IMG/VR virus record: IMGVR_UViG_3300032038_000059
Span: 9,297-73,296 of that record
Direction: 5' to 3' (one strand)
From: a virus
Lineage: Duplodnaviria; Caudoviricetes
DNA length: 64,000 nucleotides
Shown: one piece after another, positions 1 through 64,000 of the stretch
How the letters are laid out: the number at the start of each line of letters is the position of its first letter
Numbering within the stretch: position 1 is the stretch's first letter
Notes under the pieces: generated by a model
Database searches by the model: none
What the model saw: only the letters and a program-made list of their open reading frames with translations
What the model was told of the DNA's origin: nothing
Position numbers and translations under genes: made by a program

Positions 1-1461
1 ATCAGTCTGCCGTTCGTAATCATTCGACCCCTTTGAAGCATCCATAATCATCGCTGTCATGAGGTTATCGAGAAGAATAACCCGTACATCATATTGCTGA
101 ATGACTTCTTCAATCACCTTCAATAGGTCTTTTGTCTCATTGCCAGTTTCCAGTACGGAATTGTCATAGAGATAGATGTAACCTTTATACCAGTCCGATA
201 TAAGCTGCTTATTCGTCTTGGAGATTGAATACCCCTGATATCCAGTATTCGGATTCTCATACTCGAAGACGCATTTCCTTCCTGCAACCTGAAATGTCAT
301 CCATGCTTTGAAGAGGTAATTCGGCAACTCTCCGCTGTATGCGAAGCATTTATATCCCTGATGTCTAGCCTGAATAAGTAGCTGACTTGCAAGTGTACTT
401 TTACCAGACCCGGCTTTCGCAGTAATCAGATGCACACCACCGAAGGGAAGCCCCCCGTAGAGCAGATGATCCAGACCTTTAATCCCAGTCTTCAGTTTTT
501 CCAAAGCGAAAATATCGACATCTTCGACATCGCAGAGATCAATTGTCTGCCGTACTGGAAGCGGAATTGCATTCTCGATGCAAAGTCTAATCTGCTCTTT
601 TCCGTACTTCTGAAGGATTTCATTTGCATCCTTGCAGTCTTTGTAGTCTTCCGTTCTAACGTGTTTTACTTTGTTCTGAAAGCGTCTGGAGATCTCATCA
701 AGTAAAGTGAGATGTCCATTTTCATTATCTCCGAAAACGATAATAGTATCAAAGTTCTGTATCCAATTCCAACAATACGGAATCCATGTAAATCCCTTGC
801 TCCCAGTAGGGACTGAAACGGCATTCTCAATTCCTGCTTCCACTACGGACATCGAATCGATCTGACCTTCCGTAAGAACTAAAGTCCCATTGTCCGAATT
901 GCAATGGTTCATCCCGAAGAGAATTGGCTTGCAATTCCTTTCGCACCACTCCTTTGACTTGTCCTTCTCTTTGTTGAAATCAGTCTTGCGATACTTTACA
1001 AACTGAAGTTGATCGAATTCATCGTAAAACGGGAAGACCAGAATATTATCACGATCCGTCTGAGTAGTAATTTCGTATTTCCGGGTAACCTCTTCTGAAA
1101 TTCCACGGGATTTCATATAGTTGACAGCAGGATCTTTTGAAATAATCGCAGCTTTCTTCTTGCCAAAGTTTCTGTACTGTTTTTTCTGCCTGAAGTACTC
1201 ATCCGCAAGCGTCCCAAGCGAATAATCGAAGTCTTTCGAAAGTGTTAACATATTCCCGGAAGCATTGCATGAATTCCTCTTGCAGTTAAACGCACCATTC
1301 TTTATATTGATGGCGAAAGTATATTTATCATTCTGACCTCTACCACCTTTGCAGTACGGGCAGATCTTAAACTGTAACTCATCGCCATGCCTTTTGGTTT
1401 CGATACCCTTGAAGTGTGCAAACTCAAGAGCATCCTGTTCCTTGAATTCGTAAAGTGACAT
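1..1461 (-). CDS. Primase-helicase (T7 gp4/Twinkle-like), 3'-truncated by the window edge; absent from the ORF track
   Basis: Manual translation from ATG at 1461: MSLYEFKEQD...CPYC...C..C zinc finger, TOPRIM motifs LVLTEGQIDSMS and FGDNENG, Walker A AKAGSGKST, VILLDNL; frame stays open to base 1. Confidence 0.9.
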   Translation of the reverse strand, partial: MSLYEFKEQDALEFAHFKGIETKRHGDELQFKICPYCKGGRGQNDKYTFAINIKNGAFNCKRNSCNASGNMLTLSKDFDYSLGTLADEYFRQKKQYRNFGKKKAAIISKDPAVNYMKSRGISEEVTRKYEITTQTDRDNILVFPFYDEFDQLQFVKYRKTDFNKEKDKSKEWCERNCKPILFGMNHCNSDNGTLVLTEGQIDSMSVVEAGIENAVSVPTGSKGFTWIPYCWNWIQNFDTIIVFGDNENGHLTLLDEISRRFQNKVKHVRTEDYKDCKDANEILQKYGKEQIRLCIENAIPLPVRQTIDLCDVEDVDIFALEKLKTGIKGLDHLLYGGLPFGGVHLITAKAGSGKSTLASQLLIQARHQGYKCFAYSGELPNYLFKAWMTFQVAGRKCVFEYENPNTGYQGYSISKTNKQLISDWYKGYIYLYDNSVLETGNETKDLLKVIEEVIQQYDVRVILLDNLMTAMIMDASKGSNDYERQTD

Positions 1462-1704
1462 TTACTTGAAAACCTCCCGACTTTTATTAAATCTGGTGAT
1501 CTTCTCGCACCTTCCGTAAAAATCAGATATGGCAGGTGGTCTGGAATTTTCATGAATATATTCCGTAACAGCCTTATTGAGTACGGTATGCTCAAATTTA
1601 CCAAGATGCTTGTACCATACATCCGCAAGATTCTCGGTTACTGTGAATGAAGGATATGCTCCGTCAATTTCACAGAGTATTGAAATAAATTCTTCTTTCG
1701 TCAT
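1462..1704 (-). CDS. Helicase loader/inhibitor (SPP1 G39P-like)
   Basis: MTKEEFISILCEIDGAYP...VWYKHL...PPAISD pattern; ATGA overlap with rep; lies between rep and helicase. Confidence 0.7.
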   Translation of the reverse strand: MTKEEFISILCEIDGAYPSFTVTENLADVWYKHLGKFEHTVLNKAVTEYIHENSRPPAISDFYGRCEKITRFNKSREVFK

Positions 1705-2471
1705 TTCCTTGCCCAACTTTCCAAATCTAGTTTTGTTCCCGAACTCTGCCTCCTGTTTCTACTATTCCACCCAGAAACAGCCATATGCCAATTTGACATT
1801 TTGTTCTTTCCGACCATCCAATTCTTACTTCCGTAAAAACTAACGAAGCTTTCAGGATCTATATTATCTAAATTCTTTTCTCTACAATATTCCGTAACCT
1901 CTTCAACTGTTGGAGGTATGAATCTCTTTATAGATTTATCTGTAGTATTAGTATTTATATCTATAGCATCTGTATTATCTATAGATTCATTATTAGATAA
2001 AGAATTAGATAAAGATATAGATATAGAAGGGGTGACATCACTTGTGATATCACCCGTGATATCACTTTTTTCTTCCAGTGCCAGTTGTCTCTGTTTTTCA
2101 CGGTATTTCTTTTGAGATTCCCGGTGCTTTTGCTGAAGTTCTTCAAGACGGTCACCATTTTGATACTTCAGCCAATTTGATACCATGTAGATATTGTCAA
2201 CAACCTCTATCATGTTAAGTTGCTGAAATATCTTCATCGCTCTCTGAACAACTCCGATATCCATATCGAACCGCTGTGCCAACATCTCATCAGTGTACGG
2301 AATCTCCCTTGTAAGCATCAGGAATCCGTTTTCATTGCACTTACCTGCCAAACAAAGAAGTTTAACCCATGCCAATTGTATGTTATTGCTATCAGGTAGA
2401 GTTTTAATGGCATCAAACTTCTCATCATCAAAAACGTTGACGGTAAGCTTTATCCATTTAATTTCGGACAT
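1701..2471 (-). CDS. Phage replisome organizer / replication initiator
   Basis: N-terminal IKWIKL..VFDDEK...WVKLLCLAGK (Phage_rep_org_N-like), low-complexity linker, C-terminal FIPPTVEEV...IDPE.F..FY..KNW domain. Confidence 0.9.
   Translation of the reverse strand: MSEIKWIKLTVNVFDDEKFDAIKTLPDSNNIQLAWVKLLCLAGKCNENGFLMLTREIPYTDEMLAQRFDMDIGVVQRAMKIFQQLNMIEVVDNIYMVSNWLKYQNGDRLEELQQKHRESQKKYREKQRQLALEEKSDITGDITSDVTPSISISLSNSLSNNESIDNTDAIDINTNTTDKSIKRFIPPTVEEVTEYCREKNLDNIDPESFVSFYGSKNWMVGKNKMSNWHMAVSGWNSRNRRQSSGTKLDLESWARK
1990..2065. promoter_or_regulatory. Putative replication origin inside rep (iterons plus AT-rich tract)
   Basis: Palindromic GTGAYATCAC at 2032, 2044 and 2056 (12-bp period) next to TTAGATAAAG/ATATAG repeats. 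Confidence 0.6.
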
Positions 2472-2481
2472 TTTTAACTCC

Positions 2482-2751
2482 TTAAAATTTCCCCTGATAA
2501 ATCAAAACGTTTTTCTTATGGGCAACAACCATCTGGTGAACGAATTTCTCTAATTCGTCATTGCTATGCATATAAAAATACTGTGGAGATCTATACATAT
2601 TCTCTGAATCGAAATCATCGATGTTATCGCTCACTGCGACTGTGTATTTGATTTCCTTTTCCATGCTAGTCCTTCCCATCGAGCACCCTATAGACGATAT
2701 ATGTTGTTCTATTTTATTTTGTCGTATTGTAGAGAGTAGTATAATTTGCAT
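2482..2751 (-). CDS. Hypothetical protein
   Basis: ORF co-oriented in operon; start uncertain. Confidence 0.5.
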   Translation of the reverse strand: MQIILLSTIRQNKIEQHISSIGCSMGRTSMEKEIKYTVAVSDNIDDFDSENMYRSPQYFYMHSNDELEKFVHQMVVAHKKNVLIYQGKF

Positions 2752-2816
2752 AACTGTTCTGAACTATGCTTTTTTTGAACGGCATACACCGTCTACAAGA
2801 TGCTCGATGCCTTTTG

Positions 2817-3416
2817 TTAGGTTAATATTTCCAGAATTTTTTTCCCGGCATTCCTAGTGGAGACAAAAACGAAGCTACATCCATACTTTTGTTCCATAGA
2901 GTAACAAGCTTTTTGCAGAACACTTCCTCGTGTGGCTTTTGGATAAGCTTGTTTTCCAGATCTAAAAATCCACAATCTCGGATTAACCCACTTATGAAGA
3001 TCTTTAAGATCCGTAATCGTATAATTTTCTATGGTTCTTCCATTTCTGGAATAGACAATTTCGTAATCATTTTGAACCAAAATGTAAAGTTTGATGCCGT
3101 TATTCTGAGCCAGAATGCATTCATCCCTGAATCGTTGATGTTGTTGCCCACAAATATCTGAAACTAACTCCTGAATCGAGAACTTTGAATCTACACAGAC
3201 ATTGTACGTGCCAAGGAAATCCATCTTCTTCGGTTCAATACCTCTGGCTGTCTTTCGATCCAAAACGTCCTGAACTTTATCGTTCATCAGGACGTAATCA
3301 CCGACAGGTAACGGAACACGGATGATTTCATATCCATGCGATTCCCAGTATCGATGTTTAACACTGTGCTTGTCTTCCTTCTGAGCCTTATCTTCAAGAA
3401 TGACCACCGCTCTCAC
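2817..3416 (-). CDS. ERCC4-domain nuclease (putative resolvase)
   Basis: LED...LPVGDY...VCVDSKFSIQELV.DI...RF.DE pattern. Confidence 0.75.
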   Translation of the reverse strand: MRAVVILEDKAQKEDKHSVKHRYWESHGYEIIRVPLPVGDYVLMNDKVQDVLDRKTARGIEPKKMDFLGTYNVCVDSKFSIQELVSDICGQQHQRFRDECILAQNNGIKLYILVQNDYEIVYSRNGRTIENYTITDLKDLHKWVNPRLWIFRSGKQAYPKATRGSVLQKACYSMEQKYGCSFVFVSTRNAGKKILEILT

Positions 3417-3502
3417 CTCCCTTCGTTTTAAAGCCCAAATTTGAATTTTTACCCCCTACCCTATAGATTGTAGGGTAAGGAGTGTTTCGTTGAAATTTGA
3501 CC

Positions 3503-3835
3503 TCAATCTTGTGATTCCTTGTGGGCGTGAACCGAATTCCTGATTCGCTCTGCCATCAACTCACGCTCCTTGTCCGAAAATTCACGGTCTACGATATTTA
3601 CTTTGATCGCTTTGACCGGGAGTGTGGCGATCAGCACACCATTCTTTTCGGATTTGATTTTCACATCATCCGGGAACTTCTCTGCAAGTCTTTTTACCTT
3701 GGTGATGTATTTCACTTGTGTAAAATTAACAGTGCAATTCTCATCACCATTCGTCCAGTAGATAGCATTTTCCCTGAGATCACCACTATCCGTAAAATTG
3801 ATTTCATCATTACTGACTTTTTCGAATTCCGTCAT
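3503..3835 (-). CDS. Conserved hypothetical phage protein
   Basis: ORF with RBS (AGGAGA); ENAIYW...TVNFTQ motif. Confidence 0.7.
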   Translation of the reverse strand: MTEFEKVSNDEINFTDSGDLRENAIYWTNGDENCTVNFTQVKYITKVKRLAEKFPDDVKIKSEKNGVLIATLPVKAIKVNIVDREFSDKERELMAERIRNSVHAHKESQD

Positions 3836-3849
3836 TTTATCTCCTCACA

Positions 3850-4272
3850 TCAATTGAAAGGTAATGATTCCCCGTCTAAGCTATTCTCGATCTGCATGAA
3901 GTCAGCATCTCCTGTCGAAGGTGCAGATGCAGGTTTAGTAGTCGCATTCCCAGACGCAGCTTTGCTCTCTGCGAATTCAATATCAGATGCAATGATGGTG
4001 ATCCGCTGATTATTTTTACCATCTTTATCAGTCCAACGATCCTGCTGGAGTCTCCCGGATACCTCAACCTTCACTCCTTTATCGAGATACTTCTCAGCGA
4101 ACTTTGCTAATCCGTTAAAGCAACTGACCTCGAAAAAATCTGTATCGTATTTCCCATCTTTGTTTTTGTACCTGCGATTGCAAGCGATGCCAAACTGAGC
4201 GATAGTTGTTTCACCTGAAGTACGCATATCAGGTTTGCGAGTCAATCTTCCCGTGATATTTACTGAATTCAA
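3850..4272 (-). CDS. ssb: Single-stranded DNA-binding protein
   Basis: MNSVNITGRLTRKPD OB-fold start, acidic C-terminal tail ending LPFN. Confidence 0.95.
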   Translation of the reverse strand: MNSVNITGRLTRKPDMRTSGETTIAQFGIACNRRYKNKDGKYDTDFFEVSCFNGLAKFAEKYLDKGVKVEVSGRLQQDRWTDKDGKNNQRITIIASDIEFAESKAASGNATTKPASAPSTGDADFMQIENSLDGESLPFN

Positions 4273-4285
4273 CTTATGTCCTCCC

Positions 4286-5002
4286 TTATAGATCTATACT
4301 CTCACCCCTGTGGGCGATGTTAACATTTACATTGTCACCGCAGACTTCTTTAAGTTCACTCAGGATTTTTTTCTCGTCTGCATACTTGTCAGAAAGATGA
4401 CAAGCGATGACATTTTTACATTTGTCAGAAATCGACTTTTCCAAGAAGTTTTTGACAACTTCCAAACTACTGTGACCGCGCAACCTGTGTTCCCTAGCTT
4501 CGTCATTCAGATCGATGTCTTCTGAGTGATTTACGGCTATCAGGAAATGATTTATTTTCCATGTTTTGACGGTAACTGGAATGTATTCGAAGTCGGTAAC
4601 ATAAAGTAATCTCTCGCCATTATCAAACTCGATGATGTACCCGGAATTCGGAGTATCTTCATGTGGCACTGGAATCGGGATGACTTTATAGTGACCGATG
4701 ATTCGAGTTATCTTGTTTGATGACAGACTCCGCACATATTCTCCAGTTATTATTTTGAGGTTTTTTGCAGTTCTATCTTCTGCATATACCGGGATGCCGT
4801 TTTTATTGAAATGGCGATAATACTGTGCGTGATCGCCATGTTCATGAGTTATCAGGCAAGCGTCTATGGCACTCACCCGAAACCCACAAGCAATTTGTAC
4901 ATCTTTCCATTTCATCCCGGCATCAAGTGCGAGATAATGACCGTCATTTTCGATTACATAGCAGTTACCGTTGCTAGAACTCCCTAGAACATGAATTTTC
5001 AT
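4286..5002 (-). CDS. MBL-fold metallo-hydrolase (YycJ-like); true start at 5002
   Basis: MKIHVLGSSSNGNCY, LITHEHGDHA (HxHxDH), PHED, RGHSS, ACHLS. Confidence 0.9.
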   Translation of the reverse strand: MKIHVLGSSSNGNCYVIENDGHYLALDAGMKWKDVQIACGFRVSAIDACLITHEHGDHAQYYRHFNKNGIPVYAEDRTAKNLKIITGEYVRSLSSNKITRIIGHYKVIPIPVPHEDTPNSGYIIEFDNGERLLYVTDFEYIPVTVKTWKINHFLIAVNHSEDIDLNDEAREHRLRGHSSLEVVKNFLEKSISDKCKNVIACHLSDKYADEKKILSELKEVCGDNVNVNIAHRGESIDL

Positions 5003-5834
5003 TTTTATTTTCCTTCCTTGCAGACCAGTAGAAGCCACCTGCTTTATAACGAAAATTGCTATATGCCGCCCTTGCAATGTTTCCTTTGTTGATTGATGTA
5101 ATTTTATGTGCTTCCAAAAATCCATTAAACTCATTCACTATATTCATGTTGGTATCGTATTGCGTGACCTTTATTGTTTTTGATTTTTCTTTTGCATATG
5201 AATCATTACTAGAAGCATACTTGCTAATCAATTCCCTTTGAAGGCAACCACAGCTTTTTGATCTTCCAGAAGTTAAAGACCAAGACTTTACCTTCTTTTC
5301 ATTTCCACAGTCACACCTACAATTCCACACTGCACATCTTTCATATCCGGCAAAAGATAATACAGTCCATCTTCCAAAACGTCTCCCGGTTAAGTCAGTT
5401 GTGTTATATCCGCTTGCCACTACTGGCTCATCTATTGCTCTGTTTTTCAATAGACGTTTTTGCAATGTTTTTTCATTTATTTCCAATAGTTCCGATAATT
5501 GAGCGAGAGTATATTTCTTTCCCTTATATTCAATTATTCTGTTGTTCCTCTTGTTTGACTGTTGTTGCTTGTTTGTAATCCACCTGCAATTAGATGGGCA
5601 GTAGCAGTTATTTACATCTATTCTGTCTAAAGTTAAGTTATCATTGTAACCGTTGTCTAAAGCCCAGTCTCTAAAAGTTATGTAAGAGTTCTTCCACTCA
5701 TCACATACAACTATGCCCCTACCACCGTAATTACCATATTTTCTTCCTTTCTCGTAATAGCACCTAGCTTTCATATTTAGCCAAGATTGGTATAATCTTG
5801 TATTGCTTTCTCCGTGCCATTCTCTTTTCTTCAT
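4974..5834 (-). CDS. Free-standing HNH homing-endonuclease-like protein with CDCG and NUMOD1-like domains
   Basis: RLYQSWLNMKARC...YGGRGIVVCDEW...TLDRIDVN..YCPSNCRW; DLTGRRFGRWTV...WNCRCDCG...SKSCGC; C-terminal VTQYD...KAGGFYW. Confidence 0.8.
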   Translation of the reverse strand: MKKREWHGESNTRLYQSWLNMKARCYYEKGRKYGNYGGRGIVVCDEWKNSYITFRDWALDNGYNDNLTLDRIDVNNCYCPSNCRWITNKQQQSNKRNNRIIEYKGKKYTLAQLSELLEINEKTLQKRLLKNRAIDEPVVASGYNTTDLTGRRFGRWTVLSFAGYERCAVWNCRCDCGNEKKVKSWSLTSGRSKSCGCLQRELISKYASSNDSYAKEKSKTIKVTQYDTNMNIVNEFNGFLEAHKITSINKGNIARAAYSNFRYKAGGFYWSARKENKNENSCSREF

Positions 5835-5854
5835 TTAAATAAACTCCATAACCA

Positions 5855-6775
5855 TCACGATATTTCCTCTGCATCTGCTTCGATGACAAGTTCTTCGGCA
5901 TTCGCCTTTTCTGCAATTTCAGTTTCTGCTGTTTCCGCAGGATCTTCAGGAAGATTATCTACGTACTTAACTTCCCCGGATTCATTCAGAACACCCATGT
6001 CAGATGTAAATGCACGTTGCAGATCAATGCTCATAACGCCCCATTTGGAAATTAACTGGCGAAGCATTGTTTTCTCAGCCATTCCGTCAAAATCTTTGTA
6101 CCAGAAGGATGAATAAAGCCATTCGTCTTTCGCAGGATATTTCCCGTCCAGATAATCCTGATACGAAACTTTCGGATATTTACCTCCCTTCGCATTAAGA
6201 CTGAATGCACTGCTGTATCGATCAGCATGAGCAAGCATCTTTTCTTTGCTCCAGTAGATTTCTTTCTTGAATCCGTTGATAAGTTCGAAAGCTGCGTAAT
6301 ACCCAACAACCGGGAGAGATTCCCTTAATTCCATATCCAAAATTGGTTCAAAAACATATTCTTCCGTAATTGGGTTGAATGACTTCAACTCTCCTTTTTT
6401 GACAGCAGATGCTACGATCTTTCTGTACTGACCGCTACGAATCGCAAGCTGCCGATAACCTTTACTCCCAAGCTGAAACTGGGCTTCAGTTACACCATTT
6501 TTATTTTTGTACGGAACGAGAAAAAATTGTCCCAATTGCGGTGAAGGAGATAACTTCAATGACTCTCCAAGCAACGCTGCGGAGAAAATGGAACTGTTTG
6601 TACACTCTGCAAGCGACTTATTTGCCTGTACAGCAGACACAATTGATGCAATAAAAGATTGCGTATTTTTCTCTCCAACCACACCTGCGATATTCTGTCT
6701 GACCGCAGGATTTGCACAAAACGTAGCAAACCCCACTTTCTGGGGTTGTGTATTAGTTACTGATGTCGATGCCAT
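5855..6775 (-). CDS. recT: RecT-family single-strand annealing recombinase
   Basis: LGESLKLSPSPQLGQFFLVPY, AQFQLGSKGYRQLAIRSGQY, MAEKTMLRQL. Confidence 0.95.
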   Translation of the reverse strand: MASTSVTNTQPQKVGFATFCANPAVRQNIAGVVGEKNTQSFIASIVSAVQANKSLAECTNSSIFSAALLGESLKLSPSPQLGQFFLVPYKNKNGVTEAQFQLGSKGYRQLAIRSGQYRKIVASAVKKGELKSFNPITEEYVFEPILDMELRESLPVVGYYAAFELINGFKKEIYWSKEKMLAHADRYSSAFSLNAKGGKYPKVSYQDYLDGKYPAKDEWLYSSFWYKDFDGMAEKTMLRQLISKWGVMSIDLQRAFTSDMGVLNESGEVKYVDNLPEDPAETAETEIAEKANAEELVIEADAEEIS

Positions 6776-6798
6776 ATAATCTCCTTTCTTAAATGTGT

Positions 6799-7233
6799 AT
6801 CATGCACCTAGAAGATGATTTGAATTATGCTGTTCTGTAGTGTTCTTTTGTGATAAAGGCTATGCTAGACAGTTCATTCAAACCATCATTTAGATGCACG
6901 ATGTTATTGTCCTGTCATTTCTTGCGGTTTCATGTTATGATAGTTATTATGTTTTCCTATTATGTAATGGATGCTTCATGCACCCGGAAAACAACTCGTA
7001 TTGTAATATGCTATTTTGTCGTGATTTGACCTGTGGTAAATTAAAGTGTCAGATCGTGTCGTAAACAACACAAGTTGTCATCTAGATGCATGAAAGCCCG
7101 TGTGCTTAAGAATGACTATAAAAGCCATGTCTTGCGATATATTGTTCTGTCCTGTCGTGTTCCGCGCTGTTGTGTCGTTTAGTATGCTATTGTTTGTTCT
7201 TATGACTCTTACAGCCACACCTCAACACACGGG
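6799..7233 (-). ncRNA. Pentamer-repeat guide-like array, downstream part (4 tracts: 6816-6875, 6903-6972, 6997-7071, 7128-7192)
   Basis: 5-nt periodicity T(G/A)TNN on + strand (NN-AYA on the gene strand), 12-15 units per tract, flanked by inverted repeats such as CCCGTGTG/CACACGGG. Confidence 0.85.
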
Positions 7234-7244
7234 CGAAATATTAT

Positions 7245-7877
7245 TTATGCTTCAACATTTGATACATGGAATCTTCCGTAACCAGATGTTCTTCCAGAAC
7301 CAATTCCACTACCGAAACCTGCGAGGTTAATCACATTTACAATCTGCTCAATTCCGTAAACATTCTCCGTATACTTAATAGTGAACGTTGCGCTCCACCC
7401 GGAAAAACGATTAAGGTGAACCAGAACAGGTGCTCCACGCTTCGGAGACATCAGCTTCTCGTCAATAAAGTGATCCGTAAACTTAATCGGGATAAGCCCA
7501 CCAGTTGCAACGATATTCAGTGCAGAATCCATTTTTGTGGAGTAAGTATCAATTCCGTTTCTGACAACTGCTGCGAGAATAGCTTTCTTCAGCCCGAATG
7601 CGGTGATGCATGGAGCATTATTCTGTAAAGCATTGATAAGTGCTTCTTCCGTAAATTCTTTCGGATAGCCATCTCTCCAGTGCATAGCCGTAATAATGCA
7701 TTCCCATTCATTCGGCTTCTCTGTTGACTTCGCCTTGTCTTTGCGCTGATCTGTAAGAGCACGAATTGTCGGTTCGTTCATTTTATTCAGAACCAGATCG
7801 CCATCGCCCTCAATTGTAATTATTGCAGTATTAACCTTAATCTCCTTTAATTCGATTGCCTGTTCCTTCTTTGCCAT
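7245..7877 (-). CDS. Small Cas7/RAMP-like protein (VIPR-like effector candidate)
   Basis: N-terminal ITIEGDGDLVLN strand, F.GWSATFTIKY strand, C-terminal glycine-rich loop AGFGSGIGSGRTSGYGRFHV typical of RAMP folds; sits between pentamer arrays. Confidence 0.8.
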   Translation of the reverse strand: MAKKEQAIELKEIKVNTAIITIEGDGDLVLNKMNEPTIRALTDQRKDKAKSTEKPNEWECIITAMHWRDGYPKEFTEEALINALQNNAPCITAFGLKKAILAAVVRNGIDTYSTKMDSALNIVATGGLIPIKFTDHFIDEKLMSPKRGAPVLVHLNRFSGWSATFTIKYTENVYGIEQIVNVINLAGFGSGIGSGRTSGYGRFHVSNVEA

Positions 7878-7942
7878 AATTTTTCTCCTTTTGTTTTTAA
7901 TTAATTAATTGATATTGTGTTGTGTTGTTCGCGAATAAACAC

Positions 7943-8718
7943 AATTACAGACACTTCTGAAATCCTATGTAGTAAGCTGTCCTATATTATGCTTTATTGA
8001 ATTAAGCTGACCTTTCCTTTTGATTTCCTATCCTGATATGTCCTACTACGGGAGAAATGCCCGTAATTCTATCTATTCGCTTTATACGCTTAATTAACGG
8101 AGTAAGGTATGCTGTAGTATGCTTATTTATGCTGTTGCGTCATGATCTAAACTGTCATAACATACGGATTACTCCGTTAACTAAATGCATATATCATCCG
8201 CTCAACAAGCAACACTGTCTTCGGCTATGCTGAGTTATAGTGCGTTGAATTGACCTGTATTTTCCTACGCTTGGCAATGTTGCCAGTAGAACGGACGATA
8301 ATTTATTTTGTTCTTAATTGAAATCTAGGATTTTATCATTTAGTGTTTTGATTTGATATAGAGCAAATATGCGCTCAACTAGCGATACGAACTTTTGCAA
8401 TGTCCTATACTGAATTTGTCTGCGCTAAAGTATTCTTCGCTGTTGTATGACTATCATGAAATATCGTTAGCTATTTCGGCTCATATCGCCGGGTGAACGC
8501 ATATTGTTTTATACTGTTTTATATTGTTAAAACGTATTCCATAGAAAGCTGTTCTTTCCTGTAATATTGTTGAGCAATTGGCTCGGAAGATGATGCAATG
8601 TTATGTTTTGTGATATGCAGTATTATCATGCTGTTTGTTGTTGCGTCATTCTCTTTGGGATTCTATCTTGTTCTACATGGTGCAAAATCTATTACACCAT
8701 CATCAGAACCAACCGCTC
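7943..8718 (-). ncRNA. Pentamer-repeat guide-like array, upstream part (7 tracts: 7968-8048, 8103-8167, 8216-8275, 8299-8368, 8386-8461, 8500-8569, 8599-8678)
   Basis: Strict 5-nt phase, e.g. tgtct tcggc tatgc tgagt tatag tgcgt tgaat tgacc tgtat tttcc tacgc ttggc; stems such as TTAACGGAGTAA/TTACTCCGTTAA; most stem mismatches become G-U pairs on the minus strand. Confidence 0.88.
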
Positions 8719-8726
8719 AGATACAT

Positions 8727-9221
8727 TTATGAAACTCTTAAAAACTCATCAATAGCTTCAATCACAGAATCAAGTTCCGTTAATCGCTGATATCTATTTT
8801 TGATACCTTCAAGTTCAATCTTTGCCCGATCCAGAAGCTTTTCGTATTCATCTTTATTCTCATAAAAGAACTTCACAGGTTTGTATGTACCTGTTCTAGA
8901 ACTGTCTGCTTCAACTAAGCGAAAAACAGTTTTCTCTTCTTCTTTAGTTTCAGGGTCTTCCCGAATAAGGACGAAATTCTTTACAAGACGTTGAGCCTGA
9001 ATCACACGATACTTTTCAGAAGCTACTTTGTTGTCCCATTCAAAGTAGTTATGCATCGCAGACTTCTTGTTTCTGGCGAGATCTACGATATCTGAAAGCG
9101 TTCTACTTTCACCGTCTCCGTAGATTTCATCGTAAGTCTTCTGCGGATCAATCCCTTTCATAATTCCCGGAAGTTTCCACCCGGCTTTCTGTGAGAAACT
9201 CCACACCGTATTTCCTTCCAT
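8727..9221 (-). CDS. Conserved phage protein next to the RAMP/array locus (candidate accessory factor)
   Basis: MHNYFEWDNKVASEKYRVIQAQRLV motif; immediately upstream of the array. Confidence 0.7.
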   Translation of the reverse strand: MEGNTVWSFSQKAGWKLPGIMKGIDPQKTYDEIYGDGESRTLSDIVDLARNKKSAMHNYFEWDNKVASEKYRVIQAQRLVKNFVLIREDPETKEEEKTVFRLVEADSSRTGTYKPVKFFYENKDEYEKLLDRAKIELEGIKNRYQRLTELDSVIEAIDEFLRVS

Positions 9222-9234
9222 TACTCTCTCCCCC

Positions 9235-11142
9235 TTAGTTAACAGTCAGTTCCTTATCATCTGAAACCTTAAGCAACACCATCTGCCCATCCATCTCAGG
9301 AAGGTTATCTGAAGATAAACATTCTGCATTATCAATGAAAACCGGGAGTTCTACTCCGTACAGCTTTCTGAACGTCTTGATAATCTGAAGACCTGCCGTA
9401 ATACGGTGACCACTATTCAAAGATGAATAAGGAACTCCGTTGTAAGTAATGGAGCAAGTTTCTTTAATGCCACCATTGATCTGGTTTTCAAATAATTTGA
9501 ACTCCAGTCCATCAAACTGAGAATTAATCAACGAAGATAATGCCTTGACGTAGTTCTCCAGTACGAAAAGCTTTCTCTCCGCATCAGAGATTCGCTGTGC
9601 AACACTCTTAAGTTCTTCCGTTTTCGCATCGATATCAGCTTCGATCTGCTGATTAATGCCGACCTGCGCCAAACTCTGCTGCACGGCAGAAATATTAGCC
9701 TTTATCTCAGAGCGTTTCTGCTCTAACTGAAATTTCTGATTCTGAAGTTCCGGGAGATCAACCATCTCTCCGTAAAGTTCCTGAATCTGCTTTTCCAGTT
9801 CGACATATTCAGGGAGATCTTTTCCGTCAGATATTGGCTGAGATTCGGCAGTTTTCAAAGTAGCCGAAACTTCTTCAAGTCTCGTCTTTAAGTTTTCAAA
9901 GGTCTTTTTCTGATTCTCCAGAGATGATTCAGATTCTGCGATCTGCTTCTCCAGTTCGCGAGTCTGAAGATAAAGTTCATTACCCTTATTCTTAGCGTTC
10001 TCAGTTTCATCTTTGTGTCTCTTCTCCCAATCAACCTTGATCTTTTCCAGATCCGTAGTGGGAAGCTTCTGACCACATCTTGGACAATACGATTCATTTT
10101 CTGGGAACTTCTCTTCCAACATCTTCTTGTACAGCTTCAGAAGATTGTTAACCTGTTCCTGCTTAGTTTTAAGACCATTCTTCTTCCGATTAATGTTGTT
10201 TTCTTCAGAAGTTAGCGAAAACTCTGCTATCTGGTATTCTCTCTGCACTGCATCAACAGCACTTCTGGCTTCTCGGACATCGGCACTACGTTTATCATTA
10301 GCAGCCAAGATTATTACTTTCTGCTGTGATTTGAGTTCTGTGATCTTCGATTCAATCGCTGAATTATTTACTTTGGAAACCTTAAAGATCTCTTCGTTTA
10401 CGGAATCGAGATCTAAATTGAGGGAGGATTCCTTTTCTCTTAACGTCTTCTCATCTACCTCGCGTATCTGTCCGTGAAGAGTATTGATTTCCACTGGCAG
10501 CTGTTCTTGACGCTTAGTCAGTTCTTTCTTTTCCAGAGAATATTTCTTCTTTACGGCATCAGGCGATTCCTGAAGAATGTCCGCAGATATCAAATCAAAG
10601 TAATCAACGTTCTTCCCCACTTCTTCCGGGGAGATATTGATCAGGCTCAGAAGTAACTTTCTCTGTTCTTTCCAATCCAAATTCGGAAACGTCATCGGAT
10701 TTGAGAGAATCTGGAAGACGTTTTCATCTACTATTGATGCTATGAAGTCCTCATACTCTCTAGCGGATTTCGGGAAGCCATTAATGAGATAGCTGTCCTT
10801 ATTTCCTGAGAATTCCTGTTCTTCCTGACCGCGCTTTTTCACCCATTTTTCCTCTTGGATGCGCTGAAGCGTTGTCTCTGTTCCATCAATCTCAGCCACA
10901 AGCGTGACGGATATTTTGGTGTGGTGAACCTTGTCACCATTCGAATCCAGTTCTCTGATCTCGAACTTCGAGTTGCCGTGACTGTCCGTTCCGAAGAATA
11001 ACCACCAGATGCTATCAATTACGGTTGTTTTCCCGGTTGCATTACGTCCAGAAATAACATTTGCAAGATCGTTGAAATCTATCTGTAAATTCCTTATGCC
11101 CTTGAAATTTTCAAAGGAAAGAGACTTAAATTTGACGTTCAT
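9235..11142 (-). CDS. SMC/SbcC-like AAA ATPase with coiled coil and CxxC hook
   Basis: FENFKGI, Walker A GRNATGKTT, YCPRCGQ, signature LNSGHR, Walker B PVFIDNAE. Confidence 0.9.
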   Translation of the reverse strand: MNVKFKSLSFENFKGIRNLQIDFNDLANVISGRNATGKTTVIDSIWWLFFGTDSHGNSKFEIRELDSNGDKVHHTKISVTLVAEIDGTETTLQRIQEEKWVKKRGQEEQEFSGNKDSYLINGFPKSAREYEDFIASIVDENVFQILSNPMTFPNLDWKEQRKLLLSLINISPEEVGKNVDYFDLISADILQESPDAVKKKYSLEKKELTKRQEQLPVEINTLHGQIREVDEKTLREKESSLNLDLDSVNEEIFKVSKVNNSAIESKITELKSQQKVIILAANDKRSADVREARSAVDAVQREYQIAEFSLTSEENNINRKKNGLKTKQEQVNNLLKLYKKMLEEKFPENESYCPRCGQKLPTTDLEKIKVDWEKRHKDETENAKNKGNELYLQTRELEKQIAESESSLENQKKTFENLKTRLEEVSATLKTAESQPISDGKDLPEYVELEKQIQELYGEMVDLPELQNQKFQLEQKRSEIKANISAVQQSLAQVGINQQIEADIDAKTEELKSVAQRISDAERKLFVLENYVKALSSLINSQFDGLEFKLFENQINGGIKETCSITYNGVPYSSLNSGHRITAGLQIIKTFRKLYGVELPVFIDNAECLSSDNLPEMDGQMVLLKVSDDKELTVN

Positions 11143-11399
11143 GTATCCTCCTCAACATTTAAGATTTTTCGAAGCACTTCGATCTTCACGGAGTCCGAAA
11201 TGCTGTAAATATCAATAGCCAAGATATTCTTGATGCATTCCATCTGCGCTTGCATCTCAGCGTTTTCCCTGATAAGATAAGAGATGTCTTTATTTATCTG
11301 GGCATCTGAGAGTATTGCCGTACTCATATCAGATGTCCTTCTCTTTTCCCCGGCGTAGATTTCTCCGTTCTTATATATCGCCAATGTCAATCCTCCCAA
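11139..11399 (-). CDS. Hypothetical protein
   Basis: Overlapping ORF in operon. Confidence 0.55.
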   Translation of the reverse strand: MGGLTLAIYKNGEIYAGEKRRTSDMSTAILSDAQINKDISYLIRENAEMQAQMECIKNILAIDIYSISDSVKIEVLRKILNVEEDT

Positions 11400-11680
11400 A
11401 ACAACTTAATCAATGCATAGATGCCAAGGTAACCACCTGCAATTGCGAGAAGCACGATAGATGTACTTGTGATTCTGTCTGCAATCTCGATCTCCCCGGC
11501 AACGCCGACAATCAGAAACAGTGCTGTAATGAGAAGCACTCCACCGATAAACTCGCCTATCGACATGAAGTCACCTTCGTAAGCTTCCAGAAATAATTTC
11601 TTTGCTTTCGTCATGAAAGCTTTTTTCATATTTTCGCGCTTAACCATCTTGCGCTCTTTCTTAAGTTCCTCGATACTCAT
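11387..11680 (-). CDS. Small membrane protein
   Basis: Two hydrophobic segments. Confidence 0.65.
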   Translation of the reverse strand: MSIEELKKERKMVKRENMKKAFMTKAKKLFLEAYEGDFMSIGEFIGGVLLITALFLIVGVAGEIEIADRITSTSIVLLAIAGGYLGIYALIKLFWED

Positions 11681-11910
11681 TGCTCTCTCCCCTTAATAAT
11701 TATTTCAATCCCCAGATACTTCCCCATTTCCCGGAGATCACCCAATTTGACGTTATCGATATCTGCAAGGCGTTTACTCAGCATCGGTTGCGAAATCCGC
11801 AGCTTCTTGGCGAGATCTTTCTGCTTGTAACGTCCGATCATCGCTTTCCTAAAACACAATTCGATATCTTCAGTTGCCCGATCGTAATCAGATAATTTCA
11901 CTTTCGGCAT
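11677..11910 (-). CDS. Small HTH DNA-binding protein
   Basis: KQKDLAKKLRISQPMLSKRL helix-turn-helix. Confidence 0.75.
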   Translation of the reverse strand: MPKVKLSDYDRATEDIELCFRKAMIGRYKQKDLAKKLRISQPMLSKRLADIDNVKLGDLREMGKYLGIEIIIKGREQ

Positions 11911-12689
11911 TATGTATGTCCGCAGTACCCGTTATCTTCTCTATTGAGAAAGCGATTCACGAAATACTGTTGTCCCTTCCCGGTCACCATAACCGTTTTT
12001 GTGATCCTTACAGACCCGTCTGGATTATTAACAGTACGTTCCTTGATCTTGAATAGCTCTCGTTCCATTGCATACTGTGTAGGAAGGTTCCTTGCCTCGC
12101 CTTTCTTCATGAGGTATCCATTATTACGAAACCAGTCGAATAATCGGTTCTGTCCTATTTCAATGCCGTTCCCCTTGAGGATCTTGGCAAGTTGTCCGAT
12201 TAGGATTGCATCGTCAGATATAGAAACTGCATCAGCGAAAATCTCTTTAGGTTTCATCCTGTGGTTATCTTCAAGGAGAAGACCGTTCTGCTTTTCAAGG
12301 CGCTCCGCTTCTTCTGCTTTATCAGCTAAAGCCCGAAGTGCTTCTGCATATGTCTGAGGAAGCTGATAACCACCAGTTTTACGAATGGACGGAAGGACTT
12401 CTGATGTAACCCAATGCTTAAACCGTTTCGCAGAATCCAATTTGCTTGAGAGAACTAAACTATAAAGACCAGATTCGTTAATAAGCCATCCACCTCTCTG
12501 CCCTAAACTCGATAACGATTCGTTATTGAGTTTGTCATCGTCATCAACATGATCCGCAAGTGCTTTACTCGGATTCTGGTATCCAAGTGCGACCGCAACG
12601 TCTTTGCCAACTAACCACGGTTCATTATCAACCATCACTGTCCTGACCGATCCAAATTCTGAGTTTTCAAAGATCTTGATGTCGTTCAT
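11910..12689 (-). CDS. Phage antirepressor (BRO-N plus ANT/KilAC)
   Basis: IFENSEFGSVRTV...PWLVGKDVA...INESGLYSL...FKHWVTSEVLPSIRKTG; MKPKEIFADAV...GQNRLF...VTGKGQQYF. Confidence 0.95.
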   Translation of the reverse strand: MNDIKIFENSEFGSVRTVMVDNEPWLVGKDVAVALGYQNPSKALADHVDDDDKLNNESLSSLGQRGGWLINESGLYSLVLSSKLDSAKRFKHWVTSEVLPSIRKTGGYQLPQTYAEALRALADKAEEAERLEKQNGLLLEDNHRMKPKEIFADAVSISDDAILIGQLAKILKGNGIEIGQNRLFDWFRNNGYLMKKGEARNLPTQYAMERELFKIKERTVNNPDGSVRITKTVMVTGKGQQYFVNRFLNREDNGYCGHT

Positions 12690-12937
12690 TCAGTTACCTC
12701 CTCTTTAAGTTCCGTTTCGTGAACTTTAGGAGTAAAAAAATATAACCCGATATCATCAGGCATGATGTCCAGTAGTTCACATGACTTTACGATATCTCCG
12801 TGCGTAAAGAATGTCTCCCCATTAAACACCAGAGATACAAAGTTGTGACTTCGCCCTAAAGCTTGAGCAAAAGCACCTTCCGTCTTCATCTTTTCTCTGA
12901 TTAAGCCACGGAGTTTAGAGTAATCATATTCGACCAA
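12686..12937 (-). CDS. Cro-like protein (DUF739-like)
   Basis: YDYSKLRGLIREK...FAQALG...IGLYFF; first gene of the lytic operon, divergent from the repressor. Confidence 0.85.
   Translation of the reverse strand: MVEYDYSKLRGLIREKMKTEGAFAQALGRSHNFVSLVFNGETFFTHGDIVKSCELLDIMPDDIGLYFFTPKVHETELKEEVTE
12708..12725. promoter_or_regulatory. Operator-like palindrome AGTTC-N8-GAACT upstream of the antirepressor
   Basis: agttccgtttcgtgaact; near-identical copy at 12972-12989. Confidence 0.65.
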
Positions 12938-12971
12938 AGCTGTTTTTCACCACCTTTCTATGTTTTAACTT

Positions 12972-13094
12972 TGTTCCGCTTCGTGAACTGTAATGATAAT
13001 ATCATGGTTATATACCATTGTCAACAAAAAAGTTTCGATTTGTGAATTATTTTTTCCAAGACCGATTGTAAATGTGAACTTTATAATGTATAAT
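12972..13094. promoter_or_regulatory. Lysis-lysogeny switch: divergent promoters and three operator-like sites
   Basis: Leftward TTGACA(13024-13019)-17-TATTAT; rightward TTGTAA(13066)-17-TATAAT(13089); GTTC-N8-GAAC-like sites at 12972, 13031 and 13063. Confidence 0.75.
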
Positions 13095-13128
13095 CATAGG
13101 TACAAACAGGGGAGAGAAATGGAGTGGT

Positions 13129-13518
13129 ATGGTTAGTACAGCAAAAAGATTGCAGGAATTGATAGATTATTACGGCATAAGTGCAGCCGAATTATCAAAG
13201 AGTGTTGGTATTGCTAAGTCTTCTATTTCAATGTGGCTTAATGGTCAGCGAACCATGCGTCAGGATAAGATCGGCTTAATCGCAAGACACTATAACATCG
13301 ACCCGGCTTGGCTCATGGGATATGATGTGCCGATGCATAGAACGGAAGATGTTTCTCAGGAAGATCCCGGAATTGTCGTAACTGATAAGGATAATCGCTT
13401 CAGTATTCATTTTCGTGACGGCAAGACGATGAGTGATGAAGATAAAAAGTTGCTCAAAGAACAGTTGGAAAACACTATCGATATCTTTTATAAATTGAGG
13501 GGAATTGATAAGAAGTGA
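13129..13518 (+). CDS. CI-like XRE-family repressor
   Basis: RLQELI...ISAAELSKSVGIAKSSISMWLNG...IDPAWLMGYDVPM. Confidence 0.92.
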   Translation: MVSTAKRLQELIDYYGISAAELSKSVGIAKSSISMWLNGQRTMRQDKIGLIARHYNIDPAWLMGYDVPMHRTEDVSQEDPGIVVTDKDNRFSIHFRDGKTMSDEDKKLLKEQLENTIDIFYKLRGIDKK

Positions 13519-14129
13519 TTAAGCCTAACTACAATAAATGCAAACAAACTGCAAATAAGATCCTTTTAGCACAGGAAGAATTGCCGCTAACTCCAAATGT
13601 CTTCCATATGCACTCCGATAAAAAGATCATCATCTCTTCCATTCAAGACTACTGTAAGATGCTTCATATTAACATTGGAGCATTCACATATGGGTATAAG
13701 ACGCTTAATGGCGTGAAGATCTATGACCGGGAGCGAGATATCTATACAATTCTATATAACGGATATTCAAACCGTTTAATCAGTGTTCGGTGGGATATAG
13801 CGCATGAACTTGGGCATATATTTCTTGAGCATAAAGATGAGAGCGATGTTGAAGAAACTGAAGCGAACACATTTGCAAGACAGTTGCTGATGCCTGAGTA
13901 TACCGTATTGCGAATCTGGACGGATTATAAAATTATCAATACACAAGCATTCTCGGCTATCTTCGATGTATCGCCTACTGTTGCAAGTTACCTAATTCAG
14001 AATCTTAAGAAACGAGGATGTATCAGAGTAACATCCGATGACATTGAAATATGGGAAAGGCAGAAAGGATATGTAGAAGAAAGAATCTCTTATGCAGAGA
14101 GGTTCTATGATCTAGAAGCAATGATTTAA
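13515..14129 (+). CDS. ImmA/IrrE-family metallo-endopeptidase (anti-repressor protease)
   Basis: RWDIAHELGHI (HExxH) and E.EANTFARQLLMP; directly after the repressor. Confidence 0.9.
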   Translation: MIKPNYNKCKQTANKILLAQEELPLTPNVFHMHSDKKIIISSIQDYCKMLHINIGAFTYGYKTLNGVKIYDRERDIYTILYNGYSNRLISVRWDIAHELGHIFLEHKDESDVEETEANTFARQLLMPEYTVLRIWTDYKIINTQAFSAIFDVSPTVASYLIQNLKKRGCIRVTSDDIEIWERQKGYVEERISYAERFYDLEAMI

Positions 14130-14136
14130 CCATCAT

Positions 14137-14168
14137 AAAATGCACGTTCCATCTACGTGTATTTTTTG
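14137..14168 (+). terminator. Hairpin/terminator between immA and int
   Basis: AAAATGCACG-ttccatcta-CGTGTATTTTTT. Confidence 0.5.
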
Positions 14169-14193
14169 TACTCATTTTTAAGGGAGAATAATT

Positions 14194-15222
14194 ATGGCGA
14201 AAGCAACATTGACACCATCTGGAAAATATAGATGCCAAGTATACATAGGCACTGATGCTGATGGAAAGCGTAAGTACAAAGTATTTACAGATGCAGATAA
14301 GCGAAGATGTGAAAGGAAAGCATCTGAGTTCGCAGATGAGCATCGAGTCGCAAAAAACTCAGATGAGATTGGTCATGCAATAGAACATTATATAACAATC
14401 AAAGAAGCTGTTTTAAGCCCTTCAACGATCAGGGGGTATGAAGCTATCAATCGAACCATTAAAACGTCCTATAGCGCGTTCTACGAGCGCAGAATGGCTA
14501 CTCTGGATAAGGATACTCTGCAGGAGTTCATAAATGACTTGCTGATGGATGGAAAGAAACCAAAAACGATCCGAAATATGGTTGGACTGGTAACGGCAGT
14601 CATCGATTACAATGACTACCATGTGCCGAAGACAAGACTCCCTGAACGCAAGAAACCAGACTTGCATATTCCAGACACGAAGGATGTGGCAAAGATCATC
14701 AAAGAAGCAGAAGGGACAGAAATGGAGATCCCGGTTTTACTCGCAGCTTTAGCTTCGATGAGAAGAAGCGAGATATGTGCTTTAACTCTTGATGACATAT
14801 CTGGCACAACAATCCATGTCCATAAAGCAATGGTTCTCAGTCCACGCGATAAATTTGTAACGAAAGGGACTAAGACGTATGACAGTGATAGATACATACC
14901 GATGCAAAAAGAGATCATCGACAAGATCATGAAGAAGGGATGCATCACCAACATCAAAACTCCCGGAGGACTTACAACTGGATTTGAGCGTATAGCTGAG
15001 AAGGTTGGATGCAAGGGGACAAGATTTCATGATCTCCGTCACTGGTGTGCAAGCTACCTTCATGCAAAGGGAGTCCCGGATCAGTACATCATGATAAGGG
15101 GAGGATGGAAGACGGATAGAGTGATGAAAGCTGTATACACACATGAACTCGCGTCCGAATCCGATAAATGGAATAAACAGATCGATAAGTATTTCGAAGA
15201 GGCTGTCAAGTTGCATGGCTAA
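14194..15222 (+). CDS. int: Tyrosine integrase
   Basis: MRRSEICAL (R), FHDLRH (HxxR), GGW, VYTH (Y); N-terminal arm-binding and SAM-like domains. Confidence 0.95.
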   Translation: MAKATLTPSGKYRCQVYIGTDADGKRKYKVFTDADKRRCERKASEFADEHRVAKNSDEIGHAIEHYITIKEAVLSPSTIRGYEAINRTIKTSYSAFYERRMATLDKDTLQEFINDLLMDGKKPKTIRNMVGLVTAVIDYNDYHVPKTRLPERKKPDLHIPDTKDVAKIIKEAEGTEMEIPVLLAALASMRRSEICALTLDDISGTTIHVHKAMVLSPRDKFVTKGTKTYDSDRYIPMQKEIIDKIMKKGCITNIKTPGGLTTGFERIAEKVGCKGTRFHDLRHWCASYLHAKGVPDQYIMIRGGWKTDRVMKAVYTHELASESDKWNKQIDKYFEEAVKLHG

Positions 15223-15527
15223 TTTTAAATCGCCAATAAATGCAGTAAAATTAAGTTGCTTCAAGTTGCATTTTAAGTTGCACAGCAAGTTGCATCGATA
15301 TTCTTTGTGCAAATTTACTATAACTCTCAGGAATAAAATATAAGCAATATGAATAAAAAACGCCTGATTTTTCGTGAAAATGGCACAAAAAAAGACCGAT
15401 TAGCCCTTGAAAAATAATGGAAAATCGGTCTAAAAACGGAGAGTGTGGGATTCGAACCCAGAACTAACCTCTAAAAAGCGTTGATTTTACTGCATTTTTT
15501 AACGCTCAAGTTGCATTTTAAGTTGCA
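15206..15527. other. attP: core matching a tRNA-Ser 3' end (15437-15460) flanked by arm-type repeats
   Basis: Reverse complement of 15437-15460 is TGGGTTCGAATCCCACACTCTCCG (T-arm plus acceptor); AAGTTGC(A/T) occurs once near 15206, four times in 15251-15295 and twice in 15506-15527. Confidence 0.85.
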
Positions 15528-15536
15528 TATTTAAAA

Positions 15537-17282
15537 TCACGAACCCTTTCGTCCTTCCTTTTTTCCGTACTGGATGAAGTGTTTATAGTACGATTTTAAG
15601 TCATCGCCGAATGCATTTCTGAGATCTGCATATCTCTTCCTGTACTTATGTACATTAAACTTGGATGAGCCTTGTCTACCTTCCTTCATGCCATATTCGC
15701 AGAAGTGATCAAAGTATTTTTGTTTGTTCGTACCAAATGCCTTGCGGAGATCTGCGTACTTTTTCTTGTAATAAGTATAGTTGTAAACAGGTGAGTAATT
15801 CAATCCATTCCATACAGTTGAGTATTTAGTTTTCTTCTCCGTCTTCTCTTTGTAAGCTTTCTCTAACGCAGATTTAGTAGCTTCATCATAGTGACCGTTC
15901 ACTGTCATCCCGGAAGCTTTCTGGAATGCCTTGAGCGCATTCTCTGTATTTGTTCCGAAACTTCCATCCGCTCCATACGAACCACATGAATATCCGCAAG
16001 CTATAAGCATCATCTGCATTGTCTGGACAGCATCGCCAGAATCGCCTTTGGAAAGATAGTCATTCTTGATGATATCATGGTCATACGGAAGAGTGATTGT
16101 TCCGTCCTTACGATACTGTTTCAGGTTTGCTTTGAATTCATCCCAAGTCCATGAAGTTCTCAGGTTGTTATTCTTGACGTAGGGATTTGGACAAATCTTC
16201 CCGGTCACATCATAATGACGGATTACATGATCTATACTAATGTCGTACTCATCCATAAGTTTACTCACCAGATAGACAAGCGATTCCTGAGTCTCTTCCG
16301 TAAAATACCACTTGTTGGAATCGCCGTCAGCATCCTTCACGTTTTCTGTGTAGCAGACTCCACACTCGATACCTATGGAATTGTAGTTCGTGCAGATCTG
16401 GAAATATTTATGACCGTCAGAACCTTGAAGTCCTCCTCCACAATGCCATACTACGGCAGTCTTCGGATCAGCAGCTTTATAGATCTCGCCATTGCGTTTG
16501 ATATTGTAATGACCACCATATCCTCCACCATACAGATAGGGGTTGTCTGCATTCGGGACTCCTAGATAATGACAGACGATGAACTTAATCTTGTTGCCAT
16601 TTCTAGATCTGGGGACTTCAGAGAGATTCTCTTTCGTGATGTCATGAATAGTTTTATTCTGAATCTTGATTACGCACGGCTCAAGCTGATCGTCCGGGAT
16701 CTCTTCTTTGATGATATCTGATGGTTTAACATCGGAAAGATTATCATACTTTGTCAGATCATGTTTGTTAATGATCCGCATAACACTTGATGGATAGGTG
16801 CTTCCTGTCGCATACCCAAGTGAAGCTACCTTCTTAATCAATGCGGAAGGATCTCTCATGGAAAGAACTGCTTTGCCGTACTTAGGTTTGCCACCCTTCC
16901 CGTAATTCGAAGCATAGGTCAGGAACAGAAGAAAATCACAGAAGGATCTCTCAATACTATCATATACCCGGAAATCATCTTCGATTGTAACCATCTTGCC
17001 ATCGTATTCTTCAGGCGTATCCTTAGTAATGCTCTCGCCTTGCCATACAGTGTATTCGTCCCATGAATCATTCAGTAAGTTGCTCTTAATTCCCACCATA
17101 TTATTCGCTTTGAGAAGTAAAGCTATTTGCGGATTATCCCAGTAGGACTCAATTCCGTATCCATTCTCCAAGCATGATTGGGCAATAAGAACGGAAGGGA
17201 GATAACCGTAGCGTTTACACGCTTTCTGTGCAGGTATTGCTACTGCATTGATGTATTCCTGTTCTGAGGTGCATATTTTCAT
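15537..17282 (-). CDS. Modular endolysin: GH73 glucosaminidase, Amidase_2, PG-binding domain and C-terminal repeats
   Basis: LPSVLIAQSCLENG...GYAT; IVCHY...WHCGG...SIGIE...HYDVTGKICP; LSKGDSG.AV..MQ..L; two YKK.YADLR.AFG...HF..YG.KEGR repeats. Confidence 0.9.
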   Translation of the reverse strand: MKICTSEQEYINAVAIPAQKACKRYGYLPSVLIAQSCLENGYGIESYWDNPQIALLLKANNMVGIKSNLLNDSWDEYTVWQGESITKDTPEEYDGKMVTIEDDFRVYDSIERSFCDFLLFLTYASNYGKGGKPKYGKAVLSMRDPSALIKKVASLGYATGSTYPSSVMRIINKHDLTKYDNLSDVKPSDIIKEEIPDDQLEPCVIKIQNKTIHDITKENLSEVPRSRNGNKIKFIVCHYLGVPNADNPYLYGGGYGGHYNIKRNGEIYKAADPKTAVVWHCGGGLQGSDGHKYFQICTNYNSIGIECGVCYTENVKDADGDSNKWYFTEETQESLVYLVSKLMDEYDISIDHVIRHYDVTGKICPNPYVKNNNLRTSWTWDEFKANLKQYRKDGTITLPYDHDIIKNDYLSKGDSGDAVQTMQMMLIACGYSCGSYGADGSFGTNTENALKAFQKASGMTVNGHYDEATKSALEKAYKEKTEKKTKYSTVWNGLNYSPVYNYTYYKKKYADLRKAFGTNKQKYFDHFCEYGMKEGRQGSSKFNVHKYRKRYADLRNAFGDDLKSYYKHFIQYGKKEGRKGS

Positions 17283-17294
17283 ACTATACCTCCA

Positions 17295-18293
17295 TTACAT
17301 ACTGTATTTTGTGTATGAATTCTTAATCTGACTGCTGTCCGTATAAACATATTTCATCGTTGTGTTGATGTCGCTGTGTCCCAGAAGAGCCTTAATCTCC
17401 TGTACATCCATTCCTCTCTTAGCAAGGTTTGTGGCAAAGGTTCGCCTGAATCGGTGTGGATGCACATTCGTTACCCCTGTTCTTCGTTCTATCTCTTTCA
17501 GAATGAACTGGATGCCACTTGAACTTATCCTCTGCTTCTTGTTATTCAAAAATAAGCAAGGCAGTCCGTCATTTCGCGTTTCCAGATATTTCTTCAAATG
17601 CTCTTTGGCTACAGGAGTCAGGTATGTGATCCTCTCTTTCGAGCCTTTACCAAAACGAACATGAACTTTTAACTCGCCGAAGTTAACATCGCCAATGTCC
17701 ATGTTTGATAGTTCCGACACACGAACTCCAGTTGCGAGAAGGAACTCGATTAACGCTCTCTCCTTCAGCGATTTACATGAACTCCGCATGGAATCGATCT
17801 CGACATCACTGAAGGGGAATTTAACTTCTTTGTTGCATTTGATCGGTTTGATCTTCATGCATGGGTTCTTTGCAGTCTCTTCCTCAAGAGTTAACCACTG
17901 GAAGAATGCCGAAAGATTTGCTCTTGTGTTTTCCAGAGTGACATTTGAGATGCCACGCTCTTTTTCTAGAGCCAGAAACATACGGATGTCATAAGCATTC
18001 ATCTCCGTGTATTTCTTCCCGGACATCTCAGCAAGCTTTCTACAAGTTCTCGCATACTGGTAGATTGTACGATCTGACTTACCATCTACTCTCAGGCAAC
18101 CGATGTATCGCTTCAGTAGTTTGTTATTCGTATTGTCATACGGAACAATCTCAGTGCTTTGTTCCGCAATTGTGTATTTCCCCAGAATCAGGATCACCTT
18201 GCTTTCGAATCTTTCCCTATCATCTGGGCTGATCATGTCATATGTTTCGGCAAGGATCGTGCTGATAACTTGCTCCCTATAATCTATGGACAT
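17295..18293 (-). CDS. Second tyrosine recombinase (XerD-like)
   Basis: ATGVRVSEL, GKGSKER, HPHRFRRTFAT, LLGHSDINTTMKY. Confidence 0.92.
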   Translation of the reverse strand: MSIDYREQVISTILAETYDMISPDDRERFESKVILILGKYTIAEQSTEIVPYDNTNNKLLKRYIGCLRVDGKSDRTIYQYARTCRKLAEMSGKKYTEMNAYDIRMFLALEKERGISNVTLENTRANLSAFFQWLTLEEETAKNPCMKIKPIKCNKEVKFPFSDVEIDSMRSSCKSLKERALIEFLLATGVRVSELSNMDIGDVNFGELKVHVRFGKGSKERITYLTPVAKEHLKKYLETRNDGLPCLFLNNKKQRISSSGIQFILKEIERRTGVTNVHPHRFRRTFATNLAKRGMDVQEIKALLGHSDINTTMKYVYTDSSQIKNSYTKYSM

Positions 18294-18416
18294 TCACTAT
18301 GCCCCCTTAAGATTTATAGTTTTGTAAAAAAAATAAGCCACACTCCCAAAGCTGAGAATGTGGCTCATATTACCCGTTATTTAATTTTTGCTACAGAATA
18401 GCCTGCTTTAATTGAG

Positions 18417-18629
18417 TTACAGTCTAGGATCTTCCCAATCAGTATGCTTTTGACTGTGCCAATAATCGCAGTATGCATCAGTCTGTCTCAAAGCATCAAT
18501 TTTCTCCTTCAAAAGTTCTGCCAGCATATTTTTTTCGTCAACTGATTCAAAAGTTAATGTATCAAAACCACAAGTCAGCTTATCCAATAACGCTTGATAC
18601 TTAGTAATTTCTTTTTTATAAATTGACAT
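18417..18629 (-). CDS. Hypothetical protein
   Basis: ORF with RBS; followed by a hairpin/poly-T at about 18330-18370. Confidence 0.55.
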   Translation of the reverse strand: MSIYKKEITKYQALLDKLTCGFDTLTFESVDEKNMLAELLKEKIDALRQTDAYCDYWHSQKHTDWEDPRL

Positions 18630-18678
18630 TCTTGCCCCTCAACGAAATAGGATTTTTATGTTTTCGAAACAACCTGCT

Positions 18679-21549
18679 TTAAGTCAGTGCATTGATTTCT
18701 GCATCCAAAAACTTGCATCGCTGCGAGTACCATTCTACAACCTGAGCAACAGTTCCTGTGTCTGTTGCCGGGAGTAACGGATATTTTTTGATATCAATAT
18801 CCTTTAATCCCTTCGGGATAACCGCAGCGAAGTTATAAAACTGACGCATTACATTTGATTCAGACATTGTACTCGCACGCAAAGCCGTGTATCTTGCCTT
18901 CAATGCTGGCTTTTGATATGTATAGATGTATTTCATCAAATCGCTTTGAGTGGCATAATCCGCAAACGTTGGAATTGCATTTGCGGGATTGTACGATCCG
19001 CCCGTCCAATGATTGCCGAATGTTGTGTCAAGATCCCATTCGCTCATATACCACTTTGTACCATCAAATGTTGCAAGCAGATAGTTCTTGTCGATTATGT
19101 CCGTACCACCGATCAAGCAGGCAAAGATATAGTGGTCAATAACGCTTTCAAGGTCAATATACTGGTTGATTGTTTCGGCATCAGATGAACTTGTAGCGTT
19201 CATTACTGCCGTGATTGCTTGTGAAACGCTTGTTGCCATCCATCCTATGTTATCCTCGTCCGGTGCGTACTCTACTGAAAAGGCATTTTCAGCAATCAGA
19301 TCAGATTCTGAAATAGTTGCTTTAAACTGAGTAGGAAGCGAATGGGTTTCCGCTCCAAGAATACCCTCATGCTCTGTGGATCCTGTCATACCGAACATCC
19401 ACTTGTCTTTCGGGATATTCATGTCAAACAGACCGAGATACTCATTATTCAGCACCACGATCATGGGGAATCCATCAGTTGCACCGCCATTCGGCAAATT
19501 ATACAGATACGGATTTTGAACCGATCTACTCTTGACAATCGCTCCCCACAGTTTTGCGCTGACTACGTTACGTGCTTCTGTAAAATCAATGTAGTTTGCT
19601 TTCAGGTTGTATTTCTTTTGTGGTCCCCATCCTTTACCGAAATCAACATTACTGCTGAATTTAATCGTGTAATTTTTCTTTGAATAAGCGATAGATGATG
19701 AGCCTTGCCATTTGAGTGTGCACTTTCCACTGTTGCCTTTGTAATACCAATCGAGGTTTGCTTCGATATCTTTTGTCATGGCACTTGTATCACCCACAAG
19801 GTAAAGAGTAGGCAGTCCAACAGTCAAAGAAGACGTAACAAATGTTTCTCGATATTTCTTGTAATTTTCAAGAAAATCGGCATTTGCCACACGTTTTCTT
19901 TCAACTACCATGTCTTTGACGTATTCGCACGACAAACACGCATAATTTATGTTTGTGAAAATCGTGTTATCCGATTCGATTTCAATCGGATGTGGAGTTA
20001 CACTGTATTTAGTAGGTGGATTGATTGCACTGCCAGTGCTCGACATAGTGGCTGTGATTTCTCCTGTAACAATGTCAATATATCCGCCATAAATCAATAC
20101 AGGGAATCCGATGATCATAATATCGGCATCTGTCTCCGCATAGTTGGATTCAGCGCTCTTGATTTCCGTGAGATGCGGACGGAATACAACATTGTTCATT
20201 GCAATTCCACTGTTCACCATAATTCGGACATCACGTGATTCATTAGCAGTTGGCGTGTACACACCAGCAGCACCAGTATCAACCGCATGGACGCCACCTA
20301 TAGCCATTCTGTAAGTGGTAGCACTTCCACCAGATGGGCAACCACTCAGCTTATATGTCTTGCCTGCCTCAAACTGCGTATCTGTTTGAATATAAAAACT
20401 TGTAAACGCTGTTGCAGTTCCGTTCACAACCACCGAACCATCTGAATTTCTTGCAAATGTCAAGCCGTTTATGTTCGTTGCTCCGGTTTTTATTGCTAAA
20501 ATATTTTCGTTATATTTTTCTGTTGTCTGATATGCGTACCGAAGCATCGGCTTGAAAGTCAATCCGTCTGTATTGATTCCGCTTGCGATTCTGATCCTTA
20601 CATCGTGCTGAGTATCTGTTGCCGGGGTAAATACGCCACCATCGCCAGTATCAAGCCCAAGTGTACCACCAAATGACATACTGTATGTTGCAAGACTGCC
20701 ACCTTTAGGGCATCCAGTTAATGCATAAGTAACACCAGATTTAAACGGATAAATGTTACGTATAAAAAATGTAGCAACCGCACTGGAAGTGCCAGAAGTT
20801 GTTATTGTTCCATCGGCATTTACGGTAAATGTAACACCGTTAATCGTTTGTGTTGGATTTATCCCACCAAGAAGGTTTTTGCCCTTTACGTTATAGATAG
20901 AGATCGATCCGTAACCATTAGCACTGTAAGGCAGTTCGCAAACAAGCGACTTCAGTTTGCTCCCAACTGCTCCACCATTAATGCGAACCGCATACCCCTT
21001 GTCGTTTCCGAAATAAACATTACTAATGTCAATTTCTTCATTGATTGCTTCGTCTGCCGCTTCTCTTGCCGTAGCTTCTGCACTAATCGCATTTGCTCTT
21101 GCGGTTTCTTCGGCTGTTAAATCTTCCTTTAATGTACTCAGTTGATCGCCAACTGTTTTAGCATCAGCAGCCTTATCTGAGACAGTAAGTGTCTTATCTA
21201 CGGTAAATGCAGCTGCTGACTGTGCTGCCTGTGCTGCGCTATTACTTGCCCTTGTAGCTGCCGTATTTGCATTGTTAGCTGCGGTCTGTGCTGCCTGAAT
21301 ATCTGACGTAATATCAGCTTCAAACTCAGTTGCGAGTTCTTCTGCAATCTCTTGCGTACTAAGCTCTACTTCCCTCTTAACATCCTCATGAGTAGCCATA
21401 CGCTTAACGCTTCCTGCGGAGAATGCCATATATACAGCTTCTCCATCTTCTGCATCAGGATGTCCGCTCTGGACTACAGCCCACTCACCCGGAAGTAACC
21501 GATTCGGATCAAAGTCCGAATACTTACCTCTTCTGCTTTGTATAGCCAT
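18679..21549 (-). CDS. Tail-associated protein with duplicated beta-rich modules and a C-terminal CotH-kinase-like domain
   Basis: AIQSRRG...LLPGEWAV N-terminus, coiled coil, two INGxTF..N.DG...G...LxGCPxGGS repeats, then KWQGSSS..Y.KKNY, KANYID, DGFP...YLGL, KNYL, WDLDTTFG. Confidence 0.75.
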   Translation of the reverse strand: MAIQSRRGKYSDFDPNRLLPGEWAVVQSGHPDAEDGEAVYMAFSAGSVKRMATHEDVKREVELSTQEIAEELATEFEADITSDIQAAQTAANNANTAATRASNSAAQAAQSAAAFTVDKTLTVSDKAADAKTVGDQLSTLKEDLTAEETARANAISAEATAREAADEAINEEIDISNVYFGNDKGYAVRINGGAVGSKLKSLVCELPYSANGYGSISIYNVKGKNLLGGINPTQTINGVTFTVNADGTITTSGTSSAVATFFIRNIYPFKSGVTYALTGCPKGGSLATYSMSFGGTLGLDTGDGGVFTPATDTQHDVRIRIASGINTDGLTFKPMLRYAYQTTEKYNENILAIKTGATNINGLTFARNSDGSVVVNGTATAFTSFYIQTDTQFEAGKTYKLSGCPSGGSATTYRMAIGGVHAVDTGAAGVYTPTANESRDVRIMVNSGIAMNNVVFRPHLTEIKSAESNYAETDADIMIIGFPVLIYGGYIDIVTGEITATMSSTGSAINPPTKYSVTPHPIEIESDNTIFTNINYACLSCEYVKDMVVERKRVANADFLENYKKYRETFVTSSLTVGLPTLYLVGDTSAMTKDIEANLDWYYKGNSGKCTLKWQGSSSIAYSKKNYTIKFSSNVDFGKGWGPQKKYNLKANYIDFTEARNVVSAKLWGAIVKSRSVQNPYLYNLPNGGATDGFPMIVVLNNEYLGLFDMNIPKDKWMFGMTGSTEHEGILGAETHSLPTQFKATISESDLIAENAFSVEYAPDEDNIGWMATSVSQAITAVMNATSSSDAETINQYIDLESVIDHYIFACLIGGTDIIDKNYLLATFDGTKWYMSEWDLDTTFGNHWTGGSYNPANAIPTFADYATQSDLMKYIYTYQKPALKARYTALRASTMSESNVMRQFYNFAAVIPKGLKDIDIKKYPLLPATDTGTVAQVVEWYSQRCKFLDAEINALT

Positions 21550-21564
21550 TTACATTTCCTCCTA

Positions 21565-21822
21565 TCAGCTTCTGTACGGTTCTGTGTATGTCATTGCTCT
21601 TGTGCTATCATTTAGGCTATGAGTAGTCGGATCATTTACCACGCCGATAATCGTCAGCACTACGAAGACCGCATCGACAACGGCGAGAATCTTCGTCTGG
21701 AAATCTGTCAGATCGATCTTGAAACCAAACACAGCACCGATAGCCTGAATCAGTACCAGAATTGCCGGGATGAATGCAATCCAGAAATTCTTGTTTTTGA
21801 TTCTTACTTTCCAGTTAATCAT
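21565..21822 (-). CDS. Holin (phi LC3 family)
   Basis: MINWKVRIKNKNFW...GVVNDPTT.SL.DS.RAMTY. Confidence 0.95.
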   Translation of the reverse strand: MINWKVRIKNKNFWIAFIPAILVLIQAIGAVFGFKIDLTDFQTKILAVVDAVFVVLTIIGVVNDPTTHSLNDSTRAMTYTEPYRS

Positions 21823-21837
21823 TGGGATACCTCCTCC

Positions 21838-22344
21838 TTAAATGAATTTATTTTCCTTTTTACACCTGTCGTAAACTTCTCTGATGTTATGCATAGCACT
21901 ATCTGCTTTGTCATTAGGGTAGGATTTATGTTCATCACAAAATGTGCGATAAAAACTGACATCCTCAAGAATTTGGTCAAAAAACTCAGAAGAATGGTCT
22001 ATTTTCCTCCGAAGTTCATCGTCAAACCTCAGTATCCGATTTCGGGCATTATTCGCTTCTCTTTCTTCTTCCCTTTCGTTTGTCTCGTCCAATTCTTTAT
22101 GAATGTTGCCTAAATCCTCTTTGATATCTTTTATCTCGTTCATTACATCGCCGTTAATCAGTTTCCCCATCCATTTAAAAAAACGTGACCACGGATCAAC
22201 CTTAATTGGAGCGATTTGGATCAGCGATAAAAGGACTACTCCGATTATCACGACATTTCCAAGCCCAACTCCCTTAAGCGCGTCCAGTATCTTTATTAAC
22301 TCCATCGGATTAGTCCCCCATATATAAAAAGAGATCTGCCACAT
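21838..22344 (-). CDS. Conserved lysis-region membrane protein
   Basis: Hydrophobic N-terminus LIQIAPIKVDPWS, RNRILRFDDEL...YPN.KA; start may be at MELIKIL. Confidence 0.7.
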   Translation of the reverse strand: MWQISFYIWGTNPMELIKILDALKGVGLGNVVIIGVVLLSLIQIAPIKVDPWSRFFKWMGKLINGDVMNEIKDIKEDLGNIHKELDETNEREEEREANNARNRILRFDDELRRKIDHSSEFFDQILEDVSFYRTFCDEHKSYPNDKADSAMHNIREVYDRCKKENKFI

Positions 22345-22440
22345 ATTAAGTTATGTGTAACAGACCTCCAGTATCATAGGCATTAAGCCTAATATCATAA
22401 ATAAATCATATAATTCGGCACTGCATCGAACAAGAAACCT

Positions 22441-22701
22441 TTAGTAAACTTTTAGTCCATCTTCGATTACTGATTCATATTTGTAAACGATCTTCTTTAT
22501 CGAAGTCGGCGTAGATGAGTATTTCTCCGCAAGTTTCTCAAAAGTCATACCGTTTACAAGTCTATCCCTCAGTATCTTGCGATGCTTATCGTTATGCACC
22601 CATTCATTGATGACGGACACGATGTTCGATGCCGTATAGTGATCCAAGAATCCGTAATGCATCTGTCTCTTAAGCATACCAATCCTCAAATACTCCACCA
22701 T
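22441..22701 (-). CDS. Small HTH-like protein
   Basis: RKILRDRLVNGMTFEKLAEKY. Confidence 0.6.
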   Translation of the reverse strand: MVEYLRIGMLKRQMHYGFLDHYTASNIVSVINEWVHNDKHRKILRDRLVNGMTFEKLAEKYSSTPTSIKKIVYKYESVIEDGLKVY

Positions 22702-23176
22702 CTACACTTTTTTCGTAGAATCCGGGATTTTCTAAACTTCCACCGTCTACATCTCTATATGGATCATTGACGGCATCCTGTATCTCTTGAAGTCTTCTGG
22801 TCAACTGAGCATACACGGACGGTGTAGGTGCAGTTGAGGACTCCATATTATCGTAATAGCCTGATTCCATAACAAAAACACTGGCTACATTAGTTGTAAC
22901 CAGTGCTCCTGCATAACAAGATACATAAATATATTTCTGATCTCCATTCAACACTTCATGTGGAACTAAGCAGTTATATTCTTCATCCAGAATTACTTCA
23001 TATGCTTTATCGCCACTTTTGAAGACGGCAGTAATGATACCTTGTTTAACCCACTCGTCTGTCTCAAAATCGAAATGTGCATATAGATAATTGATCGAAT
23101 CAGCAACTACCTTAAAATCATCGGTTCTCCTGATGATCTGATTTTTCAAAGAGAAATTCAGTTGCGCATCGCTCAT
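22670..23176 (-). CDS. BppU-like baseplate protein
   Basis: VADSINYLYAHFDF..DEW...TAVF...CLVPHEVL beta-sandwich pattern. Confidence 0.6.
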   Translation of the reverse strand: MSDAQLNFSLKNQIIRRTDDFKVVADSINYLYAHFDFETDEWVKQGIITAVFKSGDKAYEVILDEEYNCLVPHEVLNGDQKYIYVSCYAGALVTTNVASVFVMESGYYDNMESSTAPTPSVYAQLTRRLQEIQDAVNDPYRDVDGGSLENPGFYEKSVDGGVFEDWYA

Positions 23177-23391
23177 TTTGATTCCTCCTTTTTAGCAGAC
23201 TCTTCTTTGAGTTCCTTCTCATACTGCTTTTTAGCAGCTTCATATTCGGCATCGGCTTGTTCCTTGACCTGAAGCAAAACCTCCTTCAATACATCACCGA
23301 TCGCGAACATCGGAAGTTCAGCTTCATTAATAAGATTCACAACATCATTTACAAAATCATTTCTAGCTACAACAAGCGGTTTTCTTGCCAT
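23173..23391 (-). CDS. Hypothetical tail-region protein
   Basis: KPLVVAR.DF...INEAELP. Confidence 0.65.
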   Translation of the reverse strand: MARKPLVVARNDFVNDVVNLINEAELPMFAIGDVLKEVLLQVKEQADAEYEAAKKQYEKELKEESAKKEESK

Positions 23392-23404
23392 GTACTATAT
23401 CTCC

Positions 23405-23608
23405 TTATTCTGCGGAATCTACAAATGATTGAGCGTAGTCTTCAAGCTGACTGATGAGATTTTTCATATCTCTATCGGTCACTACGCGATCAACACGATT
23501 GTTATCTGAAATAACTCTCCCCGTTGATTCATCGATCTCAGAATAGCTTGCGCTCATTCTCTTACCAACTGCATCATTAAATACCGTTACAGATGTTACT
23601 GTTCTCAT
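23405..23608 (-). CDS. Hypothetical tail-region protein
   Basis: Overlapping ORF in operon. Confidence 0.65.
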   Translation of the reverse strand: MRTVTSVTVFNDAVGKRMSASYSEIDESTGRVISDNNRVDRVVTDRDMKNLISQLEDYAQSFVDSAE

Positions 23609-26600
23609 GAAGATACCTCTCTTTCACTTTGAATATCCTGAATATGTTGAATCGCCAAAGCAGAATAATCAATTCCACTATCAATATTTGGCATACTTTG
23701 ATCATATCTTTCGAGATTTAGTTGATCATAACCAATTTGCTTTGCTTTTAATTCCCAAGAAAATCTTAAGCCCGGTGTACCAGATACAATGAAATAATAA
23801 GGTTTCCGTTCTTTCACAAAGCAATCACCAGAATTGTGTTTTTGTAAAAAGACATAATAACTATCAGTCACTATAGTTTCGCTAAATATAGCTTCTATCG
23901 AAACGTAACACAAACCGTCTTCCGATATCACTCCCTCGCCAATATCGCCAAAACATGGAGTTGGGGTTTCATAACAATACAAGAGCCTTGTTGCATAATC
24001 TTTTGTCTTCACAACTCTGTTTTTTGGCTGAACAGTTCGCAAAGCGTTTGCGTAAATCTCATTTCTTGTGAAATAGAAATTTGAACCACCACTATACTGA
24101 AAAACTAATCCTGTAAGAGTACCTTCTCCAAGATATGTAGTAGAATACCCCTGTTGTATTTTGATGACTTCATTATAATCGATGGTTGTTGTATTTCCAG
24201 ATCTTCTATTGTAATAAGTCTCGCGATGTTGTCCAAAAAACGGGCTAAATACTGCATTAAAGGTTTCGTATCCATTTGATCCTGCATCGCTAGTCCAATT
24301 TAATTTAAGACCTAAATCAGTGTTAGCTTGTGTGCCAAAACCCACAGTACCAGAGATTTTCGTGTTGCCATTGGTTACTTTTAGTGGAAAAGTTAAGTAT
24401 GAACTAGAGTTCCCGGTAAGTTTAATATAATCAATCGCCATTAATGATTTGGTAGTTAAATTTCCACTTACATCAATCTCTGTCAAGTACTTATTTACAT
24501 TTGTCCCGGAAGTTATTCGTCCAAAATGCGCACCTGTATTATCAATTTTTATTTTTTGCACATCATTGGAATCATATACATATAACTGACCATTACCGTA
24601 TGTTTTTGTCTTATCAGTACCATCTGTTCCACCAAGTTTTAATGTTCCACCACGAATTGTGCTTGCACTAAGAGTGTTTGTTTGAATATAACCACCGTAA
24701 ATGCTAGTTGTTTTCCCCGTTTTTGATAAGTCATCGTGTTCTACAAATTTAGCAAATCCAGTGAAATTAATCTGTTCAGCTTTTATCGATGCTTTGTATT
24801 GTTCAAGATTGATTTGCGTTATGACTTTATCGGCATCGATTTTATGAGTAACTTGTGTAGAAAGATCTGATACGGTTGTTGACAAACCACTTACGCTTTG
24901 ATTAAGGGTTGTAATATCTGGATCTTTAACAAGAGTCCAACTTCCATTTATGGTAACAGTGAAGCTGCTACTATAAGTGTACTTCCAAAGTTGATCAAGA
25001 TTACTTCCATATGGGTTGTGTGCGCTTTGTGGATATGTGTTGCCTCTCACTTCTATTGGAGTGTAATTTGGTAGAAAGTCAACCGTTCCATAGACACGTT
25101 GATCTGAAGCCCTAGTGATAGAACTAAATCTGAACCCGTAATAATTGGATGCCGAGGAATCTGTATGAAAATAGACATAAAATTCATGTGAAGGAACAAA
25201 GAAAGTTTTGTTCGCTATAGTTGAGCCACCAAATCTCTCAGAAGCATAATAGTAATTACCAAGCTTATAATAAATAACAACATAATCGTTTACCAGACTC
25301 TCAGTCCTACTATCGCTACTAAATGTTAAAAGTAGACCTGTATTAGCTATGGCATTGTATTGATATGTATTATTCGTATCAGAATCTATATACATATCTC
25401 CATCGTGATTCTGTTTTTCTTCATTCGTTGCCCAAGATAGTGCCGGGTAATTGCTTGTTGTTGGCACACCTTTGCCATGATACGAACTATTCTTTTCATT
25501 TGCTTTTTGAATAAATGTAATTGTGATTTCATCGGATTTCTGAGAAATCATGGACTGAACATCACTAATTTTTGAATACGCAGTAAGATTTACTTTATTT
25601 GAGTCAATTGTTACCTCAGACTCTCCAGAGTTATTAATCGTAGCAATAATAGATGCTTTTTCTGCATATATACCAGATGACTTTACTGTTGCGTTGATTG
25701 TATTTGGAAGCACATCCAAGAATGAACTGAACTTCGGAATCTCAGAAGGTGTACCATCAAGCCAATTATCAATCTTAGCGTCATCAGTATACTTATTCCT
25801 AACCTTCCAGTCAGAATCTAATCCGTTCCCGGAAAGTCTTTGAGTGACGCAAGTCTTTATATCACCAGTATTGTCTTGTGTAGCATTAAACCACAAATCT
25901 CCAACATAATACGGAGGTTTCGGAACTGTATTGCCAGTAAAGACTTGTGCTTTACCATCAATCCGATCAAACACTTCTTTCGGAGCGTCTTGTTTTACCC
26001 ACGTAGAACCATTCCATCTATATGTCTGATTCTGAAGATATGTGGGATTGTTTATAGCAGTGCAATACCACAGGTCACCTTCATGCTCTTTTTTTAAATC
26101 GGAAGTATTCCATGCAGTAGAAGGATCTGTGCTCTGATACCACGTTTCTGCTTTTGCATCAAGTTGCCCCTGTATATCAGTGATCGTATTTTTGAATTCA
26201 CCGTCTACGAAGTAATTAAGTAGCTGCTCTGTTTCATTCGACTGGTCTTCAATTGCAGGACTCCAATCGGTAGCCTTACCACCCTTCTCAAGCTTAATAT
26301 TCCTGAGTTCGATAAAATCTCCAATGGCATAGTTACTGGATGTTGTACGCTCGTTTGCAATCAGCAGATACAGCTTAGTAACAGCCATATCGACCGTAAA
26401 CGTAAACTCACATCTCCCGGACATCTCAGTTCCTTTATCTGCCTGAGTAACATCTGCGAATGATTCCTGTTGATCTATTGCGAAGGTTGATGCCGATGCC
26501 TTATTCGTATACAGCATCGCTTTCATAGGATACATCTTTGTATCAGCCTTGCCCGTATCAGACGAAAGCACTCTCCATGAAGCATCGAAAGAAAGCGTAT

Positions 26601-29466
26601 ATGTTTCGCCTTGTTCAAGTCCGTTAAGTGTAGCGGAGGAAATGGTAGCTGAACCAAAGCGGATAAATGTTCGGCTTGCAGATGTGTTTGTCTGCCTGAT
26701 TCCATGAGCCGCAACAGTCTTCGTTCCTGTATTAAACGCAGTAACGGAAGATTGTTCAATAAGCATCGGATAATTATCAACATTAGATACATCAGGATTA
26801 AGCGTATTCTTGATTAAATTTCTTCCACCAATCTGAAGATCTTCGATTGCTGTATCATCAGTATACTTGTTCCGCTTTTGCCAGTCTTCCCCAACAAAAT
26901 CCCCCTCTGCTCTCGTGTTAATGCAAGTCATAATGTCAGATGTCGAACCATCAAACCACAAGTCTCCGACCGCATACGGTGTAGTAGGCTGTTCTATAAA
27001 TATCTGAGCCTTACCATCAATTTCATCAAAAACAGCTTTAGGAGGATTTGCATTCAATTCATCCCATGATGTTCCGTTCCATCTATAGTACGATTGAACT
27101 CCTTCTGCGGAATTATACCAGAGGTCACCAATATGTTCAGAACGCTTGCTAGGTGTATCCCAATCCGTTGCAGGATCATTTTCCTGTGACCATGTTTCAG
27201 CCTTGCCATCGATTTGACCCTGAATATTTTGAAGTGTTGTGGCGTAGCTTCCTTCAATAAAAGTATTTAACGCTGTATCATCCGTATACTTTGAGGCTTT
27301 GTTCCAATCAGTCGCAACATAATTGCCACTATCCCTATGCACAGCACACTTCAGGATATCTCCAGTTTCACCTTGTACCCACAAATCGCCAATATCATAC
27401 GGAGGAGTCGGTTGTGCAACAAAGATCCTTTTCTTTGAATCTGCCGTAGTCTGCGCAGCTTCTGCCTTGGCGATAGCTGTTGTAATGCCAGTGTCCTCAA
27501 TCAGTTGCCATCCCCATGTGCCATTATTATCCATAAAGCGATAGGCATGACCTGTAGATTTCCAATAGAAAACGTCACCTTCGTGCGCTTTCTTATCAGC
27601 TTCCGTAGTCCAATCAGATGCAGGAGCGTTCTGCATAGTAGGCTCATAATCGTAATACCAAGACTCAATCTTATCATCTAGTTGGTCTTGAATATTTCCG
27701 ATGATGGAATTTACTTCATCTTTATATCCTGCTATAGTTTGATCCGTATAAGTCTTAGAATCATTAAGTGCTTGAGTGGCACGATCTGTTGCAATCGAAT
27801 TAATCGTATCCCCAGATGTAAGACTAAATTCAGATGCGACAATCCTGACAAAACCAGTAGCTGTATCTGCCGAAAACGTTACATTCCCCTGATTATCCCT
27901 GATAACTAATTGACCAGTATCAATCCAATCCGCATTAATCCCAGTCGCAGTGAGAATTCTGGTGATCATGTCACCATCTACTGTTAATCCATACCAGTTT
28001 TCTCCACCGTCAGGCGTAACCATAACTCCGACATCTGAAATCTTAATCTGGACATCAGAATCTGCAAGTAATCTTTTATTATGAAGGTAAGTAACCGTTC
28101 CAGTTTGATCGGTCACTCGTGTTTCATATAAACCGCTTGCATTATTTACTCTATCTGTAAGGTCATTCTCGACACGTTCTCTTATTGTCCGTTCGTTTGT
28201 TAACCGCTTGCGGAGTTCCACGTAATTCTTAGTTTCCGCAGAGAATCTCGCAGAACTATTTCTTACTGGAGTCTGAGCAGATGATACTGTCTGTTGCGCT
28301 CCACTCGTAGAGAATGTTGTCTTCGAAACAAGAATCGGATAAATATTATTTTTACGGTCAAGAACAAGTGCAACATCACCTGCTTCGATACAAGGATCAG
28401 AGCCATGCGTAATGGATGCCTTTCGGAATTTAGTGCCGATAAGTTGCAAGCCAAGATATCCAACAACTTCATTTGCAGTATCAAGAGTAATAAATGGATT
28501 ATTCTCTACCTCGATAACATAACCAGTAGTTCCGCTCATATACTCATGAATAACATCAGTACTTGAAGCTTCATCTGTCTCATCTTTCACGAGAACCCTT
28601 ACGCCAGTAATAACTACATCATCAATAGAAACACTTCTATTATATAAAGAAGTGATATGATGAACCGTTACTATATCAGCGAATGTTCCTGCGTCATAAT
28701 CGTATCCAGTAGTCCACGGATTGAATGTTCCACCATCGGCAGTTGCCCCGGAAGCATAGGGAATAGCTTGGTCAAATATGCCACCATCAAGAATTGTTTC
28801 CGTATCTTCTTGCAGAGATAATGTAGGATACCATTTAATTTCCAATTGTCCATACGGATTACATCTAGCGAAACATCCTGAGATCTGAGTTGCCCACGCC
28901 AATACTTCACGATAAGTTGTTGATTCATCCTCCGGGCGAGTTGCAACAATATAATCATCATTTGGAAATGTCAGCGTATTAAGCTGAATGCCACACTCCG
29001 TACAAACATCTCGCACGATAGAATTGAGAGTAGCCGGGAATGTTAACTTACTATCATACGCTTTGTCGAATGCAATCATATTGTCAAGACATTCAAGTGA
29101 AATCAAATCTCCGTTGAATGTCGCATTATTAACAGTATATGTACCACGCCTTACGATTTCGGGTTCTCCGTCTAATGCAAGACCGATGCGCAAAACAACT
29201 TTTGCATTTGTGAAATCATAAGTATCGTAATCTCCGTAAATATTGTTGATAACAAGGTTGCATTTATTTACGATAGTAGACCCGATCTGCAAATCATTTT
29301 CGGCAGAAACGGCATCTTCGTAAGAAAATCCACCTTGCCAAAAATCTTTATTCTCCAGATTTAGAGTTACGCCATTTTCAAGAGCAATATCTGCGTATTC
29401 CAGATACTGTCTTTTATCATTTGATATGGCTAAGTGCCATGCGTTTGAAACATTTATCATCTGCAC
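23605..29466 (-). CDS. Large tail tip / host-specificity protein (1953 aa) with repeated modules
   Basis: N-terminal Tal-like region after the distal tail gene; three [WY...P...W...H.GD.WY / IF..QP.PPY..GDLW...DW....KYTDD] modules; CBM-like GGRNLIKNT...IKLEKG.KATDWSPA domain. Confidence 0.85.
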   Translation of the reverse strand: MQMINVSNAWHLAISNDKRQYLEYADIALENGVTLNLENKDFWQGGFSYEDAVSAENDLQIGSTIVNKCNLVINNIYGDYDTYDFTNAKVVLRIGLALDGEPEIVRRGTYTVNNATFNGDLISLECLDNMIAFDKAYDSKLTFPATLNSIVRDVCTECGIQLNTLTFPNDDYIVATRPEDESTTYREVLAWATQISGCFARCNPYGQLEIKWYPTLSLQEDTETILDGGIFDQAIPYASGATADGGTFNPWTTGYDYDAGTFADIVTVHHITSLYNRSVSIDDVVITGVRVLVKDETDEASSTDVIHEYMSGTTGYVIEVENNPFITLDTANEVVGYLGLQLIGTKFRKASITHGSDPCIEAGDVALVLDRKNNIYPILVSKTTFSTSGAQQTVSSAQTPVRNSSARFSAETKNYVELRKRLTNERTIRERVENDLTDRVNNASGLYETRVTDQTGTVTYLHNKRLLADSDVQIKISDVGVMVTPDGGENWYGLTVDGDMITRILTATGINADWIDTGQLVIRDNQGNVTFSADTATGFVRIVASEFSLTSGDTINSIATDRATQALNDSKTYTDQTIAGYKDEVNSIIGNIQDQLDDKIESWYYDYEPTMQNAPASDWTTEADKKAHEGDVFYWKSTGHAYRFMDNNGTWGWQLIEDTGITTAIAKAEAAQTTADSKKRIFVAQPTPPYDIGDLWVQGETGDILKCAVHRDSGNYVATDWNKASKYTDDTALNTFIEGSYATTLQNIQGQIDGKAETWSQENDPATDWDTPSKRSEHIGDLWYNSAEGVQSYYRWNGTSWDELNANPPKAVFDEIDGKAQIFIEQPTTPYAVGDLWFDGSTSDIMTCINTRAEGDFVGEDWQKRNKYTDDTAIEDLQIGGRNLIKNTLNPDVSNVDNYPMLIEQSSVTAFNTGTKTVAAHGIRQTNTSASRTFIRFGSATISSATLNGLEQGETYTLSFDASWRVLSSDTGKADTKMYPMKAMLYTNKASASTFAIDQQESFADVTQADKGTEMSGRCEFTFTVDMAVTKLYLLIANERTTSSNYAIGDFIELRNIKLEKGGKATDWSPAIEDQSNETEQLLNYFVDGEFKNTITDIQGQLDAKAETWYQSTDPSTAWNTSDLKKEHEGDLWYCTAINNPTYLQNQTYRWNGSTWVKQDAPKEVFDRIDGKAQVFTGNTVPKPPYYVGDLWFNATQDNTGDIKTCVTQRLSGNGLDSDWKVRNKYTDDAKIDNWLDGTPSEIPKFSSFLDVLPNTINATVKSSGIYAEKASIIATINNSGESEVTIDSNKVNLTAYSKISDVQSMISQKSDEITITFIQKANEKNSSYHGKGVPTTSNYPALSWATNEEKQNHDGDMYIDSDTNNTYQYNAIANTGLLLTFSSDSRTESLVNDYVVIYYKLGNYYYASERFGGSTIANKTFFVPSHEFYVYFHTDSSASNYYGFRFSSITRASDQRVYGTVDFLPNYTPIEVRGNTYPQSAHNPYGSNLDQLWKYTYSSSFTVTINGSWTLVKDPDITTLNQSVSGLSTTVSDLSTQVTHKIDADKVITQINLEQYKASIKAEQINFTGFAKFVEHDDLSKTGKTTSIYGGYIQTNTLSASTIRGGTLKLGGTDGTDKTKTYGNGQLYVYDSNDVQKIKIDNTGAHFGRITSGTNVNKYLTEIDVSGNLTTKSLMAIDYIKLTGNSSSYLTFPLKVTNGNTKISGTVGFGTQANTDLGLKLNWTSDAGSNGYETFNAVFSPFFGQHRETYYNRRSGNTTTIDYNEVIKIQQGYSTTYLGEGTLTGLVFQYSGGSNFYFTRNEIYANALRTVQPKNRVVKTKDYATRLLYCYETPTPCFGDIGEGVISEDGLCYVSIEAIFSETIVTDSYYVFLQKHNSGDCFVKERKPYYFIVSGTPGLRFSWELKAKQIGYDQLNLERYDQSMPNIDSGIDYSALAIQHIQDIQSEREVSS

Positions 29467-29733
29467 TTACCTCTCAATCAAATCAAAATTAAGCGATTCT
29501 ATAACGTGCTTTCCATCCCACCAATACTTAAATGGAGCAGAGCGGTCACCTACATAAAATGTTTTTGTGACATATCCACCATCAAGCAAGTCATAATAAT
29601 AAACACTGATATATTCCGGGTTTATCGCACGAAGTACAGTTGTCATTACATCAGGAGTTCTTGCTGAGTATCCAACCTGAATTTTTCGCTTCTGTGCTAC
29701 CCGGTTCTTATGCATTAGGGCATCGTCTGTTCT
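29467..29733 (-). CDS. Distal tail-like protein, exon 2
   Basis: RTDDALMHKNRVAQKRKI...YYYDLLDG...KTFYVGDRSAP; continues exon 1 in frame after intron removal. Confidence 0.8.
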   Translation of the reverse strand, partial: RTDDALMHKNRVAQKRKIQVGYSARTPDVMTTVLRAINPEYISVYYYDLLDGGYVTKTFYVGDRSAPFKYWWDGKHVIESLNFDLIER

Positions 29734-30019
29734 CGTTTGTTTTAACACATGGCTTTTTATCCATGTCTCTGTGGCATTACACCGCAGACTGGCGTACCTT
29801 TTCACCTACATCCATCTGGTGACGCGGACTCTTGGAAGGATTATATCTTTTCACCTTCTACGCTCTGCCCCTGAGTGTACTTTGTACACCCTTCGGTTCG
29901 GATGACGGTTGCAAACCGCTTCTCCGCTTAATTCCGCATTAATAATCCATGATCTACTTGATGGATTCATCATGGACGGCAATTCATCCGCTTCGCATTT
30001 AATTCGCGGATAAATGTTT
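29734..30019 (-). ncRNA. Group I-like self-splicing intron (286 nt, no ORF)
   Basis: Exon ends in U (GGT|), intron ends in G; core-like elements AATTAAGCGGAGAAGC, ATCCGAACCGAAG, CAGAGCGTAGA, AAGATATAATCC; removal restores ...GESG-RTDD... Confidence 0.8.
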
Positions 30020-30115
30020 ACCACTTTCCCCTAATGACACATCTTGGAGTCCCCATTGCCATGTAGTCGGGCAAGGCATAGCCACGCCATCGACTTTCCA
30101 AAATACCTCTGCCAT
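30020..30115 (-). CDS. Distal tail-like protein, exon 1 (32 codons; missed by the ORF track)
   Basis: RBS GGAGGG then MAEVFWKVDGVAMPCPTTWQWGLQDVSLGESG. Confidence 0.8.
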
Positions 30116-30129
30116 CTATACCCCTCCCA

Positions 30130-30172
30130 ATTAAAAAAGAAGTGCCACCAGATTATCTCCAGTAGCACTTCC
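30130..30172 (-). terminator. Putative terminator after the tape measure gene
   Basis: GAAGTGC...GCACTTC stem followed by a poly-U run on the minus strand. Confidence 0.5.
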
Positions 30173-30179
30173 TACTTAT

Positions 30180-33100
30180 TTAATAGCTATATTTTGGTGT
30201 AGCATTGTTTCTGTAATCAATCTGTTCTATACCGCGCATAACTGCTCTAGCTAGAGTCTCATTGTCTTCCGTCTTCAATTCTGCATACAGGTTTATAGAT
30301 GGCATATTCCCTTGGTTCGCCATCATTGCTTGAACCACGGCAGACGTAATATCGGACTGACTTACTCCCATGCCGTTTGAATTCTTCGTGATAGCATCAG
30401 CGATCATGCTCATCGTCTTCTTATTTTCAAGCGGAAGAACAGCTTCATCACCTGCTTCACCAACACCAATTAATGACGGATCTGAGAAAAGACCACCTTT
30501 CCTATACCATCCAACGCTATATCGGGGAACCCAAATCCAGTTATCGGCATCAATATATGATTTATCATATTTTGAAACGCCAATCCAAGGAGTTTTAATG
30601 TAAATATTTTCGATGCCACTCTTCAAAGCATTTCCAAGACTACGTCCTGCATCCTCAAAGTCCCATCTCTTTTCTTTGATCGCCCCAAGAAGACCTGCAA
30701 GCTTTCCAGATAATGTTTCTCTAAGAGATGCATCCTTAATGGCGTTTTTAATTGGGTTAACAATTCCTTCATTAGCGAACTGTTTTGATGTTCTAGACAT
30801 CTCACTCTTCTTATTAGACAAGGTTGTCTTAAAAGTATTAACAAGAGATGTGGCGAGTTCCTTGGCAGCTTTGTCAGTCTGTGTTTTTCCAGTCTGCAAT
30901 GCAGTCTTGATTCCGTCAATAACTGGCTGAGTAGCTTGTTTGAAACGATCTTTTGTAGCTGCTTCTTTGTAAGCATAATGCATATCATTGGCGAGTTTCT
31001 TGACGGCTTCTTTGATACTGGAAGCACTATTTGTCAGCGCAAGCTTAATTCCTTCTGGGATAGCTTCCGTAAGTCTCTGGAATAATTTCGAAGGAGAACC
31101 GCTTTCAATTCCGTCTTTATAGCCCTTTTCAAGATGTGCCTTAAATCCAAAGGTGGCATCGTGAAGTGCTTTCAAATTGGTTGCATTAGTAAGCGTTTCC
31201 GTGCTTCCGTCAACAATATTCTGTGCTTGATCGCTACTAGCTTTTTTAACTTCTTCCCCGGTTTTATTAATAGCGTCTATTTGATTATCTTTCCAACCAC
31301 CAACAACTTCATCGATCTTCTCCTTGCTGTCATACATTCTACTGACAAGACCTTGACCGATCTTTGTAACCGCTGTTTTAATAAGATCGATAATCCCCGG
31401 AGTTTTATTTGATGACTCGTTGTATGCATCAGAACTCTCAGTGGCTGACTTAGCAGAATCATCGAGTTCGGTCATGCTAGTCTTTGCATTTACTGTTTTA
31501 TCAAAGAGTTCACTCATCTTCGATTTAACGCCAGAAACACTTTCACCAACTTTATCAAGCGGAGAATTATTGAGATTCACCAGTTCATTTTTTGCCCCAG
31601 AAGCGCCTGAAATCAATTCATTAAACAATCCGGGCTGACCCAATCTTTCATCAATCGCCTTGCCGAGCGCATCAACTTCCTCTTTGCTTAAATGGAATTC
31701 TTCTATTACATCCTGTAATGCTTCCCCGATGTTACCATCCGATGCAAGTTCTGCAAATCTTTGCTGAATATTGCCTAAATTCTGATTTAAGGCAAACCCA
31801 GAATTACTTGCATCGCCAAATGACTTTTTAATACTCGAAACGGCTTTACTAGCGTCAATTCCGTAATTCTCAAATATCTCTTTTGAATTATCAACGTTAT
31901 CAGTAAGCCCTTTAATCGCAGTTTCAAGAAACTTTGTTTGTTCCTCAGTCAGTCCCATTGTTGAACTAAGTTCTTTAATGTATCGTTCTGCCTGAGATGC
32001 ACTTACTCCTGCATCAGAAAGAGTATCGACAACAGATTTATAGAACGAATCGTCATCAATTTCTCCGTTTTCCCATGACTCTTTTAACAAGAATAATTTT
32101 TGCTTTGTATCGTCCGCTATTGCTCCGACAGATTGAAGTTTGCTTAAGAAGGAATCAAAACCACCACCCTCTTCTGTAAGTTGTCCGTTTCCACCACGAA
32201 TAGCTTCATTCAATTCCTGAATCTTCTTTGTGGCTAATATTGCAAGTGCGATAACACTTCCTTCTACGCCAACACCACCAAGAGCGGTTTTTATTCCAGT
32301 GAAAAATTCATCAAAGAATCCGCTTTCTCCAATAGTTGTTGCTATATTGCCAATGGAAGTTTTAAGCCCGGAGAAAAGCCCTTTAATTTTTAATGTGACA
32401 GTAGCAGCTTTTGTTGCAACTCCACCAAGAGCGGTTTTTATTCCAGTAAAAATTCCACCTGCTGCATTTTTAACGGTTTCAGATACCCCAACTTTTGTAA
32501 ATATTCCTGCGATCTTATCAATCAGGGCTTTTTTAAGACCTGCGAACGTAAGAGCACCAACTGCTTTTGCAAGCTTACCTGCCAAAATCAGACCAACAAT
32601 CAAGCTAAGTGAACCCCAATCTAATTTCGCAAAAAAGGATGTGAAATTGGCGATTATCTCATCTTTATGCTTAATCAAAGCAGCTACCGCAGAAGTAATT
32701 AAATCCTTGAGCGCATTAGTTATAGCATTGATTGCTCCTGCTGCTTTTTCGGCAAGTTCGGCGTCAGTAAGAAGGCTTGAAATTCCTTCCCCGATTTTCG
32801 TCCCTAAATTACCCCACGTTTCACCATCGCCAAAGAACTCCATTATATCTTCAGCGATCTTTTTGGCTAAACCCTTAAACGTATCAGCGGCATCCTTGAA
32901 ATCGATGCCGTCCACAATCTTAACAAGCGCATCATGGAGAATTTCGCCAATACCTGTACCAGTTCCATCCTTACCATTACCAAGTGCTTCTACGGCATTT
33001 TTAAGGATCTTCCATCCCTTATTCCAAAGCATTTTCAATGTAACGCCGATATTTTCACCGCTTACAGTATTAATTGCTTTTCTCAAGGCAGTACCGATTT

Positions 33101-36100
33101 TAGTTCCTACATCTTCAGCAGGAAGACCTTCGATTGCACCTTTTAAGAACTCCCAAGCATCATTGAATATGTTTCCAAGTAGAGTACCTACTTCATCCGC
33201 ATCAACGTGATAGATAATGCTATATACGCCGATTGCAAGCCTAATACCGAGCCGTTCGAAGTTTACTCCTTCGTTCGGATCAAAGATCTTATTGAATCCA
33301 GTAACGATGCCTTGGATCAGTTCTCCCATTGCACTTCCAATTTCAGCGGTTGGGAGTTTGTCGATAAAATCATTAACCTTATCAGCAATTAGCTGACCGT
33401 TTTCTGCCCACGGGAAGTTCTGAGCGAATGTCCTTACTGTATCAGATATTCCCTTCAGACCACCAGTAACAGTATTGATCATTGCATCGTAATCGACCTG
33501 TTTGACGAAATTATCAGCACCCTCAGATAATCCAAGTCCGAGTTCAGTCCAGTTGAAGTCATCAACAAAACCTGATGCAATTTCCCAGAATACATTCAGT
33601 TTGTTCGCAAAAAACTGTCCAAGCTGATCCCACTCAACATCATGAACAAGACCGTTCGCCCATTCAGCAAGCTTTTTTCCTAAGTTTTCCCAGTCTATCT
33701 TTGTGAGGATTCTGTTTGCTTCTTCGAGTAGGAAGTTTAATCCTCTCGCCATAGCAGATCCAAGCTGACCGAAATGAATATTATCAACCAGAGAATTAAA
33801 CGTTTCAATGAATCCATCTACCCAAGGATCTATCTTCTTGTGCAGCTTATTTGGGTCAAGGAGATCATATAACTTCTGGATTCCTTCATTGATCCCATCA
33901 GCAAGTGCTTCGCCAAGACCTTTCCAGTCTTTATCAAGGAATGCTTTCTTAATTCGCTCTGCCCATTCATTAATAGCATCAGGAAGTCCATTGCCTTTAA
34001 AGGCTTCCGACATTTGATCCAAAAGTCCAGTACCAACATCGCCAAGACTAGAATCGCCAATGCCACCACTTGAGCCACTTGGAGATTTTGCTTCGCTCTC
34101 TTCCTTCGGTTTTGCAAGCTGATTTAATTCATCGAACGGAAGGACTGAAAGTTCTTTTTTGAGTTCCTTCGCATTATCCGCAGCATCTCCTAAATTATCT
34201 GATGTAGCACCAGTCGCATTTGCCGTATCCGATGCGAAATCGTCGATATCTTCGTAATCATTAACAGTAATTCCACCGCCAGAGATATTTTTGCCAAAGA
34301 GAACTTCCATGAAATCACGGAAGACCTGTGCCACAGAAAGGACTCTTTTTGCTATAGTATTAAGCCAATGAACCACATGACGTAATGCACTGACGAATCC
34401 TTCACCAAGTGTTTCCGTAATTGCTTCTACGTATGCTTTAAAGGTTCTCAGGCTATTAGCCATCGACATATTAGTGTTCTTAAAGTCATTGGCTTGATTT
34501 GTTGTGGCGTTAAGCAAATACTGGTAGCGAAGCATTGTCTTCTCTGCTTGCGTCATCTGGGCATATGTCTTACCCATACCTTGAGCCAGAGCATATTCAT
34601 TTAAGCTTGCCACAGACAAGTCAATACCAAAATCTCTCAATGGTCTGACCATACCTGCCATACCACTCTTTAGCTTCTGAAATACGGTTGCTGTATCTAC
34701 GTTGTAGAATGATGACAAGTCACCTGCCATGCCGACAAGATCCATCGACATCTGCGCAGCATCTTTGTACCCGATTCCAGATGACTGGAACATAGCAGAA
34801 AGCGTACCTGCATATCGTTTAGCGGAAGTCTGAGCAATACCGTAATTCTCTATCGCATCTTTTGCCCAGTTATTTACCTGATCAGATAAATCCCCGAATG
34901 TCTGCTCAATAATATGATTCGTCTCAGCTACATTTGCACCTGCTTCAGTAGCATCCTTAACCCAGTTAAATACTCCAGTAACTCCACGAATACCCACGAG
35001 CAGACCAAGGATCTCTTTAAGCTTTTCTCCAAAAGACTTAAAAGATGTCCCTGCATTGTTAAGTTCCTTAATCTTTCCGATAAAATTCTTAATTCCATCA
35101 GCACCTTTCGTGCCGAGTTCCTTTGCAACATTTGCAAGGTTCTTAAGAGGCTGAATATAAACAGCTTTGCCAAGCTTTTGAAGAACAGCGAAGAACTTTT
35201 TAAATATTGCTGTTGCGTCATTGATGGCAGTATCAACTGCTTTCGTAATAACTGTTACCGCTTCAGATTGAGATCCATAATTACTCAATCCCTTCGTACT
35301 TTGTACGCTTACCTTACCAAGATTCGACAAAGCTTCGGTCATTCGTACAGTGTTTTCACTTATTTCTGGCATATTTGCCAATGATTCATAGAAAGTTCCA
35401 AGCGTAGCAGATAATGCAGTTAATCTCTGATCCACACCATCCATATCCTCAGTAACTTTCAGTAGCCGATTCAGGGCGTTGACAAAAGTCCCTATTCCTT
35501 TTGCGGATTCTGTAACTCCTTGAAGTTGAGTCATTGCCTGAAGTGATTCTATGAATGGGGTAAATGCACTTAAGTTAAGCTTGCTTAGATCTACCTTGGT
35601 AAGTCTTATTATTGAACTGGCAATATTGCTTACACCAGTTGCTTTCATATCAAGACCGCTAAACCCAGAAAATGCGTTTTTAATTCCTTCAAGATCAGAT
35701 GCGACTTTCTGCATATCTGTCTTAGAAAGTCTAGAAATGGCATTGGCAACATTTGTTACTCCAACACCCTTTAAATCAGCATCTTTCAAACTTGAGAATC
35801 TCTTAAGCCCATCAATAATTCCGTTAAAACTATTTGAATCAAACTTTGTCAGGTCTGTATTGGCAATTTGCGTTATCGATCTTAAAAGTCCAGTTACGCC
35901 AGTCTGACTTAATTTTAATTCCTTTAAACCACTAAAGGCTCTTTCCAATCTTTCTTTCAGACCGTCAAGCTTATCAATGCCATCAGTGTTTACTTTGACA
36001 CTAACCTTTTTTGTAAGCTTGTCTGGATTAATCTCACTTAATTCCTTAAGTTTTGAAACCAGTCCGTCAAGATTGGGAATTTTAATATCATTCAAAGCAG

Positions 36101-36266
36101 CTAGTGATCTCGCAAGACTGCGAACCGCTCCTGCGTTGTTTCCTACTTTAACAAGTGTTTTATTAAGTCCTAAAAGAGAAGTAGCCAATCTCTCGACTGA
36201 CTTCTCTGCGTCCGAAGAATCGGACTCAATTTGTAGTTGTATGCTGTCTATGGATACATCTGCCAT
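30180..36266 (-). CDS. Tape measure protein (2028 aa)
   Basis: Very long helical Ala/Gly/Leu-rich protein after the tail chaperones; GEAGDEAVLPL near the C-terminus. Confidence 0.95.
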   Translation of the reverse strand: MADVSIDSIQLQIESDSSDAEKSVERLATSLLGLNKTLVKVGNNAGAVRSLARSLAALNDIKIPNLDGLVSKLKELSEINPDKLTKKVSVKVNTDGIDKLDGLKERLERAFSGLKELKLSQTGVTGLLRSITQIANTDLTKFDSNSFNGIIDGLKRFSSLKDADLKGVGVTNVANAISRLSKTDMQKVASDLEGIKNAFSGFSGLDMKATGVSNIASSIIRLTKVDLSKLNLSAFTPFIESLQAMTQLQGVTESAKGIGTFVNALNRLLKVTEDMDGVDQRLTALSATLGTFYESLANMPEISENTVRMTEALSNLGKVSVQSTKGLSNYGSQSEAVTVITKAVDTAINDATAIFKKFFAVLQKLGKAVYIQPLKNLANVAKELGTKGADGIKNFIGKIKELNNAGTSFKSFGEKLKEILGLLVGIRGVTGVFNWVKDATEAGANVAETNHIIEQTFGDLSDQVNNWAKDAIENYGIAQTSAKRYAGTLSAMFQSSGIGYKDAAQMSMDLVGMAGDLSSFYNVDTATVFQKLKSGMAGMVRPLRDFGIDLSVASLNEYALAQGMGKTYAQMTQAEKTMLRYQYLLNATTNQANDFKNTNMSMANSLRTFKAYVEAITETLGEGFVSALRHVVHWLNTIAKRVLSVAQVFRDFMEVLFGKNISGGGITVNDYEDIDDFASDTANATGATSDNLGDAADNAKELKKELSVLPFDELNQLAKPKEESEAKSPSGSSGGIGDSSLGDVGTGLLDQMSEAFKGNGLPDAINEWAERIKKAFLDKDWKGLGEALADGINEGIQKLYDLLDPNKLHKKIDPWVDGFIETFNSLVDNIHFGQLGSAMARGLNFLLEEANRILTKIDWENLGKKLAEWANGLVHDVEWDQLGQFFANKLNVFWEIASGFVDDFNWTELGLGLSEGADNFVKQVDYDAMINTVTGGLKGISDTVRTFAQNFPWAENGQLIADKVNDFIDKLPTAEIGSAMGELIQGIVTGFNKIFDPNEGVNFERLGIRLAIGVYSIIYHVDADEVGTLLGNIFNDAWEFLKGAIEGLPAEDVGTKIGTALRKAINTVSGENIGVTLKMLWNKGWKILKNAVEALGNGKDGTGTGIGEILHDALVKIVDGIDFKDAADTFKGLAKKIAEDIMEFFGDGETWGNLGTKIGEGISSLLTDAELAEKAAGAINAITNALKDLITSAVAALIKHKDEIIANFTSFFAKLDWGSLSLIVGLILAGKLAKAVGALTFAGLKKALIDKIAGIFTKVGVSETVKNAAGGIFTGIKTALGGVATKAATVTLKIKGLFSGLKTSIGNIATTIGESGFFDEFFTGIKTALGGVGVEGSVIALAILATKKIQELNEAIRGGNGQLTEEGGGFDSFLSKLQSVGAIADDTKQKLFLLKESWENGEIDDDSFYKSVVDTLSDAGVSASQAERYIKELSSTMGLTEEQTKFLETAIKGLTDNVDNSKEIFENYGIDASKAVSSIKKSFGDASNSGFALNQNLGNIQQRFAELASDGNIGEALQDVIEEFHLSKEEVDALGKAIDERLGQPGLFNELISGASGAKNELVNLNNSPLDKVGESVSGVKSKMSELFDKTVNAKTSMTELDDSAKSATESSDAYNESSNKTPGIIDLIKTAVTKIGQGLVSRMYDSKEKIDEVVGGWKDNQIDAINKTGEEVKKASSDQAQNIVDGSTETLTNATNLKALHDATFGFKAHLEKGYKDGIESGSPSKLFQRLTEAIPEGIKLALTNSASSIKEAVKKLANDMHYAYKEAATKDRFKQATQPVIDGIKTALQTGKTQTDKAAKELATSLVNTFKTTLSNKKSEMSRTSKQFANEGIVNPIKNAIKDASLRETLSGKLAGLLGAIKEKRWDFEDAGRSLGNALKSGIENIYIKTPWIGVSKYDKSYIDADNWIWVPRYSVGWYRKGGLFSDPSLIGVGEAGDEAVLPLENKKTMSMIADAITKNSNGMGVSQSDITSAVVQAMMANQGNMPSINLYAELKTEDNETLARAVMRGIEQIDYRNNATPKYSY

Positions 36267-36319
36267 GTCTGCCCGTATCCTCCTCTCTACGCATAGAAAA
36301 AGTGGGCAATAGGATTAAC

Positions 36320-36793
36320 CTACGCCCACTCCATTTGTTGTTCGAAATTATTTTGCATCTCTGTGAGATTCGAGAAAAATACTTCTGTTAAGTAAGCTTT
36401 TTCCTCATCAGACATGTCTTCTCGTGCCACAATCTCATCCCTGTTTGAATTATCTTCACCACCGAGCGGATGCTTCGGGTATTTACTGCGCTTACTCATG
36501 ACAGATGCTACTGCATTCGCTACATACAACCCATGCAACCATGCAGTGTAATTAATGACTTCAGATTCGCGCTTTAACGCATCCTCTTTTTCTCTGGATT
36601 TCTCCTCCAGAAAAAGATAAATGTCGGACGGTGTAGAATGAAAGAATTCTTTCTTCGACATTCCATATTTAATCACCGCCCGGTAAATATCACCGAGAAT
36701 TAATTCCCGGAAGCTTTTGTCTTCCTCTTGTGGTCTTGCGGAACAACTTTCGGTTTCTTCTCTGACGTTCCGAGTCCCACCAGATCGAAAAAA
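36320..36793 (-). CDS. Tail assembly chaperone extension (gpT-like), reached by -1 frameshift
   Basis: -1 frame relative to 36700-37152; SFRELILGDIY...GMSKKEFFHSTP...AWLHGLYVANAV. Confidence 0.7.
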   Translation of the reverse strand, partial: FFRSGGTRNVREETESCSARPQEEDKSFRELILGDIYRAVIKYGMSKKEFFHSTPSDIYLFLEEKSREKEDALKRESEVINYTAWLHGLYVANAVASVMSKRSKYPKHPLGGEDNSNRDEIVAREDMSDEEKAYLTEVFFSNLTEMQNNFEQQMEWA

Positions 36794-37152
36794 CCGTCTT
36801 CCCTCATCTGATCCGCACAAATCATCAGAAGATCATACCAATTATCAACATCGGTATCTTCACCTTTGATTAATGCGATAGCAAGCTTCTTAGCGTCCTG
36901 AAGATTTTTAACACGCCCATCACCACTCTCAAGATTGTGATGCTCCATCAGTCCTGCATAGAAACATTGAAGCGTAGTTCTTGGAAGATCTGAAATTCCT
37001 GCAAGTAGAGATCTCATATCGTTTTCACCTTCCGCATTGGCAACCACCATCATAAGAGTAGCGATGCGATCAATGCATTCACCATAAAGAGATGCTTCAA
37101 CGGAGAACTCCAGTTTGTATTCTTCTCCATTAATATTAAGAACCTTATACAT
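36700..37152 (-). CDS. Tail assembly chaperone (gpG-like)
   Basis: Position between the major tail and tape measure genes; slippery site near the end. Confidence 0.85.
   Translation of the reverse strand: MYKVLNINGEEYKLEFSVEASLYGECIDRIATLMMVVANAEGENDMRSLLAGISDLPRTTLQCFYAGLMEHHNLESGDGRVKNLQDAKKLAIALIKGEDTDVDNWYDLLMICADQMREDGFFDLVGLGTSEKKPKVVPQDHKRKTKASGN
36787..36793 (-). other. -1 slippery heptamer T TTT TTC
   Basis: GAC GGT TTT TTC GAT (DGFFD) in the chaperone, in the correct XXXYYYZ phase. Confidence 0.75.
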
Positions 37153-37187
37153 ATAAATGCTGACCTCCTATATGTTTCAAATTAGCA

Positions 37188-37667
37188 TCACGCTGTCGGA
37201 GTAACCTTGGTGTCAAGACCTATGTACTCATCGATGGTGATAGAGATATCGCCCGTGAGCAGTTCGTTCTGACCGAAATCGGGCATCGGGACTTTTGTAC
37301 CCGGTTGTCCGACCACAAAAAAGGCTTTCGTAAGGTTCGGGGCGGCGACTTGGAACCAAGTTCTCTTGTTTTCAGAAAGTGCTTCAGAAGCTGCTTCCAT
37401 CATTGCTTCAATAAGCGGGATTGTTTCATTTGTGAGGTTGAAAGTTACGCTCCATTCACCGCCAGTACTCTGTCTACCTGCGATAGTTCTCTCTTGATAA
37501 TCCTCAAGGGCAGAAGCATCGATAGTCTCTGTGTCAAGTTCGATACCAGAAATCGAATTTACACGGGGGAGTTGAGTAAAGGTAGCAGGTTTAGTTCCTG
37601 CGGTTGTCTCAACACCATATGAAAGTGTAACGCCGAGAGTGGAAATACCAGAAATAGATACTGCCAT
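37188..37667 (-). CDS. Major tail (tube) protein
   Basis: GVETTAGTKP..F....ETIDASALED...IAGRQSTGG. Confidence 0.88.
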   Translation of the reverse strand: MAVSISGISTLGVTLSYGVETTAGTKPATFTQLPRVNSISGIELDTETIDASALEDYQERTIAGRQSTGGEWSVTFNLTNETIPLIEAMMEAASEALSENKRTWFQVAAPNLTKAFFVVGQPGTKVPMPDFGQNELLTGDISITIDEYIGLDTKVTPTA

Positions 37668-37738
37668 TGTATTATTCCTCCCATAGATTTTTTAGGTTAG
37701 CGGTTGCCTCCTATTGGCAATCGGTAATGTATTAAGTT

Positions 37739-38164
37739 TCAGAATGATCCAAGCGGTTTAAGGAAATATCCGCAATAATGAGCCATCGTGAATCGACTTG
37801 TAATCTTTGTAACAGTATCACTTACTCTTACTATTTCTGAATCTCCCACGCGCCTGAATCCTAGTTCAAGAAAGAAGTCTGCGCTTGCATCATCAATGCC
37901 GTAAAGCACTGAATAACGATTATTATTAATGTATCCTTCGGCTTCATACGTCAGTGTAACGGAAGCTTCATCGCCCTCCAGATCACTACCATTTGTAGGT
38001 CTGCCGATCAGTTTAAGGTTTGCATACGGAAATTCAGCTTGTTTTGTCGCATCAAATACAGTGCCGAAGTGAGTTGCATTTGACTTTCCGAGGAGATATA
38101 CTCTCCACGCCTTATATATGGCATTTGTATCAATCCTAATTGATTTTCCCATATCACTTACCAA
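37739..38164 (-). CDS. Tail terminator / completion protein
   Basis: FPYANL motif and synteny. Confidence 0.65.
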   Translation of the reverse strand: MVSDMGKSIRIDTNAIYKAWRVYLLGKSNATHFGTVFDATKQAEFPYANLKLIGRPTNGSDLEGDEASVTLTYEAEGYINNNRYSVLYGIDDASADFFLELGFRRVGDSEIVRVSDTVTKITSRFTMAHYCGYFLKPLGSF

Positions 38165-38678
38165 ATACCTCTCTAGCTACACTAATGAATTGATTTCGAA
38201 TCTCTTCATCTGCGCTGCTCATCGGTTTTGCTGCGCTAGTTCCGTAAGTAAATCTTACTCTACCAAGATCTTGATCATAGTAAAACCAGTAATCGTTCGC
38301 ACCCTTGCCTTGACCATAAGAGCCAATTGTTAACCCAAGTTCTCCACCTTTTGGGTGAGGACTTGTCCCTACTGGAGTGTTGTAATGAATACCTGCACCG
38401 AATTCAACAAATGCCACATCTCTACCTGCCAGAACAAGCGTTGCTGTTACTTTGCTGTCGTTTTCATCTAGCCAAATATATGTATTAAGATCGTTTCCGT
38501 TTGAAGATCCACGAAACGAGGTTTTCTTCTGCTCAACGATCTTTAGTCCAAGTTCGGCTAGTCTTTGGACGAAAATCGAAGACTTCAGACGAAGTTCTTC
38601 TTTATATTCTCGCAACAGCTTTACTGTTTCATTAATTGAAGCCGATGACAGACGCATCTTAATAACTCTTTTAGCCAT
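38154..38678 (-). CDS. HK97 gp10-like neck protein (start at MAKRVIK)
   Basis: VAFVEFGAG motif and synteny. Confidence 0.75.
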   Translation of the reverse strand: MAKRVIKMRLSSASINETVKLLREYKEELRLKSSIFVQRLAELGLKIVEQKKTSFRGSSNGNDLNTYIWLDENDSKVTATLVLAGRDVAFVEFGAGIHYNTPVGTSPHPKGGELGLTIGSYGQGKGANDYWFYYDQDLGRVRFTYGTSAAKPMSSADEEIRNQFISVAREVFGK

Positions 38679-39060
38679 TTCCTGCGATCTTCTTAATCCC
38701 GTATCGGGCGATTGTTCCCTTCTTCGTATCCATAACGTGTGACAACACATAATCTGGCTGAGTATACGGGACTCCATTCACATCTACAGCAAGCTTCCCT
38801 GTAGTTGTCAATTGTGGAACGATGTCCACAAACAGAAGCATCCCTTCTGTCGGCTTGAAATCTCTGTCAAATACAACGATGTATCGCGTATATTCAGCAA
38901 CGATACCGACCGGGAGTTCATGTGGAGTGCCAGATGTATTGGATACTGTAACTCGATGTTTTTCTGGCTTGCTGTAATTCAGCTTAATTTCCTGTTCGGA
39001 ATCATCTCTCGTTGACGTACAAAACCAGACATCTTGTTTTCTTCTTTGCAGACTTCTCAT
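38671..39060 (-). CDS. Head closure protein (start at MRSLQRRKQ)
   Basis: MRSLQRRKQ.VWF...PDYVLSHV; synteny. Confidence 0.7.
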   Translation of the reverse strand: MRSLQRRKQDVWFCTSTRDDSEQEIKLNYSKPEKHRVTVSNTSGTPHELPVGIVAEYTRYIVVFDRDFKPTEGMLLFVDIVPQLTTTGKLAVDVNGVPYTQPDYVLSHVMDTKKGTIARYGIKKIAGNG

Positions 39061-39164
39061 GAATGCGACCTCACTTAAAAATTGTTCCAGACCCTCCAGT
39101 TTCAATTGGAACACCCTACGCCATAGCCGGGAGGTCAGCTTCGCGTCCATGACGCACTCTCTTC

Positions 39165-39533
39165 CTACTTATTTTTTTGTAGAACATTTGAGACTGGAAT
39201 GATGCCCTTGAAGTAGCTATCAGGTGTACCTCCGCTTTCCCATGATGTCGTTTGACCAGACTCATAGAAAGTTGTTACACCTTCTTTTCCGATCTTGTCA
39301 TAGTGATACTCCATGATTCTGCGGATGTTACTCCTGTAATGATGCAACACCTCTTCTGTCTGACGGTCAAATTGCGCATCCGTCTTGTAGCCAAATGGAT
39401 ATCTCGCATTCCTAACTTCTTCGATGGCATCATCTACGATGGACTCAATGAGGTCTGCCTGTTCATCTTTGTAGTCATCAGCAGCGTATTGAATTAAGAT
39501 ATAAATTAATTCTTCTCTCGTTGTGTCCATCAT
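39165..39533 (-). CDS. Head-tail connector protein
   Basis: YDKIGKEGVTTFYESG; synteny. Confidence 0.75.
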   Translation of the reverse strand: MMDTTREELIYILIQYAADDYKDEQADLIESIVDDAIEEVRNARYPFGYKTDAQFDRQTEEVLHHYRSNIRRIMEYHYDKIGKEGVTTFYESGQTTSWESGGTPDSYFKGIIPVSNVLQKNK

Positions 39534-39539
39534 AGCGAA

Positions 39540-39713
39540 TTACTCCCTTCTGGGTCTTCCACGCCTATGCTGAGAAGCTGTAACTTCTTCAGTTTTTTCT
39601 TTCACGGCAACTTTCTTCTCAACATCCACGGACTTCTCTTCTTCTTCAATCGGAACATCTTCGCCCGGAGCGTAATAAATGCCGTTATGATTGACGTTGT
39701 AGTTAAATTTCAT
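39540..39713 (-). CDS. Small capsid-adjacent protein (57 aa, not in the ORF track)
   Basis: MKFNYNVNHNGIYYAPGEDVP...RRGRPRRE. Confidence 0.6.
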   Translation of the reverse strand: MKFNYNVNHNGIYYAPGEDVPIEEEEKSVDVEKKVAVKEKTEEVTASQHRRGRPRRE

Positions 39714-39714
39714 G

Positions 39715-40782
39715 TTATCTCACCTTGATGACATACAGACCATCCATACCCTCAAAGGACGGAAGCGCGATCTGAGAAACAGTGGTTTCATGTCTGACAG
39801 GCGGTCCATAAATGTTCTGAATAGCAACCGCGATACCAGAATCAAGGACTGCCACGTCAACCTTAGAATCACCCATAAGAGTTCTCTCTTCCGGGGTTAC
39901 ACCGAAATACATCGTACCAAGCTTCTCCTCGCCGATAATGGATACATAGCCATCCGGGTAAAACTTATGCTCAGTTCCGTCATAGTCCTTGTATTTCTTA
40001 TCGTAGATGATCGGTGTAAGACCAGTCTTACGAGAGAAGACTTCTCTTGCTGTCTGACGATCAAGGAAATCTACTGCATTACCAGTGATGGTAATAAGCG
40101 CATTCTTAATCTGGTTAGAAGCTACAAGAAGGTTAAGAGTGGTGGAGTTCATCATCGCATAACGTGCGATATAGCCTTTATCAGAAAGCTTATCTACGCC
40201 TGTCTGAATATCATCGAGCGGTTTCGCTGTAGATGCATTATTCCAAGTGGCATTGCCAGACAGTGCAAGATAATTACCAGTCTTCCAACTTCCATCAGAA
40301 TCGTAATTATAGTTGTAAATCGTGTTATCCTTTGCACCGATAACGATCTTCAGGTTACCAGAATCCGGGGCGATAAGGGACATCCTCATTCGTTCCGTGG
40401 CGATTCTTGCACCAGTCACAAGATTTGCAACATCGTCATAAACGTTGTTGATCGCATCCTGCACATACGGATCGTTAGACTCCGTTGCTCTCATGATATC
40501 GGAGAGATCCTTTTCGGAAACCTTCATAGATTCACGGAAAAGGGGCATCTCTTCACGAACAACGTTGAAACCTTCGCGAGGTCTAATCGTTGCGAGTGCG
40601 TCATAAGCAGACGGAGCAAGCGTAAGACCTACGCCTGTATGCTGCTTAATCCAAGAAAGATCGATCCCCATTTTCTTCTGTGCCGGGAAGAATGCTTCTC
40701 CAAGATACGGCACTTGATTACTGGGATCGTTTGTAAGACGGAACGCGAGGGAACGCGCTGTAAAAACGTCATTAAAACGCAT
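39715..40782 (-). CDS. Major capsid protein (gpE family)
   Basis: YLGEAFFP, MPLFRESM, ERMRMSL, YFGVTPEE, TTVSQIALPSFE. Confidence 0.93.
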   Translation of the reverse strand: MRFNDVFTARSLAFRLTNDPSNQVPYLGEAFFPAQKKMGIDLSWIKQHTGVGLTLAPSAYDALATIRPREGFNVVREEMPLFRESMKVSEKDLSDIMRATESNDPYVQDAINNVYDDVANLVTGARIATERMRMSLIAPDSGNLKIVIGAKDNTIYNYNYDSDGSWKTGNYLALSGNATWNNASTAKPLDDIQTGVDKLSDKGYIARYAMMNSTTLNLLVASNQIKNALITITGNAVDFLDRQTAREVFSRKTGLTPIIYDKKYKDYDGTEHKFYPDGYVSIIGEEKLGTMYFGVTPEERTLMGDSKVDVAVLDSGIAVAIQNIYGPPVRHETTVSQIALPSFEGMDGLYVIKVR

Positions 40783-40854
40783 AATTAATTCCTCCCATAA
40801 ATGTTTTAGGTAAGCGACTACTTTCCAAATTAGTAGACGGTATTATTTCAATTA

Positions 40855-41223
40855 TTATTCGAATGCGATTCTGCATCCTGTAGCATTAAGGGCAGTTGTC
40901 AGAGCTTGATCATAAGTAAGACCAGAATTCTCCTGCGCACGAGCAGTATTAATATAACCAACCTTAACAACTGCGCCCTGTGGATGTCCTTCGTATGTGT
41001 CATGGAGCAGAATGCCTACCACAGAATCCCAAGGAGTAGACGTTACAACTTTACCAGATCCAAGGATCGGAGTTCCTGCCTTAACCACCTTTTCACCGTT
41101 CTCAGTGGCTGTTACACCAGTAAAATCAACGGTCATAGCTACGGCTTCAAACTCCTTGCGGTTAAGGATTTCGATTTCCTGACTGACAGCAAGCGTGTCA
41201 ATCTTCATATCGCCTCTTGCCAT
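40855..41223 (-). CDS. Head decoration protein
   Basis: KVVKAGTPI...VGILLHD; lies between scaffold and capsid genes. Confidence 0.75.
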   Translation of the reverse strand: MARGDMKIDTLAVSQEIEILNRKEFEAVAMTVDFTGVTATENGEKVVKAGTPILGSGKVVTSTPWDSVVGILLHDTYEGHPQGAVVKVGYINTARAQENSGLTYDQALTTALNATGCRIAFE

Positions 41224-41238
41224 TTTTTATTTCCTCCG

Positions 41239-41913
41239 TTAAATATAATTTTTTAAGATATTTTCATTCACGCCTCTTGAACCCATATGTTTAAGGGACG
41301 CTTTTGCAAGTTCCATTGCAGGATCATCTTTATCGAGATCTCCATGACCGGCATTGATATCAGGTCTGCTCTTAAGGAGATCCTGAATCGCATTATCAGC
41401 AGCCGTCTTTTCCCGTGCTTTTACAAATGCTCCAAGCGTATTGAAGAATGCGTCTGCATCTTCCATCTCAGGCATAGTGGAAGCAAATTTATCCGCATCT
41501 TCCTCAGTCATACCAACACCGACTAAACGCTTCGAATACTTACTTACACGGAGTTCTTTTTCCATCTCCGCAAAACGCTTTTCTCTGGCTTCCTGTGCTT
41601 CCTTCTCAAGCTGATCCGTGGTCATGAGATTTCTTGCCTTGTCAGACAGTTCTTTTTTCTCTTTTGTTAGCTTGTTGATGGAATTCTTATAGCGTTCTGC
41701 ATCTGCTTTTGACTTTGCGAGTTCAGCTTTGAGTGCTTCGATGCTTTCATGGTCATCTTCCTGCTGATCGTCCTGAAGACCAGAAATATCAGCACTGGCA
41801 TCGGAAGAACCACCACTTACACCATCATCTGGATCTAACATTAGCGGAAGCTTAAATCTGGCATTGTTGAAAAGTCTCGCATAGCCAAAATGGTTGTTCA
41901 TGTTTTTTCTCAT
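41239..41913 (-). CDS. Capsid scaffolding protein
   Basis: Acidic N-terminus, coiled coil, position before the capsid gene. Confidence 0.8.
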   Translation of the reverse strand: MRKNMNNHFGYARLFNNARFKLPLMLDPDDGVSGGSSDASADISGLQDDQQEDDHESIEALKAELAKSKADAERYKNSINKLTKEKKELSDKARNLMTTDQLEKEAQEAREKRFAEMEKELRVSKYSKRLVGVGMTEEDADKFASTMPEMEDADAFFNTLGAFVKAREKTAADNAIQDLLKSRPDINAGHGDLDKDDPAMELAKASLKHMGSRGVNENILKNYI

Positions 41914-41924
41914 AAAAGATTTTC

Positions 41925-42028
41925 CTTTCGTGTGATTACCCTTTCTCTAGGGGTTCTTGTGTAATAATTCGTGTGATTTTCATCTGCTTTCTCTAGCAGC
42001 TGTGTTATTTTACGTCCTTCTCTGGACG
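41925..42028 (-). promoter_or_regulatory. Three hairpins with identical AGAGAA loops in the scaffold leader
   Basis: cgtcc-AGAGAA-ggacg, ctgct-AGAGAA-agcag and ccct-AGAGAA-aggg, with recurrent AAT(C/A)ACAC spacers. Confidence 0.7.
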
Positions 42029-42055
42029 ATATATAAAATCCTTTCGGATATTATT

Positions 42056-42694
42056 TTATGAGTAAGACAGGGAACATCTGCAATTTACGATTTCCTCATC
42101 GCTCATCCCAAGTTCGTCTGAACGCGGATAGTAGCAATCGCCACCTTGCAGATGAAACACATCGTTAATCGGAATCGTCACCCCATTTACCTCTGCATGA
42201 CTTTCCCTTTCCTTGCCATCCATAATTGTTTCCCAAGTCTTGTAATGATACCCGTTATCAATTGCATCTTGGAACTCATCATAGTTATATATGGAATTTG
42301 CTTCATTTTCAGATATCAGTCTTGCACGATCTGCGGAATAATAGTATTCCTCATCAGGATGCCGATATGTTACAGAAATAATATCCGTAAGTACTGTCTC
42401 TGCATGATTTAAGAGATACTCATCAGGATTAAGGATATTATTTAGAATCAGGATGTATTCTTCATAGGCTCTGTCATATGCATCCGCATAAGGAATAGTC
42501 CCTTGTTGTTGCGCATAGAACATGAAGGACAGAAGACCTATCATTACATCTTCGAGTTGCTCCGCTAATTCAATACGCTTTCGCTTCTGCGCTTCAGAAA
42601 TTTTCATCGGAGCAAAATATTTTTCAAATGGTTCTGAGCGATTAAATCCTACAAGTTGATTTAACTCATCCCATGACATATTTGCGAAAGCCAT
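42056..42694 (-). CDS. Minor head / head morphogenesis protein (SPP1 gp7 / Mu F-like)
   Basis: KTWETIMDGKERESH..VNG...EIVNCRC. Confidence 0.88.
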   Translation of the reverse strand: MAFANMSWDELNQLVGFNRSEPFEKYFAPMKISEAQKRKRIELAEQLEDVMIGLLSFMFYAQQQGTIPYADAYDRAYEEYILILNNILNPDEYLLNHAETVLTDIISVTYRHPDEEYYYSADRARLISENEANSIYNYDEFQDAIDNGYHYKTWETIMDGKERESHAEVNGVTIPINDVFHLQGGDCYYPRSDELGMSDEEIVNCRCSLSYS

Positions 42695-42696
42695 AT

Positions 42697-44283
42697 TTAT
42701 GTTCCTTGTTGCAACCTTGGACTATTGCTTATTTGGTCTGATTGGTCTTGAAGAATTCTATCATCAGAACCCATTTCCTTCTCCGGGTCTGTAGCTTGTC
42801 CACCAGTCTGTGTTGGCTGTTGGATACAAACTTTCTCCTGATAAGCCATCATCATATCTTTAGAGTCATTCCAAACCTGTTCGGAATCTTCGAACAACTC
42901 AACAATCTTGATTGCATGACGAGGATGTACGCCACGCCCGACAAGTGTTGCAAGCGCATTTGCCTTAACTGACATATCGTAGTTACGTCTTCTGGCAAAA
43001 TGGATGTCGATATCCGTATGATGTAATTTCCTAATAGGATTGTCTAATGGCAGAACATTTTCTGGAACAAACTTAATTGCCTTAAGAATCAGCTTTAATT
43101 CTTTTCTCGCAGCATACTCGATGACGTTCTGTTCACCGAGTGCATCGAGTTCCAAAGCAGACCAACCTGCCGACATATCCATAGCAGACCCGGTTGAACC
43201 ACCACCAGATGACTCAGACTGAATCGGGACGAAACACTTCTGAAGAATATGGTTAAATTTCCTGTAAATCTGATTCTGAGAGGATGCTCCGTCATAAGTA
43301 CTTGCCAAAGGAGCAATCTTTGCATCGGACGCTCTATCATTTAATCCTTGTGGAGTTACTGTAAGCACCCATTCACCGGATTTCGGTTCGATAACATTGC
43401 CATTTTCATCGGTTGGAAGCCCGATATTATGTCCCCACCAAATATCCTGCGTTCTCTGTGTGGAATCGTTAGCCACATCGGATACCTGTGCATCAAGCGC
43501 ATCCATATCATCAATGCAATGCTCAAAGCATCCAGTCATCTTAACATCTCTATCCCACTCGACAATCGGGATCATGCCGAGAAGATTAACTGTTTGAGAT
43601 ACAATTTCTCCACCGACTATCTCGAATATGAATCGATCTGTAAAACAAGTAAAACGCTTCGTCATATCTTCCAGAAGCGTAAATGTAACTCCAAGCACTT
43701 CTTTTCGACCAATTCCGTTATAGTAAACGATAAATGTATTCCGGGAATCCAAATCATATATATGGCACAAAGAGCCAATATACTCCCCTTGGTCAGTGAC
43801 CAGAATGTCATCATTCTTAAACTCATCTGCGGATTTGATATCCACCATCGAATAGCCTACACCTGCTTTTTCTACAAAATCGGCAATGCGTTGACGTTTT
43901 GAAGCGATATCCTCCCCATTCCGCATCATTTCGTTTAATCCCGCAATTCCCCTGTCATCCACTTCCTTCTGCGAGACATGAATTTCTTCGTTGCCACGCT
44001 GAATGTACATCGCAGGAGTTCCCCAGAAATAAGATGTCCTGAATCTTGTTACATAGTGAGCGATATTATCAACAACATGATAATCGATATCTTCACGAAC
44101 TTCCTTTTTTCTGTCTCTGATCTTCGGATGTATCCCGGATTCATAATCAATCAGGAAATCAATATCATTTACATTCGCACAATGCTTCGCATAGGCTTTC
44201 CCGAGCACGGAAACCACATTTGAAGCATCTATGTACTTTTCATCCGTGTATATTCGGCTTCTGCCTACGTGATTGAGTTCCAT
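42697..44283 (-). CDS. Portal protein (SPP1 gp6-like)
   Basis: DNIAHYVTRFRTSYFWGTP, LLGMIPIVEW; follows terL. Confidence 0.9.
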   Translation of the reverse strand: MELNHVGRSRIYTDEKYIDASNVVSVLGKAYAKHCANVNDIDFLIDYESGIHPKIRDRKKEVREDIDYHVVDNIAHYVTRFRTSYFWGTPAMYIQRGNEEIHVSQKEVDDRGIAGLNEMMRNGEDIASKRQRIADFVEKAGVGYSMVDIKSADEFKNDDILVTDQGEYIGSLCHIYDLDSRNTFIVYYNGIGRKEVLGVTFTLLEDMTKRFTCFTDRFIFEIVGGEIVSQTVNLLGMIPIVEWDRDVKMTGCFEHCIDDMDALDAQVSDVANDSTQRTQDIWWGHNIGLPTDENGNVIEPKSGEWVLTVTPQGLNDRASDAKIAPLASTYDGASSQNQIYRKFNHILQKCFVPIQSESSGGGSTGSAMDMSAGWSALELDALGEQNVIEYAARKELKLILKAIKFVPENVLPLDNPIRKLHHTDIDIHFARRRNYDMSVKANALATLVGRGVHPRHAIKIVELFEDSEQVWNDSKDMMMAYQEKVCIQQPTQTGGQATDPEKEMGSDDRILQDQSDQISNSPRLQQGT

Positions 44284-44284
44284 G

Positions 44285-44461
44285 TTATTTCTCCATTTTT
44301 TCCTTCTTTTTAAGCATCGACTTATATTCCTCAGTGGTCATGTAGACTCCACGAAACTGTACTCCAGACGATGTTCTGATATCCTTTGACGGCATCCTGA
44401 CCCATATCAGACCACCATATGTGTTCCAATCGTTTAACCGACTTTTTTCTGTCTTCTTCAT
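44285..44461 (-). CDS. Small hypothetical protein (58 aa)
   Basis: Manual translation MKKTEKSRLNDWNTYGG... Confidence 0.4.
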   Translation of the reverse strand: MKKTEKSRLNDWNTYGGLIWVRMPSKDIRTSSGVQFRGVYMTTEEYKSMLKKKEKMEK

Positions 44462-44518
44462 TTCATAGTCTTCCTATGATATCATCCTAACAAAAATTTC
44501 TATGCATTTTATGCGGAT

Positions 44519-44938
44519 TCAAAACTTGTATTTATCCAGTATTCTGCTGATTAAACTCTGGTCATAATGCATAGCCATCGCTATCTGTAATTGACTCTTT
44601 CCGTCCAAATAGTAGTATTTGCAAACGAGTCTATCTCTGGCATCATCAATCGCCTTAATATAATCGAGTATCTCCTGAGTTAATTCAACCAGTTCAGCTT
44701 CATCATTCTCATACTGATTAAGCTGCAACATCAATCTAGTCTTCTTAAGGGTATAGTCACGAATCGGCACACCCTCTATGAGAAAGTGCTGTATTCCACC
44801 GTCCCCACCAGTTACACTATCCTTAACTGTCCCAAGGCTTTCGATATCAGCGAGTTGTTTTTTAGTTCTTGATATCCTTCTTTCAAGATCCTTCAGTTCT
44901 TTTTCAAGATATCTGTACTGTTTTAACTTTGATGCCAT
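44519..44938 (-). CDS. ArpU/RinA-like late transcription regulator
   Basis: LKQYRYLEKE...RLVCKYYYLDGKSQLQIAMAMHY. Confidence 0.75.
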   Translation of the reverse strand: MASKLKQYRYLEKELKDLERRISRTKKQLADIESLGTVKDSVTGGDGGIQHFLIEGVPIRDYTLKKTRLMLQLNQYENDEAELVELTQEILDYIKAIDDARDRLVCKYYYLDGKSQLQIAMAMHYDQSLISRILDKYKF

Positions 44939-44948
44939 TGGTTTCCTC

Positions 44949-46655
44949 TTATATCAGGCTTTTTACAATTCTTGTCGGAATCGGGTTTCCACCTTCAATG
45001 AACATTTCCAACTGAGTCAATCCGTCAGCTGCATCATCATGGTCATTCTTACCCATTGTCACTGTCATACATAACTCTTCCATCGCTTCCTGATATTCCG
45101 GGGTGCGATGTTCTTCATCCAAGAAATGATATTTCCGTTTAATATCCCCAGAATAAGCAATGATTTTCTCCATCTTCGCCATAGTTGACGGTGCTTTTTT
45201 TGAAGTGCAGCTGCATTTGTAATTATGTTCTTGAAGTCTTTCATTTACATACTGAGCATACAGATCACCACCCGTATTACCTTCGAAACGGATCTGCCGA
45301 ATCTCATTGCTCATGATCTGCCCGGTTACTAACGGCAGTGTCTCTTCCTTCTTGCCCTTGTTAAACACCCATGCGAAAATATAAACATCTCCGTTTTCAT
45401 ACTCTCTCCCAATGGGCATAGATAAGCTATCTCCACCGCCCCATGCAACATCAACCGCAGATACTACTCTGCTGTCACCTTCAGGGAGAACTCCGTTATA
45501 AAATTGCAATTCATCTTCTGGGTACAGAAGTCCTTCACGGACAAATGGTTTTTGCTGATACTTTGCTTCCCACTCATTCTTATCGAGCCTAGATCTCACT
45601 TCCTTGAAATATTCTGTGGAAAACCCAAGTCCGTAAGCATAATCAAAATTGCTTTCGTCCTTCTCATTAAGCGCAGGAACTCTGATAAAGTGATACAGAG
45701 GATCGTTTTTCTTCTCTGTTTTCACCCTGTTTAGTGGATCAATTACATTCCACATTGTGCCTACCATAAGTTCTTTTGATCCGTCATTCTTACGGTCTAC
45801 AAGAACATTCAGGTAATCCTGATAGCGATTTTCCAGACGAGTAGGACTCAGTGATTCCATTCTGTCGCGTACTAAGTCATCGACATACAAATATCCATCA
45901 GAGGAAATATCAACAGCACCTGTCCACGTACCGTCAATTCCCCGACAGGTTAATGTCGGGAAGCGATCTGGTTTATCGAGGTTAATCTCTTTTTTATCTG
46001 CCGATTTTTTTTGAATCGTAGCAATCGGGAAAATTTCACGGAATGTGTATTCTTCTGTGGCTATCAGGTTTAATATTTCTCCGTAAAATCCATCTGCAAG
46101 AATTCCAGAATGTCCAGACATAGCATTGTGGCTATTTGGACGTTTCCCCATGATCCATGCCAAGAAGAAAATACAAAGTGTGGATTTGCCCACGCGAGGT
46201 GGTAAACTCACTCCGAGGAACTTATATTTCCCGTCTTCAAGATTCTGCAACTCCTCCGCTACTATATGAAGTGTCTTTTCTCTAGGGCGATAAAACTGTC
46301 TTTCTATAGGACGGTTCTTCTCCATGTAATAGATGAATGAAGTGAAGATATTCGGTGCTTCAAACTTCAGCAACTTCCAGTACAAATCATCAAACTGACC
46401 ACTACCAGTCTGCTGTGCTTCATAAGCAGCCATCTGATGTGTATACTTGCTGATCTTCATGGCATAGTTCTGGAGTTCTTTATCTTCATAGAAATTTGTA
46501 TTTTCCCGAAAATCCAGAAGCAACTGAAATATGTCATATTGATTCGAAAACAATGACAGATCTTCGTTGACTAGCTGTTTGAAAATCTCCTGATATTTAC
46601 TTACGTCCATAAAAAAAGAGCCTCCTGTCGCATAGTGTCCTGCGACAAGAGACAC
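44949..46655 (-). CDS. terL: Terminase large subunit
   Basis: SLPPRVGKST Walker A, LYVDDLV Walker B, VDVAWGGGDSL and HDDAADGL nuclease motifs. Confidence 0.95.
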   Translation of the reverse strand: MSLVAGHYATGGSFFMDVSKYQEIFKQLVNEDLSLFSNQYDIFQLLLDFRENTNFYEDKELQNYAMKISKYTHQMAAYEAQQTGSGQFDDLYWKLLKFEAPNIFTSFIYYMEKNRPIERQFYRPREKTLHIVAEELQNLEDGKYKFLGVSLPPRVGKSTLCIFFLAWIMGKRPNSHNAMSGHSGILADGFYGEILNLIATEEYTFREIFPIATIQKKSADKKEINLDKPDRFPTLTCRGIDGTWTGAVDISSDGYLYVDDLVRDRMESLSPTRLENRYQDYLNVLVDRKNDGSKELMVGTMWNVIDPLNRVKTEKKNDPLYHFIRVPALNEKDESNFDYAYGLGFSTEYFKEVRSRLDKNEWEAKYQQKPFVREGLLYPEDELQFYNGVLPEGDSRVVSAVDVAWGGGDSLSMPIGREYENGDVYIFAWVFNKGKKEETLPLVTGQIMSNEIRQIRFEGNTGGDLYAQYVNERLQEHNYKCSCTSKKAPSTMAKMEKIIAYSGDIKRKYHFLDEEHRTPEYQEAMEELCMTVTMGKNDHDDAADGLTQLEMFIEGGNPIPTRIVKSLI

Positions 46656-46661
46656 TCAATA

Positions 46662-46859
46662 TTATTTCGTATTCACCTCATAGGCATTCTTGCACTTCTG
46701 GCACTCGAAGAATTGCCCTTGTATGATAGCACCCGGCGTAAGTTTGAATTGCTTTTTTCCGCAGTATGGACAGATAATCCACGTAAAGATCCCGATCGTT
46801 TCAGCTTTTGCCTGATAATCATCAGGTATCGGCTCATTTAATATGTAATCGTTCGCCAT
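46662..46859 (-). CDS. Zinc-ribbon protein
   Basis: CPYC...CQKC. Confidence 0.6.
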   Translation of the reverse strand: MANDYILNEPIPDDYQAKAETIGIFTWIICPYCGKKQFKLTPGAIIQGQFFECQKCKNAYEVNTK

Positions 46860-47517
46860 GCTTATTTACTATGTACGGATAAATCACATCATAGATACCG
46901 ATACTTCCGCAGTTATCACATTCATGGATAAACTTGGGCTTTTTACCTTTTGTCCGTGATCTGTAAATCATATGCCCATCACCGCAGTCATCACAGATCA
47001 TATCTATCTCAATATATTTGATCTTGTGTTTGACTTCTCCCATATTACTTCTCCGGGATTTGATAAACTGTATAATCAGGATCTGGGCAGTCGAGCCAAT
47101 CTGCAATGAGATGATTCAGAACGTACTTCGCTCTTTCTTCCGTAGCGAAAAATCCAATCGGAATCGGTTGACCACCACTAACAAGATACGCATGGACATA
47201 TTGCCCACGGCATTGAATAACGGCGATATTGTCATAGTTCAATATGCATTCGCCATTCTGGGAAATAATATTGATCATAACTTTCTCCCACACATTGGAC
47301 AGAAACGAATCGGATATCTGCCGTGAGTGCTCATAGCACTTCTCGACCACCGGGAAGATTCATTCTTCGTTCTGCACTTCCAATCAGAGATAATAGCGAC
47401 CCTATAATACCGTCTGGTTTCGACCTTACAATCAGGATCGGCATTATCTCTATCGATGCTCTTCTGCTCTATCTTCTTGATGTAGCGATAATCATCGCAA
47501 AATTTACATCTCTGCAT
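46834..47517 (-). CDS. Three small overlapping ORFs (two with CxxC pairs)
   Basis: ORFs 46834-47106, 47045-47350 and 47275-47517; true starts are probably internal. Confidence 0.5.
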
Positions 47518-47830
47518 TAGCTTCTGCTTCTTTCTTCTTTTTCCGTTGAAGTTTACGCTCTGCTCTACGTTTCAGGTCTGCATAGGCAAGAAAATTGATT
47601 TTATAATGTTCAGGAGTAACAGCTTCTTCTCCCGACATATAATGCTTCGCCATAACTCTCCTACCAAGATGTTTTAAATGAAAAGAACCGAAGTTTCGAA
47701 TCTGGACGATCTTTTCAGTCATAACGGAATCACTGATGACTTTGAAAATGTCCGTAAGAATTGGTTCGACAACTTCGGAAGAATATCCTGTATCCTTTGA
47801 TACTTTGTTAATAATGTTTTTTTCCGTCAT
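47504..47830 (-). CDS. HU/IHF-family DNA-binding protein
   Basis: IINKVSKDTG...VQIRNFGSFHLKHLGRR...INF. Confidence 0.85.
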   Translation of the reverse strand: MTEKNIINKVSKDTGYSSEVVEPILTDIFKVISDSVMTEKIVQIRNFGSFHLKHLGRRVMAKHYMSGEEAVTPEHYKINFLAYADLKRRAERKLQRKKKKEAEANAEM

Positions 47831-47866
47831 AATATATGCCTTTTTTGTTTTTCAGAAATTTTTGAA

Positions 47867-47938
47867 CAGCCCTAGTCAGGATCGAACTGACGCATCTGGC
47901 AGTCAAAGTGCCATACCTTACCACTTGGTTATAGGGCA
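47867..47938 (-). tRNA. tRNA-Gln(TTG)
   Basis: Full cloverleaf: GCCCTA/TAGGGC acceptor, TGGCA-CTTTGAC-TGCCA anticodon arm, GTCAG-TTCGATC-CTGAC T arm. Confidence 0.88.
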
Positions 47939-48082
47939 TTGGGCGAGTTTCTGAAACAAGAATGAATTGTCATCATTACAGTGCTACCGACACAAGTGTA
48001 GCCAACTTAGTTTCAGCATTTTTATTCTCTTTGAGGGCTATCTCGCAATCCTCTCAAATCATCCGGGTGCGACCCGTCCTCA

Positions 48083-48143
48083 TCGGAACGGTAGGATTCG
48101 AACCTACGACACAATTTCCTCTAGCCAACTGAGTTACGTTCCG
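48083..48143 (-). ncRNA. tRNA-Pro-like RNA lacking the anticodon arm
   Basis: CGGAACG acceptor, D arm and GTAGG-TTCGAAT-CCTAC T arm are intact, but only about 8 nt lie between the D arm and the variable region. Confidence 0.65.
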
Positions 48144-48277
48144 AAATGGGCAGTCCATCCAAAGTTCGGTTCCAGTTGTCCTCCCTCCGTAGGATTATCT
48201 CCATCCCAATAACGGTAATGGCTTCACGCATTTCCCTTGTGAAAAATTCACTGCCCTGTTAGTATTTCATTTCTAAG

Positions 48278-48389
48278 TGGAAGCGGAAGGATTCGAACCT
48301 TCGTTTTCTGATGATGGGTCAGACTGTTGCCATTGACATACTCTAACAAGCACATCACTCTTGTGCCATTTGTCTACACTTACACTCCC
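48278..48389 (-). ncRNA. tRNA-like RNA (CAT loop) with a ~38-nt insertion between the D and anticodon arms
   Basis: GGGAGTG/CGCTTCC acceptor, TCTGA-CCCATCA-TCAGA arm, GAAGG-TTCGAAT-CCTTC T arm. Confidence 0.55.
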
Positions 48390-48737
48390 ATTACTTTGAC
48401 TTTAACCTATTCTCTGGAACTACTCTTGCTTATGAGTATATTCGACCCCAATCACAAGAACTGTGATGCCCACTATCCCATGTCTTCCGGCATCTATAGT
48501 AGCGTTCCACATATCCATCGTCTTATGGACTTTGTGGCAAGCTGTCTCTTGTGTAATGTATGCATCCGCCACACATTTGCATTGTCAAAAATTTAAGATT
48601 AACTGGCGGCGGTCTTGGCCTTCGACCACACTTTAATGCTCATTAACAAACCAGTCTCATGTATGTCGATCCATTCACAAGGCATTCGTTGTACACCAAA
48701 CGCCGCCATACACGTTTACAAGCTACTGCTTGTAAGC

Positions 48738-48821
48738 AATCCCGTCAGGAGTCGAACCTGAACCTCTCCAAACCACGGAGTGAACTACTAGTCTAATCCG
48801 GTTTCCATTATTCTACGGGAT
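48738..48821 (-). ncRNA. Degenerate type II tRNA-like RNA
   Basis: ATCCCGT/ACGGGAT acceptor, long variable stem CTCC/GGAG, TCAGG-TTCGACT-CCTGA T arm; non-canonical anticodon loop. Confidence 0.5.
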
Positions 48822-48824
48822 TAA

Positions 48825-48955
48825 TTGTCAGGGTGAGGATTTGAACCTCACATGATGCCTTAGTATCCCGAAACAATCGTCTTGAATCACATTTCAATTG
48901 CCCGGTCTTGCTACCCATCTTGAACTAAGCGTCTACCCATTCTCGCCACCTGACA
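48825..48955 (-). ncRNA. tRNA-Leu(CAA)-like RNA with a ~54-nt structured insertion in the anticodon loop
   Basis: GCG-AGAATGGGTAGA-CGC D arm, CTTAG-TTCAAGA-[insert]-CTAAG, TGAGG-TTCAAAT-CCTCA T arm. Confidence 0.6.
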
Positions 48956-48978
48956 ACGACCGCACAGCAGTCATTCGC

Positions 48979-49464
48979 TTAAAACCGAATACCAAAACCA
49001 GATTCCGTGCAGAAAAACACTCCAGAATCTTCGAAAACGGTTCTGGCAAGATCTTCATACAGAGTAGAGATATTGCCATGAATATCGCTAAGATTATCTG
49101 CCCAATACTGGACTACATCTTTTTTAAAGACAAGATGGCATTTCTTATTTGAGAGCGGATCAGCATCTTCTTTAATGTACGCAAATGCTTCATTCCCTTC
49201 AAACGCAGCTTTAAAGAGATCTGCTTGCGTTTTCATCTCATTTGCCGGGATGACTTCGATCTTGACAGTCACGCCACCGAAATTCTTCTCTTTCGGTAGA
49301 AGCTGTGCTAACGCTTCAGCTTTGCGATCTCCGTCAATATACAGTTTGATGGTTTTGTTCTCGTCATCATATACTGTCTTGACAGCCTGATCTTTCGCAA
49401 ATAGTGCTTCGATTGCTTTGTAGTACAGTATCCAAGGTGAAGATAATTTTAATCCGTCATTCAT
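48979..49464 (-). CDS. Conserved hypothetical phage protein
   Basis: LSSPW..YY...F..D...VVQYWADNLSD.HG. Confidence 0.75.
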   Translation of the reverse strand: MNDGLKLSSPWILYYKAIEALFAKDQAVKTVYDDENKTIKLYIDGDRKAEALAQLLPKEKNFGGVTVKIEVIPANEMKTQADLFKAAFEGNEAFAYIKEDADPLSNKKCHLVFKKDVVQYWADNLSDIHGNISTLYEDLARTVFEDSGVFFCTESGFGIRF

Positions 49465-49555
49465 ATAAAGTGTCCGTTTAACCTATACCCCGGACAAAGG
49501 TAAAAAAGTAAGGAGAGTAAAATTATGAAAGTGGTCATGAGCAGTAATGACCAGA

Positions 49556-49634
49556 CGAGTTACTAGCGGATTCGAACCGCTCATCCGATTTGTGTCGCAA
49601 ATACTGGGAATGCCATCCATCATGGAATAACTCC
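49556..49634 (-). ncRNA. Degenerate tRNA-like RNA
   Basis: GAGTTA/TAACTC acceptor-like stem and AGCGG-TTCGAAT-CCGCT T arm; aberrant anticodon region. Confidence 0.45.
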
Positions 49635-49796
49635 TACAAGAGGTGCTAAACACGAAGTCTATACTTCACGGCGATAGACAGCCGTCAATCACTCAGAGTG
49701 CCTTGAGGACTGATACAACCACGGCGAGTGTTGAAACTCTTAACAGGACTTCTCATCCTACCGTGGTTAAAAGGAGAATGATAATGAAAAAGAGAT

Positions 49797-50347
49797 TTAT
49801 CTAAATGTTGTGGAAATCAAGTATGTGTTGAGAATCATAGTGGCTAACATGGCAATCATGATCCGTAATACGATCTTGCTGTCATCAGGCTTAAATGCCA
49901 TGATTGAAGCCGTCAGAAAAACCGCATGAACCAGATTCAGCACTATAGCCAGAAAACTCAGGTATCTAAGCACTCTGCCACCTCCAAGATTCCGTCTAAA
50001 ATCGCATTTGCTTTGTCGTAATTGCAAACCTTTTTATCTTCAAGATCCGTTAGTGTATTGTATATGGACTTGACAAGCATATCTCTAAGCGAGTTATCGA
50101 TATTGCAGACAAATTTCAGAGATCCAATCAACTCCGTAAATGTCATAATGTCAAACGTAGATGAGATAATACTGTCATGTTTAATCTCTGACCTAGTCGG
50201 GCTGAGTTCCAGATGAACTCTTGGAAGTTCATTCGGATCATAACTGATCTCACAATGCCTGACTCCATGTATCTCTTCTTCGTTTACAAAGATATGCTCT
50301 TCTGTTGGTTTTGTCTGTACCAGACGAAATGTAGCAAATGCTGACAT
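49797..50347 (-). CDS. Two small ORFs (49958-50347 hypothetical; small membrane protein ending at 49797)
   Basis: ORF track; the second has two hydrophobic segments. Confidence 0.5.
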
Positions 50348-50974
50348 CGTATACGCCTTTTTTATATCAAAAAATTTTTATAAAAGGGTAATATGTGATA
50401 TCTATATCAAATGTATGGGAATTATATCGGGGATATGTGTAATATGTATTTGGGATATGGGTTTATATATTATATATGGGTTATATGAATGATATAGAGT
50501 GTTGGTGTATGTAAATTATATATAAGGCTTTTTTGTTAAAAAAATATTTGAGGGGGTAATTCGCCCATCCGGGGGTACGGGGTTAAAGACCCCTAACCAC
50601 TGTTATACTATGCATTTTGTCGTTCACTTGTTATCGTTTTGTGTTCCGTCAACAGTTCAATAATTGTTCGCGAGTGATAAACCTGAAACGTGAACCGGGT
50701 CAAAAAAATATTTTTGTTTTCAAAAAACTGTACCACTCCATTGTGACATTGTGTTAATTGTGTTTGAATTGTGTATCATGCACGTCATGTTGTCGTATAA
50801 TATCTATTATCCGACTATCAGACAATCAACAATGCTTGCAAGCGCTGTATTTTCAACGCTTTTCAGTTCCGCAATTGTCATGCAATTGACGGTTACATGA
50901 AACGCTTTATTGTTTACTCACAAGTGAACGCTAAACAACAATTGTGCTAATTGTGTATCAATTGTTTTGACGGT

Positions 50975-51580
50975 TTACAGTTCAATCTTTTCAGGCAATA
51001 CAGCAGAACTATGTCGCGCTGCTATTTGTTCGGCAGTATCATGCTGTAAATCATTGTTTGTGTTTATGTTGATTGTTTGTGCATCACTGTAATTAAATCC
51101 AGCTTTCAACAGAAATATTGCACCAATTGAATTTTCACTTGCCACTTTACTGTATAAACCTGATTCACATACACTATACCAGTTTTTGACTAATTGTATA
51201 TTTATTGGATTTACTTTTGATCCATTAGATCTATGTATCCCATTCTTTATGTCCGTTAAATTAGTATTGTCTATGTGACAAAATACACTAAAACCTAATA
51301 TAGACGGATTTATGTTGTATTTATAGCAGAGTTTTATATAAATCTTATAAAAGATATCATTTAACAGTTTATAATCATTCTGTTTTGTATCTGCTAGGAT
51401 ATTTTTTAACAAGTGATCATAAATGAATTCTAACATACCAGTAAATACAAGAGATTTATATATCATTTCCGGATTATCTAAAGTTTGTATATATTCTTCT
51501 ATAAGAAGCTCTATATCACTTGTATATATTGATATATCATTATGTTTTATAATCTCTATATCCGTACTATTTACAGCCAT
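50975..51580 (-). CDS. Terminase small subunit-like DNA-packaging protein
   Basis: C-terminal IGAIFLLKA.FNYSD motif of P22 gp3-like small subunits. Confidence 0.6.
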   Translation of the reverse strand: MAVNSTDIEIIKHNDISIYTSDIELLIEEYIQTLDNPEMIYKSLVFTGMLEFIYDHLLKNILADTKQNDYKLLNDIFYKIYIKLCYKYNINPSILGFSVFCHIDNTNLTDIKNGIHRSNGSKVNPINIQLVKNWYSVCESGLYSKVASENSIGAIFLLKAGFNYSDAQTININTNNDLQHDTAEQIAARHSSAVLPEKIEL

Positions 51581-52174
51581 GGTTTATACATACGTCCTTT
51601 AATAATCCATTTTGTATTACTGGTATATGCATTTCTGTTTTACAATTACGGATTATAAAACCATATCTCATACAATGTCAATATACCAAAAACCGCATAA
51701 ATACAGCACTTGTCAAAATTCGATTTTTTAACGATAAATTTTGACGGAATCGAAAAAACTCCATTATGCAAAATTCACAAATACAGCCGTAAACCCTTTA
51801 AACATACGGCTTTATGCGAGTATCATGTATTTATCGGATATCGTCAAAAACTAGCAATTATGGCACTCTCAATTATTTTGTTGTGCATTACGGAGAATTT
51901 TCTTTTTTGATTGCTTTTTAGCAAAATGCACACAAAATTTCTTTAGCAAAATGCTCGAATTTTAGCAGAATGCATATTTTATGGAATGTGTATCTATGAT
52001 CACAAAAAATACAGCCTGAATTATTCAGGATGCTAACGCACTCCAAACAACCGACAATTTACAAACTGCCGTGATTGTATGGTATGGAGTCGTTTGTTTT
52101 CTGTTTGTTGTACTAGTGACAATTCAAATGAATGATACTCTCATAATTTACGGCAATAAAAAAAGAGACATTTT

Positions 52175-52387
52175 TCACAATGTCTCAATTTTTAATAATT
52201 CAAGATTGTTTTCCCGTACTGAATAATATTCAATTTTATTAAATTTACCTACGGAAACCTTATAAAGATCATTATTGATTAAAATATGCATATTGCGCAC
52301 AACTGTTTTTAATGTCTTACAATTGAAACGCTCAAATGTAACGGCCTGCTCATTATCTCTTAAATAAACTCTGAATGTCTCTTTCAT
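52175..52387 (-). CDS. Hypothetical protein
   Basis: RBS GGAGG; terminator-like hairpin at about 52155-52190. Confidence 0.55.
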   Translation of the reverse strand: MKETFRVYLRDNEQAVTFERFNCKTLKTVVRNMHILINNDLYKVSVGKFNKIEYYSVRENNLELLKIETL

Positions 52388-52554
52388 TTTCTCATTTCCT
52401 CCATTATCATTAAACTCTCAATTTCAGTTTCAAGAATTACGGCTTTTAAACCGTATGCACTTTCTAATTCAGATTGCTTTTCTCTGATTGCTGACTTAAT
52501 CTCTTTTATTGTCATATCATTACACTCCATTTTTAGTGATAGAATCAGGATAAA

Positions 52555-53421
52555 TCAATTATCCTGATTCTTTATGATTTTAAGAACCTTTTCAAATGCT
52601 TCCTTGTCTTTTTTTCCTGCTTTGTAATTTGGCGTTGAATGCTGTATAAATAAAACGTAGTCGCACTCTTTTCCAACTTTTTTGCATCCATGTTTACAAT
52701 CACTACAATGTTTCTGAAATGGAGTGCCACACGCGCATATATGCACGCGATACCCGGCTTTAGTTAACTTTTCATATAATGAAAGCAGATATTCACAAGT
52801 CCCAAAATTAATCCCAAATGGAGTTAATGATGGTACAATTGATAAATTTTCCAAACTTGCCAACATTTCAAGTGCTGTTTCCTGCTTTGTATATGTCCAG
52901 AAGTTGCATTGTTTCTTTGTTTCCGTGATAATATTTTTCCATGCTATCACATAATCGCGTGTACAAAAATCACCTTGTGCATGAATTCTGCATTGCTTAT
53001 ATTTTTTTGCTTTAATTTGTGCGGTCACTGCTTTTTGATACCATTCAGGAAAATATCTAACAATAATCAGTCTAATTATTGCCCACTTTTTTACATCAGG
53101 ATAACTATAATTTCCGTTATCACAATAACAGTGTGGGCAATGGCAGGGACAGGATCCTTGTACTTCTTTTATCCCTACTTTATCCATGACCTCTTTCACA
53201 AGTTCGGGCATGTCTTCATAATGAAGCGTTTCATTTCCGTGATAAATTGCACTTGTGGCTGCTTTACCTACTTTTGTATTTGTTCCATATGTAAGCATTA
53301 ATGGAGTCCACATTGCGAGCGGTTCACAATAAATGTGATTATTTTTATATTCGATACCATAAGACGCGAACACGTCCTTTTGAGTTATCCTTTTTGTCTT
53401 TCTTGTGGTTTTTTTCTTCAT
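52555..53421 (-). CDS. Gp88-like Cys-rich protein
   Basis: GSCPCHCPHCYC, CRIHAQGDF, FWTYTK, C-terminal CxCG...CSDC..GC. Confidence 0.6.
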   Translation of the reverse strand: MKKKTTRKTKRITQKDVFASYGIEYKNNHIYCEPLAMWTPLMLTYGTNTKVGKAATSAIYHGNETLHYEDMPELVKEVMDKVGIKEVQGSCPCHCPHCYCDNGNYSYPDVKKWAIIRLIIVRYFPEWYQKAVTAQIKAKKYKQCRIHAQGDFCTRDYVIAWKNIITETKKQCNFWTYTKQETALEMLASLENLSIVPSLTPFGINFGTCEYLLSLYEKLTKAGYRVHICACGTPFQKHCSDCKHGCKKVGKECDYVLFIQHSTPNYKAGKKDKEAFEKVLKIIKNQDN

Positions 53422-53770
53422 AACACGTTCCTCTTTTATTCTTTCCGGGAACGTGCTATAATTGACACGTTCCCTATATTCCTTTTGGTTTATAGTGGTT
53501 CTTGTGGCTATTCCAGGAAAGTTTGCCGACTGTATACGGAATAGCCGCTTTTTTATTTCAGGAAGTTATTCAGTTTTCAATGATGCGAGTTTAGGGCAGT
53601 GCCCCATCGATTATTAGTTGCTGTTCTTTATTTGATAATGTAAGTATACACTATAATTCGTGTTTTTTCAAGTATATCTTTACATTTAATTTCGTGTTTT
53701 TTCAATCTGAATAAACGCACAAAAATAAGAGATTGCCATGTAAAGCAATCTCTTTTCATATCCGTATGTT

Positions 53771-53859
53771 CTACGGTTGGGACGTTCCCGGCTATGATCA
53801 GGCTCTACGGTTGGGACGTTCCCGGCTATGATCAGGCTCTACGGTTGGGACGTTCCCGG
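53771..53859. repeat. 34-bp tandem repeat, about 2.6 copies
   Basis: ctacggttgggacgttcccggctatgatcaggct at 53771 and 53805, partial at 53839. Confidence 0.95.
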
Positions 53860-54064
53860 AGTCCACTTCAATATATTTTATGATGTTTCCGGGCTGCATG
53901 TCTAACAATCTGCAAAGTGTGTCTAGCACCTTACTTCCTACCATTTTCCCAGTCCTGAAATCTTGCAGTGCTGATTCATTAATCAGCTTTTCTTTTCTCA
54001 ATCTTGTTGTTGTATATCCTGCCTCTTTCAAAGTTTCCAATACGTTAATTTTGTATACAAGCAT
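53798..54064 (-). CDS. Cro/C1-type HTH (HTH_26-like) regulator; start at MLVYKINV
   Basis: YKINVLETLKEAGY...LCRLLDMQPGNIIKY. Confidence 0.85.
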   Translation of the reverse strand: MLVYKINVLETLKEAGYTTTRLRKEKLINESALQDFRTGKMVGSKVLDTLCRLLDMQPGNIIKYIEVDSGNVPTVEPDHSRERPNRRA

Positions 54065-54086
54065 TTTTGCTTCACCTCCTGATTCT

Positions 54087-54176
54087 ATAATATAGGATGC
54101 TCTTAAAATAGTCAAGAAAAAAACTTGTAAAATCATGTAACTTTTTCTTGACAATGCACTTTATATCGTGTATCAT
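54087..54176. promoter_or_regulatory. Back-to-back sigma-A promoters
   Basis: Rightward TTGACA(54148)-17-TATCAT(54171); leftward TTGACT(54115)-17-TATTAT(54092); GTCAAGAAAAA...TTTTTCTTGAC inverted repeat. Confidence 0.75.
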
Positions 54177-54778
54177 TAAATCAACAACAGAACAGCACCA
54201 CAGAGCAGATCGCTAGTGGTTTGGTCATCGCGACTGGGCAGTGATCTGATGAAACGGAAGTGTTCTGGAAACTTTGAAAACTTAAGAAGGAGGAATTCCA
54301 TATGAATAAATTTGGAATCGAAAAGACACTTCATGAAATCATTCGCGATATCCCTGATGCGTACAGAGCGAACAGGAATTACGAGCGTGGGTTTATCACA
54401 TTTGAGGAGTGCATGAAAACGATCACGGACGCATACAATGCAGAACAAATCCGTATATCAAAGGAATTCTGGAAGGAGGTTAATCAGGCATGAAGAACTA
54501 CACAATCTCTTCCACGGGAATCGATTCGTACCTATACGATGTACGGAGATCCGCACGTAAGTCACTCGGCATTGATGAAGGTGACCGGGCAATGTATCCG
54601 CTCACATACTACATCAATACAGGACGGGCAAGCACAGGATTTCTGCATAAATTGTTTGCTGTATCGCCTACGCGAATTGCAAGAGTGCTCACAGGCACAG
54701 GCAGCGATGCGGAGATCATGGAACGTGTCAAGCGCACGATCCGCTTTGTGGGTGAGTGAAAACTTACCCACAGCACAC

Positions 54779-54970
54779 AAGCCCGACCGGGGTTTGAAAA
54801 AATCTCGGTCATCAGGCACAGTCCTACCCTATCTGGGGAAGAAAATTTTCAGCCGATCACAGGCGAGTCCTACCGGGGTCAGGGGTAAGAAATTCTTCAG
54901 AAACCACACACGAGTCCCACCGTCATCTGAGGGTAAGAAAAATCAGATCTGGGACATACGAGTCCCACCC
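54779..54970 (+). repeat. Degenerate ~47-bp tandem repeat, about 4 units
   Basis: AGTCCYACC...GGG(T)AAGAAA...TCAG...CG recurs at 54820, 54866, 54913 and 54961. Confidence 0.7.
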
Positions 54971-57265
54971 TATGAAAGGAGTTACACCATGGAACTGTAC
55001 GAAAGAATCCGCGATATGCTAAACGACAGTGTCACCGACATTTTTCTGAAGCTTCAGGAAGAATTCCATATTGAATGCAGCGATTGCCCGCCGGATCTGG
55101 AATGGGATATCAACAATGCGGTTGACGATCTCGCGGAAACTATGAAGACGGCTATCAAAATTCAGATGGATTGAGGAAGGAGTGCCACCCATGAATAAGC
55201 TTTATGTCATCCGCTTCAAGATCTCCCATGACTATGTAGTCTCCACATGGAGCGCATGGACGCAGGAAGAAGCAGAGAAGAAAATGCTTCTCAATCCTGA
55301 ATGGTCTTTCACACTTGTGGAAGACAACGAGACACACAAGATCTGGGACGCACGATAATAAGTCCCCGTCACTCTGAGAGGCAGGTATACGGTTCGATCC
55401 CGTAGGTGACGGTTACTGAAAATTAAATCAGGGACAGAAGTCCCATACCATTTATGAGAGGAGAAAAACATGAAGTATAGAGTTTCCACATGGACGGAGA
55501 ATGAAGAAGAAATCGCGATGACAGTTTCTTGTAGACGCGATGCAAGCAACGAGGTACTTTTCAAGAAATGCGCTATCGAGATCCACCATGAACTTTGCAA
55601 GCGCGGTTTAGCACCTAGCAAGATCAGTTTTAATGGAGATCTTCCGAATATCTGGAGAAACGGATATTGCGGTTCGCTCTGGCTTGTTGACCCGTATTAC
55701 AACATCACCATTGTCGAAAACAACGGAAATGGTTGCATTCTTGCACAGTGAAAGGAGTCCCCTACCATGAAAGTTGAGAACAGGTTCTGGGAAATCGAAG
55801 TAATTGCATATATCAGGCATGGCAAATACTATGCCAAATTCAGGAACCCGGAGAAACAGTCCGAAAGGATGATCGGACGCTTCAAAACTGAAAATGATCT
55901 GTTCAACTTCTTTCATAAGTGGGACGGTCAGCAGTATTACAAGATCATTAAGTGCTTTTGAAAGGAGTCCCCGTCCATGAATGAAAGACGTATAGCCGAT
56001 CTCTACGAGTCCCTGTCGGCAGCTAGGCGATGTCTCCTGAAGCGTTTACGTAGGTATACGCATGACAGGAACATCCGCAATCTTGAAGAGTCTCTGAAGA
56101 GACTGGATGCCATGCAAGAGAATATCGACAAAATCCGGGCTGAGATCTCATCTGAGATTACAAGACGGGCTGAAATAGTCCCATGACGCTCTGTAAGGAT
56201 CATACAGCGCATTTATCGTTTCACCTGATAACTTGTCAGGGTATGAGTTTAAAATTGATTCTAGGACGTTTTAGAGAGTCCCATAGGGATCTAATAAAAC
56301 TGAATGATCGCTCAGTTACAGTATCTACTGTTGACAGGCAGGAGCAAACAGTGTATACTGTATATAGATCAAGAGATAAGGAACTCCCGAAGCGGAGTCC
56401 CACACATAGAAAAGGAGAAAAGTTATGAAGCAGTATAGAAATTTAGACACAGGCGAAATCTGGACAGAAGACGAGATCAAAAAGATCTACGAAAGCGAGT
56501 ACAACCTCAGGGAAGCGTACTCGACATTTGCGGAGTACATGAATTACCTTCTCAATCAAGGCGGGATCGTTGAAGCCTACTGGTACGCAGTAATGCGTGA
56601 TTGTGATGATCAGGATTGGGGCTACGGCAGCTACGTTCTTGATGAAGCAAAAGAGATGTGCGAGAAGTACCCGGAAGGATACATCGCAGTTATCGACAAC
56701 AACACTGACAACCCTGTGTGCATCGAAGAGATGCATCAGGATGAGTTTTGAAGGGAGAATAACATGAGCACAATCGACAAGGCTCTTGAGAAGAGCCATA
56801 GCTATGAACTCAACAACGATGAGTGCTTCGCTCTTCTGGGAGCAATTGAGAGCCGCATCCGCTTTCTGAAAGCCACTATCGAATCAGAGAGTGATGGAGG
56901 AATTATCGAAGCAGCTATGAAAGACAAGGAACTTCTGGAAGAGGTTCTGGAAAAACTGGGATTCTGATAGGAGTCCCAGTGGGTAACTCTAATTGCTGAC
57001 TGGTCATCAGCATGGACTACGCAAGAAAAGGAGGTGAGAACAACGATAAACCGTGAAGGAAAGGAGATCATCTCCTGCGCCATGACGGATGACACTAGGA
57101 GGTACGCTCCATGTGCCACCTGTCTCCACAATCGGAACTGGGTGAACTGCTCAGATATCCGTGAAGGTGAACCCGGATACTGCAATGATCGCAGTGCGGT
57201 CACCAAACAGGGTTGACCACCCTGATATATCAATTAATGAGTCCCCCACCAAGAAAGGAGTGTAA

Positions 57266-57655
57266 ATGGAATATAGATACGGCATGAGACTCCGGGGTTT
57301 CTCTCCCGGATGTCAACCAAAGGAAGGGCTACTCCGCAGAGAGGATGACACCACAGGTCGGTATTACGACATTCTGGTATATGACCGTAAACTAAATCAG
57401 GACGAGATCCGCAACTACGAATTAGATGATCTGAATCGGAAATATCCACAGGAGATTTTGGAAGCCGTCTCCCAGTCTATGAATCGCAGTATAGATGACA
57501 GCTATCTGGAAACGCTCTCACCTAACGAGGTTTTCGATTACGTCTGCACATGGGAAGGATTGATTAACTACGGAGACACGATCCGCAGATGGATCAAGAA
57601 CATATATGGAATCGACTTAGATAAGGTCAGTGAAGAAAGGAGCAAGCAACTATGA
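57266..57655 (+). CDS. Protein with a DarA_C-like N-terminal domain
   Basis: YRYGMRLRGFSPGCQP...GRYYDILVYDRKL...YEL resembles the DarA C-terminal domain (from recall). Confidence 0.45.
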   Translation: MEYRYGMRLRGFSPGCQPKEGLLRREDDTTGRYYDILVYDRKLNQDEIRNYELDDLNRKYPQEILEAVSQSMNRSIDDSYLETLSPNEVFDYVCTWEGLINYGDTIRRWIKNIYGIDLDKVSEERSKQL

Positions 57656-57847
57656 TGCATTTATATGAGTTCTCAGGTAAAACCGTAATCGACATTGACG
57701 CAGAAGTCCCGGAGGAAATTCTGGAAGACATCGATTGGAATATGCTTGAAGTCGGCGATCCCATTCATGATGATTCCGGGTTGCCAATCGCAAAAGTGGC
57801 TGAAGTTACGGAGTATGCCGTAACGATAGTCCCTGTGGAGGAATGAC

Positions 57848-58042
57848 ATGGATGAGAAGTTGAAACAGAAGATCCTGTACAACAGGGAGTATGATGCTTC
57901 AAACACTGTACAGGTCAGGCTGAAGTTAAACAAGAAGACCGATTCAGACATTCTGGATAAGCTCGATGCAGTCCCAAATAAACAGGGCTACATCAAGGGT
58001 CTGATTCGGGATGATCTAAAAAACAAAGTCCCTCCCCATTAA
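57848..58042 (+). CDS. Small RHH-like DNA-binding protein
   Basis: TVQVRLKLNKKTDSDIL..L...PNKQGYIKGLIR; followed by terminator TCCCTCC...GGAGGGA-TTTT. Confidence 0.6.
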   Translation: MDEKLKQKILYNREYDASNTVQVRLKLNKKTDSDILDKLDAVPNKQGYIKGLIRDDLKNKVPPH

Positions 58043-58495
58043 GCGAGGAGGGATTTTCTTTGTTTTTATCGGCGTATTTGCTTCAAATTTGAACGAAACT
58101 GGTTCAGAGGTATATTTCCCTACCCTATGCTGTTTTTGTTCGATTTCGGGTCAATTTCATGCATTGTTTATTTGATGAGTCCGACAGGGGTAAATTATTT
58201 CCGTAAATGTAATTTGGAGTCCCACTGGGGTCAAAGGTTCCTTCTGAACCACAAAGAAATATCTATAAATACTATAATGCTATAGCATATATATTATAGC
58301 TAAAGCATTCTAATAAAAAATCTTTTAAAAAATAAATAGATACGGTCATTTTTGCGTAAGCATAAAATGACACCGTTACTTACACGATATTGCTATAAGT
58401 ATATATCGTTAGATATATACAAATACAAGTATTACATTACGGTTCTTACAGAACCTATGACTAAGGTTCTTGCAGGACTTCACGATTACGGAGTG

Positions 58496-58933
58496 TCACT
58501 TTTCGTCTTTGTTATAGGGTAAGTCCTCCCATGTTAATCCGTCATGGATATAGTAACCGCAGAGCCAATGTTGACTCTTAGTGCCGTCAGGTCTGACTTT
58601 ATATACACGGCACATTGAAATAAGTTTGCTTGCTTCCAGTTCAATCTTTGCTCGTTTTACGGTTGACACGCTCAGATTACATTCCAGTGCTAGATCTTCA
58701 TTTGAGCAATAGAACCAATCCTTCGTATTCTCTACACCTTCCCAGAATAATGTTTCTTCGTTGTTTTCTTTCCCGGTAAAACTGTTTTCCAGTTCCTTGA
58801 GTGTCATAAATACCCATTTAGCGTTAACGGATAATGAATGACCATAACCTTTTTTGTAGAACTTGCCATCTTTTCGTCTTTTGAGCCAGAATAATCTTGG
58901 CATTCGGTCAAAATTTCTATTCAGTTCTTTCAT
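58496..58933 (-). CDS. Winged-HTH protein resembling a replication initiator N-terminus
   Basis: NFDRMPR...LSVNAKWVF..L...WFYCSNEDLA....LSVSTVKRAKIELE...LI. Confidence 0.65.
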   Translation of the reverse strand: MKELNRNFDRMPRLFWLKRRKDGKFYKKGYGHSLSVNAKWVFMTLKELENSFTGKENNEETLFWEGVENTKDWFYCSNEDLALECNLSVSTVKRAKIELEASKLISMCRVYKVRPDGTKSQHWLCGYYIHDGLTWEDLPYNKDEK

Positions 58934-59306
58934 GAAACCGATTCCTTTCTTGACGGTGTGCAGAAAGGATGGTAAGATGAAATAAGAACAGCACTCCAAT
59001 GTTTACAATTAAACATAGTTCTTGCATCATTACCTTACGCCGTACAGAACTCCCAATTCTGGACGGCATTTTTTCTGCATTTTTACCTTAATGCTTCACT
59101 CCAATTATATCATACAAACTGTAATTTGTCTTTATTTCACACGTTGGCATTCTGCTAAAAAGCACCGCAGCTACTTGATGTTTTACGGATTCATGATATG
59201 ATAATTACCATAAAATTCATTCATGTAACATCCTTTCTGAAAAAGTGTCACCTTTGCCGGGGTGACATTTTTTATGCAAAAAAATAAGGGAGTCCCACTC
59301 CCCTAT

Positions 59307-59690
59307 TTATCGTTCCCAGATAACTGCCACTTTGATTCCAGTTTCATCATACAGAATCTTTTTGTAATCATCCCATGTAGCAAAGTTGTCATTCAGGCAT
59401 CTGGCTTTCAATGTCATCCTGTCATTCAGCCTGTTCAGACGTACTTTTCCGAAGTCGAATTCATCCCGGAGTCCTAGTAGGGTCATTGCTACTACGGATT
59501 CATACGCCCACTGCTTAATTTTCCCGGATGCTTCGTTTAATTCCTGCGGACTAATAGTAATCGCGACTTTATGATTAGTCCTCCACTCCATCTCTTTATC
59601 GAATTCATCCATGCCGACTTCTTTGATTCTGCGTCTGGCATATTCCATAGCTTGAAGCCTAGCATCGGCTAACTTATCTGCTTGACTCAT
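59307..59690 (-). CDS. Conserved hypothetical phage protein
   Basis: LRDEFDFGKVRLNR motif. Confidence 0.7.
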   Translation of the reverse strand: MSQADKLADARLQAMEYARRRIKEVGMDEFDKEMEWRTNHKVAITISPQELNEASGKIKQWAYESVVAMTLLGLRDEFDFGKVRLNRLNDRMTLKARCLNDNFATWDDYKKILYDETGIKVAVIWER

Positions 59691-60114
59691 TTTTTCAAAT
59701 ACTCCTCACATGAATTTCCGTAATCTGTCCATTGATGATAGCAATCACTATACGGACACTTACAGATCCATCCTTCCTTTGGCTTGTACTGATAGTGTTT
59801 ACAAGTTCCGCAGCATTCCTTTTTCTTTTCCTTCTTCGACATCTATTTAATCTCCCCCAGAAATATTAAATATGGCTGTCCAGAATATGACCGTAAATAT
59901 AATTACGGCTATGATAGCTATGATTTTCATTTCGGTTCTCCGCAACTGCAAAATCCTGATGCTGAAATTTGTGGTCTGTAGAAACCTAACCAGTCCCTGA
60001 GCGCAGACGGACATTCAGCCGTCATATAATGTTTGCAGTCATGGCATCTGACAATTTCCACAGAATCGACTTCTTCTTCCAGTTTCTCTGAAGCTTCCTT
60101 CACTGAAATGTACT

Positions 60115-60720
60115 TCATTGCCTTATCACCAGTCTGTGTATGAGGAGTCCCCCTATAGTATTCCCGGAAATATTCAGTAAGATGTACAGAATGCCCCTGA
60201 GACTTCCTAGAAGCCCCGATACGGTCATGTAATATGTGTTGGCGATAGAATGTTCAAATCCACACGTTATGAACACTACAACGCAAAATACGGTGATGAC
60301 TGGATTTTTATTTGCAACGGCATAATAGATCAGGAAATTGCAAAACATCCCCAGAATGATGACTGCCCACCAAGGCTCAGATAATTTATTTCGGCAGATC
60401 TCTTCCGCAAATCCGATCACAGACGGACGAGTCATGGCTACAAGTGATCCGACTATAATGCATGACAAGATATTTCCGACCAGAATCATCAACAAATTGG
60501 GTATGTTGGCTATCTCGGCAAAACAAACTTTACCTGTGAATAAGTTATGTCCCATCTCAATAACAAGTAGGAGTCCGATAGAAAAAAGAACCGCTCCGGG
60601 GAGTCCCCCACCTACCGACAAGAATGCTGTGCCTCCAATAGATATGCACAGACCTGCAAGCAAAGACGATATAAACATCCCTGTTGTAATTGAATTACTC
60701 GACCGCATACTCATTGTCAC
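60115..60720 (-). CDS. Formate/nitrite transporter (FNT) family protein
   Basis: LAGLCISIGG, GAVLFSIGL, LFTGK, GNIL, GMFCNFL, FITCGFEHSIAN, GNTIGG. Confidence 0.9.
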   Translation of the reverse strand: MTMSMRSSNSITTGMFISSLLAGLCISIGGTAFLSVGGGLPGAVLFSIGLLLVIEMGHNLFTGKVCFAEIANIPNLLMILVGNILSCIIVGSLVAMTRPSVIGFAEEICRNKLSEPWWAVIILGMFCNFLIYYAVANKNPVITVFCVVVFITCGFEHSIANTYYMTVSGLLGSLRGILYILLNISGNTIGGLLIHRLVIRQ

Positions 60721-62831
60721 CTTCCTCCCAGTTTTTCGGTTTATTTTTATATTTCTTCTGGAAACTGCATGGCTTGCCTTTGAAGTCTACGGATATTAAA
60801 ATCCTACATTTGCCATTGTCTCCTCTTCCGAAACACGCTCCCTTAAATGGACAGCGCAGATCTACTTCGTCAGCAATGCTTCCCATTAATCGTCTTCCTC
60901 CTCGTAGTCCTCCCAAATTTCATTGAAGAATGCCATGAAATCATCTTTACGGAAAATGTGTGCTTCTCCTACTGGCACAAGCCCAGATATCACAAGTGTA
61001 TCAAAAATGGATGTGTCATCACCTTCCTGAACGAAAGATGAAACATCCTGCGGATTGATAAACAAAACAGCTTCCTCATCATCCCGAATACCTTCTTCGG
61101 TATACTCTAACGGACACCATTCTTGCCGATCTTGCATGACTTCTGAAAAGCATCCATCCGCGCCATATGTCCGTCCGATGATTCTCTGCATCGGAACGCA
61201 ATAGCTACAGTTTTCAGACTCTGACCGTAGCTTGCATTCCGTACAATCATGTGGCATTTCTTCAATTTCCAGTATTGCTTGTGGCATTAACGTCCTCCCT
61301 TTTCTCCTTTTCATCACTCCAGAGTTCTTCTGGGAGTGTTACATAATCATACGGATATTCAGTTTCTGGTTTTGATTTATACCCACATTGATAACACACA
61401 TACCTAGTTATCGGAGGTATACTTGCTGTGGATACGCAGGCCATAATTCCTTTACATTTCGGGCATAGATACATCAATTCCGTTCACCTCTCCTTTTTAG
61501 CCACTTTTTCAACTTCGTCTTCAATGATGGTTTATACTGCAAACACTCACCAGAATAATAAATATTCCAAACTCCCGTCTTACATGGTTCCTTTTTATCG
61601 GAACGAAAATTGTATTTGCATCCCACGCATGATTTTTTCATTCCTGTTCACCTCGCATATCCGCACCGCAGTTCTGACAGAAGTTAGATGCATACATGCT
61701 AATGATATTGCAGTTCGTACACATCAATGCTCTAGGTCTGCCACCCATTATTCCATCAAAGATATGTTCTCTCCATTCCCCTGTATTGCGTTCCGCATCT
61801 TCATACGGTTTCAGTCTATTTATATGCATATCTGATATGTACCACCACGGAGCATCAACACATTTATAAAACGCAAATCCATCTTCTAACATTGACGGCA
61901 CATCTTCAATTTCAATGATGTATTTAGCCATTCTGTCCACCTCTCATATCTGCGGCGCAATTAGGGCAATAATTCATTCCAACAACATCATCTTCATACA
62001 TATGAGCTTCCCAACCACACACTGAGCATCTTCCTCTGATTCTGTTGTAGGCATCATCTACCTCTATCCATTTCCCCGTCTTGCGTTCTTCAATAGTAGG
62101 TGCGTCACATACTTTACCGACTGCAATTCTGATACCTGCATCAACATATGGAGCACCCGGATATCTAATTCCATTCAATTCCGCAATCAGTGCGTCCGCA
62201 TCAATCAGTCTGCTCATCTTTCGCCCTCCCAATCAATCGCCTGACCGCATCTCTTACAATGCAGATCGCCAAACCGCAATCCTGTCTGTGTTTGCACAAA
62301 TTTACTAACTCCTAACGTTCTCCCACATACAGGACAGCAGTCAGTTTTGACTACTTCTACCTTTTCTGAATCGGTCTTCTTCATTGCTTCCCTTAACTTT
62401 TCAGGAAACGCATAACCAATGACAGGCTTCTGCGGTATCTGCTTCCGCATCGCCTCCACCGCAATCTCAGCCGCCCACGGATCGACATCGGTAGCGGTCT
62501 GGATGTGCCGGATTGCGTTCTCGATGCGGTCAATCTCTCGTGGTGTCATCAATCCCATTCCTTTCTGTATTTAATTTCTCCACATTTTATGATGCTTGTG
62601 ATCATCCAGTCATAACCGCAGAATCCTTTCGATTTACGCTCAAGTTTTCTTGCTTCAGAAGCCGGACACTGCCTAACAGAAACACAGGCTGTCCATCCAT
62701 CGTCCCAACGGTAATAAAAATCCTTATCCCAATACTCTTTTGGAACTTTCCGTTGATCCATCGTACGCACAAAACACTGCCCTTCCTGCGACCATTTCCC
62801 ATTCCATGATCCTTTATTCGGCATAGATAAT

Positions 62832-63044
62832 TCAAACACAATCATCCTTCGCCCTCCCGTTCCATGCTTCGACTGCTTCTTCTTTCGTCTTAAACTCAAA
62901 GTCAGTACCGCCGTAACATCTGTCGTCAAAATAATCAAACCATTTATTGGCGTGAACAATTCCATATCTCAGTTTTTGATTTACTATTTTGTATTCAACC
63001 GCCATCTTTCTTTTACAAAGCGGACATGGTTTAAGTTCGCTCAT
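62832..63044 (-). CDS. Lar-family (restriction alleviation)-like protein
   Basis: MSELKPCP.C ... TKEEAVEAWN.R signature. Confidence 0.6.
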   Translation of the reverse strand: MSELKPCPLCKRKMAVEYKIVNQKLRYGIVHANKWFDYFDDRCYGGTDFEFKTKEEAVEAWNGRAKDDCV

Positions 63045-64000
63045 TCTTCTCTCTTCTCCCACTTACTCGCCTGTTCTCCCGGCTTTGATTCATCAAGACA
63101 TTCTCGACAATAATCCATTTCTTCACGGGACGGCTCATCTTCTATAGCCCAGAGGAAATGTTTACAATCTTCACACCATTGAATCATTCTTCCCGCCTTT
63201 CTGCCCAACACGGCAACTGCGCCATTGACATTTTCATCGCGGTCTGTACTGTGCTACACCACATTTTCAGATTATCTAACTCAATTTGACTGCATATTTC
63301 AGCAGGATTGATATCAAATATCAGGTCATTCAACCTTTTAGCGGCGTTTTCCGATTTGGGAGGAATCCAACATTTCTGCTCTAATTCCTGACGGATTAAT
63401 TCATCATCACTCACCTCATCTAATATGAGGCGTTTTGCCACATTAACCGCATCGTCAAGCGTTAACATCAGATTCATTCTTCCCGCCTTTCTGCCCTACT
63501 GCAAAAATCATCGTCAAGGCAAACATGTGAGTAATCATTAGATAATTCGCATCCATAAACATAATAGCCACCGTCTTTTCTGCGTTTATCCTCATAAAAA
63601 TTTTTGATCTGATGCTTGCAGTCCCGGCAGTGAATAATTTCGAGCTGTTCGGATGGTAATGCTTTAACAGCCTCATAAATCCTCTGTGTATTGCACGCAT
63701 ATTTCTCAACGATATCAAGTACCGCTTGCCTATTGATTAATTCCATCAATTCCATTATCTTTTCTCCAATCATTGACTATCCAACCCAATACCTCATATG
63801 GCGTATATCTTCCTTGTAATTCAGCACATTTTATCTGGTATTGTACAAGCCAAGTCATCACCGCTTTGGCATATGCTTCTGATATTGGTTCTGGCTGTGC
63901 GGGTGATAACTTTCTCAGGTCTTTTCTCAGCATTTTAAGTGCCGTCCTTATCGCCTTATGGCACTCTGTATCAGGGTCTTGATCTATCGGTCTGTCGCTG

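What the first reader, a model, noticed from the sequence alone, without database searches (positions are those of the whole stretch)
6799..9221. Phage-encoded RAMP/Cas7-like gene embedded in 11 pentamer guide tracts: a candidate RNA-guided gapped-code system
Seen: a 210-aa protein with a RAMP-type C-terminal G-rich loop (7245-7877) is flanked by 4 downstream and 7 upstream tracts of 12-16 pentamers. Each pentamer is a conserved triplet plus a variable dinucleotide (+ strand T(G/A)T-NN; RNA sense NN-A(C/U)A), and most tracts are closed by 10-25 bp stems. Most stem mismatches are A-C on the + strand but G-U on the - strand, so the RNA is probably co-oriented with the gene. There is no cas1/cas2, no nuclease and no classical repeat-spacer array. 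Established: Cas7-type RAMPs polymerise along guide RNAs. Inference: each subunit binds the AYA triplet and presents NN for pairing, skipping every third target base. From memory (not verified here), phage VIPR systems were reported with GGY/NN pentamers; this locus would be an AYA-scaffold variant.
Basis: partly seen in the sequence, partly recalled or inferred. Interest (0 to 1): 0.97.

Follow-up and report, generated by a model that had tools for sequence, protein, structure and literature searches.

The report
Phage VIPR system with AYA-NN guides
A gut phage carries a variant of the recently described VIPR RNA-guided DNA-silencing system whose guide RNAs use A-Y-A rather than G-G-Y as the fixed letters, and four of its guides spell conserved genes of rival phages.

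Summary
The 210-aa gene (7245-7877, minus strand) encodes a Vipr-family RAMP. A profile of its relatives hits only the solved SUSP1 Vipr (E 3.8e-15), and the predicted fold matches Csm3/Cmr4. Both flanking intergenic regions show 5-nt periodicity (z 5.1 and 6.8). An unbiased EM gives A-Y-A-N-N in gene sense. I count 11 tracts; seven are closed by 23-33-nt imperfect stems whose mismatches are G-U in gene sense (30 versus 4).

The SUSP1 residues that read the two guanines (H17, R138, D177, W178) are N31, L155, S194 and G195 here. Relatives that keep the SUSP1-type loop (D/E-W-R) have GGY- or GKT-NN repeats.

The published one-base-skip rule applies. Four guides match public sequences exactly, with the skipped base at the codon wobble position:
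- recT: at least 115 phage contigs.
- SNF2 helicase motif V: 18 contigs.
- An XRE regulator: 1 contig.
- The start of small HTH_26-type regulator genes: at least 120 metagenome contigs.

A 2-nt-skip control and three other guides gave no hits. The phage's own recT matches at only 18 of 24 positions.

This is a new variant of a known kind. VIPR and unspecified non-canonical repeats were published in 2026, and this scan has already reported an AYA-NN VIPR on another genome.

The parts
7245..7877 (-). vipr gene: 210-aa Vipr-family RAMP. G-loop is GIGSGR (S194, G195, R196); N31 and L155 sit at the positions of SUSP1 H17 and R138.
8727..9221 (-). Conserved 164-aa accessory-gene candidate (phrog_15946). 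No Pfam match. The N-terminal half is weakly winged-helix-like and the C-terminus is a helical hairpin.
   Evidence: A co-oriented homolog is present in 101 of 109 family loci and lies directly upstream of the array in 90. Model pLDDT 85.9. Fold matches reach only Z about 5-6. Not homologous to SUSP1-family vap1.
8591..8674 (-). Guide tract T1, about 16 AYA-NN units. Target not tested.
   Evidence: Flank duplex energy -26 kcal/mol.
8502..8570 (-). Guide tract T2, 13 units, no clear closing stem. Target not tested.
8366..8505 (-). Stem-closed unit U4 holding tract T3 (8448-8394, 11 units). It spells Q-A-[DE]-L-A-[DE]-[IM]-V-G-[FL]-[KN] of an XRE helix-turn-helix.
   Evidence: Stem. One exact IMG/VR hit that extends to 22 of 22 bases, in frame in an HTH_3 gene.
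8302..8361 (-). Seventh upstream tract, 12 units, no stem of its own. It spells Y-[KN]-[KN]-L-W-K-L-L-I-D-K.
   Evidence: At least 120 exact 22-base NNx matches in metagenome contigs. All are in frame and in sense, at residues about 4-7 of roughly 76-aa ORFs whose printed sequences look like small helix-turn-helix regulators. These ORFs were not scanned against Pfam.
8192..8300 (-). Stem-closed unit U3 holding guide T4 (8278-8219, 12 units). It spells A-A-G-[IM]-G-[IM]-T-L-T-A-A-[SR], which is SNF2 helicase motif V.
   Evidence: 18 exact IMG/VR hits for 10 units. Nine extend to 24 of 24 bases. All are in frame and in sense within ORFs of 213-756 aa. The L116 target scanned against Pfam is SNF2-rel_dom + Helicase_C. 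Three further 21-of-24 hits lie in Lachnospiraceae-family genomes and none in the reversed control.
8083..8191 (-). Stem-closed unit U2 holding tract T5 (8158-8108, about 12 loop units).
   Evidence: A 10-unit exact scan found nothing.
7931..8080 (-). Stem-closed unit U1 holding tract T6 (8044-7955, about 18 units with one 6-nt slip).
   Evidence: -45.0 kcal/mol in sense versus -23.3 in antisense.
7096..7234 (-). Stem-closed unit D1 holding tract T7 (7204-7124, about 15 units).
   Evidence: An 11-unit exact scan found nothing.
6975..7094 (-). Stem-closed unit D2 holding tract T8 (7062-6998, 12 units).
   Evidence: A 10-unit exact scan found nothing.
6906..6970 (-). Guide T9, 13 units, no strong stem. 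It matches the antisense strand of rival recT genes at P-Q-L-G-Q-Y-Y-M-V-P.
   Evidence: At least 115 exact IMG/VR hits, and 17 extend to 12 units. The skipped base is at wobble. All 115 loci encode a RecT 43-65% identical to this phage's own, and none has a vipr in the fetched stretch. The 2-nt-skip control gave 0 hits.
6799..6902 (-). Stem-closed unit D3 holding tract T10 (6852-6814, 7-10 units).
5855..6775 (-). The phage's own recT. The site homologous to the T9 target (about 6510-6544) reads P-Q-L-G-Q-F-F-L-V-P-Y and matches T9 at only 18 of 24 positions, so the phage avoids targeting itself.

Best explanation
This is a VIPR-type RNA-guided DNA-recognition system of a temperate gut Clostridia phage, in a divergent form.

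Proposed mechanism. The two intergenic regions are transcribed in the same direction as vipr, giving about 11 guide RNAs (vrRNAs). Each guide is a run of 5-nt units, A-Y-A plus two free bases. Vipr protomers polymerise along the run, one per unit. They hold the AYA triplet in the pocket that binds GGY in SUSP1 Vipr, and they present the NN pairs. The NN pairs read double-stranded DNA while skipping every third base, so a guide spells the first two bases of consecutive codons.

Targets. The guides point at conserved motifs of rival phages and mobile elements of gut Firmicutes: recT, an SNF2 helicase and Cro/CI-type regulators. The likely effect is transcriptional silencing. The phage's own recT escapes through changes at the NN positions.

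Stems. Most guides are loops closed by a long, sequence-variable stem formed by their 5' and 3' flanks. I infer that this stem delimits or processes each guide, with RNase III a plausible agent, or protects its ends.

Shown here by computation: homology to Vipr, the periodic motif, the strand, the stems, the exact NNx matches and self-avoidance.

Inferred: transcription, RNP assembly, triplet recognition by the changed residues, silencing as the outcome, and the role of the stems.
For: Protein.
- A family profile hits only PDB 36pp 'SUSP1 Vipr protein', E 3.8e-15 over residues 4-188.
- hhalign against the Alf5/SUSP1-family Vipr gives probability 98.8%, E 5.6e-17.
- The AF2 model (pLDDT 84.7) matches Csm3/Cmr4: Foldseek E 4e-5 and VIA Z 9.9.

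RNA.
- Period-5 signal, z 5.1 and 6.8.
- EM motif AYA-NN. The same method recovers GGT-NN in the SUSP1-type control locus.
- 497 of 499 family tracts lie outside vipr; 469 are upstream and 28 downstream.
- NN entropy is 1.93-1.94 bits against 0.34-1.23 bits for the scaffold, with 223 distinct guides.

Strand.
- G-U versus A-C in stems: 425 versus 84 across the family, and 30 versus 4 in the window.
- Sense folds are the more stable.

Stems.
- The flank-flank duplex has median -31.5 kcal/mol for a tract's own flanks against -13.9 for mismatched flanks, p 4e-48.

Specificity switch.
- SUSP1 H17, R138, D177 and W178 (the G1 and G2 contacts, paper 10.64898/2026.04.26.720927) are N31, L155, S194 and G195 here. 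R179 is kept as R196.
- Relatives with D/E-W-R loops have GGY- or GKT-NN repeats.

Targets.
- Four guides have exact NNx matches with wobble-phased skips.
- The 2-nt-skip control and three other guides gave 0 hits.
- Three of the four targets are in mRNA sense, so the target is DNA and not RNA.
- There is no self-target in the 73-kb genome, and own recT matches at 18 of 24.
Against: - There are no expression, binding or silencing data.
- Scaffold units in this window are degenerate. Many are AAA, TCA, GCA or TTA, and one tract has a 6-nt slip.
- Three of seven guides tested had no exact target in IMG/VR. Four guides were not tested.
- The targets of T4 and of the seventh tract are highly conserved peptide motifs. 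The matches therefore show that the guide spells the motif, not which element is the natural target.
- Four tracts (T1, T2, T9 and the seventh) are not among the seven closed by the long arms; T1's flanks do pair at -26 kcal/mol.
- Fold libraries gave no direct structural comparison with Vipr itself. The Foldseek library stops at April 2026.
Confidence: 0.86

Rival explanations
1. The RNAs are made from the opposite strand, so the repeat is U-R-U plus NN (U-NN-U-G in another register). The locus would then fall into one of the published G-containing classes (YNNNG), or the 'WGT/NN' or 'TGH/NN' clusters of the October 2026 preprint.
For: Reverse-complementing ACA-NN gives TGT-NN, which fits the YNNNG, WGT and TGH descriptions. 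NNx target matching is symmetric under reverse complement, so the target hits do not decide the strand.
Against: Stem mismatches are G-U in gene sense by 5 to 1 across 125 family helices and by 30 to 4 in the window, and this runs against the base-composition bias. All seven units fold better in gene sense, and the family-wide paired test gives p 4e-21. In the SUSP1-type and D/E-W-R relatives the GGY repeats are also in gene sense. The residues that bind G are lost.
Confidence: 0.06
2. The system targets RNA, as type III Cas7 backbones do, and silences or cleaves rival transcripts rather than binding DNA.
For: The closest solved folds in the libraries searched are Csm3 and Cmr4, the RNA-targeting backbones. 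The T9 guide is antisense to recT mRNA.
Against: T3, T4 and the seventh tract have the same sense as the target mRNAs, so they cannot pair with them. The closest sequence homolog, Vipr, binds dsDNA (papers 10.64898/2026.04.26.720920 and .720927). I did not check for the Csm3 catalytic aspartate.
Confidence: 0.04
3. The pentamer tracts are not guides. They would be A-rich structured or regulatory DNA or RNA of the recombination module, such as origin-like or protein-titrating repeats, and the Vipr homolog would simply bind them.
For: The locus sits between an SbcC-like ATPase and recT. The scaffold is degenerate in this window. No RNA data exist.
Against: It does not explain the 20-24-base exact, codon-phased matches to recT, SNF2 and HTH genes, when four control patterns gave none. 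It does not explain hypervariable NN on a conserved scaffold, with guides swapped between phages whose Vipr is 98% identical. It does not explain the self-avoidance in own recT.
Confidence: 0.04

Closest known systems
Type II VIPR of Escherichia phage SUSP1 and Felixounavirus relatives (Vipr + vap1 + vrRNAs; bioRxiv 10.64898/2026.04.26.720920, .720927 and 10.64898/2026.10.15.759431; PDB 36pp)
   Same: - A homologous single small RAMP, detected at profile level.
- Phage-encoded, with no cas genes or CRISPR array.
- Guide genes in the long intergenic regions on both sides of vipr, in gene sense.
- 5-nt units of 3 fixed and 2 hypervariable bases, 9-18 units per guide.
- The one-base-skip code with the skip at codon wobble.
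- Targets in rival mobile elements on either DNA strand, and no self-targets.
- R179 (the Y3 contact) is conserved.
   Different: - The fixed triplet is A-Y-A, not G-G-Y.
- The four G-contact residues are replaced (N31, L155, S194, G195), and the G-loop is 4-6 residues shorter.
- There is no invariant 3' tail or pseudoknot. Instead the 5' and 3' flanks form a 23-33-nt stem that differs in sequence from unit to unit.
- The accessory gene is a different protein, and it lies upstream.
- Hosts are gut Clostridia.
- Targets are recT, an SNF2 helicase and HTH regulators rather than a satellite recombinase.
Non-canonical VIPR-like pentamer clusters (GAC/NN, CAC/NN, WGT/NN, TGH/NN) in bioRxiv 10.64898/2026.10.21.760802
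   Same: Period-5 arrays beside a Vipr-like fold, with a fixed triplet other than GGY. WGT and TGH could be this family read on the other strand.
   Different: The text I could read names no AYA or ACA motif. It gives no strand, targets, protein-residue correlation or stem architecture. Whether this family is among those 21 clusters could not be checked, because the figures and tables are not held.
Cas7-family backbone subunits of class 1 CRISPR effectors (Csm3, Cmr4, Cas7)
   Same: RRM core, glycine-rich loop and thumb (Foldseek E 4e-5; VIA Z 8-10). One subunit per fixed step of guide RNA, with periodic base flipping.
   Different: - The step is 5 nt rather than 6.
- There is no CRISPR array, no Cas6/Cas5 handle and no large or small subunits.
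- The guide is built of repeats and has no contiguous spacer.
- The target is read in gapped dinucleotides.

Membership tests
VIPR (Vipr protein + vrRNA) | A Vipr protein: a small stand-alone RAMP (RRM core, G-loop, thumb) homologous to the described Viprs | tested here: met
   Profile A2 against PDB 36pp_D gives E 3.8e-15 and is the only significant hit. hhalign probability 98.8%. The fold matches Csm3/Cmr4.
VIPR (Vipr protein + vrRNA) | Tandem 5-nt units next to vipr, each with three conserved and two hypervariable positions | tested here: met
VIPR (Vipr protein + vrRNA) | Scaffold consensus GGY, or one of the published alternatives NNNGG, YNNNG or NNNNG | tested here: not met
   The gene-sense motif is A(.79) Y A(.89) N N, with G at 0.10 or below at the fixed positions. 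The strand was fixed by the G-U asymmetry.
VIPR (Vipr protein + vrRNA) | G1 and G2 contact residues of SUSP1 Vipr (H17, R138, D177, W178) | tested here: not met
   They align to N31, L155, S194 and G195. Only R179 is kept, as R196.
VIPR (Vipr protein + vrRNA) | One-base-skip (NNx) target code, with natural targets in mobile elements, the skip at wobble, and no self-targeting | tested here: met
   Four guides have exact codon-phased matches. The 2-nt-skip control gave 0 hits. There is no self-target. This is computational only.
VIPR (Vipr protein + vrRNA) | An invariant structured 3' tail (hairpin or pseudoknot) after the repeat tract, as in type II | tested here: not met
   No shared tail was found. 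Seven of the 11 tracts are instead enclosed by unit-specific 5'/3' stems.
VIPR (Vipr protein + vrRNA) | An adjacent vap accessory gene | tested here: inconclusive
   A conserved syntenic 164-aa gene is present in 101 of 109 loci. It is not homologous to vap1. The fold is only weakly winged-helix-like, Z 5-6.
VIPR (Vipr protein + vrRNA) | vrRNAs are expressed and co-purify with Vipr, and the RNP represses NNx DNA targets | not testable with these tools
   This needs small-RNA sequencing, pull-down and reporter assays.
Class 1 CRISPR-Cas (Cas7 backbone) | A repeat-spacer array and other cas genes (cas5, cas6, large subunit, cas1/cas2) in the locus | tested here: not met
   The neighbours are an SbcC-like ATPase, a 164-aa unknown protein and RecT. 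Rfam finds nothing. The only repeats are the pentamer tracts and the unit-specific stems.

The most novel reading that the evidence does not exclude
The fixed triplet of VIPR guides is itself an evolvable code, set by a few G-loop, thumb and beta-sheet residues. Within one protein family I see these pairings:
- GGY or GKT with D/E-W-R loops.
- AYA with S-G-R.
- WCA with T-C-R.
- WYA with S-H-K.
- ATT with H-T-Q-R.

Such mutually orthogonal scaffolds would stop a rival's solo vrRNAs from loading onto, and redirecting, a phage's Vipr. That hijack was shown for SUSP1 satellites.

In this clade the guides would be loop-only RNAs, cut out of a long precursor at unit-specific double-stranded stems by a host enzyme such as RNase III. 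That would be a processing route not described for VIPR.
Probability: 0.4. Interest if true: 0.78.

Novelty: new variant of a known kind. Interest (0 to 1): 0.62.

Why it matters
VIPR was described only in 2026, and its experiments rest on GGY-type systems of Proteobacteria phages. This locus extends that picture in four ways.
- The same one-base-skip code works with a G-free scaffold in abundant human-gut Clostridia phages.
- It pinpoints the protein positions that changed together with the scaffold. That gives a direct, testable handle on how a RAMP chooses its RNA, and a route to orthogonal VIPR tools that could be used side by side.
- It provides interpretable natural targets: rival recT, an SNF2 helicase and Cro/CI-type regulators.
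- It offers a clean case of self-avoidance in the neighbouring recT gene, which is useful for understanding phage-phage competition in the gut.

Tried and rejected
- Sliding-window Fourier power at period 5 did not single the locus out within the window. Autocorrelation over the whole intergenic regions did.
- Single-sequence and close-family profile searches did not link the protein to Vipr significantly (E 1.2 and 0.93). Only the broad profile did.
- Pfam RAMPs scored below threshold.
- Rfam gave only chance-level hits and no hammerhead.
- The promoter and terminator scans were uninformative, with fewer hits than in shuffles.
- A megablast hit to a Ruminococcus phage that I first read as lying in vipr is in the Ant-like gene at window 12405-12575. 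I had mistaken query coordinates for window coordinates.
- Cross-searching 223 family guides against 0.6-1.3 Mb of fetched loci gave little. With the three guides the database was selected on set aside, two guides scored 0.9 or more at 1-nt skip, and none did at 0-nt or 2-nt skip or when shuffled.
- Exact scans for T7, T8 and T5 found nothing.
- The search for related loci could not use the D/E-W-R-class alignment.
- The 164-aa protein has no convincing fold match and no Pfam family.
Full report
**What is there.** The window is part of a 73-kb IMG/VR virus record estimated 91% complete. On the minus strand lie, in order:
- an SbcC-like ATPase gene (9235-11142);
- a 164-aa ORF (8727-9221);
- 849 nt without ORFs (7878-8726);
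- a 210-aa ORF (7245-7877);
- 469 nt without ORFs (6776-7244);
- recT (5855-6775).

These two gaps are the largest intergenic regions of the genome.

**The protein.** Pfam gives only a sub-threshold RAMPs hit on the C-terminal glycine-rich loop (E 0.0076). The family is large: 2293 proteins at 90% clustering and 527 clusters at 50%. An AlphaFold2 model (pLDDT 84.7) matches Csm3, Cmr4 and Cas7 backbones, with Foldseek E 4e-5 and probability 1.0 and VIA Z 9.9 over about 150 residues.

A profile of 74 diverse relatives finds one significant solved protein, the SUSP1 Vipr protein (PDB 36pp, E 3.8e-15, nearly full length). hhalign against the Vipr of the SUSP1-family phage Alf5 gives probability 98.8%. 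The protein is therefore a Vipr homolog. VIPR systems were described in 2026 (bioRxiv 10.64898/2026.04.26.720920).

**The repeats.** Lag-5, lag-10 and lag-15 autocorrelation is raised in both intergenic regions (z 5.1 and 6.8; none of 1000 dinucleotide shuffles reach it) and not in the neighbouring genes. The same holds across 54 distinct family loci.

EM with random starts always converges on A(.79)-Y(C .65, T .23)-A(.89)-N-N in gene sense. As a positive control, the same code recovers G-G-T-N-N from the Alf5 locus.

An HMM built from this profile tracts in the window. In 101 loci it tracts, and 497 of them lie outside vipr. An eleventh, weaker tract (8361-8302) is validated by its targets (see "Targets" below).

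The NN positions are near maximal entropy, and guides turn over quickly. A phage whose Vipr is 98% identical shares only three guides unchanged.

**Strand and stems.** Seven tracts sit in loops closed by arms of 23-33 nt that differ in sequence from unit to unit.
- In these stems the non-Watson-Crick positions are 30 G-U in gene sense, 4 A-C and 8 other.
- Over 125 family helices the counts are 425 versus 84, although the base composition favours A-C.
- All seven units fold more stably in gene sense.
- Across 264 family tracts, a tract's own flanks pair far better than mismatched flanks: median -31.5 against -13.9 kcal/mol, p 4e-48.

The RNAs are therefore co-oriented with vipr, and the unit is 5'-AYA-NN-3'. 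The VIPR paper lists YNNGG, NNNGG, YNNNG and NNNNG, and AYA is not among them. Its type II guides end in an invariant tail rather than an enclosing stem.

**Protein-RNA covariation.** The cryo-EM paper assigns G1 to H17 and D177, G2 to R138 and W178, and Y3 to R179 among others. In the alignments these positions are N31, S194, L155, G195 and R196 in the window protein.

Across the family two classes appear. One has H31, an R-Y-R thumb and a G-[ED]-W-R loop. The other has N31, no R-Y-R and a G-S-G-R loop that is 4-6 residues shorter.

Three relatives of the first class, plus Alf5, carry GGY- or GKT-NN repeats. About 100 loci of the second class carry AYA-NN. Three intermediate proteins carry WCA-NN, WYA-NN and ATT-NN. 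This supports, but does not prove, the idea that these residues set the scaffold triplet.

**Targets.** I turned guides into NNx patterns and scanned public collections for exact matches.
- **T9** (10 units) hit at least 115 IMG/VR contigs. All hits are on the antisense strand of recT at P-Q-L-G-Q-Y-Y-M-V-P, with the skipped base at wobble, and 17 extend to 12 units. All 115 loci encode a RecT 43-65% identical to this phage's own.
- **T9 control.** The same dinucleotides with a 2-nt skip hit nothing.
- **T4** hit 18 contigs. Nine extend to 24 of 24 bases. All are in frame and in sense at SNF2 motif V. One of these ORFs (L116) was confirmed as SNF2-rel_dom + Helicase_C by Pfam. Three further 21-of-24 hits occur in 401 Lachnospiraceae-family genomes, against none for the reversed pattern.
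- **T3** hit one contig, 22 of 22 bases, in an HTH_3 gene.
- **The seventh tract** hit at least 120 metagenome contigs, 22 of 22 bases, at residues about 4-7 of roughly 76-aa ORFs whose printed sequences look like small helix-turn-helix regulators.
- **T7, T8 and T5** hit nothing. That also shows such patterns rarely match by chance.

Three of the four targets are in mRNA sense, so the target must be DNA. The genome has no self-target. The best self-match of T9 (18 of 24) is the homologous site of the phage's own recT, which reads F-F-L instead of Y-Y-M and uses a TTG leucine codon.

I tested three of those four notes, and all three hold.

**Accessory gene and host.** The 164-aa gene has a co-oriented homolog in 101 of 109 family loci, including a GGY-type locus whose other neighbours differ. 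It has no Pfam family, is unrelated to vap1, and shows only weak winged-helix-like similarity. Family members occur in MAGs labelled Blautia, Faecalimonas, Eisenbergiella, Ruminococcus and Oscillospiraceae, sometimes on long contigs, so they are prophages of gut Clostridia.

**Novelty.** VIPR is published. An October 2026 preprint (10.64898/2026.10.21.760802) reports 21 clusters of Vipr-linked non-canonical pentamers, with GAC, CAC, WGT and TGH as examples. WGT or TGH could be this family read on the other strand. This scan has many VIPR findings, and one earlier follow-up describes an AYA-NN VIPR on another genome.

What this analysis adds:
- the strand;
- the stem-closed loop architecture;
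- the residue-scaffold covariation;
- the natural targets, with self-avoidance.

I rate it a new variant of a known kind, with interest 0.62.

Noticed in passing
L108:1387-2465 (metagenome contig carrying P0167): A Vipr relative with the G-loop G-I-H-T-Q-R is flanked by A-T-T-N-N pentamers. This is another G-free scaffold. It shows the same SbcC-like and 162-aa synteny.
   Followed up: partly
L109:400-826 and L111:837-1500: Vipr relatives with G-T-C-R-P and G-S-H-K-P loops carry W-C-A-NN and W-Y-A-NN tracts. L111 comes from a 207-kb contig, possibly a jumbo phage.
   Followed up: partly
L111:2230-2520: Downstream of that vipr gene are sequences that look like tRNA genes by eye. They were not scanned.
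   Followed up: no
L002 and L003 (Vipr 98% identical to the window's): These close relatives keep T3, T4 and T5 unchanged but have replaced T6, T7 and T9. In place of recT they have genes for an 89-aa and a 330-aa protein. The recT-targeting guide and recT are thus absent together.
   Followed up: partly
window 11910-12689: An Ant-like anti-repressor gene has a 171-nt stretch (12405-12575) 80% identical to Ruminococcus phage NatCom_28274 (Ca. Heliusvirales). It was the only megablast hit of window 5000-25000 in the phage collection.
   Followed up: partly
L078:2095 (family guide): An 11-unit guide from another family member matches 20 of 22 NN positions at four sites in the fetched SNF2-helicase contigs under the 1-nt skip. 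The gene hit was not identified.
   Followed up: no

Follow-up and report, generated by a model that had tools for sequence, protein, structure and literature searches.

A predicted non-GGY VIPR guide RNA in a phage genome matches recT genes of phages and prophages of gut Clostridia

First described in 2026, VIPR is a CRISPR-like phage silencer (bioRxiv 10.64898/2026.04.26.720920) in which Vipr, a RAMP protein acting alone, forms a polymer along a guide RNA that consists of GGY/NN pentamers (bioRxiv 10.64898/2026.04.26.720920,.720927). The NN bases of the guide pair with DNA such that every third base is skipped, usually a codon wobble position (bioRxiv 10.64898/2026.04.26.720920). This code, its wobble alignment and the targeting of rival recombinases have been documented (bioRxiv 10.64898/2026.04.26.720920,.720927, 10.64898/2026.10.15.759431), and for the guide vrRNA4 of phage SUSP1 the skipping of wobble positions blocks synonymous escape (bioRxiv 10.64898/2026.10.15.759431). 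Four residues of the SUSP1 Vipr (H17, R138, D177 and W178) are reported to read two guanines. The vrRNA of a VIPR is expected to be expressed, to measure ~100 nt and to co-purify with its Vipr. Non-canonical VIPR arrays with the units GAC/NN, CAC/NN, WGT/NN and TGH/NN have been found by a genomic language model, and the available text of that report accepts non-GGY arrays as divergent VIPR (bioRxiv 10.64898/2026.10.21.760802). Here we analyse an intergenic tract of a phage genome and propose, with a probability of roughly 0.8, that it is one vrRNA guide of a phage-encoded VIPR, aimed at recT of other phages and prophages. VIPR as a kind is already published, and the present locus is a non-GGY member of it.

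The stretch of DNA that was analysed (the window) comprises 64 kb of a 73,296-nt IMG/VR virus record, the completeness of which is estimated at 91%. On its minus strand, an SbcC-like ATPase gene (9235-11142) is followed by P0002 (8727-9221), a candidate accessory (vap) gene for a protein of 164 aa without a Pfam family, by a gene-free stretch of 850 nt (7878-8726) in which a periodicity scan and parse identified an array of about seven further A-H-A/NN guide tracts upstream of vipr, by the vipr gene itself (7245-7877; P0001, 210 aa), and, across a gene-free stretch of 469 nt that contains the tract under study (6776-7244), by the phage's own recT (5855-6775; Pfam RecT, E 2e-41). Beyond recT the same strand carries genes for an HNH endonuclease, a metallo-hydrolase and SSB. 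The HNH gene (4974-5834) has a weak NUMOD1 match, lies between recT and the metallo-hydrolase gene, the start of which it overlaps, and is possibly a homing endonuclease insertion. Rfam at gathering thresholds returned two tRNA genes elsewhere in the window and otherwise nothing; with E up to 1 it gave two chance-level matches only in 6700-8800, hammerhead being absent. A promoter/terminator consensus scan of 6600-9400 was uninformative. Among 50,697 deposited phage genomes, no match was found to the 469-nt intergenic region by blastn or to P0001 by tblastn.

Several lines of evidence identify P0001, a single-domain RAMP/Cas7-like protein, as a Vipr. A profile built from 79 P0001 homologues matches PDB 36pp_D, 'SUSP1 Vipr protein', with E 3e-14 over residues 6-188 of 202; the AlphaFold model (pLDDT 96) has a Cas7/Csm3-like fold, and the top Foldseek matches of this model are Cmr4, Csm3 and Cas7 (E ~1e-6 to 1e-5, TM ~0.5). 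P0001 is, like the described Viprs to which it is homologous, a single-RRM RAMP with a G-loop, and more than 2,000 homologues are present in metagenomes. In all nine related loci examined (Vipr 60-98% identical to P0001), vipr has A.A.. tracts on either side, on its own strand. A homologue of P0002 adjoins vipr in 12 of the 15 related loci that were searched, among them all four of the canonical GGY type, and the three loci without one are short contigs with little upstream flank. Because this homologue stands beside vipr in A-H-A and in canonical GGY loci, P0002 is a candidate accessory gene and, judged by this gene neighbourhood, likely belongs to VIPR. The P0002 homologues show 28-99% identity (loci L001-L003, L055, L057, L058, L060, L061 and L075-L078, of both the A-H-A and the GGY type), and weak relatives occur in Gordonia phages.

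The predicted guide consists of 12 units of the form A-H-A plus NN (6911-6970, minus strand), delimited by phasing, periodicity and target matches. Read on the minus strand from 6972 to 6911, the sequence is (agc)AT ccaTT acaTA ataGG aaaAC ataAT aacTA tcaTA acaTG aaaCC gcaAG aaaTG acaGG, and the string of free dinucleotides of the 12 units is TT TA GG AC AT TA TA TG CC AG TG GG; the sequence-only reading that drew attention to the tract had listed identical dinucleotides, the leading AT included. A stands at the first position of 9/12 units and at the third of 11/12, and the 5-nt rhythm of the 60-mer was reached by none of 20,000 shuffles. Runs of A.A.. are confined to the minus strand in the whole window, where they lie at 6901-8671 (around P0001) and at 2693-2757. 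In a sequence logo pooled over 108 units, the first position is A in 72%, the second is H (C 50%, U 32%, A 16%) and the third is A in 91%; the information content of the free positions 4 and 5 is 0.05 and 0.0 bits, and G makes up 7%, 2% and 4% at the three triplet positions. Such a triplet corresponds neither to GGY nor to the variants YNNGG, NNNGG, YNNNG and NNNNG of the discovery paper. The arrangement is otherwise that of VIPR, where tracts of some 9-16 pentamers with hypervariable NN flank vipr: runs of 7-15 units were parsed on both sides of the gene. Because its A-H-A + NN units lie downstream of a gene homologous to that of the SUSP1 Vipr, we interpret the tract as a VIPR guide RNA. Two extra A-H-A-like units (acaAT aacAT; 6901-6910, minus strand) separate the guide from the next hairpin, and their dinucleotides mismatch the targets described below; around the 51 viral target sites, the flanking bases disagree with the dinucleotides AT on one side and AT AT on the other, and a pattern of 15 dinucleotides has no match in the window. 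Since the dinucleotides just outside the 12 units fail to match targets, the working guide is taken to be 6970..6911.

Folding of minus-strand RNA from 6776-7244 predicts three long hairpins with large A/C-rich loops, with a z-score against shuffles of -6.9 for the minus strand versus -2.7 for the plus strand. Hairpin 1 (7096-7234, minus strand; inverted repeat I1, fold and parse) has a 33-bp stem, and its loop is a 15-unit guide; hairpin 2 (6975-7094, minus strand; repeats I2, I4 and D6, fold and tract parse) has a 30-bp stem around a 12-unit guide; and hairpin 3 (6799-6902, minus strand; inverted repeat I3 and minimum-energy fold) has a 27-bp stem and holds a short 8-unit tract in its loop. 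The arms of hairpins 2 and 3 are paralogous. The guide under study lies between these two hairpins, and hairpin 3 is a possible 3' cap for it. The sequence-only reading had correctly placed the tract between two long hairpins, the arms of which are 6799-6825/6876-6902 and 6975-7004/7065-7094, and had noted a shared core, which all four arms do contain as CATGCACC / TAGATGCA. Its further suggestion, that alternative pairing of these arms could close the tract, finds no counterpart in the minimum-energy structures predicted for the whole region and for the piece by itself: when 6876-7004 was folded alone, the tract was not closed via the TGCA arms (z = -1.7). On paper a pairing of the inner arms around the tract is feasible, with ~10 bp including 3 G-U, and it is conceivable because hairpins 2 and 3 are paralogous. 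Nothing observed here supports the accompanying idea that the arms re-pair or otherwise give rise to new guides.

The natural targets of the guide were sought with its 12 central dinucleotides, joined by the published rule of one skipped nucleotide into a pattern of 24 specified bases. Exact matches to this pattern number 51 among viral contigs and 12 among bacterial genomes (Ruthenibacterium, Oscillospiraceae, Ruminococcaceae, Anaerocolumna, Erysipelotrichales and others), 63 in total. Given a match probability of 4^-24 per site, ~0.004 matches would be expected in the 596-Gb genome collection; the same dinucleotides with 0, 2 or 3 skipped bases have no exact match each. A search of 401 genomes from the family to which one of the matches belongs found the true pattern, at up to 2 mismatches, in 5 genomes; the backwards pattern was absent from all of them. 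All 63 sites lie inside recT genes, which are 46-61% identical to the phage's own recT, and at every one of them the guide-sense strand is antisense to recT. At the site, the codon series CCx CAx CTx GGx CAx TAx TAx ATx GTx CCx TAx AAx specifies PQLGQYY(M/I)VPY(K/N), and the skipped bases fall on codon wobble positions at all sites, as in the published natural targets of VIPR. The viral sites comprise 23 distinct site-plus-flank sequences, among which the skipped bases vary freely; with wobble positions skipped, one guide therefore covers many diverged recT alleles. No Vipr gene lies within the 63 target fragments, and none of the 51 viral ones contains a strong match to another tract of the locus. 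Scans for exact one-skip matches of three other guides, namely the loop guide of hairpin 2, part of that of hairpin 1 and an orphan tract at 2698-2772, gave 0 each; as these scans covered exact matches only, targets with mismatches would be missed.

In two separate bovine-gut studies (runs X6 and X7) the loop of hairpin 1 (7117-7201) has been swapped for ~82 nt of other sequence with the arms kept, and it is also swapped in two phages with 98%-identical Vipr (L055 and L056). Loops are exchanged while stems are kept, and hence guides turn over as cassettes between conserved stems, a turnover that is compatible with recombination at the arms. The 12-unit tract is intact in the bovine-gut assemblies X1, X2 and X7, which come from three separate studies, and rewritten in X6. 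In the two phages with 98%-identical Vipr, an unrelated recombinase replaces recT and the guide has the same 29-nt deletion; because of this deletion, the guide is regarded as dispensable for them. The unrelated recombinase is ~330 aa long, and one of the two phages has an additional Cys-rich reading frame of 89 codons, the insertion of which separates hairpin 2 from the truncated guide; these features lie at L055 2222-2491 and 2682-3578 and at L056 1735-2424.

Three other explanations of the tract were weighed, of which the most serious concerns the phage's own recT. A local gapped scan finds the best site in the window inside this very gene (6507-6541, plus strand), with 20/24 read bases matched in wobble alignment; the next best site has 17/24. 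The guide is directly upstream of recT, with the site 370 nt downstream of it, and the match of 83% exceeds the 80% target cut-off of the discovery paper, for the systems of which no self-targets at >=80% NN match are reported (10.64898/2026.04.26.720920). From its position in the recT leader, the guide might then tune or time recT of the phage itself via the Vipr complex. We consider this improbable, since own recT under the footprint reads PQLGQFFLVPYK, with four mismatches that each fall in a different dinucleotide, of which three are neighbours in the centre (YYM is changed to FFL, and PQLG contains a TTG leucine codon), while silencing is abolished by disturbed NN pairing (bioRxiv 10.64898/2026.04.26.720920); perfect 24/24 matches exist in 63 foreign recT genes, and guide remnants persist in relatives in which the recombinase is unrelated. 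Own recT is probably spared, and self-binding at its site is unlikely. Slightly less probable again is that the tract has lost its activity and is a relic, or serves solely as a scaffold for Vipr to bind, and that its match to recT is historical, for example because the guide was born from recT-like sequence. The deletion or rewriting of the guide in close relatives would suit such a relic, but the full 12 units remain intact in contigs of three separate studies, and all 24 read bases match living recT alleles that differ at their wobble bases, which decay would not preserve.

The third explanation, which we regard as very improbable indeed, is that the guide targets a zinc-ribbon protein gene on the guide-sense strand. 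The sequence-only reading had recognised a guide that reads its target with every third base skipped, and in this it agrees with the published VIPR code and with the natural exact targets. It had also decoded the dinucleotides as NNx codons into the zinc-ribbon motif YGT[IM]YYCP[SR]CG. This decoding is arithmetically possible and correctly computed, save that TAx can equally be a stop codon. Every natural match has a stop in the guide-sense frame (..GTM*YCPSCG) and a long RecT frame opposite, and no class of match other than recT was found. The 'CPxCG' of the decoded motif is the antisense image of 'PQLGQ' in RecT: in the collections searched, a zinc-ribbon gene is not targeted, because the motif is the antisense shadow of a recT motif and is interrupted by a stop codon in the real targets. 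Also considered was recognition of triplet repeats at 2-nt spacing by a TRAP-like ring or an RNA sponge, an idea dropped in view of the Vipr homology and the exact gapped targets.

We therefore return to a VIPR guide against foreign recT as the preferred reading, for which the following course of events is proposed. The locus would probably be transcribed from the minus strand, with vipr or downstream of it, as suggested by minus-strand RNA folding far better than shuffles and plus-strand RNA much less so. By homology with the SUSP1 Vipr, one protomer of P0001 would occupy each five-base unit, holding A-H-A and exposing the two free bases, and the 12 free dinucleotides could then pair with DNA, skipping every third base. 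The code matches the sense strand of recT in other phages, and in prophages, of gut Clostridia (Oscillospiraceae, Ruminococcaceae, Erysipelotrichales and others), and binding may block transcription of the rival recombinase and so handicap a competing or resident phage, by analogy with the SUSP1 experiments. Silencing in this clade is likewise presumed from SUSP1, the Vipr of which has different base-reading residues, and the guide is presumed to be expressed and processed.

In the 120 closest RecT proteins, the motif varies at its three central residues as [FY][FY][MLI], and only ~11 have the fully matching motif. RecT alleles 94-100% identical to that of the phage (proteins P0272-P0283) differ almost only by F/Y under the footprint (FFL, YFL, YYL), a split that fits selection at the footprint without proving it. 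One bovine-gut contig combines a guide bearing the 29-nt deletion with a recT that has an F-to-Y change towards the target sequence.

Variation of the Vipr protein itself is accompanied by a change of the triplet. The clade up to ~35% identity with P0001 has the motifs LNKM / LNRF / GIGSGR, with A-H-A arrays in 9/9 loci examined, and distant homologues have H..W / RYR / GIGEWR, with canonical GGY/NN arrays in 3/3 loci. This co-variation of residues and triplet suggests a switch of handle specificity from GGY to A-H-A. A more far-reaching hypothesis, which we put forward tentatively and hold to be rather unlikely as a whole, is that the switch proceeded via replacement of H by N in the first beta strand, of RYR by LNR in the thumb and of D/E-W by S-G in the G-loop and created a natural orthogonal Vipr/vrRNA pair, and that the phage, in addition, directs guides against the rivals' versions of genes of its own (recT, 20/24; a gene for 1953 aa, 24/30), its own alleles being substituted under the footprint. 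If a handle switch is true, rival orphan guides would be kept from hijacking the Vipr. The orphan tract at 2698-2772 (minus strand) is a stem-closed run of 15 A-H-A/NN units ~4.5 kb from vipr, between genes for a replisome organiser and an ERCC4 nuclease; it matches 24/30 read bases, wobble-aligned and in sense, in the phage's own 1953-aa gene (28340-28383; AGDVALVLDRKNNI), and an exact scan of 11 of its dinucleotides found no foreign target.

The locus offers a clean natural target for a non-GGY VIPR guide: it extends the skip-one-base code to A-H-A/NN guides and widens the set of known VIPR targets by the RecT annealing proteins of Clostridia phages, in a phage that carries a footprint-variant allele of the gene it targets. 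It is also an example of how single-strand decoding of a guide can mislead, and the residue changes that accompany the changed triplet are leads for the engineering of orthogonal Vipr/guide pairs.

Compared with known systems, the locus shares with the backbone of class 1 CRISPR (Cas7/Csm3/Cmr4) the RAMP fold, the glycine-rich loop, a protein filament along the guide and periodic flipped bases, but class 1 CRISPR has a period of 6 nt with 1 sequestered base, versus 5 nt with 3 here, and the present locus has neither repeats and spacers nor other cas genes. No CRISPR repeat-spacer array was detected in a repeat search of 6700-7300, a CRISPR repeat family was absent from the Rfam matches in the window, and in place of the array and further cas genes of a class 1 CRISPR-Cas locus the neighbours are recT, HNH, SbcC-like and SSB genes. 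The non-canonical arrays found by the genomic language model (10.64898/2026.10.21.760802) likewise have a Vipr-like fold beside 5-nt arrays with a non-GGY triplet; in the available text of that report they are described without strand, targets or skip rule. The A-H-A variant has probably already been glimpsed there, because 'TGH/NN' is A-H-A/NN on the opposite strand, and the A-H-A clade may be among the clusters of that report. Closest is type II VIPR (Escherichia phage SUSP1 and a Pseudomonas fulva prophage; Vipr, vap and vrRNAs; PDB 36pp), with which the locus has in common a homologous Vipr, guides built from ~12 pentamers that each leave two bases free, arrays on either side of vipr, a candidate accessory gene next to it, and wobble-aligned targets with one skipped base inside genes of rival mobile elements. 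It differs in that the triplet is A-H-A, not the GGY of the SUSP1 type, with SUSP1 residues H17, R138, D177 and W178 aligning with N31, L155, S194 and G195 of P0001; in that most guides lie in loops closed by 27-33-bp stems, whereas those of type II VIPR precede a 3' pseudoknot tail; and in its hosts, which are gut Clostridia, unlike those of SUSP1 and of the P. fulva system. Finally, like SUSP1 vrRNA4, which is directed against a satellite recombinase (10.64898/2026.10.15.759431), the guide has its footprint on codon-determining positions that are conserved in a rival recombination enzyme; the target here is the RecT annealing protein of phages and prophages, in contrast to the satellite's excision recombinase, and, unlike in the SUSP1 case, the phage has a homologue of the target of its own, which is substituted under the footprint.

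Follow-up and report, generated by a model that had tools for sequence, protein, structure and literature searches.

The window analysed here, a stretch of 64,000 nucleotides belonging to a 73-kb virus record, carries a vipr gene (7245..7877, minus strand) encoding a 210-aa single-domain RAMP protein. This gene is flanked on both sides by non-coding gaps, 6776-7244 and 7878-8726, that hold at least six tracts of repeated pentamers in all. The upstream gap constitutes a vrRNA array of about seven tracts (7878..8726, minus strand), most of them in long stem-closed loops, and the downstream gap an array of about four (6776..7244, minus strand). The upstream gap folds far better than its shuffled versions (z = -8.5). 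The gene vipr sits in a phage replication/recombination module that comprises Ant, an SbcC-like ATPase, RecT, an MBL hydrolase, SSB, ERCC4 and a replisome organiser. The related loci L021-L028 share a common gene order: ATPase, 164-aa gene, array, vipr, array and RecT.

In these relatives, the 164-aa gene (here 8727..9221, minus strand; phrog_15946) is syntenic and always located upstream of the array. Pfam, PHROGs and the Atlas provide no function for it; in the Atlas, the closest clusters comprise nothing but hypothetical proteins of viruses, one cluster bearing the automatic name DUF4494. It is a possible accessory (vap-like) gene. Between the RecT and MBL hydrolase genes lies an HNH endonuclease ORF (phrog_374, NUMOD1; 4974-5834, minus strand) that overlaps the latter gene by 160 nt. 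Since the MBL gene directly follows RecT in the relatives L023 and L024, this ORF looks like a homing-endonuclease insertion. The MBL-fold hydrolase itself (4286-5134, minus strand) has homologues in related loci that show a weak match to PF23023 (Anti-Pycsar_Apyc1), and may be a cyclic-nucleotide-degrading anti-defence enzyme. A scan of the window at Rfam gathering thresholds returned two tRNA genes only (47867-47938 and 48278-48347, minus strand), with neither a known RNA family nor a hammerhead at the locus. The promoter and terminator scan was uninformative (4 promoter-like sites versus 7.7 expected).

VIPR systems were described only in 2026, and the characterised ones are Gram-negative and of the GGY type (10.64898/2026.04.26.720920). 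They associate an ancestral RAMP of about 20 kDa (Vipr) with vrRNAs of 9-16 pentamers, in which GGY alternates with a hypervariable dinucleotide (NN); these dinucleotides read double-stranded DNA two bases at a time and pass over the next nucleotide, which is usually at the wobble position (10.64898/2026.04.26.720920). Cryo-EM showed one protomer per repeat, with GGY sequestered (10.64898/2026.04.26.720927).

The 210-aa protein has a sub-threshold RAMP match in Pfam. When a profile of 63 homologues was compared with the PDB, it gave a single match, the SUSP1 Vipr (36pp_D, E 1.1e-14), with a nearly full-length alignment (profile 21-211, chain 5-188). The AF2 model (pLDDT 96.6) has Csm3, Cmr4 and Cas7 as top Foldseek matches, consistent with a Cas7-like fold. 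In the pairwise alignment, the G-loop reads GIGSGR here versus GVGDWR in SUSP1 Vipr: Ser194 and Gly195 align with D177 and W178, and Arg196 with R179. In SUSP1, D177 and W178 contact the two guanines of the fixed triplet (10.64898/2026.04.26.720920; 10.64898/2026.04.26.720927), and the presence of Ser-Gly instead of Asp-Trp would fit a changed triplet. Because the profile matches only the SUSP1 Vipr structure, the locus is, judged by homology, a VIPR system with a non-GGY fixed triplet. The Vipr family is large (2293 matches at E <=1e-3). The only relative among species genomes is found in an Oscillospiraceae MAG, and tblastn detected no Vipr homologue in a collection of 50,697 phages. The related loci L009-L012 carry NN-ACA or NN-AYA tracts on the vipr strand.

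The tract under study (8216..8275, minus strand) is 60 bases long and consists of 12 NN-W-Y-A pentamers. Read from 8275 to 8216 on the minus strand, they are GCCAA, GCGTA, GGAAA, ATACA, GGTCA, ATTCA, ACGCA, CTATA, ACTCA, GCATA, GCCGA and AGACA, which gives the NN series GC GC GG AT GG AT AC CT AC GC GC AG. These are exactly the dinucleotides that the first-pass annotation had listed, and their decoding as NNx codons into A-A-G-I/M-G-I/M-T-L-T-A-A-S/R is arithmetically correct. The range 8216-8280 that it had given for the tract holds for 8216-8275; 8276-8280 belong to the 5' arm of a stem. Position statistics computed on 128 pentamers from ten tracts of the locus gave entropies of 1.98, 1.98, 1.60, 1.70 and 0.43 bits for positions 1 to 5. 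Hence, positions 1-2, which are near-random, are taken as the variable dinucleotide, given their entropy of 1.98 bits versus the constraint on positions 3-5. Position 3 is A in 56% and T in 25% of the units (A/T 81%), position 4 is C in 45% and T in 33% (C/T 78%), and A occupies position 5 in 94%. The fixed part is therefore W-Y-A, without a conserved G.

Over the 64-kb window, period-5 T runs of 11-13 units (plus strand) are found only at 7958, 8216 and 8396, and the three longest runs (13, 12 and 11 units) all lie within the gap 7878-8726. All runs of at least 9 units are located within 5150-8446, and outside this interval the 64 kb contain just four runs of 8. Since long period-5 runs are confined to this region, the periodicity of the tract is not due to chance. 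The HNH ORF also contains runs of 9 (5150-5190) and 8 (5510-5545), which probably reflect base composition rather than vrRNA tracts.

In the minimum free energy fold of 8186-8305, the tract is predicted to be closed by a stem of about 24 bp (-37.8 kcal/mol), formed by 8300-8276 (5' arm, 8276..8300, minus strand) with 8215-8192 (3' arm, 8192..8215, minus strand). The G of pentamer 1 and the final CA of pentamer 12 are also predicted to pair. No pseudoknot tail was recognised 3' of the tract; this predicted stem, to which both flanks contribute, closes it instead.

The dinucleotide series was converted into a target pattern, GCNGCNGGNATNGGNATNACNCTNACNGCNGCNAG, made of 12 NN separated by a one-nucleotide skip (24 specified bases), and searched for in IMG/VR viral contigs. 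The skip-one rule that the first-pass annotation had assumed is that published for VIPR (10.64898/2026.04.26.720920). Eight exact 24/24 matches were found, representing seven different site sequences, with the differences at wobble bases, and since they lie in homologous genes they are not independent events. All eight are in frame in long ORFs, at SNF2 helicase motif V (AAG[IM]GITLTAAS), and the skipped base is codon position 3 in every one, as had been supposed. Some 20 residues downstream of each site lies motif VI, which reads QAEDRxHRIGQ or nearly so. The four ORFs that were scanned (L001, L002, L005 and L008) carry SNF2-rel_dom (PF00176, E 1e-33 to 1e-39) and Helicase_C (PF00271). In L001, residues 616-627 correspond to the site; they lie within Helicase_C (551-652), and QAEDRxHRIGQ comes after them. 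The two helicases compared with PHROGs (L001 and L005) belong to phrog_62, DNA helicase. The first-pass proposal that the guide matches SNF2 motif V is thus borne out by a direct pattern search.

With a probability of 3.6e-15 per position and an assumed collection size of 1e12 positions, about 0.004 exact matches would be expected, i.e. an estimated chance expectation below 0.01. Furthermore, no match was obtained in IMG/VR viral contigs with the dinucleotides in reversed order, with the phase shifted to pentamer positions 2-3, or with a 2-nt skip (skips of 1 and 2 nt being scanned). Two other guides of the array (8450-8396 and 8022-7958) also had no exact match in IMG/VR, which indicates that the background is nil for real guides. 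The five other patterns (22-24 specified bases) gave 0 matches versus 8 for the guide.

A relaxed pattern, with two variable positions (Thr or Ala at residue 1; Leu, Ile or Met at residue 4), retrieved 86 IMG/VR contigs, and all of the 80 that were fetched have in-frame motif V sites. These 80 sites include 47 TAGL, 22 AAGL, 8 AAG[IM] and 3 TAGM. Since TAGL and AAGL predominate, the guide corresponds to a minority variant of the motif and not to its consensus. Synonymous escape, previously considered impossible, is restricted only: Ser (AGY/TCN) and Leu (CTN/TTR) have synonymous codons that differ at read positions, and L018 uses a TCN Ser. The exact targets all come from unassigned environmental contigs, and the relatives of the L005 helicase in the 50,697-phage collection do not exceed 36% identity.

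The host clade was searched, at <=3 mismatches, in 401 genomes of the Oscillospiraceae, the family of the Vipr-bearing MAG. Eight places were found versus three for the backwards control. Six of the eight are SNF2 motif V sites with 21-22/24 matches, and the two others are chance matches in short frames. The TAGLGITLTAAS site of the Oscillospiraceae prophages matches the guide at 22/24. The claim that the target is the helicase of a competitor stands for the location of the exact sites, in SNF2 genes of viral contigs; a common host is not shown for these contigs, and the matches found in Oscillospiraceae (Clostridia) are at 21-22/24. As for the carrier phage, the absence of an SNF2 gene, noticed earlier for the window, extends to the whole 73-kb record, in which no SNF2 domain was detected. 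The best self-match of the gapped pattern in the phage is 16/24.

Two loci with a 98%-identical Vipr have all the guide dinucleotides unchanged (24/24), the sole change in the tract being T to C at a Y position, whereas over the entire array the identity to L021 is 93%. The loci with 89% Vipr identity are devoid of this guide. In L023-L028, which have this level of Vipr identity, 8061-8156 is the only segment of the upstream array that can still be aligned (78-82%), the rest being replaced.

All guides of the locus were scored against 90 SNF2-bearing loci (1.7 Mb, both strands). Guide T4 (8299..8363, minus strand) matches eight SNF2-bearing phage loci at 22-24/26. Seven of these eight matches are in frame, at the N-terminus of an open frame of 70-93 aa (SYNKLWKLLIDKK), and the eighth (L069) lies in a 17-codon frame. 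Both target frames that were scanned (L060:9758-9997 and L029:2829-3083) encode a small regulator with an HTH_26 domain; in the Oscillospiraceae prophage L029 the T4 match is 23/26. Guide T6 (8103..8162, minus strand) has in-frame matches of 19-20/24 (DWMEWQANALAP-like) in five SNF2-bearing phage loci, in homologous open frames of 566-647 aa, four of which have 633-647 aa. The two of these five targets that were scanned (L088:12203-14101 and L103:3115-5031) show only a weak IrrE/Peptidase_M78-like match. Shuffled guides reach at most 17/20.

Of 83 loci with an SNF2 gene, 11 are matched by a second guide no more than a few kb away from the SNF2 site, and two are matched by three guides. Since T4 and T6 also match SNF2-bearing loci, several guides converge on one rival phage type, in line with the published observation that, within a VIPR array, the vrRNAs converge on one competing element. 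Guides T1, T2, T3, T7 and D1-D4 have full-length scores that are not above the shuffled maxima in the fetched SNF2 loci; D1 reaches 18/20 in a sub-window, with no full-length match. The T4 site is absent, at <=3 mismatches, from five contigs with an exact SNF2 site, mostly fragments.

Taken with the observed repeat anatomy and Vipr homology, the control-tested in-frame matches and the convergence of two further guides lead us to propose, with a probability of about 0.85, that the tract is a VIPR guide RNA aimed at SNF2 motif V of rival phages, and that it would silence the helicase operon. Vipr would polymerise along the RNA, one protomer per pentamer, each protomer sequestering the fixed W-Y-A triplet and presenting the two variable bases. 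The 12 dinucleotides would then pair with a DNA strand, every third base being skipped, at the site where the replication module of a rival phage or prophage encodes SNF2 motif V (AAG[IM]GITLTAAS). By analogy with characterised type II systems, an RNP would assemble and target DNA rather than RNA, and its binding would repress transcription of the helicase operon in a co-infecting or resident competitor. One or two mismatched dinucleotides would presumably be tolerated. The carrier phage would be spared, being without an SNF2 gene.

The binding sites of TRAP consist of a triplet and a 2-nt spacer repeated 11-13 times. The tract shares this architecture, and could thus be a protein-binding scaffold only, made of TRAP-like triplets separated by meaningless 2-nt spacers, the SNF2 match being a coincidence. 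Such a coincidence would have to account for eight exact 24-base matches to one protein motif, all in frame, versus none for five other patterns, and for the in-frame matches of two neighbouring tracts on similar contigs; moreover, the protein is a Vipr homologue. This reading therefore retains a negligible probability. A TRAP-like scaffold or DNA iterons had been considered as candidates and were dropped after the SNF2 target matches. SNF2-family helicases also occur in some defence systems and motif V is common across the family, so that the true target might be an SNF2-type gene of the host, such as a defence-system helicase, and the guide an anti-defence device. However, motif V is of the phage type at all six sites of the host family, and so is motif VI wherever the sequence extends far enough to include it. 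In L029 (genome G044), the match that is annotated, the phrog_62 helicase adjoins a phage DNA polymerase and primase, and the exact matches are all in viral contigs. We regard a host target as very improbable, slightly less so than the scaffold.

The same system and target site could also be served by an RNA transcribed from the plus strand, made of T-R-W-NN units and antisense to vipr; the guide would then complement the coding strand and the SNF2 mRNA. The TGH/NN and WGT/NN motifs reported in the accessible part of 10.64898/2026.10.21.760802 fit this plus-strand reading, although the orientation of motifs given there may be arbitrary. The substitution test against L021 is neutral between strands (10 versus 11 pairs kept). 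In contrast, the minus strand carries every gene over about 13 kb around the locus and has the better fold in 7 of 8 units (-293 versus -240 kcal/mol over the 8 units). Gene orientation and folding thus favour transcription from the minus strand, and we consider the plus strand unlikely, though clearly less so than a host target or a scaffold. The double-stranded target site is the same whichever strand is transcribed.

Beyond the guide itself, we tentatively suggest, at slightly less than even odds, that gut Clostridia phages harbor a W-Y-A lineage of VIPR in which the two-read, one-skip code was kept despite changed triplet and G-loop residues, and whose arrays are multi-guide arsenals against the replication module of one rival family. 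The VIPR class and its code are already published, and non-canonical motifs are reported in 10.64898/2026.10.21.760802, without target analysis in the accessible part of that preprint. What is new here is, first, that the targets support the code in a lineage other than GGY. The predicted stem-closed loop architecture would also be new, as set against the texts on the published VIPRs, and so would a helicase catalytic motif as natural target, judged from the main texts. If the reading is correct, a motif V guide would reach many phages (at least 86 IMG/VR contigs at >=22/24) and leave little room for escape. These natural targets would be independent evidence for the two-read, one-skip code in a divergent lineage of gut Clostridia phages, and the 35-bp SNF2 motif V site offers a concrete guide-target pair. 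They would also add a target class, the invariant catalytic motif of a replication helicase, as opposed to a regulator or a recombinase. Furthermore, Ser-Gly in place of the G-reading Asp-Trp offers a possible lead on the selection of the fixed triplet by Vipr proteins.

Among known systems, the model comes structurally closest to the Cas7 backbones of class 1 CRISPR (Csm3, Cmr4 and type VII Cas7; Foldseek E 3e-6 to 1e-4, TM about 0.4-0.5). These share with it the RAMP RRM core, the logic of G-loop and thumb, and the periodic interruption of guide-target pairing; however, sequence identity is 10-14%, and 2 bases out of every 5 nt are read here, as against 5 out of every 6 there. The two gaps of the locus hold only pentamer tracts, with no CRISPR-type repeats or spacers, and none of the ten neighbours scanned in 1701-12689, all replication/recombination genes, is a cas gene. 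TRAP binding sites resemble the tract by their approximately 11 fixed triplets and 2-nt spacers in single-stranded RNA, but the protein is here a RAMP, and the "spacers" carry target information according to the matches.

The type II VIPR systems of SUSP1 and P. fulva share most features with the locus: a phage-borne, single-RRM RAMP of about 20 kDa; long non-coding flanks of vipr; 12 units made of a fixed triplet and a hypervariable NN; a 1-nt skip at the wobble position; and guides that target other mobile elements, spare their carrier and converge on one element. They differ by their GGY triplet, as opposed to W-Y-A here (94% A before NN), and by their targets: the site read here encodes a catalytic motif of a helicase, whereas the main texts of the published VIPR papers name no helicase as a target. 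Compared with SUSP1 more specifically, Ser194/Gly195 replace the G-reading D177/W178, and a predicted stem of about 24 bp formed by both flanks closes the guide loop, whereas the SUSP1 clade has a 3' pseudoknot tail.

The canonical motif GGY, or its variants NNNGG, YNNNG and NNNNG, is thus lacking here. Non-canonical VIPR-like arrays (GAC/NN, CAC/NN, WGT/NN and TGH/NN) were reported in October 2026 in a language-model preprint (10.64898/2026.10.21.760802). According to its accessible part, in which targets and the skip rule are not mentioned, these divergent VIPRs were inferred from periodicity and protein fold. Like the arrays described here, they have a period of 5, about 10 units and a neighbouring Vipr-like fold, as far as that part of the preprint goes. 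The plus-strand reading T-R-W-NN fits their TGH/NN or WGT/NN motifs, and both may belong to the same family. Since W-Y-A fits this non-canonical class as described there, the non-GGY triplet argues for a variant and not against membership of VIPR.

Follow-up and report, generated by a model that had tools for sequence, protein, structure and literature searches.

The locus described here belongs to an uncultured phage known from a 73-kb IMG/VR virus record, of which a 64-kb stretch (hereafter the window) was analysed. Within the early/recombination module of this phage lies vipr, a minus-strand gene flanked on both sides by ORF-free arrays of five-base units, with about eleven tracts in all. 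The layout is minimal, consisting of vipr, one small gene and ORF-free gaps of 849 nt and 469 nt, without a CRISPR array, and it is the same in the relatives L185, L187, L256 and L257. The main features are as follows.

5855-6775, minus strand: recT, the phage's own RecT gene, beyond the downstream array
6776..7244, minus strand: downstream vrRNA array, four pentamer tracts between vipr and recT
7245..7877, minus strand: vipr, encoding a 210-aa minimal RAMP (Cas7-like) protein, a Vipr homologue
7878..8726, minus strand: upstream vrRNA array, an 849-nt ORF-free gap with six or seven pentamer tracts
8727..9221, minus strand: candidate vap (vipr-accessory) gene, 164 aa, at the far end of the array

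The module around vipr encodes an SbcC-like ATPase, RecT, an HNH endonuclease and a hydrolase of the metallo-beta-lactamase fold, together with an ERCC4 nuclease, a DnaD-like replisome organiser and an anti-repressor. Two of the ORFs, at 4286-5134 and 4974-5834 on the minus strand, overlap by about 160 nt, with the HNH gene (NUMOD1-like at its C-terminus) reaching into the start of the hydrolase gene. No HNH gene follows RecT in L187, L256 and L257, and the HNH gene therefore looks like an inserted homing-type element.

VIPR systems were first described in bioRxiv preprints that appeared from April to October 2026, and the principle of the guides discussed below is therefore not new. In a VIPR system, the minimal RAMP protein Vipr is accompanied by an accessory gene and by vrRNAs of 9-16 GGY/NN units; the NN pairs read double-stranded DNA with one base, usually the wobble base, skipped between pairs, and the complex represses transcription without a PAM and on either strand (10.64898/2026.04.26.720920, 10.64898/2026.04.26.720927). 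The constant triplet is GGY, with 'a related consensus' also allowed in the VIPR papers, and the vrRNAs published in these preprints are expressed as RNAs of ~100 nt that are bound by Vipr.

By profile comparison and structure prediction, the 210-aa product of vipr is a Vipr homologue with a predicted Cas7-like fold. A profile of its family (50 members) matched PDB entry 36pp_D, 'SUSP1 Vipr protein', with an E value of 6.1e-14 over positions 98-211; used as a single sequence, the protein reached only E 1.2 against SUSP1 Vipr, their identity being too low. The AlphaFold model (pLDDT 96.3) retrieved Csm3, Cmr4 and type VII Cas7 in Foldseek searches (E 3e-6 to 1e-4, probability 1.0). Across the 50 sequences of the family, the C-terminal glycines G187, G191 and G201 are invariant and G193 is nearly so, and these residues align with GVGDWR...GRF of SUSP1 Vipr, indicating that the glycine-rich loop of the RAMP kind is present. 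The 164-aa gene is a candidate vap on account of its position: it borders the upstream array at the end away from vipr in each of the seven relatives examined (33-94% identity), as would be expected for an accessory gene. Its product had no match in Pfam, gave a poor model (pLDDT 64) with nothing below E 1 in Foldseek, and its profile retrieved nothing beyond chance coiled-coil matches among PDB sequences. In relatives whose Vipr is 60-98% identical, ORF-free arrays likewise adjoin the gene, upstream in 9/9 loci read and downstream too wherever that side was read. In a search for the host among 401 genomes of the family to which a Blautia genome belongs, a single one carried a Vipr relative, with 30% identity.

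The five-base period of the arrays is apparent from the letters themselves: autocorrelation across the 849-nt gap (7878-8726) rises to 0.33 at lag 5 and 0.37 at lag 10, against a baseline of ~0.27. In 124 units from nine tracts, positions 1 and 2 hold just 0.02-0.04 bits, whereas A occupies position 3 in 67% and position 5 in 85% of units, and a pyrimidine (C or T) stands at position 4 in 85%. The GGY/NN consensus is thus absent and the units read NN-AYA, with the five-base period and the division into 3 constant and 2 free bases kept. The ten tracts that could be called contain 10-16 units each, compared with 9-16 in VIPR. Most tracts of the upstream array are closed by stems of 20-28 bp, and it is these stems that reveal the strand of the RNA. 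A repeat search identified three long stems, whose energies are -35.3, -25.1 and -30.3 kcal/mol on the minus strand and -14.0, -17.3 and -22.0 kcal/mol on the plus strand, where they are weaker because many of the pairs are G-U. Pairing between the tract flanks is likewise stronger on the minus strand for 9 of the 10 tracts, the sums being -214.5 and -155.5 kcal/mol. Since both stems and flanks pair better as minus-strand RNA, the RNA has the sense of vipr and reads NN-AYA. An RNA from the plus strand, with UGU/NN units that would be nearer to GGY, is disfavoured by the same duplex energies.

No shared 3' tail was seen in the flanks of the tracts; instead, arms on both sides pair across them. 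Rfam gave nothing at gathering scores and only sub-threshold matches, several of them to C/D-box snoRNA families, with E values up to 5, and a blastn search of the ORF-free gap against phage records returned no match. Two other accounts of the arrays were dropped. One, a replication origin or bent DNA with 10-bp phasing, does not agree with stems that are strand-asymmetric, and hence formed by RNA, nor with the gene matches reported below. The other, a TRAP-like or CsrA-sponge repeat RNA with unconstrained spacers, was suggested by the abundance of AGGA and NAG motifs in tracts nearby and was given up because the free dinucleotides match genes exactly. The tract nearest to the start of vipr (7958-8048, minus strand) is AGGA-rich and shifts its register midway, leaving its decoding uncertain; part of it may serve as the leader or ribosome-binding region of vipr.

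The tract at the centre of this work lies in the upstream array, between two hairpin modules.

8299..8358, minus strand: predicted vrRNA guide region, 12 units NN-AYA
8359..8368, minus strand: two degenerate leading units, AT-TTG and CT-CTA, which misfit the targets and overlap the 3' arm of the preceding hairpin
8366..8505, minus strand: hairpin module directly 5' of the guide tract, with arms 8505-8481 and 8390-8366 that close another guide tract

When the reverse complement of 8299-8368 is cut in fives, the dinucleotides read AT CT TA AA AA CT TG AA CT TT AT GA AA AA, exactly as in the original prediction made from the letters alone, and the triplet after each dinucleotide mostly ends in A. 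The lag-5 autocorrelation of the tract is 0.48, against the baseline of ~0.27. All 14 dinucleotides had been taken as the guide, and natural targets fit 11-13 of the 14; the misfit concerns the first two units (8368-8359), whereas the 12 units from 8358 to 8299 agree with the targets. The final AA unit fits the K/N that follows the 11-codon motif in many targets, and we therefore take the guide to be 12 units long, with the string TA AA AA CT TG AA CT TT AT GA AA AA, which decodes to Y-K/N-K/N-L-W-K/N-L-L-I-D/E-K/N-K/N. As noted from the outset, the tract has no obvious stem of its own; a shared tail was not recognised either. For the adjoining hairpin at 8366..8505, folding yields -30.3 kcal/mol as minus-strand and -22.0 as plus-strand RNA. 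The constant triplets of the guide tract are more degenerate than those of other tracts, and its existence as a separate RNA, of which 8358..8299 would be the guide part, is a prediction from sequence.

Searching with the gapped pattern TA.AA.AA.CT.TG.AA.CT.TT.AT.GA.AA yielded more than 120 exact matches in a collection with one genome per species and exact matches in 61 viral contigs of IMG/VR. Of the 181 matches listed, 179 lie in frame within the motif M-x-x-S-Y-[KN]-K-L-W-K-L-L-I-D-K, such that the skipped base is the wobble position and the site covers codons 5-16 of HTH_26 genes. Four target proteins that were scanned are 67-73 aa long and belong to HTH_26 (PF13443) with 64-74 bits against a cut-off of 22 (E 1e-17 to 1e-20); the tyrosine of the motif is residue 5 in each. 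The two central claims of the original prediction, that the tract is a guide reading codon positions 1-2 and that the decoded family is HTH_26, hold up well, and the nucleotide-level gapped matches on which it had staked itself are plentiful. With all 12 units and up to 2 mismatches, 301 genomes of the family of the Blautia genome contain 31 sites, distributed over 25 genomes. The pattern read backwards had 0 matches in IMG/VR and 0 sites in the same 301 genomes. The phage itself lacks a target for this guide, again as foreseen for its own HTH_26 gene: nothing in the 73-kb record comes within 3 mismatches, and 17/24 is the highest score reached in the 64-kb window.

If this agreement were coincidental, the free dinucleotides would be unconstrained spacers of a protein-binding repeat RNA, as with TRAP triplets, and YKKLWKLLIDK would have arisen by accident from a tract that is rich in A/T, since K, N, I, L, F and Y are the residues that A/T-rich dinucleotides spell; moreover, 2 of the 6 gapped patterns that we tried found no match (the L186 version of this guide and tract 7128-7207, see below). 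Such an accident is exceedingly improbable. It would have to explain why hundreds of genes agree at 24/24 fixed bases when the 64-kb window offers 17/24 at best and the backwards pattern nothing; by simple arithmetic, the 14 dinucleotides of the tract can be ordered in about 6e7 ways, of which just 6 include the 12-unit run; and it would have to repeat itself in two more guides and in the L185 variant, each of which also matches a single conserved motif with the wobble base skipped, all beside a gene whose product is a Vipr homologue. Given the empty backwards controls and the best window score, the exact match to HTH_26 genes is not due to chance, which can be set aside.

The two further guides that could be decoded lie in different arrays and differ in the target strand that they match.

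8216..8280, minus strand: SNF2 guide, inside a hairpin; its NN string corresponds to SNF2 helicase motif V, AAG[IM]GITLTAA
6908..6967, minus strand: RecT guide, between hairpins in the downstream array; corresponds to the antisense strand of RecT-like genes

The SNF2 guide, enclosed by the hairpin 8195-8300 (-32.8 kcal/mol, minus strand), has 42 exact matches in IMG/VR, all in frame, with the wobble base skipped and in coding-strand sense. The helicases matched may belong either to phage replication or to defence systems, such as those of the DrmD-like genes that follow HTH_26. For the RecT guide there are 75 exact IMG/VR matches in RecT-like genes of about 310 aa, at the motif PQLGQYYMVPY, again with the wobble base skipped. 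The region 6903-6972 had initially been decoded as a zinc ribbon, a reading that we abandon: the matched sequences hold stops in that frame, and the real gene, on the other strand, is RecT-like. Taken together, the HTH_26 and SNF2 guides have coding-strand sense and the RecT guide is antisense, so that both strands are targeted. The phage's own recT encodes FFL where the targets have YYM and matches the RecT guide at 20/24 positions (83%); four bases in a single motif thus separate self from non-self. In VIPR, absence of self-targeting is defined as an NN match below 80%, a level under which the HTH_26 guide stays (17/24) and which the RecT guide exceeds on the phage's own recT, with 83%. For the central 11 units of the tract at 7128-7207, no exact match was found.

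Comparison with close relatives shows how such guides change. Three loci with about 98% identical Vipr (L185, L186 and L256) carry the HTH_26 guide tract, and its constant triplets are nearly unchanged among them. In L185 (810-864), the leucine units have changed from CT,TT to AT,CT, and 10 nt are deleted at about 8355-8364, which removes parts of the leading units and of the TA unit that follows. This version matches 23 viral contigs exactly, all of them encoding YNKLWK[MI]LIDKN and belonging to the same HTH_26 family. In L186 (141-200), the leucine units are TT,CT and GA is replaced by AA; this 12-unit version has no exact match in IMG/VR. In L256 (3022-3070), a deletion of about 16 nt has cut the tract to 9 units. 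With the L186 version unmatched and that of L256 shortened, not every guide variant is kept on target. Over all tracts of these three loci, NN positions differ more often than constant positions (13.2% versus 7.3%, Fisher p 8e-5). The natural targets in the 301 genomes deviate mostly at leucine codons, where CTN and TTR alternate. For few residues other than leucine can a synonymous change affect codon position 1. To judge from these sequences, the variants of the leucine units look like guide and target chasing each other through the leucine codon families.

The same comparison bears on whether the tract is a guide in its own right. It could instead link two vrRNAs that are enclosed by hairpins, or be a guide in decay that has ceased to be loaded, which would suit its lack of a stem, its triplets, more degenerate than elsewhere, and its length, which varies among near-identical relatives (the 10-nt deletion in L185, the last units lost in L256). 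We consider this improbable. The tract in the window retains an exact 12-unit match to a real gene family, the L185 version has kept a second exact match, to a natural target variant, and another tract that lies between hairpins (6908-6967) has 75 exact targets. In our assessment, the phage very probably encodes, within its early/recombination module, a VIPR system in which the tract at 8358..8299 serves as the guide part of one vrRNA.

What the guide would act on becomes clearer from the surroundings of the target genes. Among the matches listed, an ORF on the same strand follows within 400 nt downstream in 147 of the 161 sites with enough sequence, and the median gap between the HTH_26 gene and the next ORF is 17 nt (135 distinct downstream ORFs). 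At the species level, the families matched most often by the 83 downstream neighbours among these matches are mad2 (16), type I methyltransferases (12), DrmD-like SNF2 proteins (10), HamA (9), type II methyltransferases (9), ABC-3C CTD11 (5) and BrxA (3), as well as several restriction endonucleases; the systems behind HTH_26 are restriction-modification, DISARM-like, Hachiman, MADS, BREX and ABC-3C. On the upstream side, another same-strand ORF ends 50 nt or less before the HTH_26 gene in 32 of 152 sites among the matches listed, and therefore this gene is not always the first of its unit; about half of the sites have no same-strand ORF ending within 150 nt upstream. Judged from gene order, the HTH_26 gene is a common leader of defence operons. 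The cassette occurs, among the matches listed, in many Clostridia and in genomes labelled Treponema, Actinomyces, Kiritimatiellae and others, and a leader with the identical 11-codon motif is found in genomes labelled Atopobium, Lentisphaerae, Alphaproteobacteria and Bacteroidales too. That the same motif recurs across these taxa suggests that the defence cassettes have moved widely by horizontal transfer.

Restriction-modification genes can be preceded immediately by genes for controller (C) proteins and other small HTH leaders, which share their orientation and leave a very short gap. The HTH_26 leader resembles them in its small size, its orientation and the short gap before the defence genes. 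However, C-protein leaders precede restriction-modification genes, whereas the HTH_26 family heads many unrelated defence systems, and its regulatory role is putative.

The mechanism described in the VIPR preprints offers an analogy for how the guide would work. Vipr protomers would polymerise along the RNA, burying the constant triplets and exposing the NN pairs, and the Vipr-RNA complex would bind double-stranded DNA and block transcription without cutting. Binding close to a gene's 5' end, the route to silencing put forward in the original prediction (which did not name VIPR), is the published way in which VIPR acts (10.64898/2026.04.26.720920). The guide has coding-strand sense, and its partner would therefore be the template strand, 13-47 nt into the HTH_26 gene. 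If the published mechanism applies, the bound complex would silence the regulator and, through polarity, also the defence genes that follow, and by reading codon positions 1-2 only, one guide would cover many synonymous variants of a widely exchanged cassette. The A-Y-A triplet differs from G-G-Y, and binding of such an RNA by this Vipr is therefore assumed from homology.

By the same analogy, the phage may silence HTH_26-led defence operons. The original prediction had the guide silence a competitor's regulator, a phrase that is too narrow, since a defence gene lies directly downstream at most sites. We tentatively propose, as something possible rather than probable, that a single hard-wired guide serves as a broad anti-defence weapon, acting by transcriptional roadblock on the HTH_26 leader of many unrelated operons, with escape and pursuit running mainly through the leucine codon families. 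What speaks against an anti-defence effect is that transcriptional silencing would be slow on defence proteins already made, which repression would not remove. The guide may instead, in line with the original prediction, serve conflict between mobile elements, silencing the regulator of rival prophages or integrative elements that carry defence cassettes, with host immunity not being the object. This reading, too, we hold only tentatively. The 61 IMG/VR contigs with the exact HTH_26 site are in keeping with it, as is the match of the other two decoded guides to phage-type genes, SNF2 and RecT, and the natural VIPR targets known so far are satellites, prophage regulators and other VIPRs (10.64898/2026.04.26.720920). 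On the other hand, more than 120 species-level bacterial genomes carry the site, and the downstream gene mostly belongs to restriction-modification or other defence systems and is not a lysis-lysogeny partner. There is no sharp line between the two readings, as defence cassettes are frequently carried by mobile elements.

Among known systems, the closest is type II VIPR, represented by Escherichia phage SUSP1 and a Pseudomonas fulva prophage (PDB 36pp). As there, the locus described here is phage-borne and consists of a lone minimal RAMP gene, a small accessory gene and long ORF-free flanks with 10-16 five-base units; the code skips one base, at the wobble position, targets lie on either strand and the HTH_26 guide has no self-target. 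There are also differences. The triplet is G-G-Y in type II VIPR and A-Y-A on the inferred RNA strand here; type II vrRNAs share a 3' tail with a pseudoknot, whereas most tracts here are closed by the 20-28-bp stems; the Vipr of this phage is too distant from that of SUSP1 for a single-sequence match (E 1.2); and in the place of the accessory gene stands one for a 164-aa protein without detectable relation to anything solved. In contrast to the targets of type II VIPR, the target here is the leader HTH gene of putative defence operons, and the VIPR texts that were searched contain no mention of restriction-modification or anti-defence targets.

Non-canonical VIPR arrays with WGT/NN, TGH/NN, GAC/NN and CAC/NN units have been presented as logos of intergenic DNA in the available part of a further preprint (10.64898/2026.10.21.760802). 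Like the arrays described here, they have five-base units with a non-GGY triplet and lie beside a Vipr-like fold, and the reverse complement of the present unit, TGT/NN, agrees with the WGT/NN as well as the TGH/NN logo. The available part of that preprint gives neither strand nor targets for them, whereas here the G-U-rich stems assign the NN-ACA strand. More distantly, the backbone proteins of Class 1 CRISPR systems (Cas7/Csm3/Cmr4 on crRNA) share the predicted fold of this Vipr in Foldseek comparison, and Vipr is likewise expected to polymerise on a guide RNA and to interrupt pairing at regular intervals. However, a CRISPR array, further cas genes and an adaptation module are all missing from the locus; of every 6 bases 5 pair in Class 1 CRISPR, as opposed to 2 of every 5 here; and acquired spacers are replaced by hard-wired guide genes.

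The present locus adds to the published picture an A-Y-A scaffold with its strand assigned from the G-U pairs of stems, guides enclosed by hairpins, and a natural target that appears to be the shared leader gene of many defence operons, possibly a new class of target. Should the silencing of operons be real, VIPR would be a counter-defence tool of phages as well as a weapon between viruses, and the wobble-skipping code would explain how one guide can cover a cassette spread over several phyla. The variation at leucine codons would provide a concrete, testable picture of escape and pursuit under such a code.

Apart from the VIPR locus, the window contains tRNA genes on the minus strand at 47867-47938, 48278-48347 and 48736-48822, with Gln (ttg) and Thr (agt) called by ARAGORN and one weak match to Rfam (32.9 bits).

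Follow-up and report, generated by a model that had tools for sequence, protein, structure and literature searches.

A run of short repeats at 8386-8461 in the DNA of a temperate phage raises the question of what such a tract does and, if it carries information, at what it is directed. It lies within the 64,000-nt stretch analyzed here (the window), in a gene-free interval of 849 bp (7878-8726) between a 210-aa gene (7245-7877, minus strand) and a 164-aa gene (8727-9221, minus strand). The surrounding early/recombination module encodes an SbcC-like ATPase, RecT, an MBL-fold hydrolase, Ant and an XRE repressor with an M78 peptidase. The explanation that best accounts for the whole of the evidence, and in which we place good confidence, is that a VIPR system encoded by the phage uses the tract as the programmable segment of one of its vrRNAs, aimed at an XRE gene of competing phages. 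The underlying mechanism is already in print (VIPR, a CRISPR-like system first described in 2026), and the clade represented in the window is non-canonical. In VIPR, the Vipr protein, a small lone RAMP with one RRM, a G-rich loop and a thumb, polymerizes on vrRNAs of 9-16 pentamers, conceals the fixed GGY triplet of each unit and presents its variable dinucleotide (NN); the presented dinucleotides pair with double-stranded DNA following a '1-nt skip rule', by which every third target base is skipped (10.64898/2026.04.26.720920). The natural targets reported there are other phages and satellites, often their lysis/lysogeny regulators, and the vrRNAs described in the VIPR preprints measure about 100 nt and are recovered together with Vipr upon purification.

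Read on the plus strand, the tract at 8386-8461 consists of the units TACGA, ACTTT, TGCAA, TGTCC, TATAC, TGAAT, TTGTC, TGCGC, TAAAG, TATTC, TTCGC, TGTTG, TATGAC, TATCA and TGAAA, 14 of the 15 beginning with T and ACTTT being the exception. The period is strictly 5 nt, TATGAC (8446-8451) is the sole 6-nt unit, and phased printing thus reproduced the repeat that an earlier note on this DNA had described. The plus-strand pattern T-R-T-NN corresponds to NN-A-Y-A in RNA sense, i.e. on the minus strand, where the dinucleotides read (TT TG) TC CA GC GA CT GC GA AT GT GG TT AA TC. Rereading of this strand confirmed both the list of dinucleotides given earlier and its decoding into codons. The gapped reading behind that decoding, in which two bases of each codon are taken and the wobble base is passed over, coincides with the published 1-nt skip rule; the earlier note had in effect arrived at the VIPR code from the letters. 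From the 13 dinucleotides then regarded as the guide, the 11 inner ones are retained, whereas the first and the last TC fall outside the guide proper. The guide region is accordingly placed at 8391-8445 (minus strand), where eleven NN-A-Y-A pentamers carry the series CA GC GA CT GC GA AT GT GG TT AA, an assignment based on pentamer phase and on the 22/22 target matches described below.

In RNA sense, the predicted vrRNA starts with the 5' arm of a closing stem (8505-8481), continues with two mini-hairpins (8480-8446) and the eleven clean pentamers (8445-8391) and ends with the 3' arm (8390-8366). The two arms (8481-8505 and 8366-8390, minus strand) form the inverted repeat I5 of 25 nt with 80% complementarity, and the 3' arm, which pairs with the 5' arm, holds TCGTA, the last unit of the tract as delimited in the earlier note. 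The mini-hairpins appear in the MFE fold of the 5' part of the loop (8446-8480, minus strand), which comprises six degenerate pentamers including the 6-nt unit. These six units (8446-8476) were also considered as an extension of the guide, an idea that was rejected, as 3/12 bases match upstream of the target site on contig L010, which is chance level.

About 11-12 such pentamer tracts with 5-16 units each occupy both flanks of the 210-aa gene. The upstream array (7878-8726, minus strand) holds approximately seven, with stem-closed loops alternating with inter-stem tracts, and the downstream array (6776-7244, minus strand) holds four. Eight tracts are loops closed by imperfect stems of 23-33 bp. 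Among 143 units from 12 tracts, read in RNA sense, A occupies the last position with a frequency of 0.88, a pyrimidine (C/T) the fourth with 0.82 and A the third with 0.66; the three triplet positions carry 0.62, 0.39 and 1.29 bits of information, compared to 0.06 and 0.01 bits at the two NN positions. Related loci display the same layout, with A-Y-A/NN tracts beside the gene. By a plain Fourier score of T at period 5, the region did not stand out from the remainder of the window, an Rfam search gave no match in the array region, and blastn and tblastn searches against cultured phages found nothing related to the locus or to Vipr.

The closing stems indicate the transcribed strand. In the seven clear ones, the minus strand gives 30 G·U pairs and 12 mismatches and the plus strand 4 G·U pairs and 38 mismatches; stem I5 itself has 20 Watson-Crick pairs, 3 G·U pairs and 2 mismatches on the minus strand versus 20, 1 and 4 on the plus strand. 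Because the non-Watson-Crick positions of the stems are G·U on the minus strand, we infer that the vrRNA is transcribed from this strand, in the same sense as the 210-aa gene. Transcription of the plus strand, which would yield U-G-U/NN repeats resembling the published YNNNG pattern, is disfavored by these G·U pairs as well as by the gene-sense GGY/NN repeats of canonical relatives.

The 210-aa gene (7245-7877) encodes a lone Cas7-like RAMP protein (P0001) and is designated vipr on the basis of profile searches, a structural model and Foldseek comparisons. A family profile built from 80 members (alignment A1) matched one solved structure in the PDB, 36pp_D ('SUSP1 Vipr protein'), with an E value of 1.8e-14 over 185 residues; P0001 alone gave an E value of 1.2 against the same entry. 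In phmmer searches, P0001 joins the canonical Vipr clade with E values of 1e-19 to 1e-8, and its Pfam search returned a weak match to RAMPs only. The family is large, with 2293 matches among 90% clusters and 527 among 50% representatives. An AF2 model of P0001 computed with the alignment reached a pLDDT of 96.9 (single-sequence: 38), and its best Foldseek neighbors are Cmr4, Csm3 and type VII Cas7 proteins with E values of 2e-6 to 1e-4. Profile and predicted structure identify the 210-aa protein as a homologue of Vipr that adopts a Cas7-like fold; hence, the locus is assigned to the VIPR systems.

Within the Vipr family two clades can be distinguished by the G-loop, which reads G(E/D)WR in most members, as in SUSP1, and GSGR in the clade of the window (P0001 residues 187-203 in alignment A1). 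The GSGR clade also differs in its thumb motif and is accompanied by A-Y-A/NN repeats, whereas the G(E/D)WR members on L040 (3179-3417) and L042 (3152-4124) have GGY/NN repeats next to the gene and in its sense. In SUSP1 Vipr, D177 and W178 hold the two guanines of GGY (VIPR preprints; structures in 10.64898/2026.04.26.720927). The alignment columns of D177, W178 and R138 read S, G and L in P0001. Since the guanine-holding residues are replaced and the triplet is A-Y-A, binding of A-Y-A RNA by P0001 is proposed here by analogy. The paired change of GGY to AYA with G[DE]WR to GSGR provides a lead to how Vipr reads its scaffold. Somewhat speculatively, the A-Y-A/NN clade could mean that the scaffold letters of VIPR are re-specifiable by few changes in G-loop and thumb (D-W to S-G), with the guides chosen against near-invariant motifs.

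A further component may be encoded by the 164-aa ORF (8727-9221, minus strand), which is located between the SbcC-like ATPase gene and the vrRNA array and, by synteny, is a candidate vipr-accessory (vap) gene. It adjoins the array in all relatives examined (L001-L003, L006, L007, L009 and an ENA contig). Its only PHROG match is phrog_15946, a family of unknown function, and no Pfam match was obtained.

If the NN series is a guide, it should recur with one skipped base after each dinucleotide in foreign DNA. The pattern CA.GC.GA.CT.GC.GA.AT.GT.GG.TT.AA with its 22 specified bases was fixed before the searches and gave one exact match in each of three collections: L010 among the IMG/VR viral contigs (the scanned pattern ended at TT, and the AA unit also matches), L012 in the JGI metagenomes, which is the same gene as in L010 on another contig, and L011 in a 596-Gb genome collection, an XRE gene of Mucilaginibacter. 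All three are in frame in genes for XRE-type HTH proteins and occupy the same position of the fold (KLKQADLAEMVGLKQPAISRIEN and RLKQAELAEIVGLNS), where they encode QADLAEMVGLK and QAELAEIVGLN. The absence of in-frame hits in XRE genes had been named beforehand as the outcome that would refute the guide; the reverse was found. The site encodes Q-A-(D/E)-L-A-(D/E)-(I/M)-V-G-(L/F)-(K/N), i.e. the part of the XRE/HTH_3 domain that runs from helix 2 through the turn into the beginning of helix 3, and the database matches thereby agree with the XRE helix that had originally been decoded from the letters. In L010, the target site (3811-3842) matches at 22/22 bases and spans codons 52-62 of a protein that hits HTH_3 with an E value of 1.5e-10. 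Against cultured phages, this XRE target gave only a weak match to a Pseudomonas phage.

These searches also bear on the idea of a chance resemblance, according to which one of eleven tracts merely happens to decode into an HTH-like motif. XRE motifs are indeed very common, and the decoding had many degrees of freedom. Set against this is the fixing of the pattern in advance: about 0.07 matches (2 x 5.96e11 / 4^22) would be expected by chance in the 596-Gb collection, yet matches were obtained in three collections at the same HTH position. Moreover, two controls on the IMG/VR viral contigs, with the dinucleotides in reversed order or with a 2-nt skip, gave 0 matches each, and shuffled guides reached at most 18/22 on G001, the record of the L010 phage, and on G002, a complete relative of it. 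Coincidence is therefore the least probable of the explanations weighed here, and a vrRNA guide directed at XRE genes is the reading we pursue.

The orientation of the matches further specifies the type of pairing. In every match, the NN series of 8391-8445 runs in the sense of the XRE coding strand, so that pairing is possible only with the template strand of the DNA and not with the mRNA. Consequently, it would be very surprising if the vrRNA were an ordinary antisense regulator of XRE mRNA instead of a DNA guide. The tract is unstructured and presented in the loop of a stem-closed RNA, as might be expected of an antisense element; a minus-strand transcript has the wrong sense for pairing with this mRNA, though, and pairing at two bases in five has no precedent in the absence of a Vipr scaffold.

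The guide is not directed at the phage that carries it. The best match within the window is 15/22, short of the 80% NN match that would count as self-targeting and inside the range of shuffled guides (mean 15.5), and no site with up to 3 mismatches exists in the 73-kb record. When aligned at the HTH, the repressor of the phage itself shares 13/22 bases and four whole dinucleotides, the latter as counted before. The proposed heterologous target, a repressor or cro gene of another phage, holds insofar as XRE genes of other phages match; to call them repressor or cro genes would be a further assumption. Likewise, the suggested consequences, forced induction or blocked lysis of a rival, would be an extrapolation from published experiments with lambda cI/cro.

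A second guide of the upstream array, at 8221-8275 (minus strand) with the NN series GC GC GG AT GG AT AC CT AC GC GC, behaves in the same manner. It has 42 exact 22/22 matches in IMG/VR, all of them in frame at AAG[IM]GITLTAA in SNF2-like helicases of phages with GC contents of 0.28-0.66. These 42 in-frame matches argue that the 1-nt skip rule holds for the A-Y-A clade. This tract had also been read separately in an earlier note, and the SNF2-like helicase matches support that reading.

Selection on the presented dinucleotides is suggested by a comparison of the window with L004 and L005, which are 91-92% identical in this DNA (tracts within 7968-8678). In L004, all 22 NN bases of guide 8391-8445 are unchanged, and in L005 a single one differs, which belongs to the last unit and adjoins a 1-nt insertion. 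Otherwise, this guide shows only a C to T transition at the Y of one triplet (position 8422). Over all tracts, the final A of the triplet is changed at 0/153 positions, while the Y position is changed most often (21 times, including 17 C/T swaps). Apart from the L005 base just mentioned, NN changes occur only in tracts 8299 and 8500, which lie between stems, and in tracts 8599 and 7968, which are closed by stems, and the clean stem-closed guides 8391, 8221 and 8108 retain their NN series. Near-constant NN combined with a drifting Y may thus be read as a sign of selection on the guide. No homologous guide was found in the more distant Vipr loci L001-L003 and L006-L009.

These data also address a simpler view of the repeats, in which the tracts are protein-binding arrays whose NN are neutral spacers without targeting information, as in TRAP-type sites. 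Their layout as triplet plus 2-nt spacer, the 11-16 units per tract and an information content of about 0 bits at NN would all be compatible with such an array. Neutral spacers, however, would not spell conserved protein motifs in frame, nor give 22/22 XRE matches in three collections and 42 exact SNF2 matches against 0 in the controls, and the NN of the stem-closed guides 8391, 8221 and 8108 would hardly stay nearly unchanged among 91-92% identical phages while Y drifts. The TRAP-like array fell when the NN strings matched coding motifs, and we consider it highly improbable. The NN series are hence treated as guide sequences in what follows.

Which XRE gene is the natural target can be narrowed down to two groups. 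The only perfect match in a phage, and thus by sequence the best candidate, is the XRE gene of a jumbo-phage lineage (records IMGVR_UViG_3300008255_000160 and 3300031957_002643). L010/G001 is a 52.9-kb fragment of an uncultivated jumbo phage (16% complete), and its relative G002 is a complete genome of 335,552 bp with terminal repeats, in which the XRE homologue (77% identity to the L010 gene) matches the guide at 20/22 bases. In L010, the gene belongs to a co-directional operon with genes for a gyrase A-like protein, an AAA ATPase and a DUF2201 protein, which is not a classical immunity switch. The other ten guides gave no match above shuffled controls against the whole records G001 and G002, and the locus is therefore without a guide convergence of the kind published for SUSP1. 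The share of Shine-Dalgarno-like sites is lower in the jumbo phages (0.27-0.33) than in the window phage (0.65), and no DNA shared between the window phage and the candidate target phages was found, for which reasons a common host is a conjecture. In addition, the XRE gene of the unrelated Mucilaginibacter also matches at 22/22, so an 11-unit guide to a common fold cannot by itself name the natural target.

With the first nine units as the pattern, the number of matching contigs rises to 24, all in frame at QA[DE]LA[DE][IM]VG and about 14 of them XRE genes; the full 11-unit match is confined to one lineage among 2.9 million viral contigs, and guide 8391-8445 therefore appears to be specific to a lineage and not broad in reach. 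Five contigs of 43-46 kb (L087, L090, L093, L102 and L107, two of them from isolate genomes) match at 19/22 bases (86%) with the first nine units contiguous. In L087 (3410-4995), the XRE gene (80 aa) overlaps the start of a gene for a 448-aa serine integrase in an operon-like arrangement. XRE genes in the lysogeny module of such Firmicutes-like temperate phages appear from their sequences to be the second-best candidates. Conceivably, the mechanism is the same but the guide is naturally directed at an XRE regulator in the lysis/lysogeny module of a temperate phage with the same host, and the jumbo-phage match is a look-alike in a common protein fold. The 19/22 match exceeds the published threshold, since VIPR targets are defined as gapless matches of at least 80% of NN, with the skip on the wobble base, in coding sequences of other mobile elements. 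The neighboring serine integrase fits this reading, as do the GC content and the share of Shine-Dalgarno-like sites, which are closer to the window phage (0.40 and 0.65) in the temperate set (0.40 and 0.71) than in the jumbo phages, and in the published P. fulva clade the vrRNAs are mainly aimed at lysogeny-lytic regulators (10.64898/2026.04.26.720920). On the other hand, units 10-11 fail in these genes, a perfect match exists in another phage lineage, and the temperate set shares no DNA with the window phage either. On balance, a temperate-phage target is a real but rather doubtful option, and the jumbo-phage XRE gene is retained as the leading candidate.

The proposed mechanism would then proceed as follows. 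An RNA presumably made from the minus strand, in the sense of vipr, would serve as a scaffold on which Vipr protomers polymerize, by analogy to the SUSP1 structures one per pentamer, each holding A-Y-A and presenting NN. The 11 presented dinucleotides would pair with double-stranded DNA in which they recur at intervals of one skipped base. As one base is skipped per dinucleotide, the skip falls on the wobble position of the codons. Binding of the Vipr-vrRNA complex, again by analogy, would block transcription of the XRE gene and the genes downstream, and thereby handicap the competing phage. More speculatively, guides of this type may target near-invariant motifs such as the XRE helix-turn-helix and SNF2 motif V, so that one 55-nt guide could cover many unrelated phages including jumbo phages and would leave no escape through synonymous mutation; for guide 8391-8445, the few matching contigs point the other way.

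The closest published counterpart is the type II VIPR of SUSP1 and a Pseudomonas fulva prophage. Both systems feature a lone small Cas7-like Vipr gene flanked by guide arrays, guides of 9-16 units with a fixed triplet and hypervariable NN, a 1-nt skip on the wobble base, and targets in other phages (often transcription regulators) without self-targeting. In contrast, the triplet of the window is A-Y-A instead of G-G-Y and the G-loop GSGR instead of G(D/E)WR. Its guides often lie in loops of 23-33-bp stems, whereas those of the SUSP1 type precede a conserved 3' tail with a pseudoknot; its host is Firmicutes-like, and the system is known from sequence alone. None of the published repeat consensus patterns, i.e. 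GGY/NN (YNNGG), NNNGG, YNNNG and NNNNG, fits A-Y-A/NN. A later preprint based on a genomic language model allows other triplets (10.64898/2026.10.21.760802), and the locus is for this reason filed as a non-canonical VIPR and not as type II. In the part of that preprint available to us, arrays of GAC/NN, CAC/NN, WGT/NN and TGH/NN in 21 clusters are described, which, like those of the window, combine a 5-nt period and a non-GGY triplet with a neighboring Vipr-like fold. Among them, TGH/NN equals the array of the window read on the plus strand (T-G/A-T/A/C-NN). The same part gives the patterns without strand or target analysis, whereas for the window a strand is assigned and the 1-nt skip is supported in silico.

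Parallels also extend to the crRNA-Cas7 filaments of Class 1 CRISPR systems (Csm3/Cmr4), in which proteins of the same fold bind RNA with one protomer per fixed step and base pairing is periodically interrupted, as in VIPR. The step there is 6 nt with 5 pairing bases versus 5 nt with 2 pairing bases in VIPR, and the window is without a CRISPR repeat-spacer array, other cas genes or an adaptation module. The solo or orphan vrRNAs of satellites and VIPR-null phages (10.64898/2026.10.15.759431) represent the same kind of guide RNA and likewise act in conflicts between mobile elements. The guide of the window differs from them in adjoining its own vipr gene and in being aimed at an XRE gene instead of at vipr or a decoy site.

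In silico, the 1-nt skip rule of the published systems thus also covers a divergent VIPR clade with another triplet and a Firmicutes-like host, and more scaffolds thereby become available for programmable DNA binding. That a temperate phage carries a guide matching a regulator gene of a 335-kb jumbo phage suggests that prophages may exclude jumbo phages by means of guide RNAs. On a practical level, gut and rumen phages contain 'empty' stretches of 0.5-0.9 kb next to a small hypothetical gene, and such stretches can now be annotated.

Two other regions of the window deserve a brief description. The MBL-fold hydrolase (4286-5134, minus strand) is encoded downstream of RecT, and its relatives, including the one at 4678-5460 of L006, weakly match the Anti-Pycsar Apyc1 family; instead of a nuclease for recombination, it may be an enzyme of counter-defence. 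An ORF resembling HNH/NUMOD1 homing endonucleases (4974-5834, minus strand) lies between RecT and this hydrolase and overlaps the start of the latter, whereas in the relative L006 the hydrolase follows directly after RecT with no such ORF in between. Finally, two tRNA callers agree on a tRNA-Gln at 47867-47938 in the region 47867-48822 (minus strand), where a weak tRNA at 48278-48347 is called by Rfam only and a tRNA-Thr at 48736-48822 by ARAGORN only.
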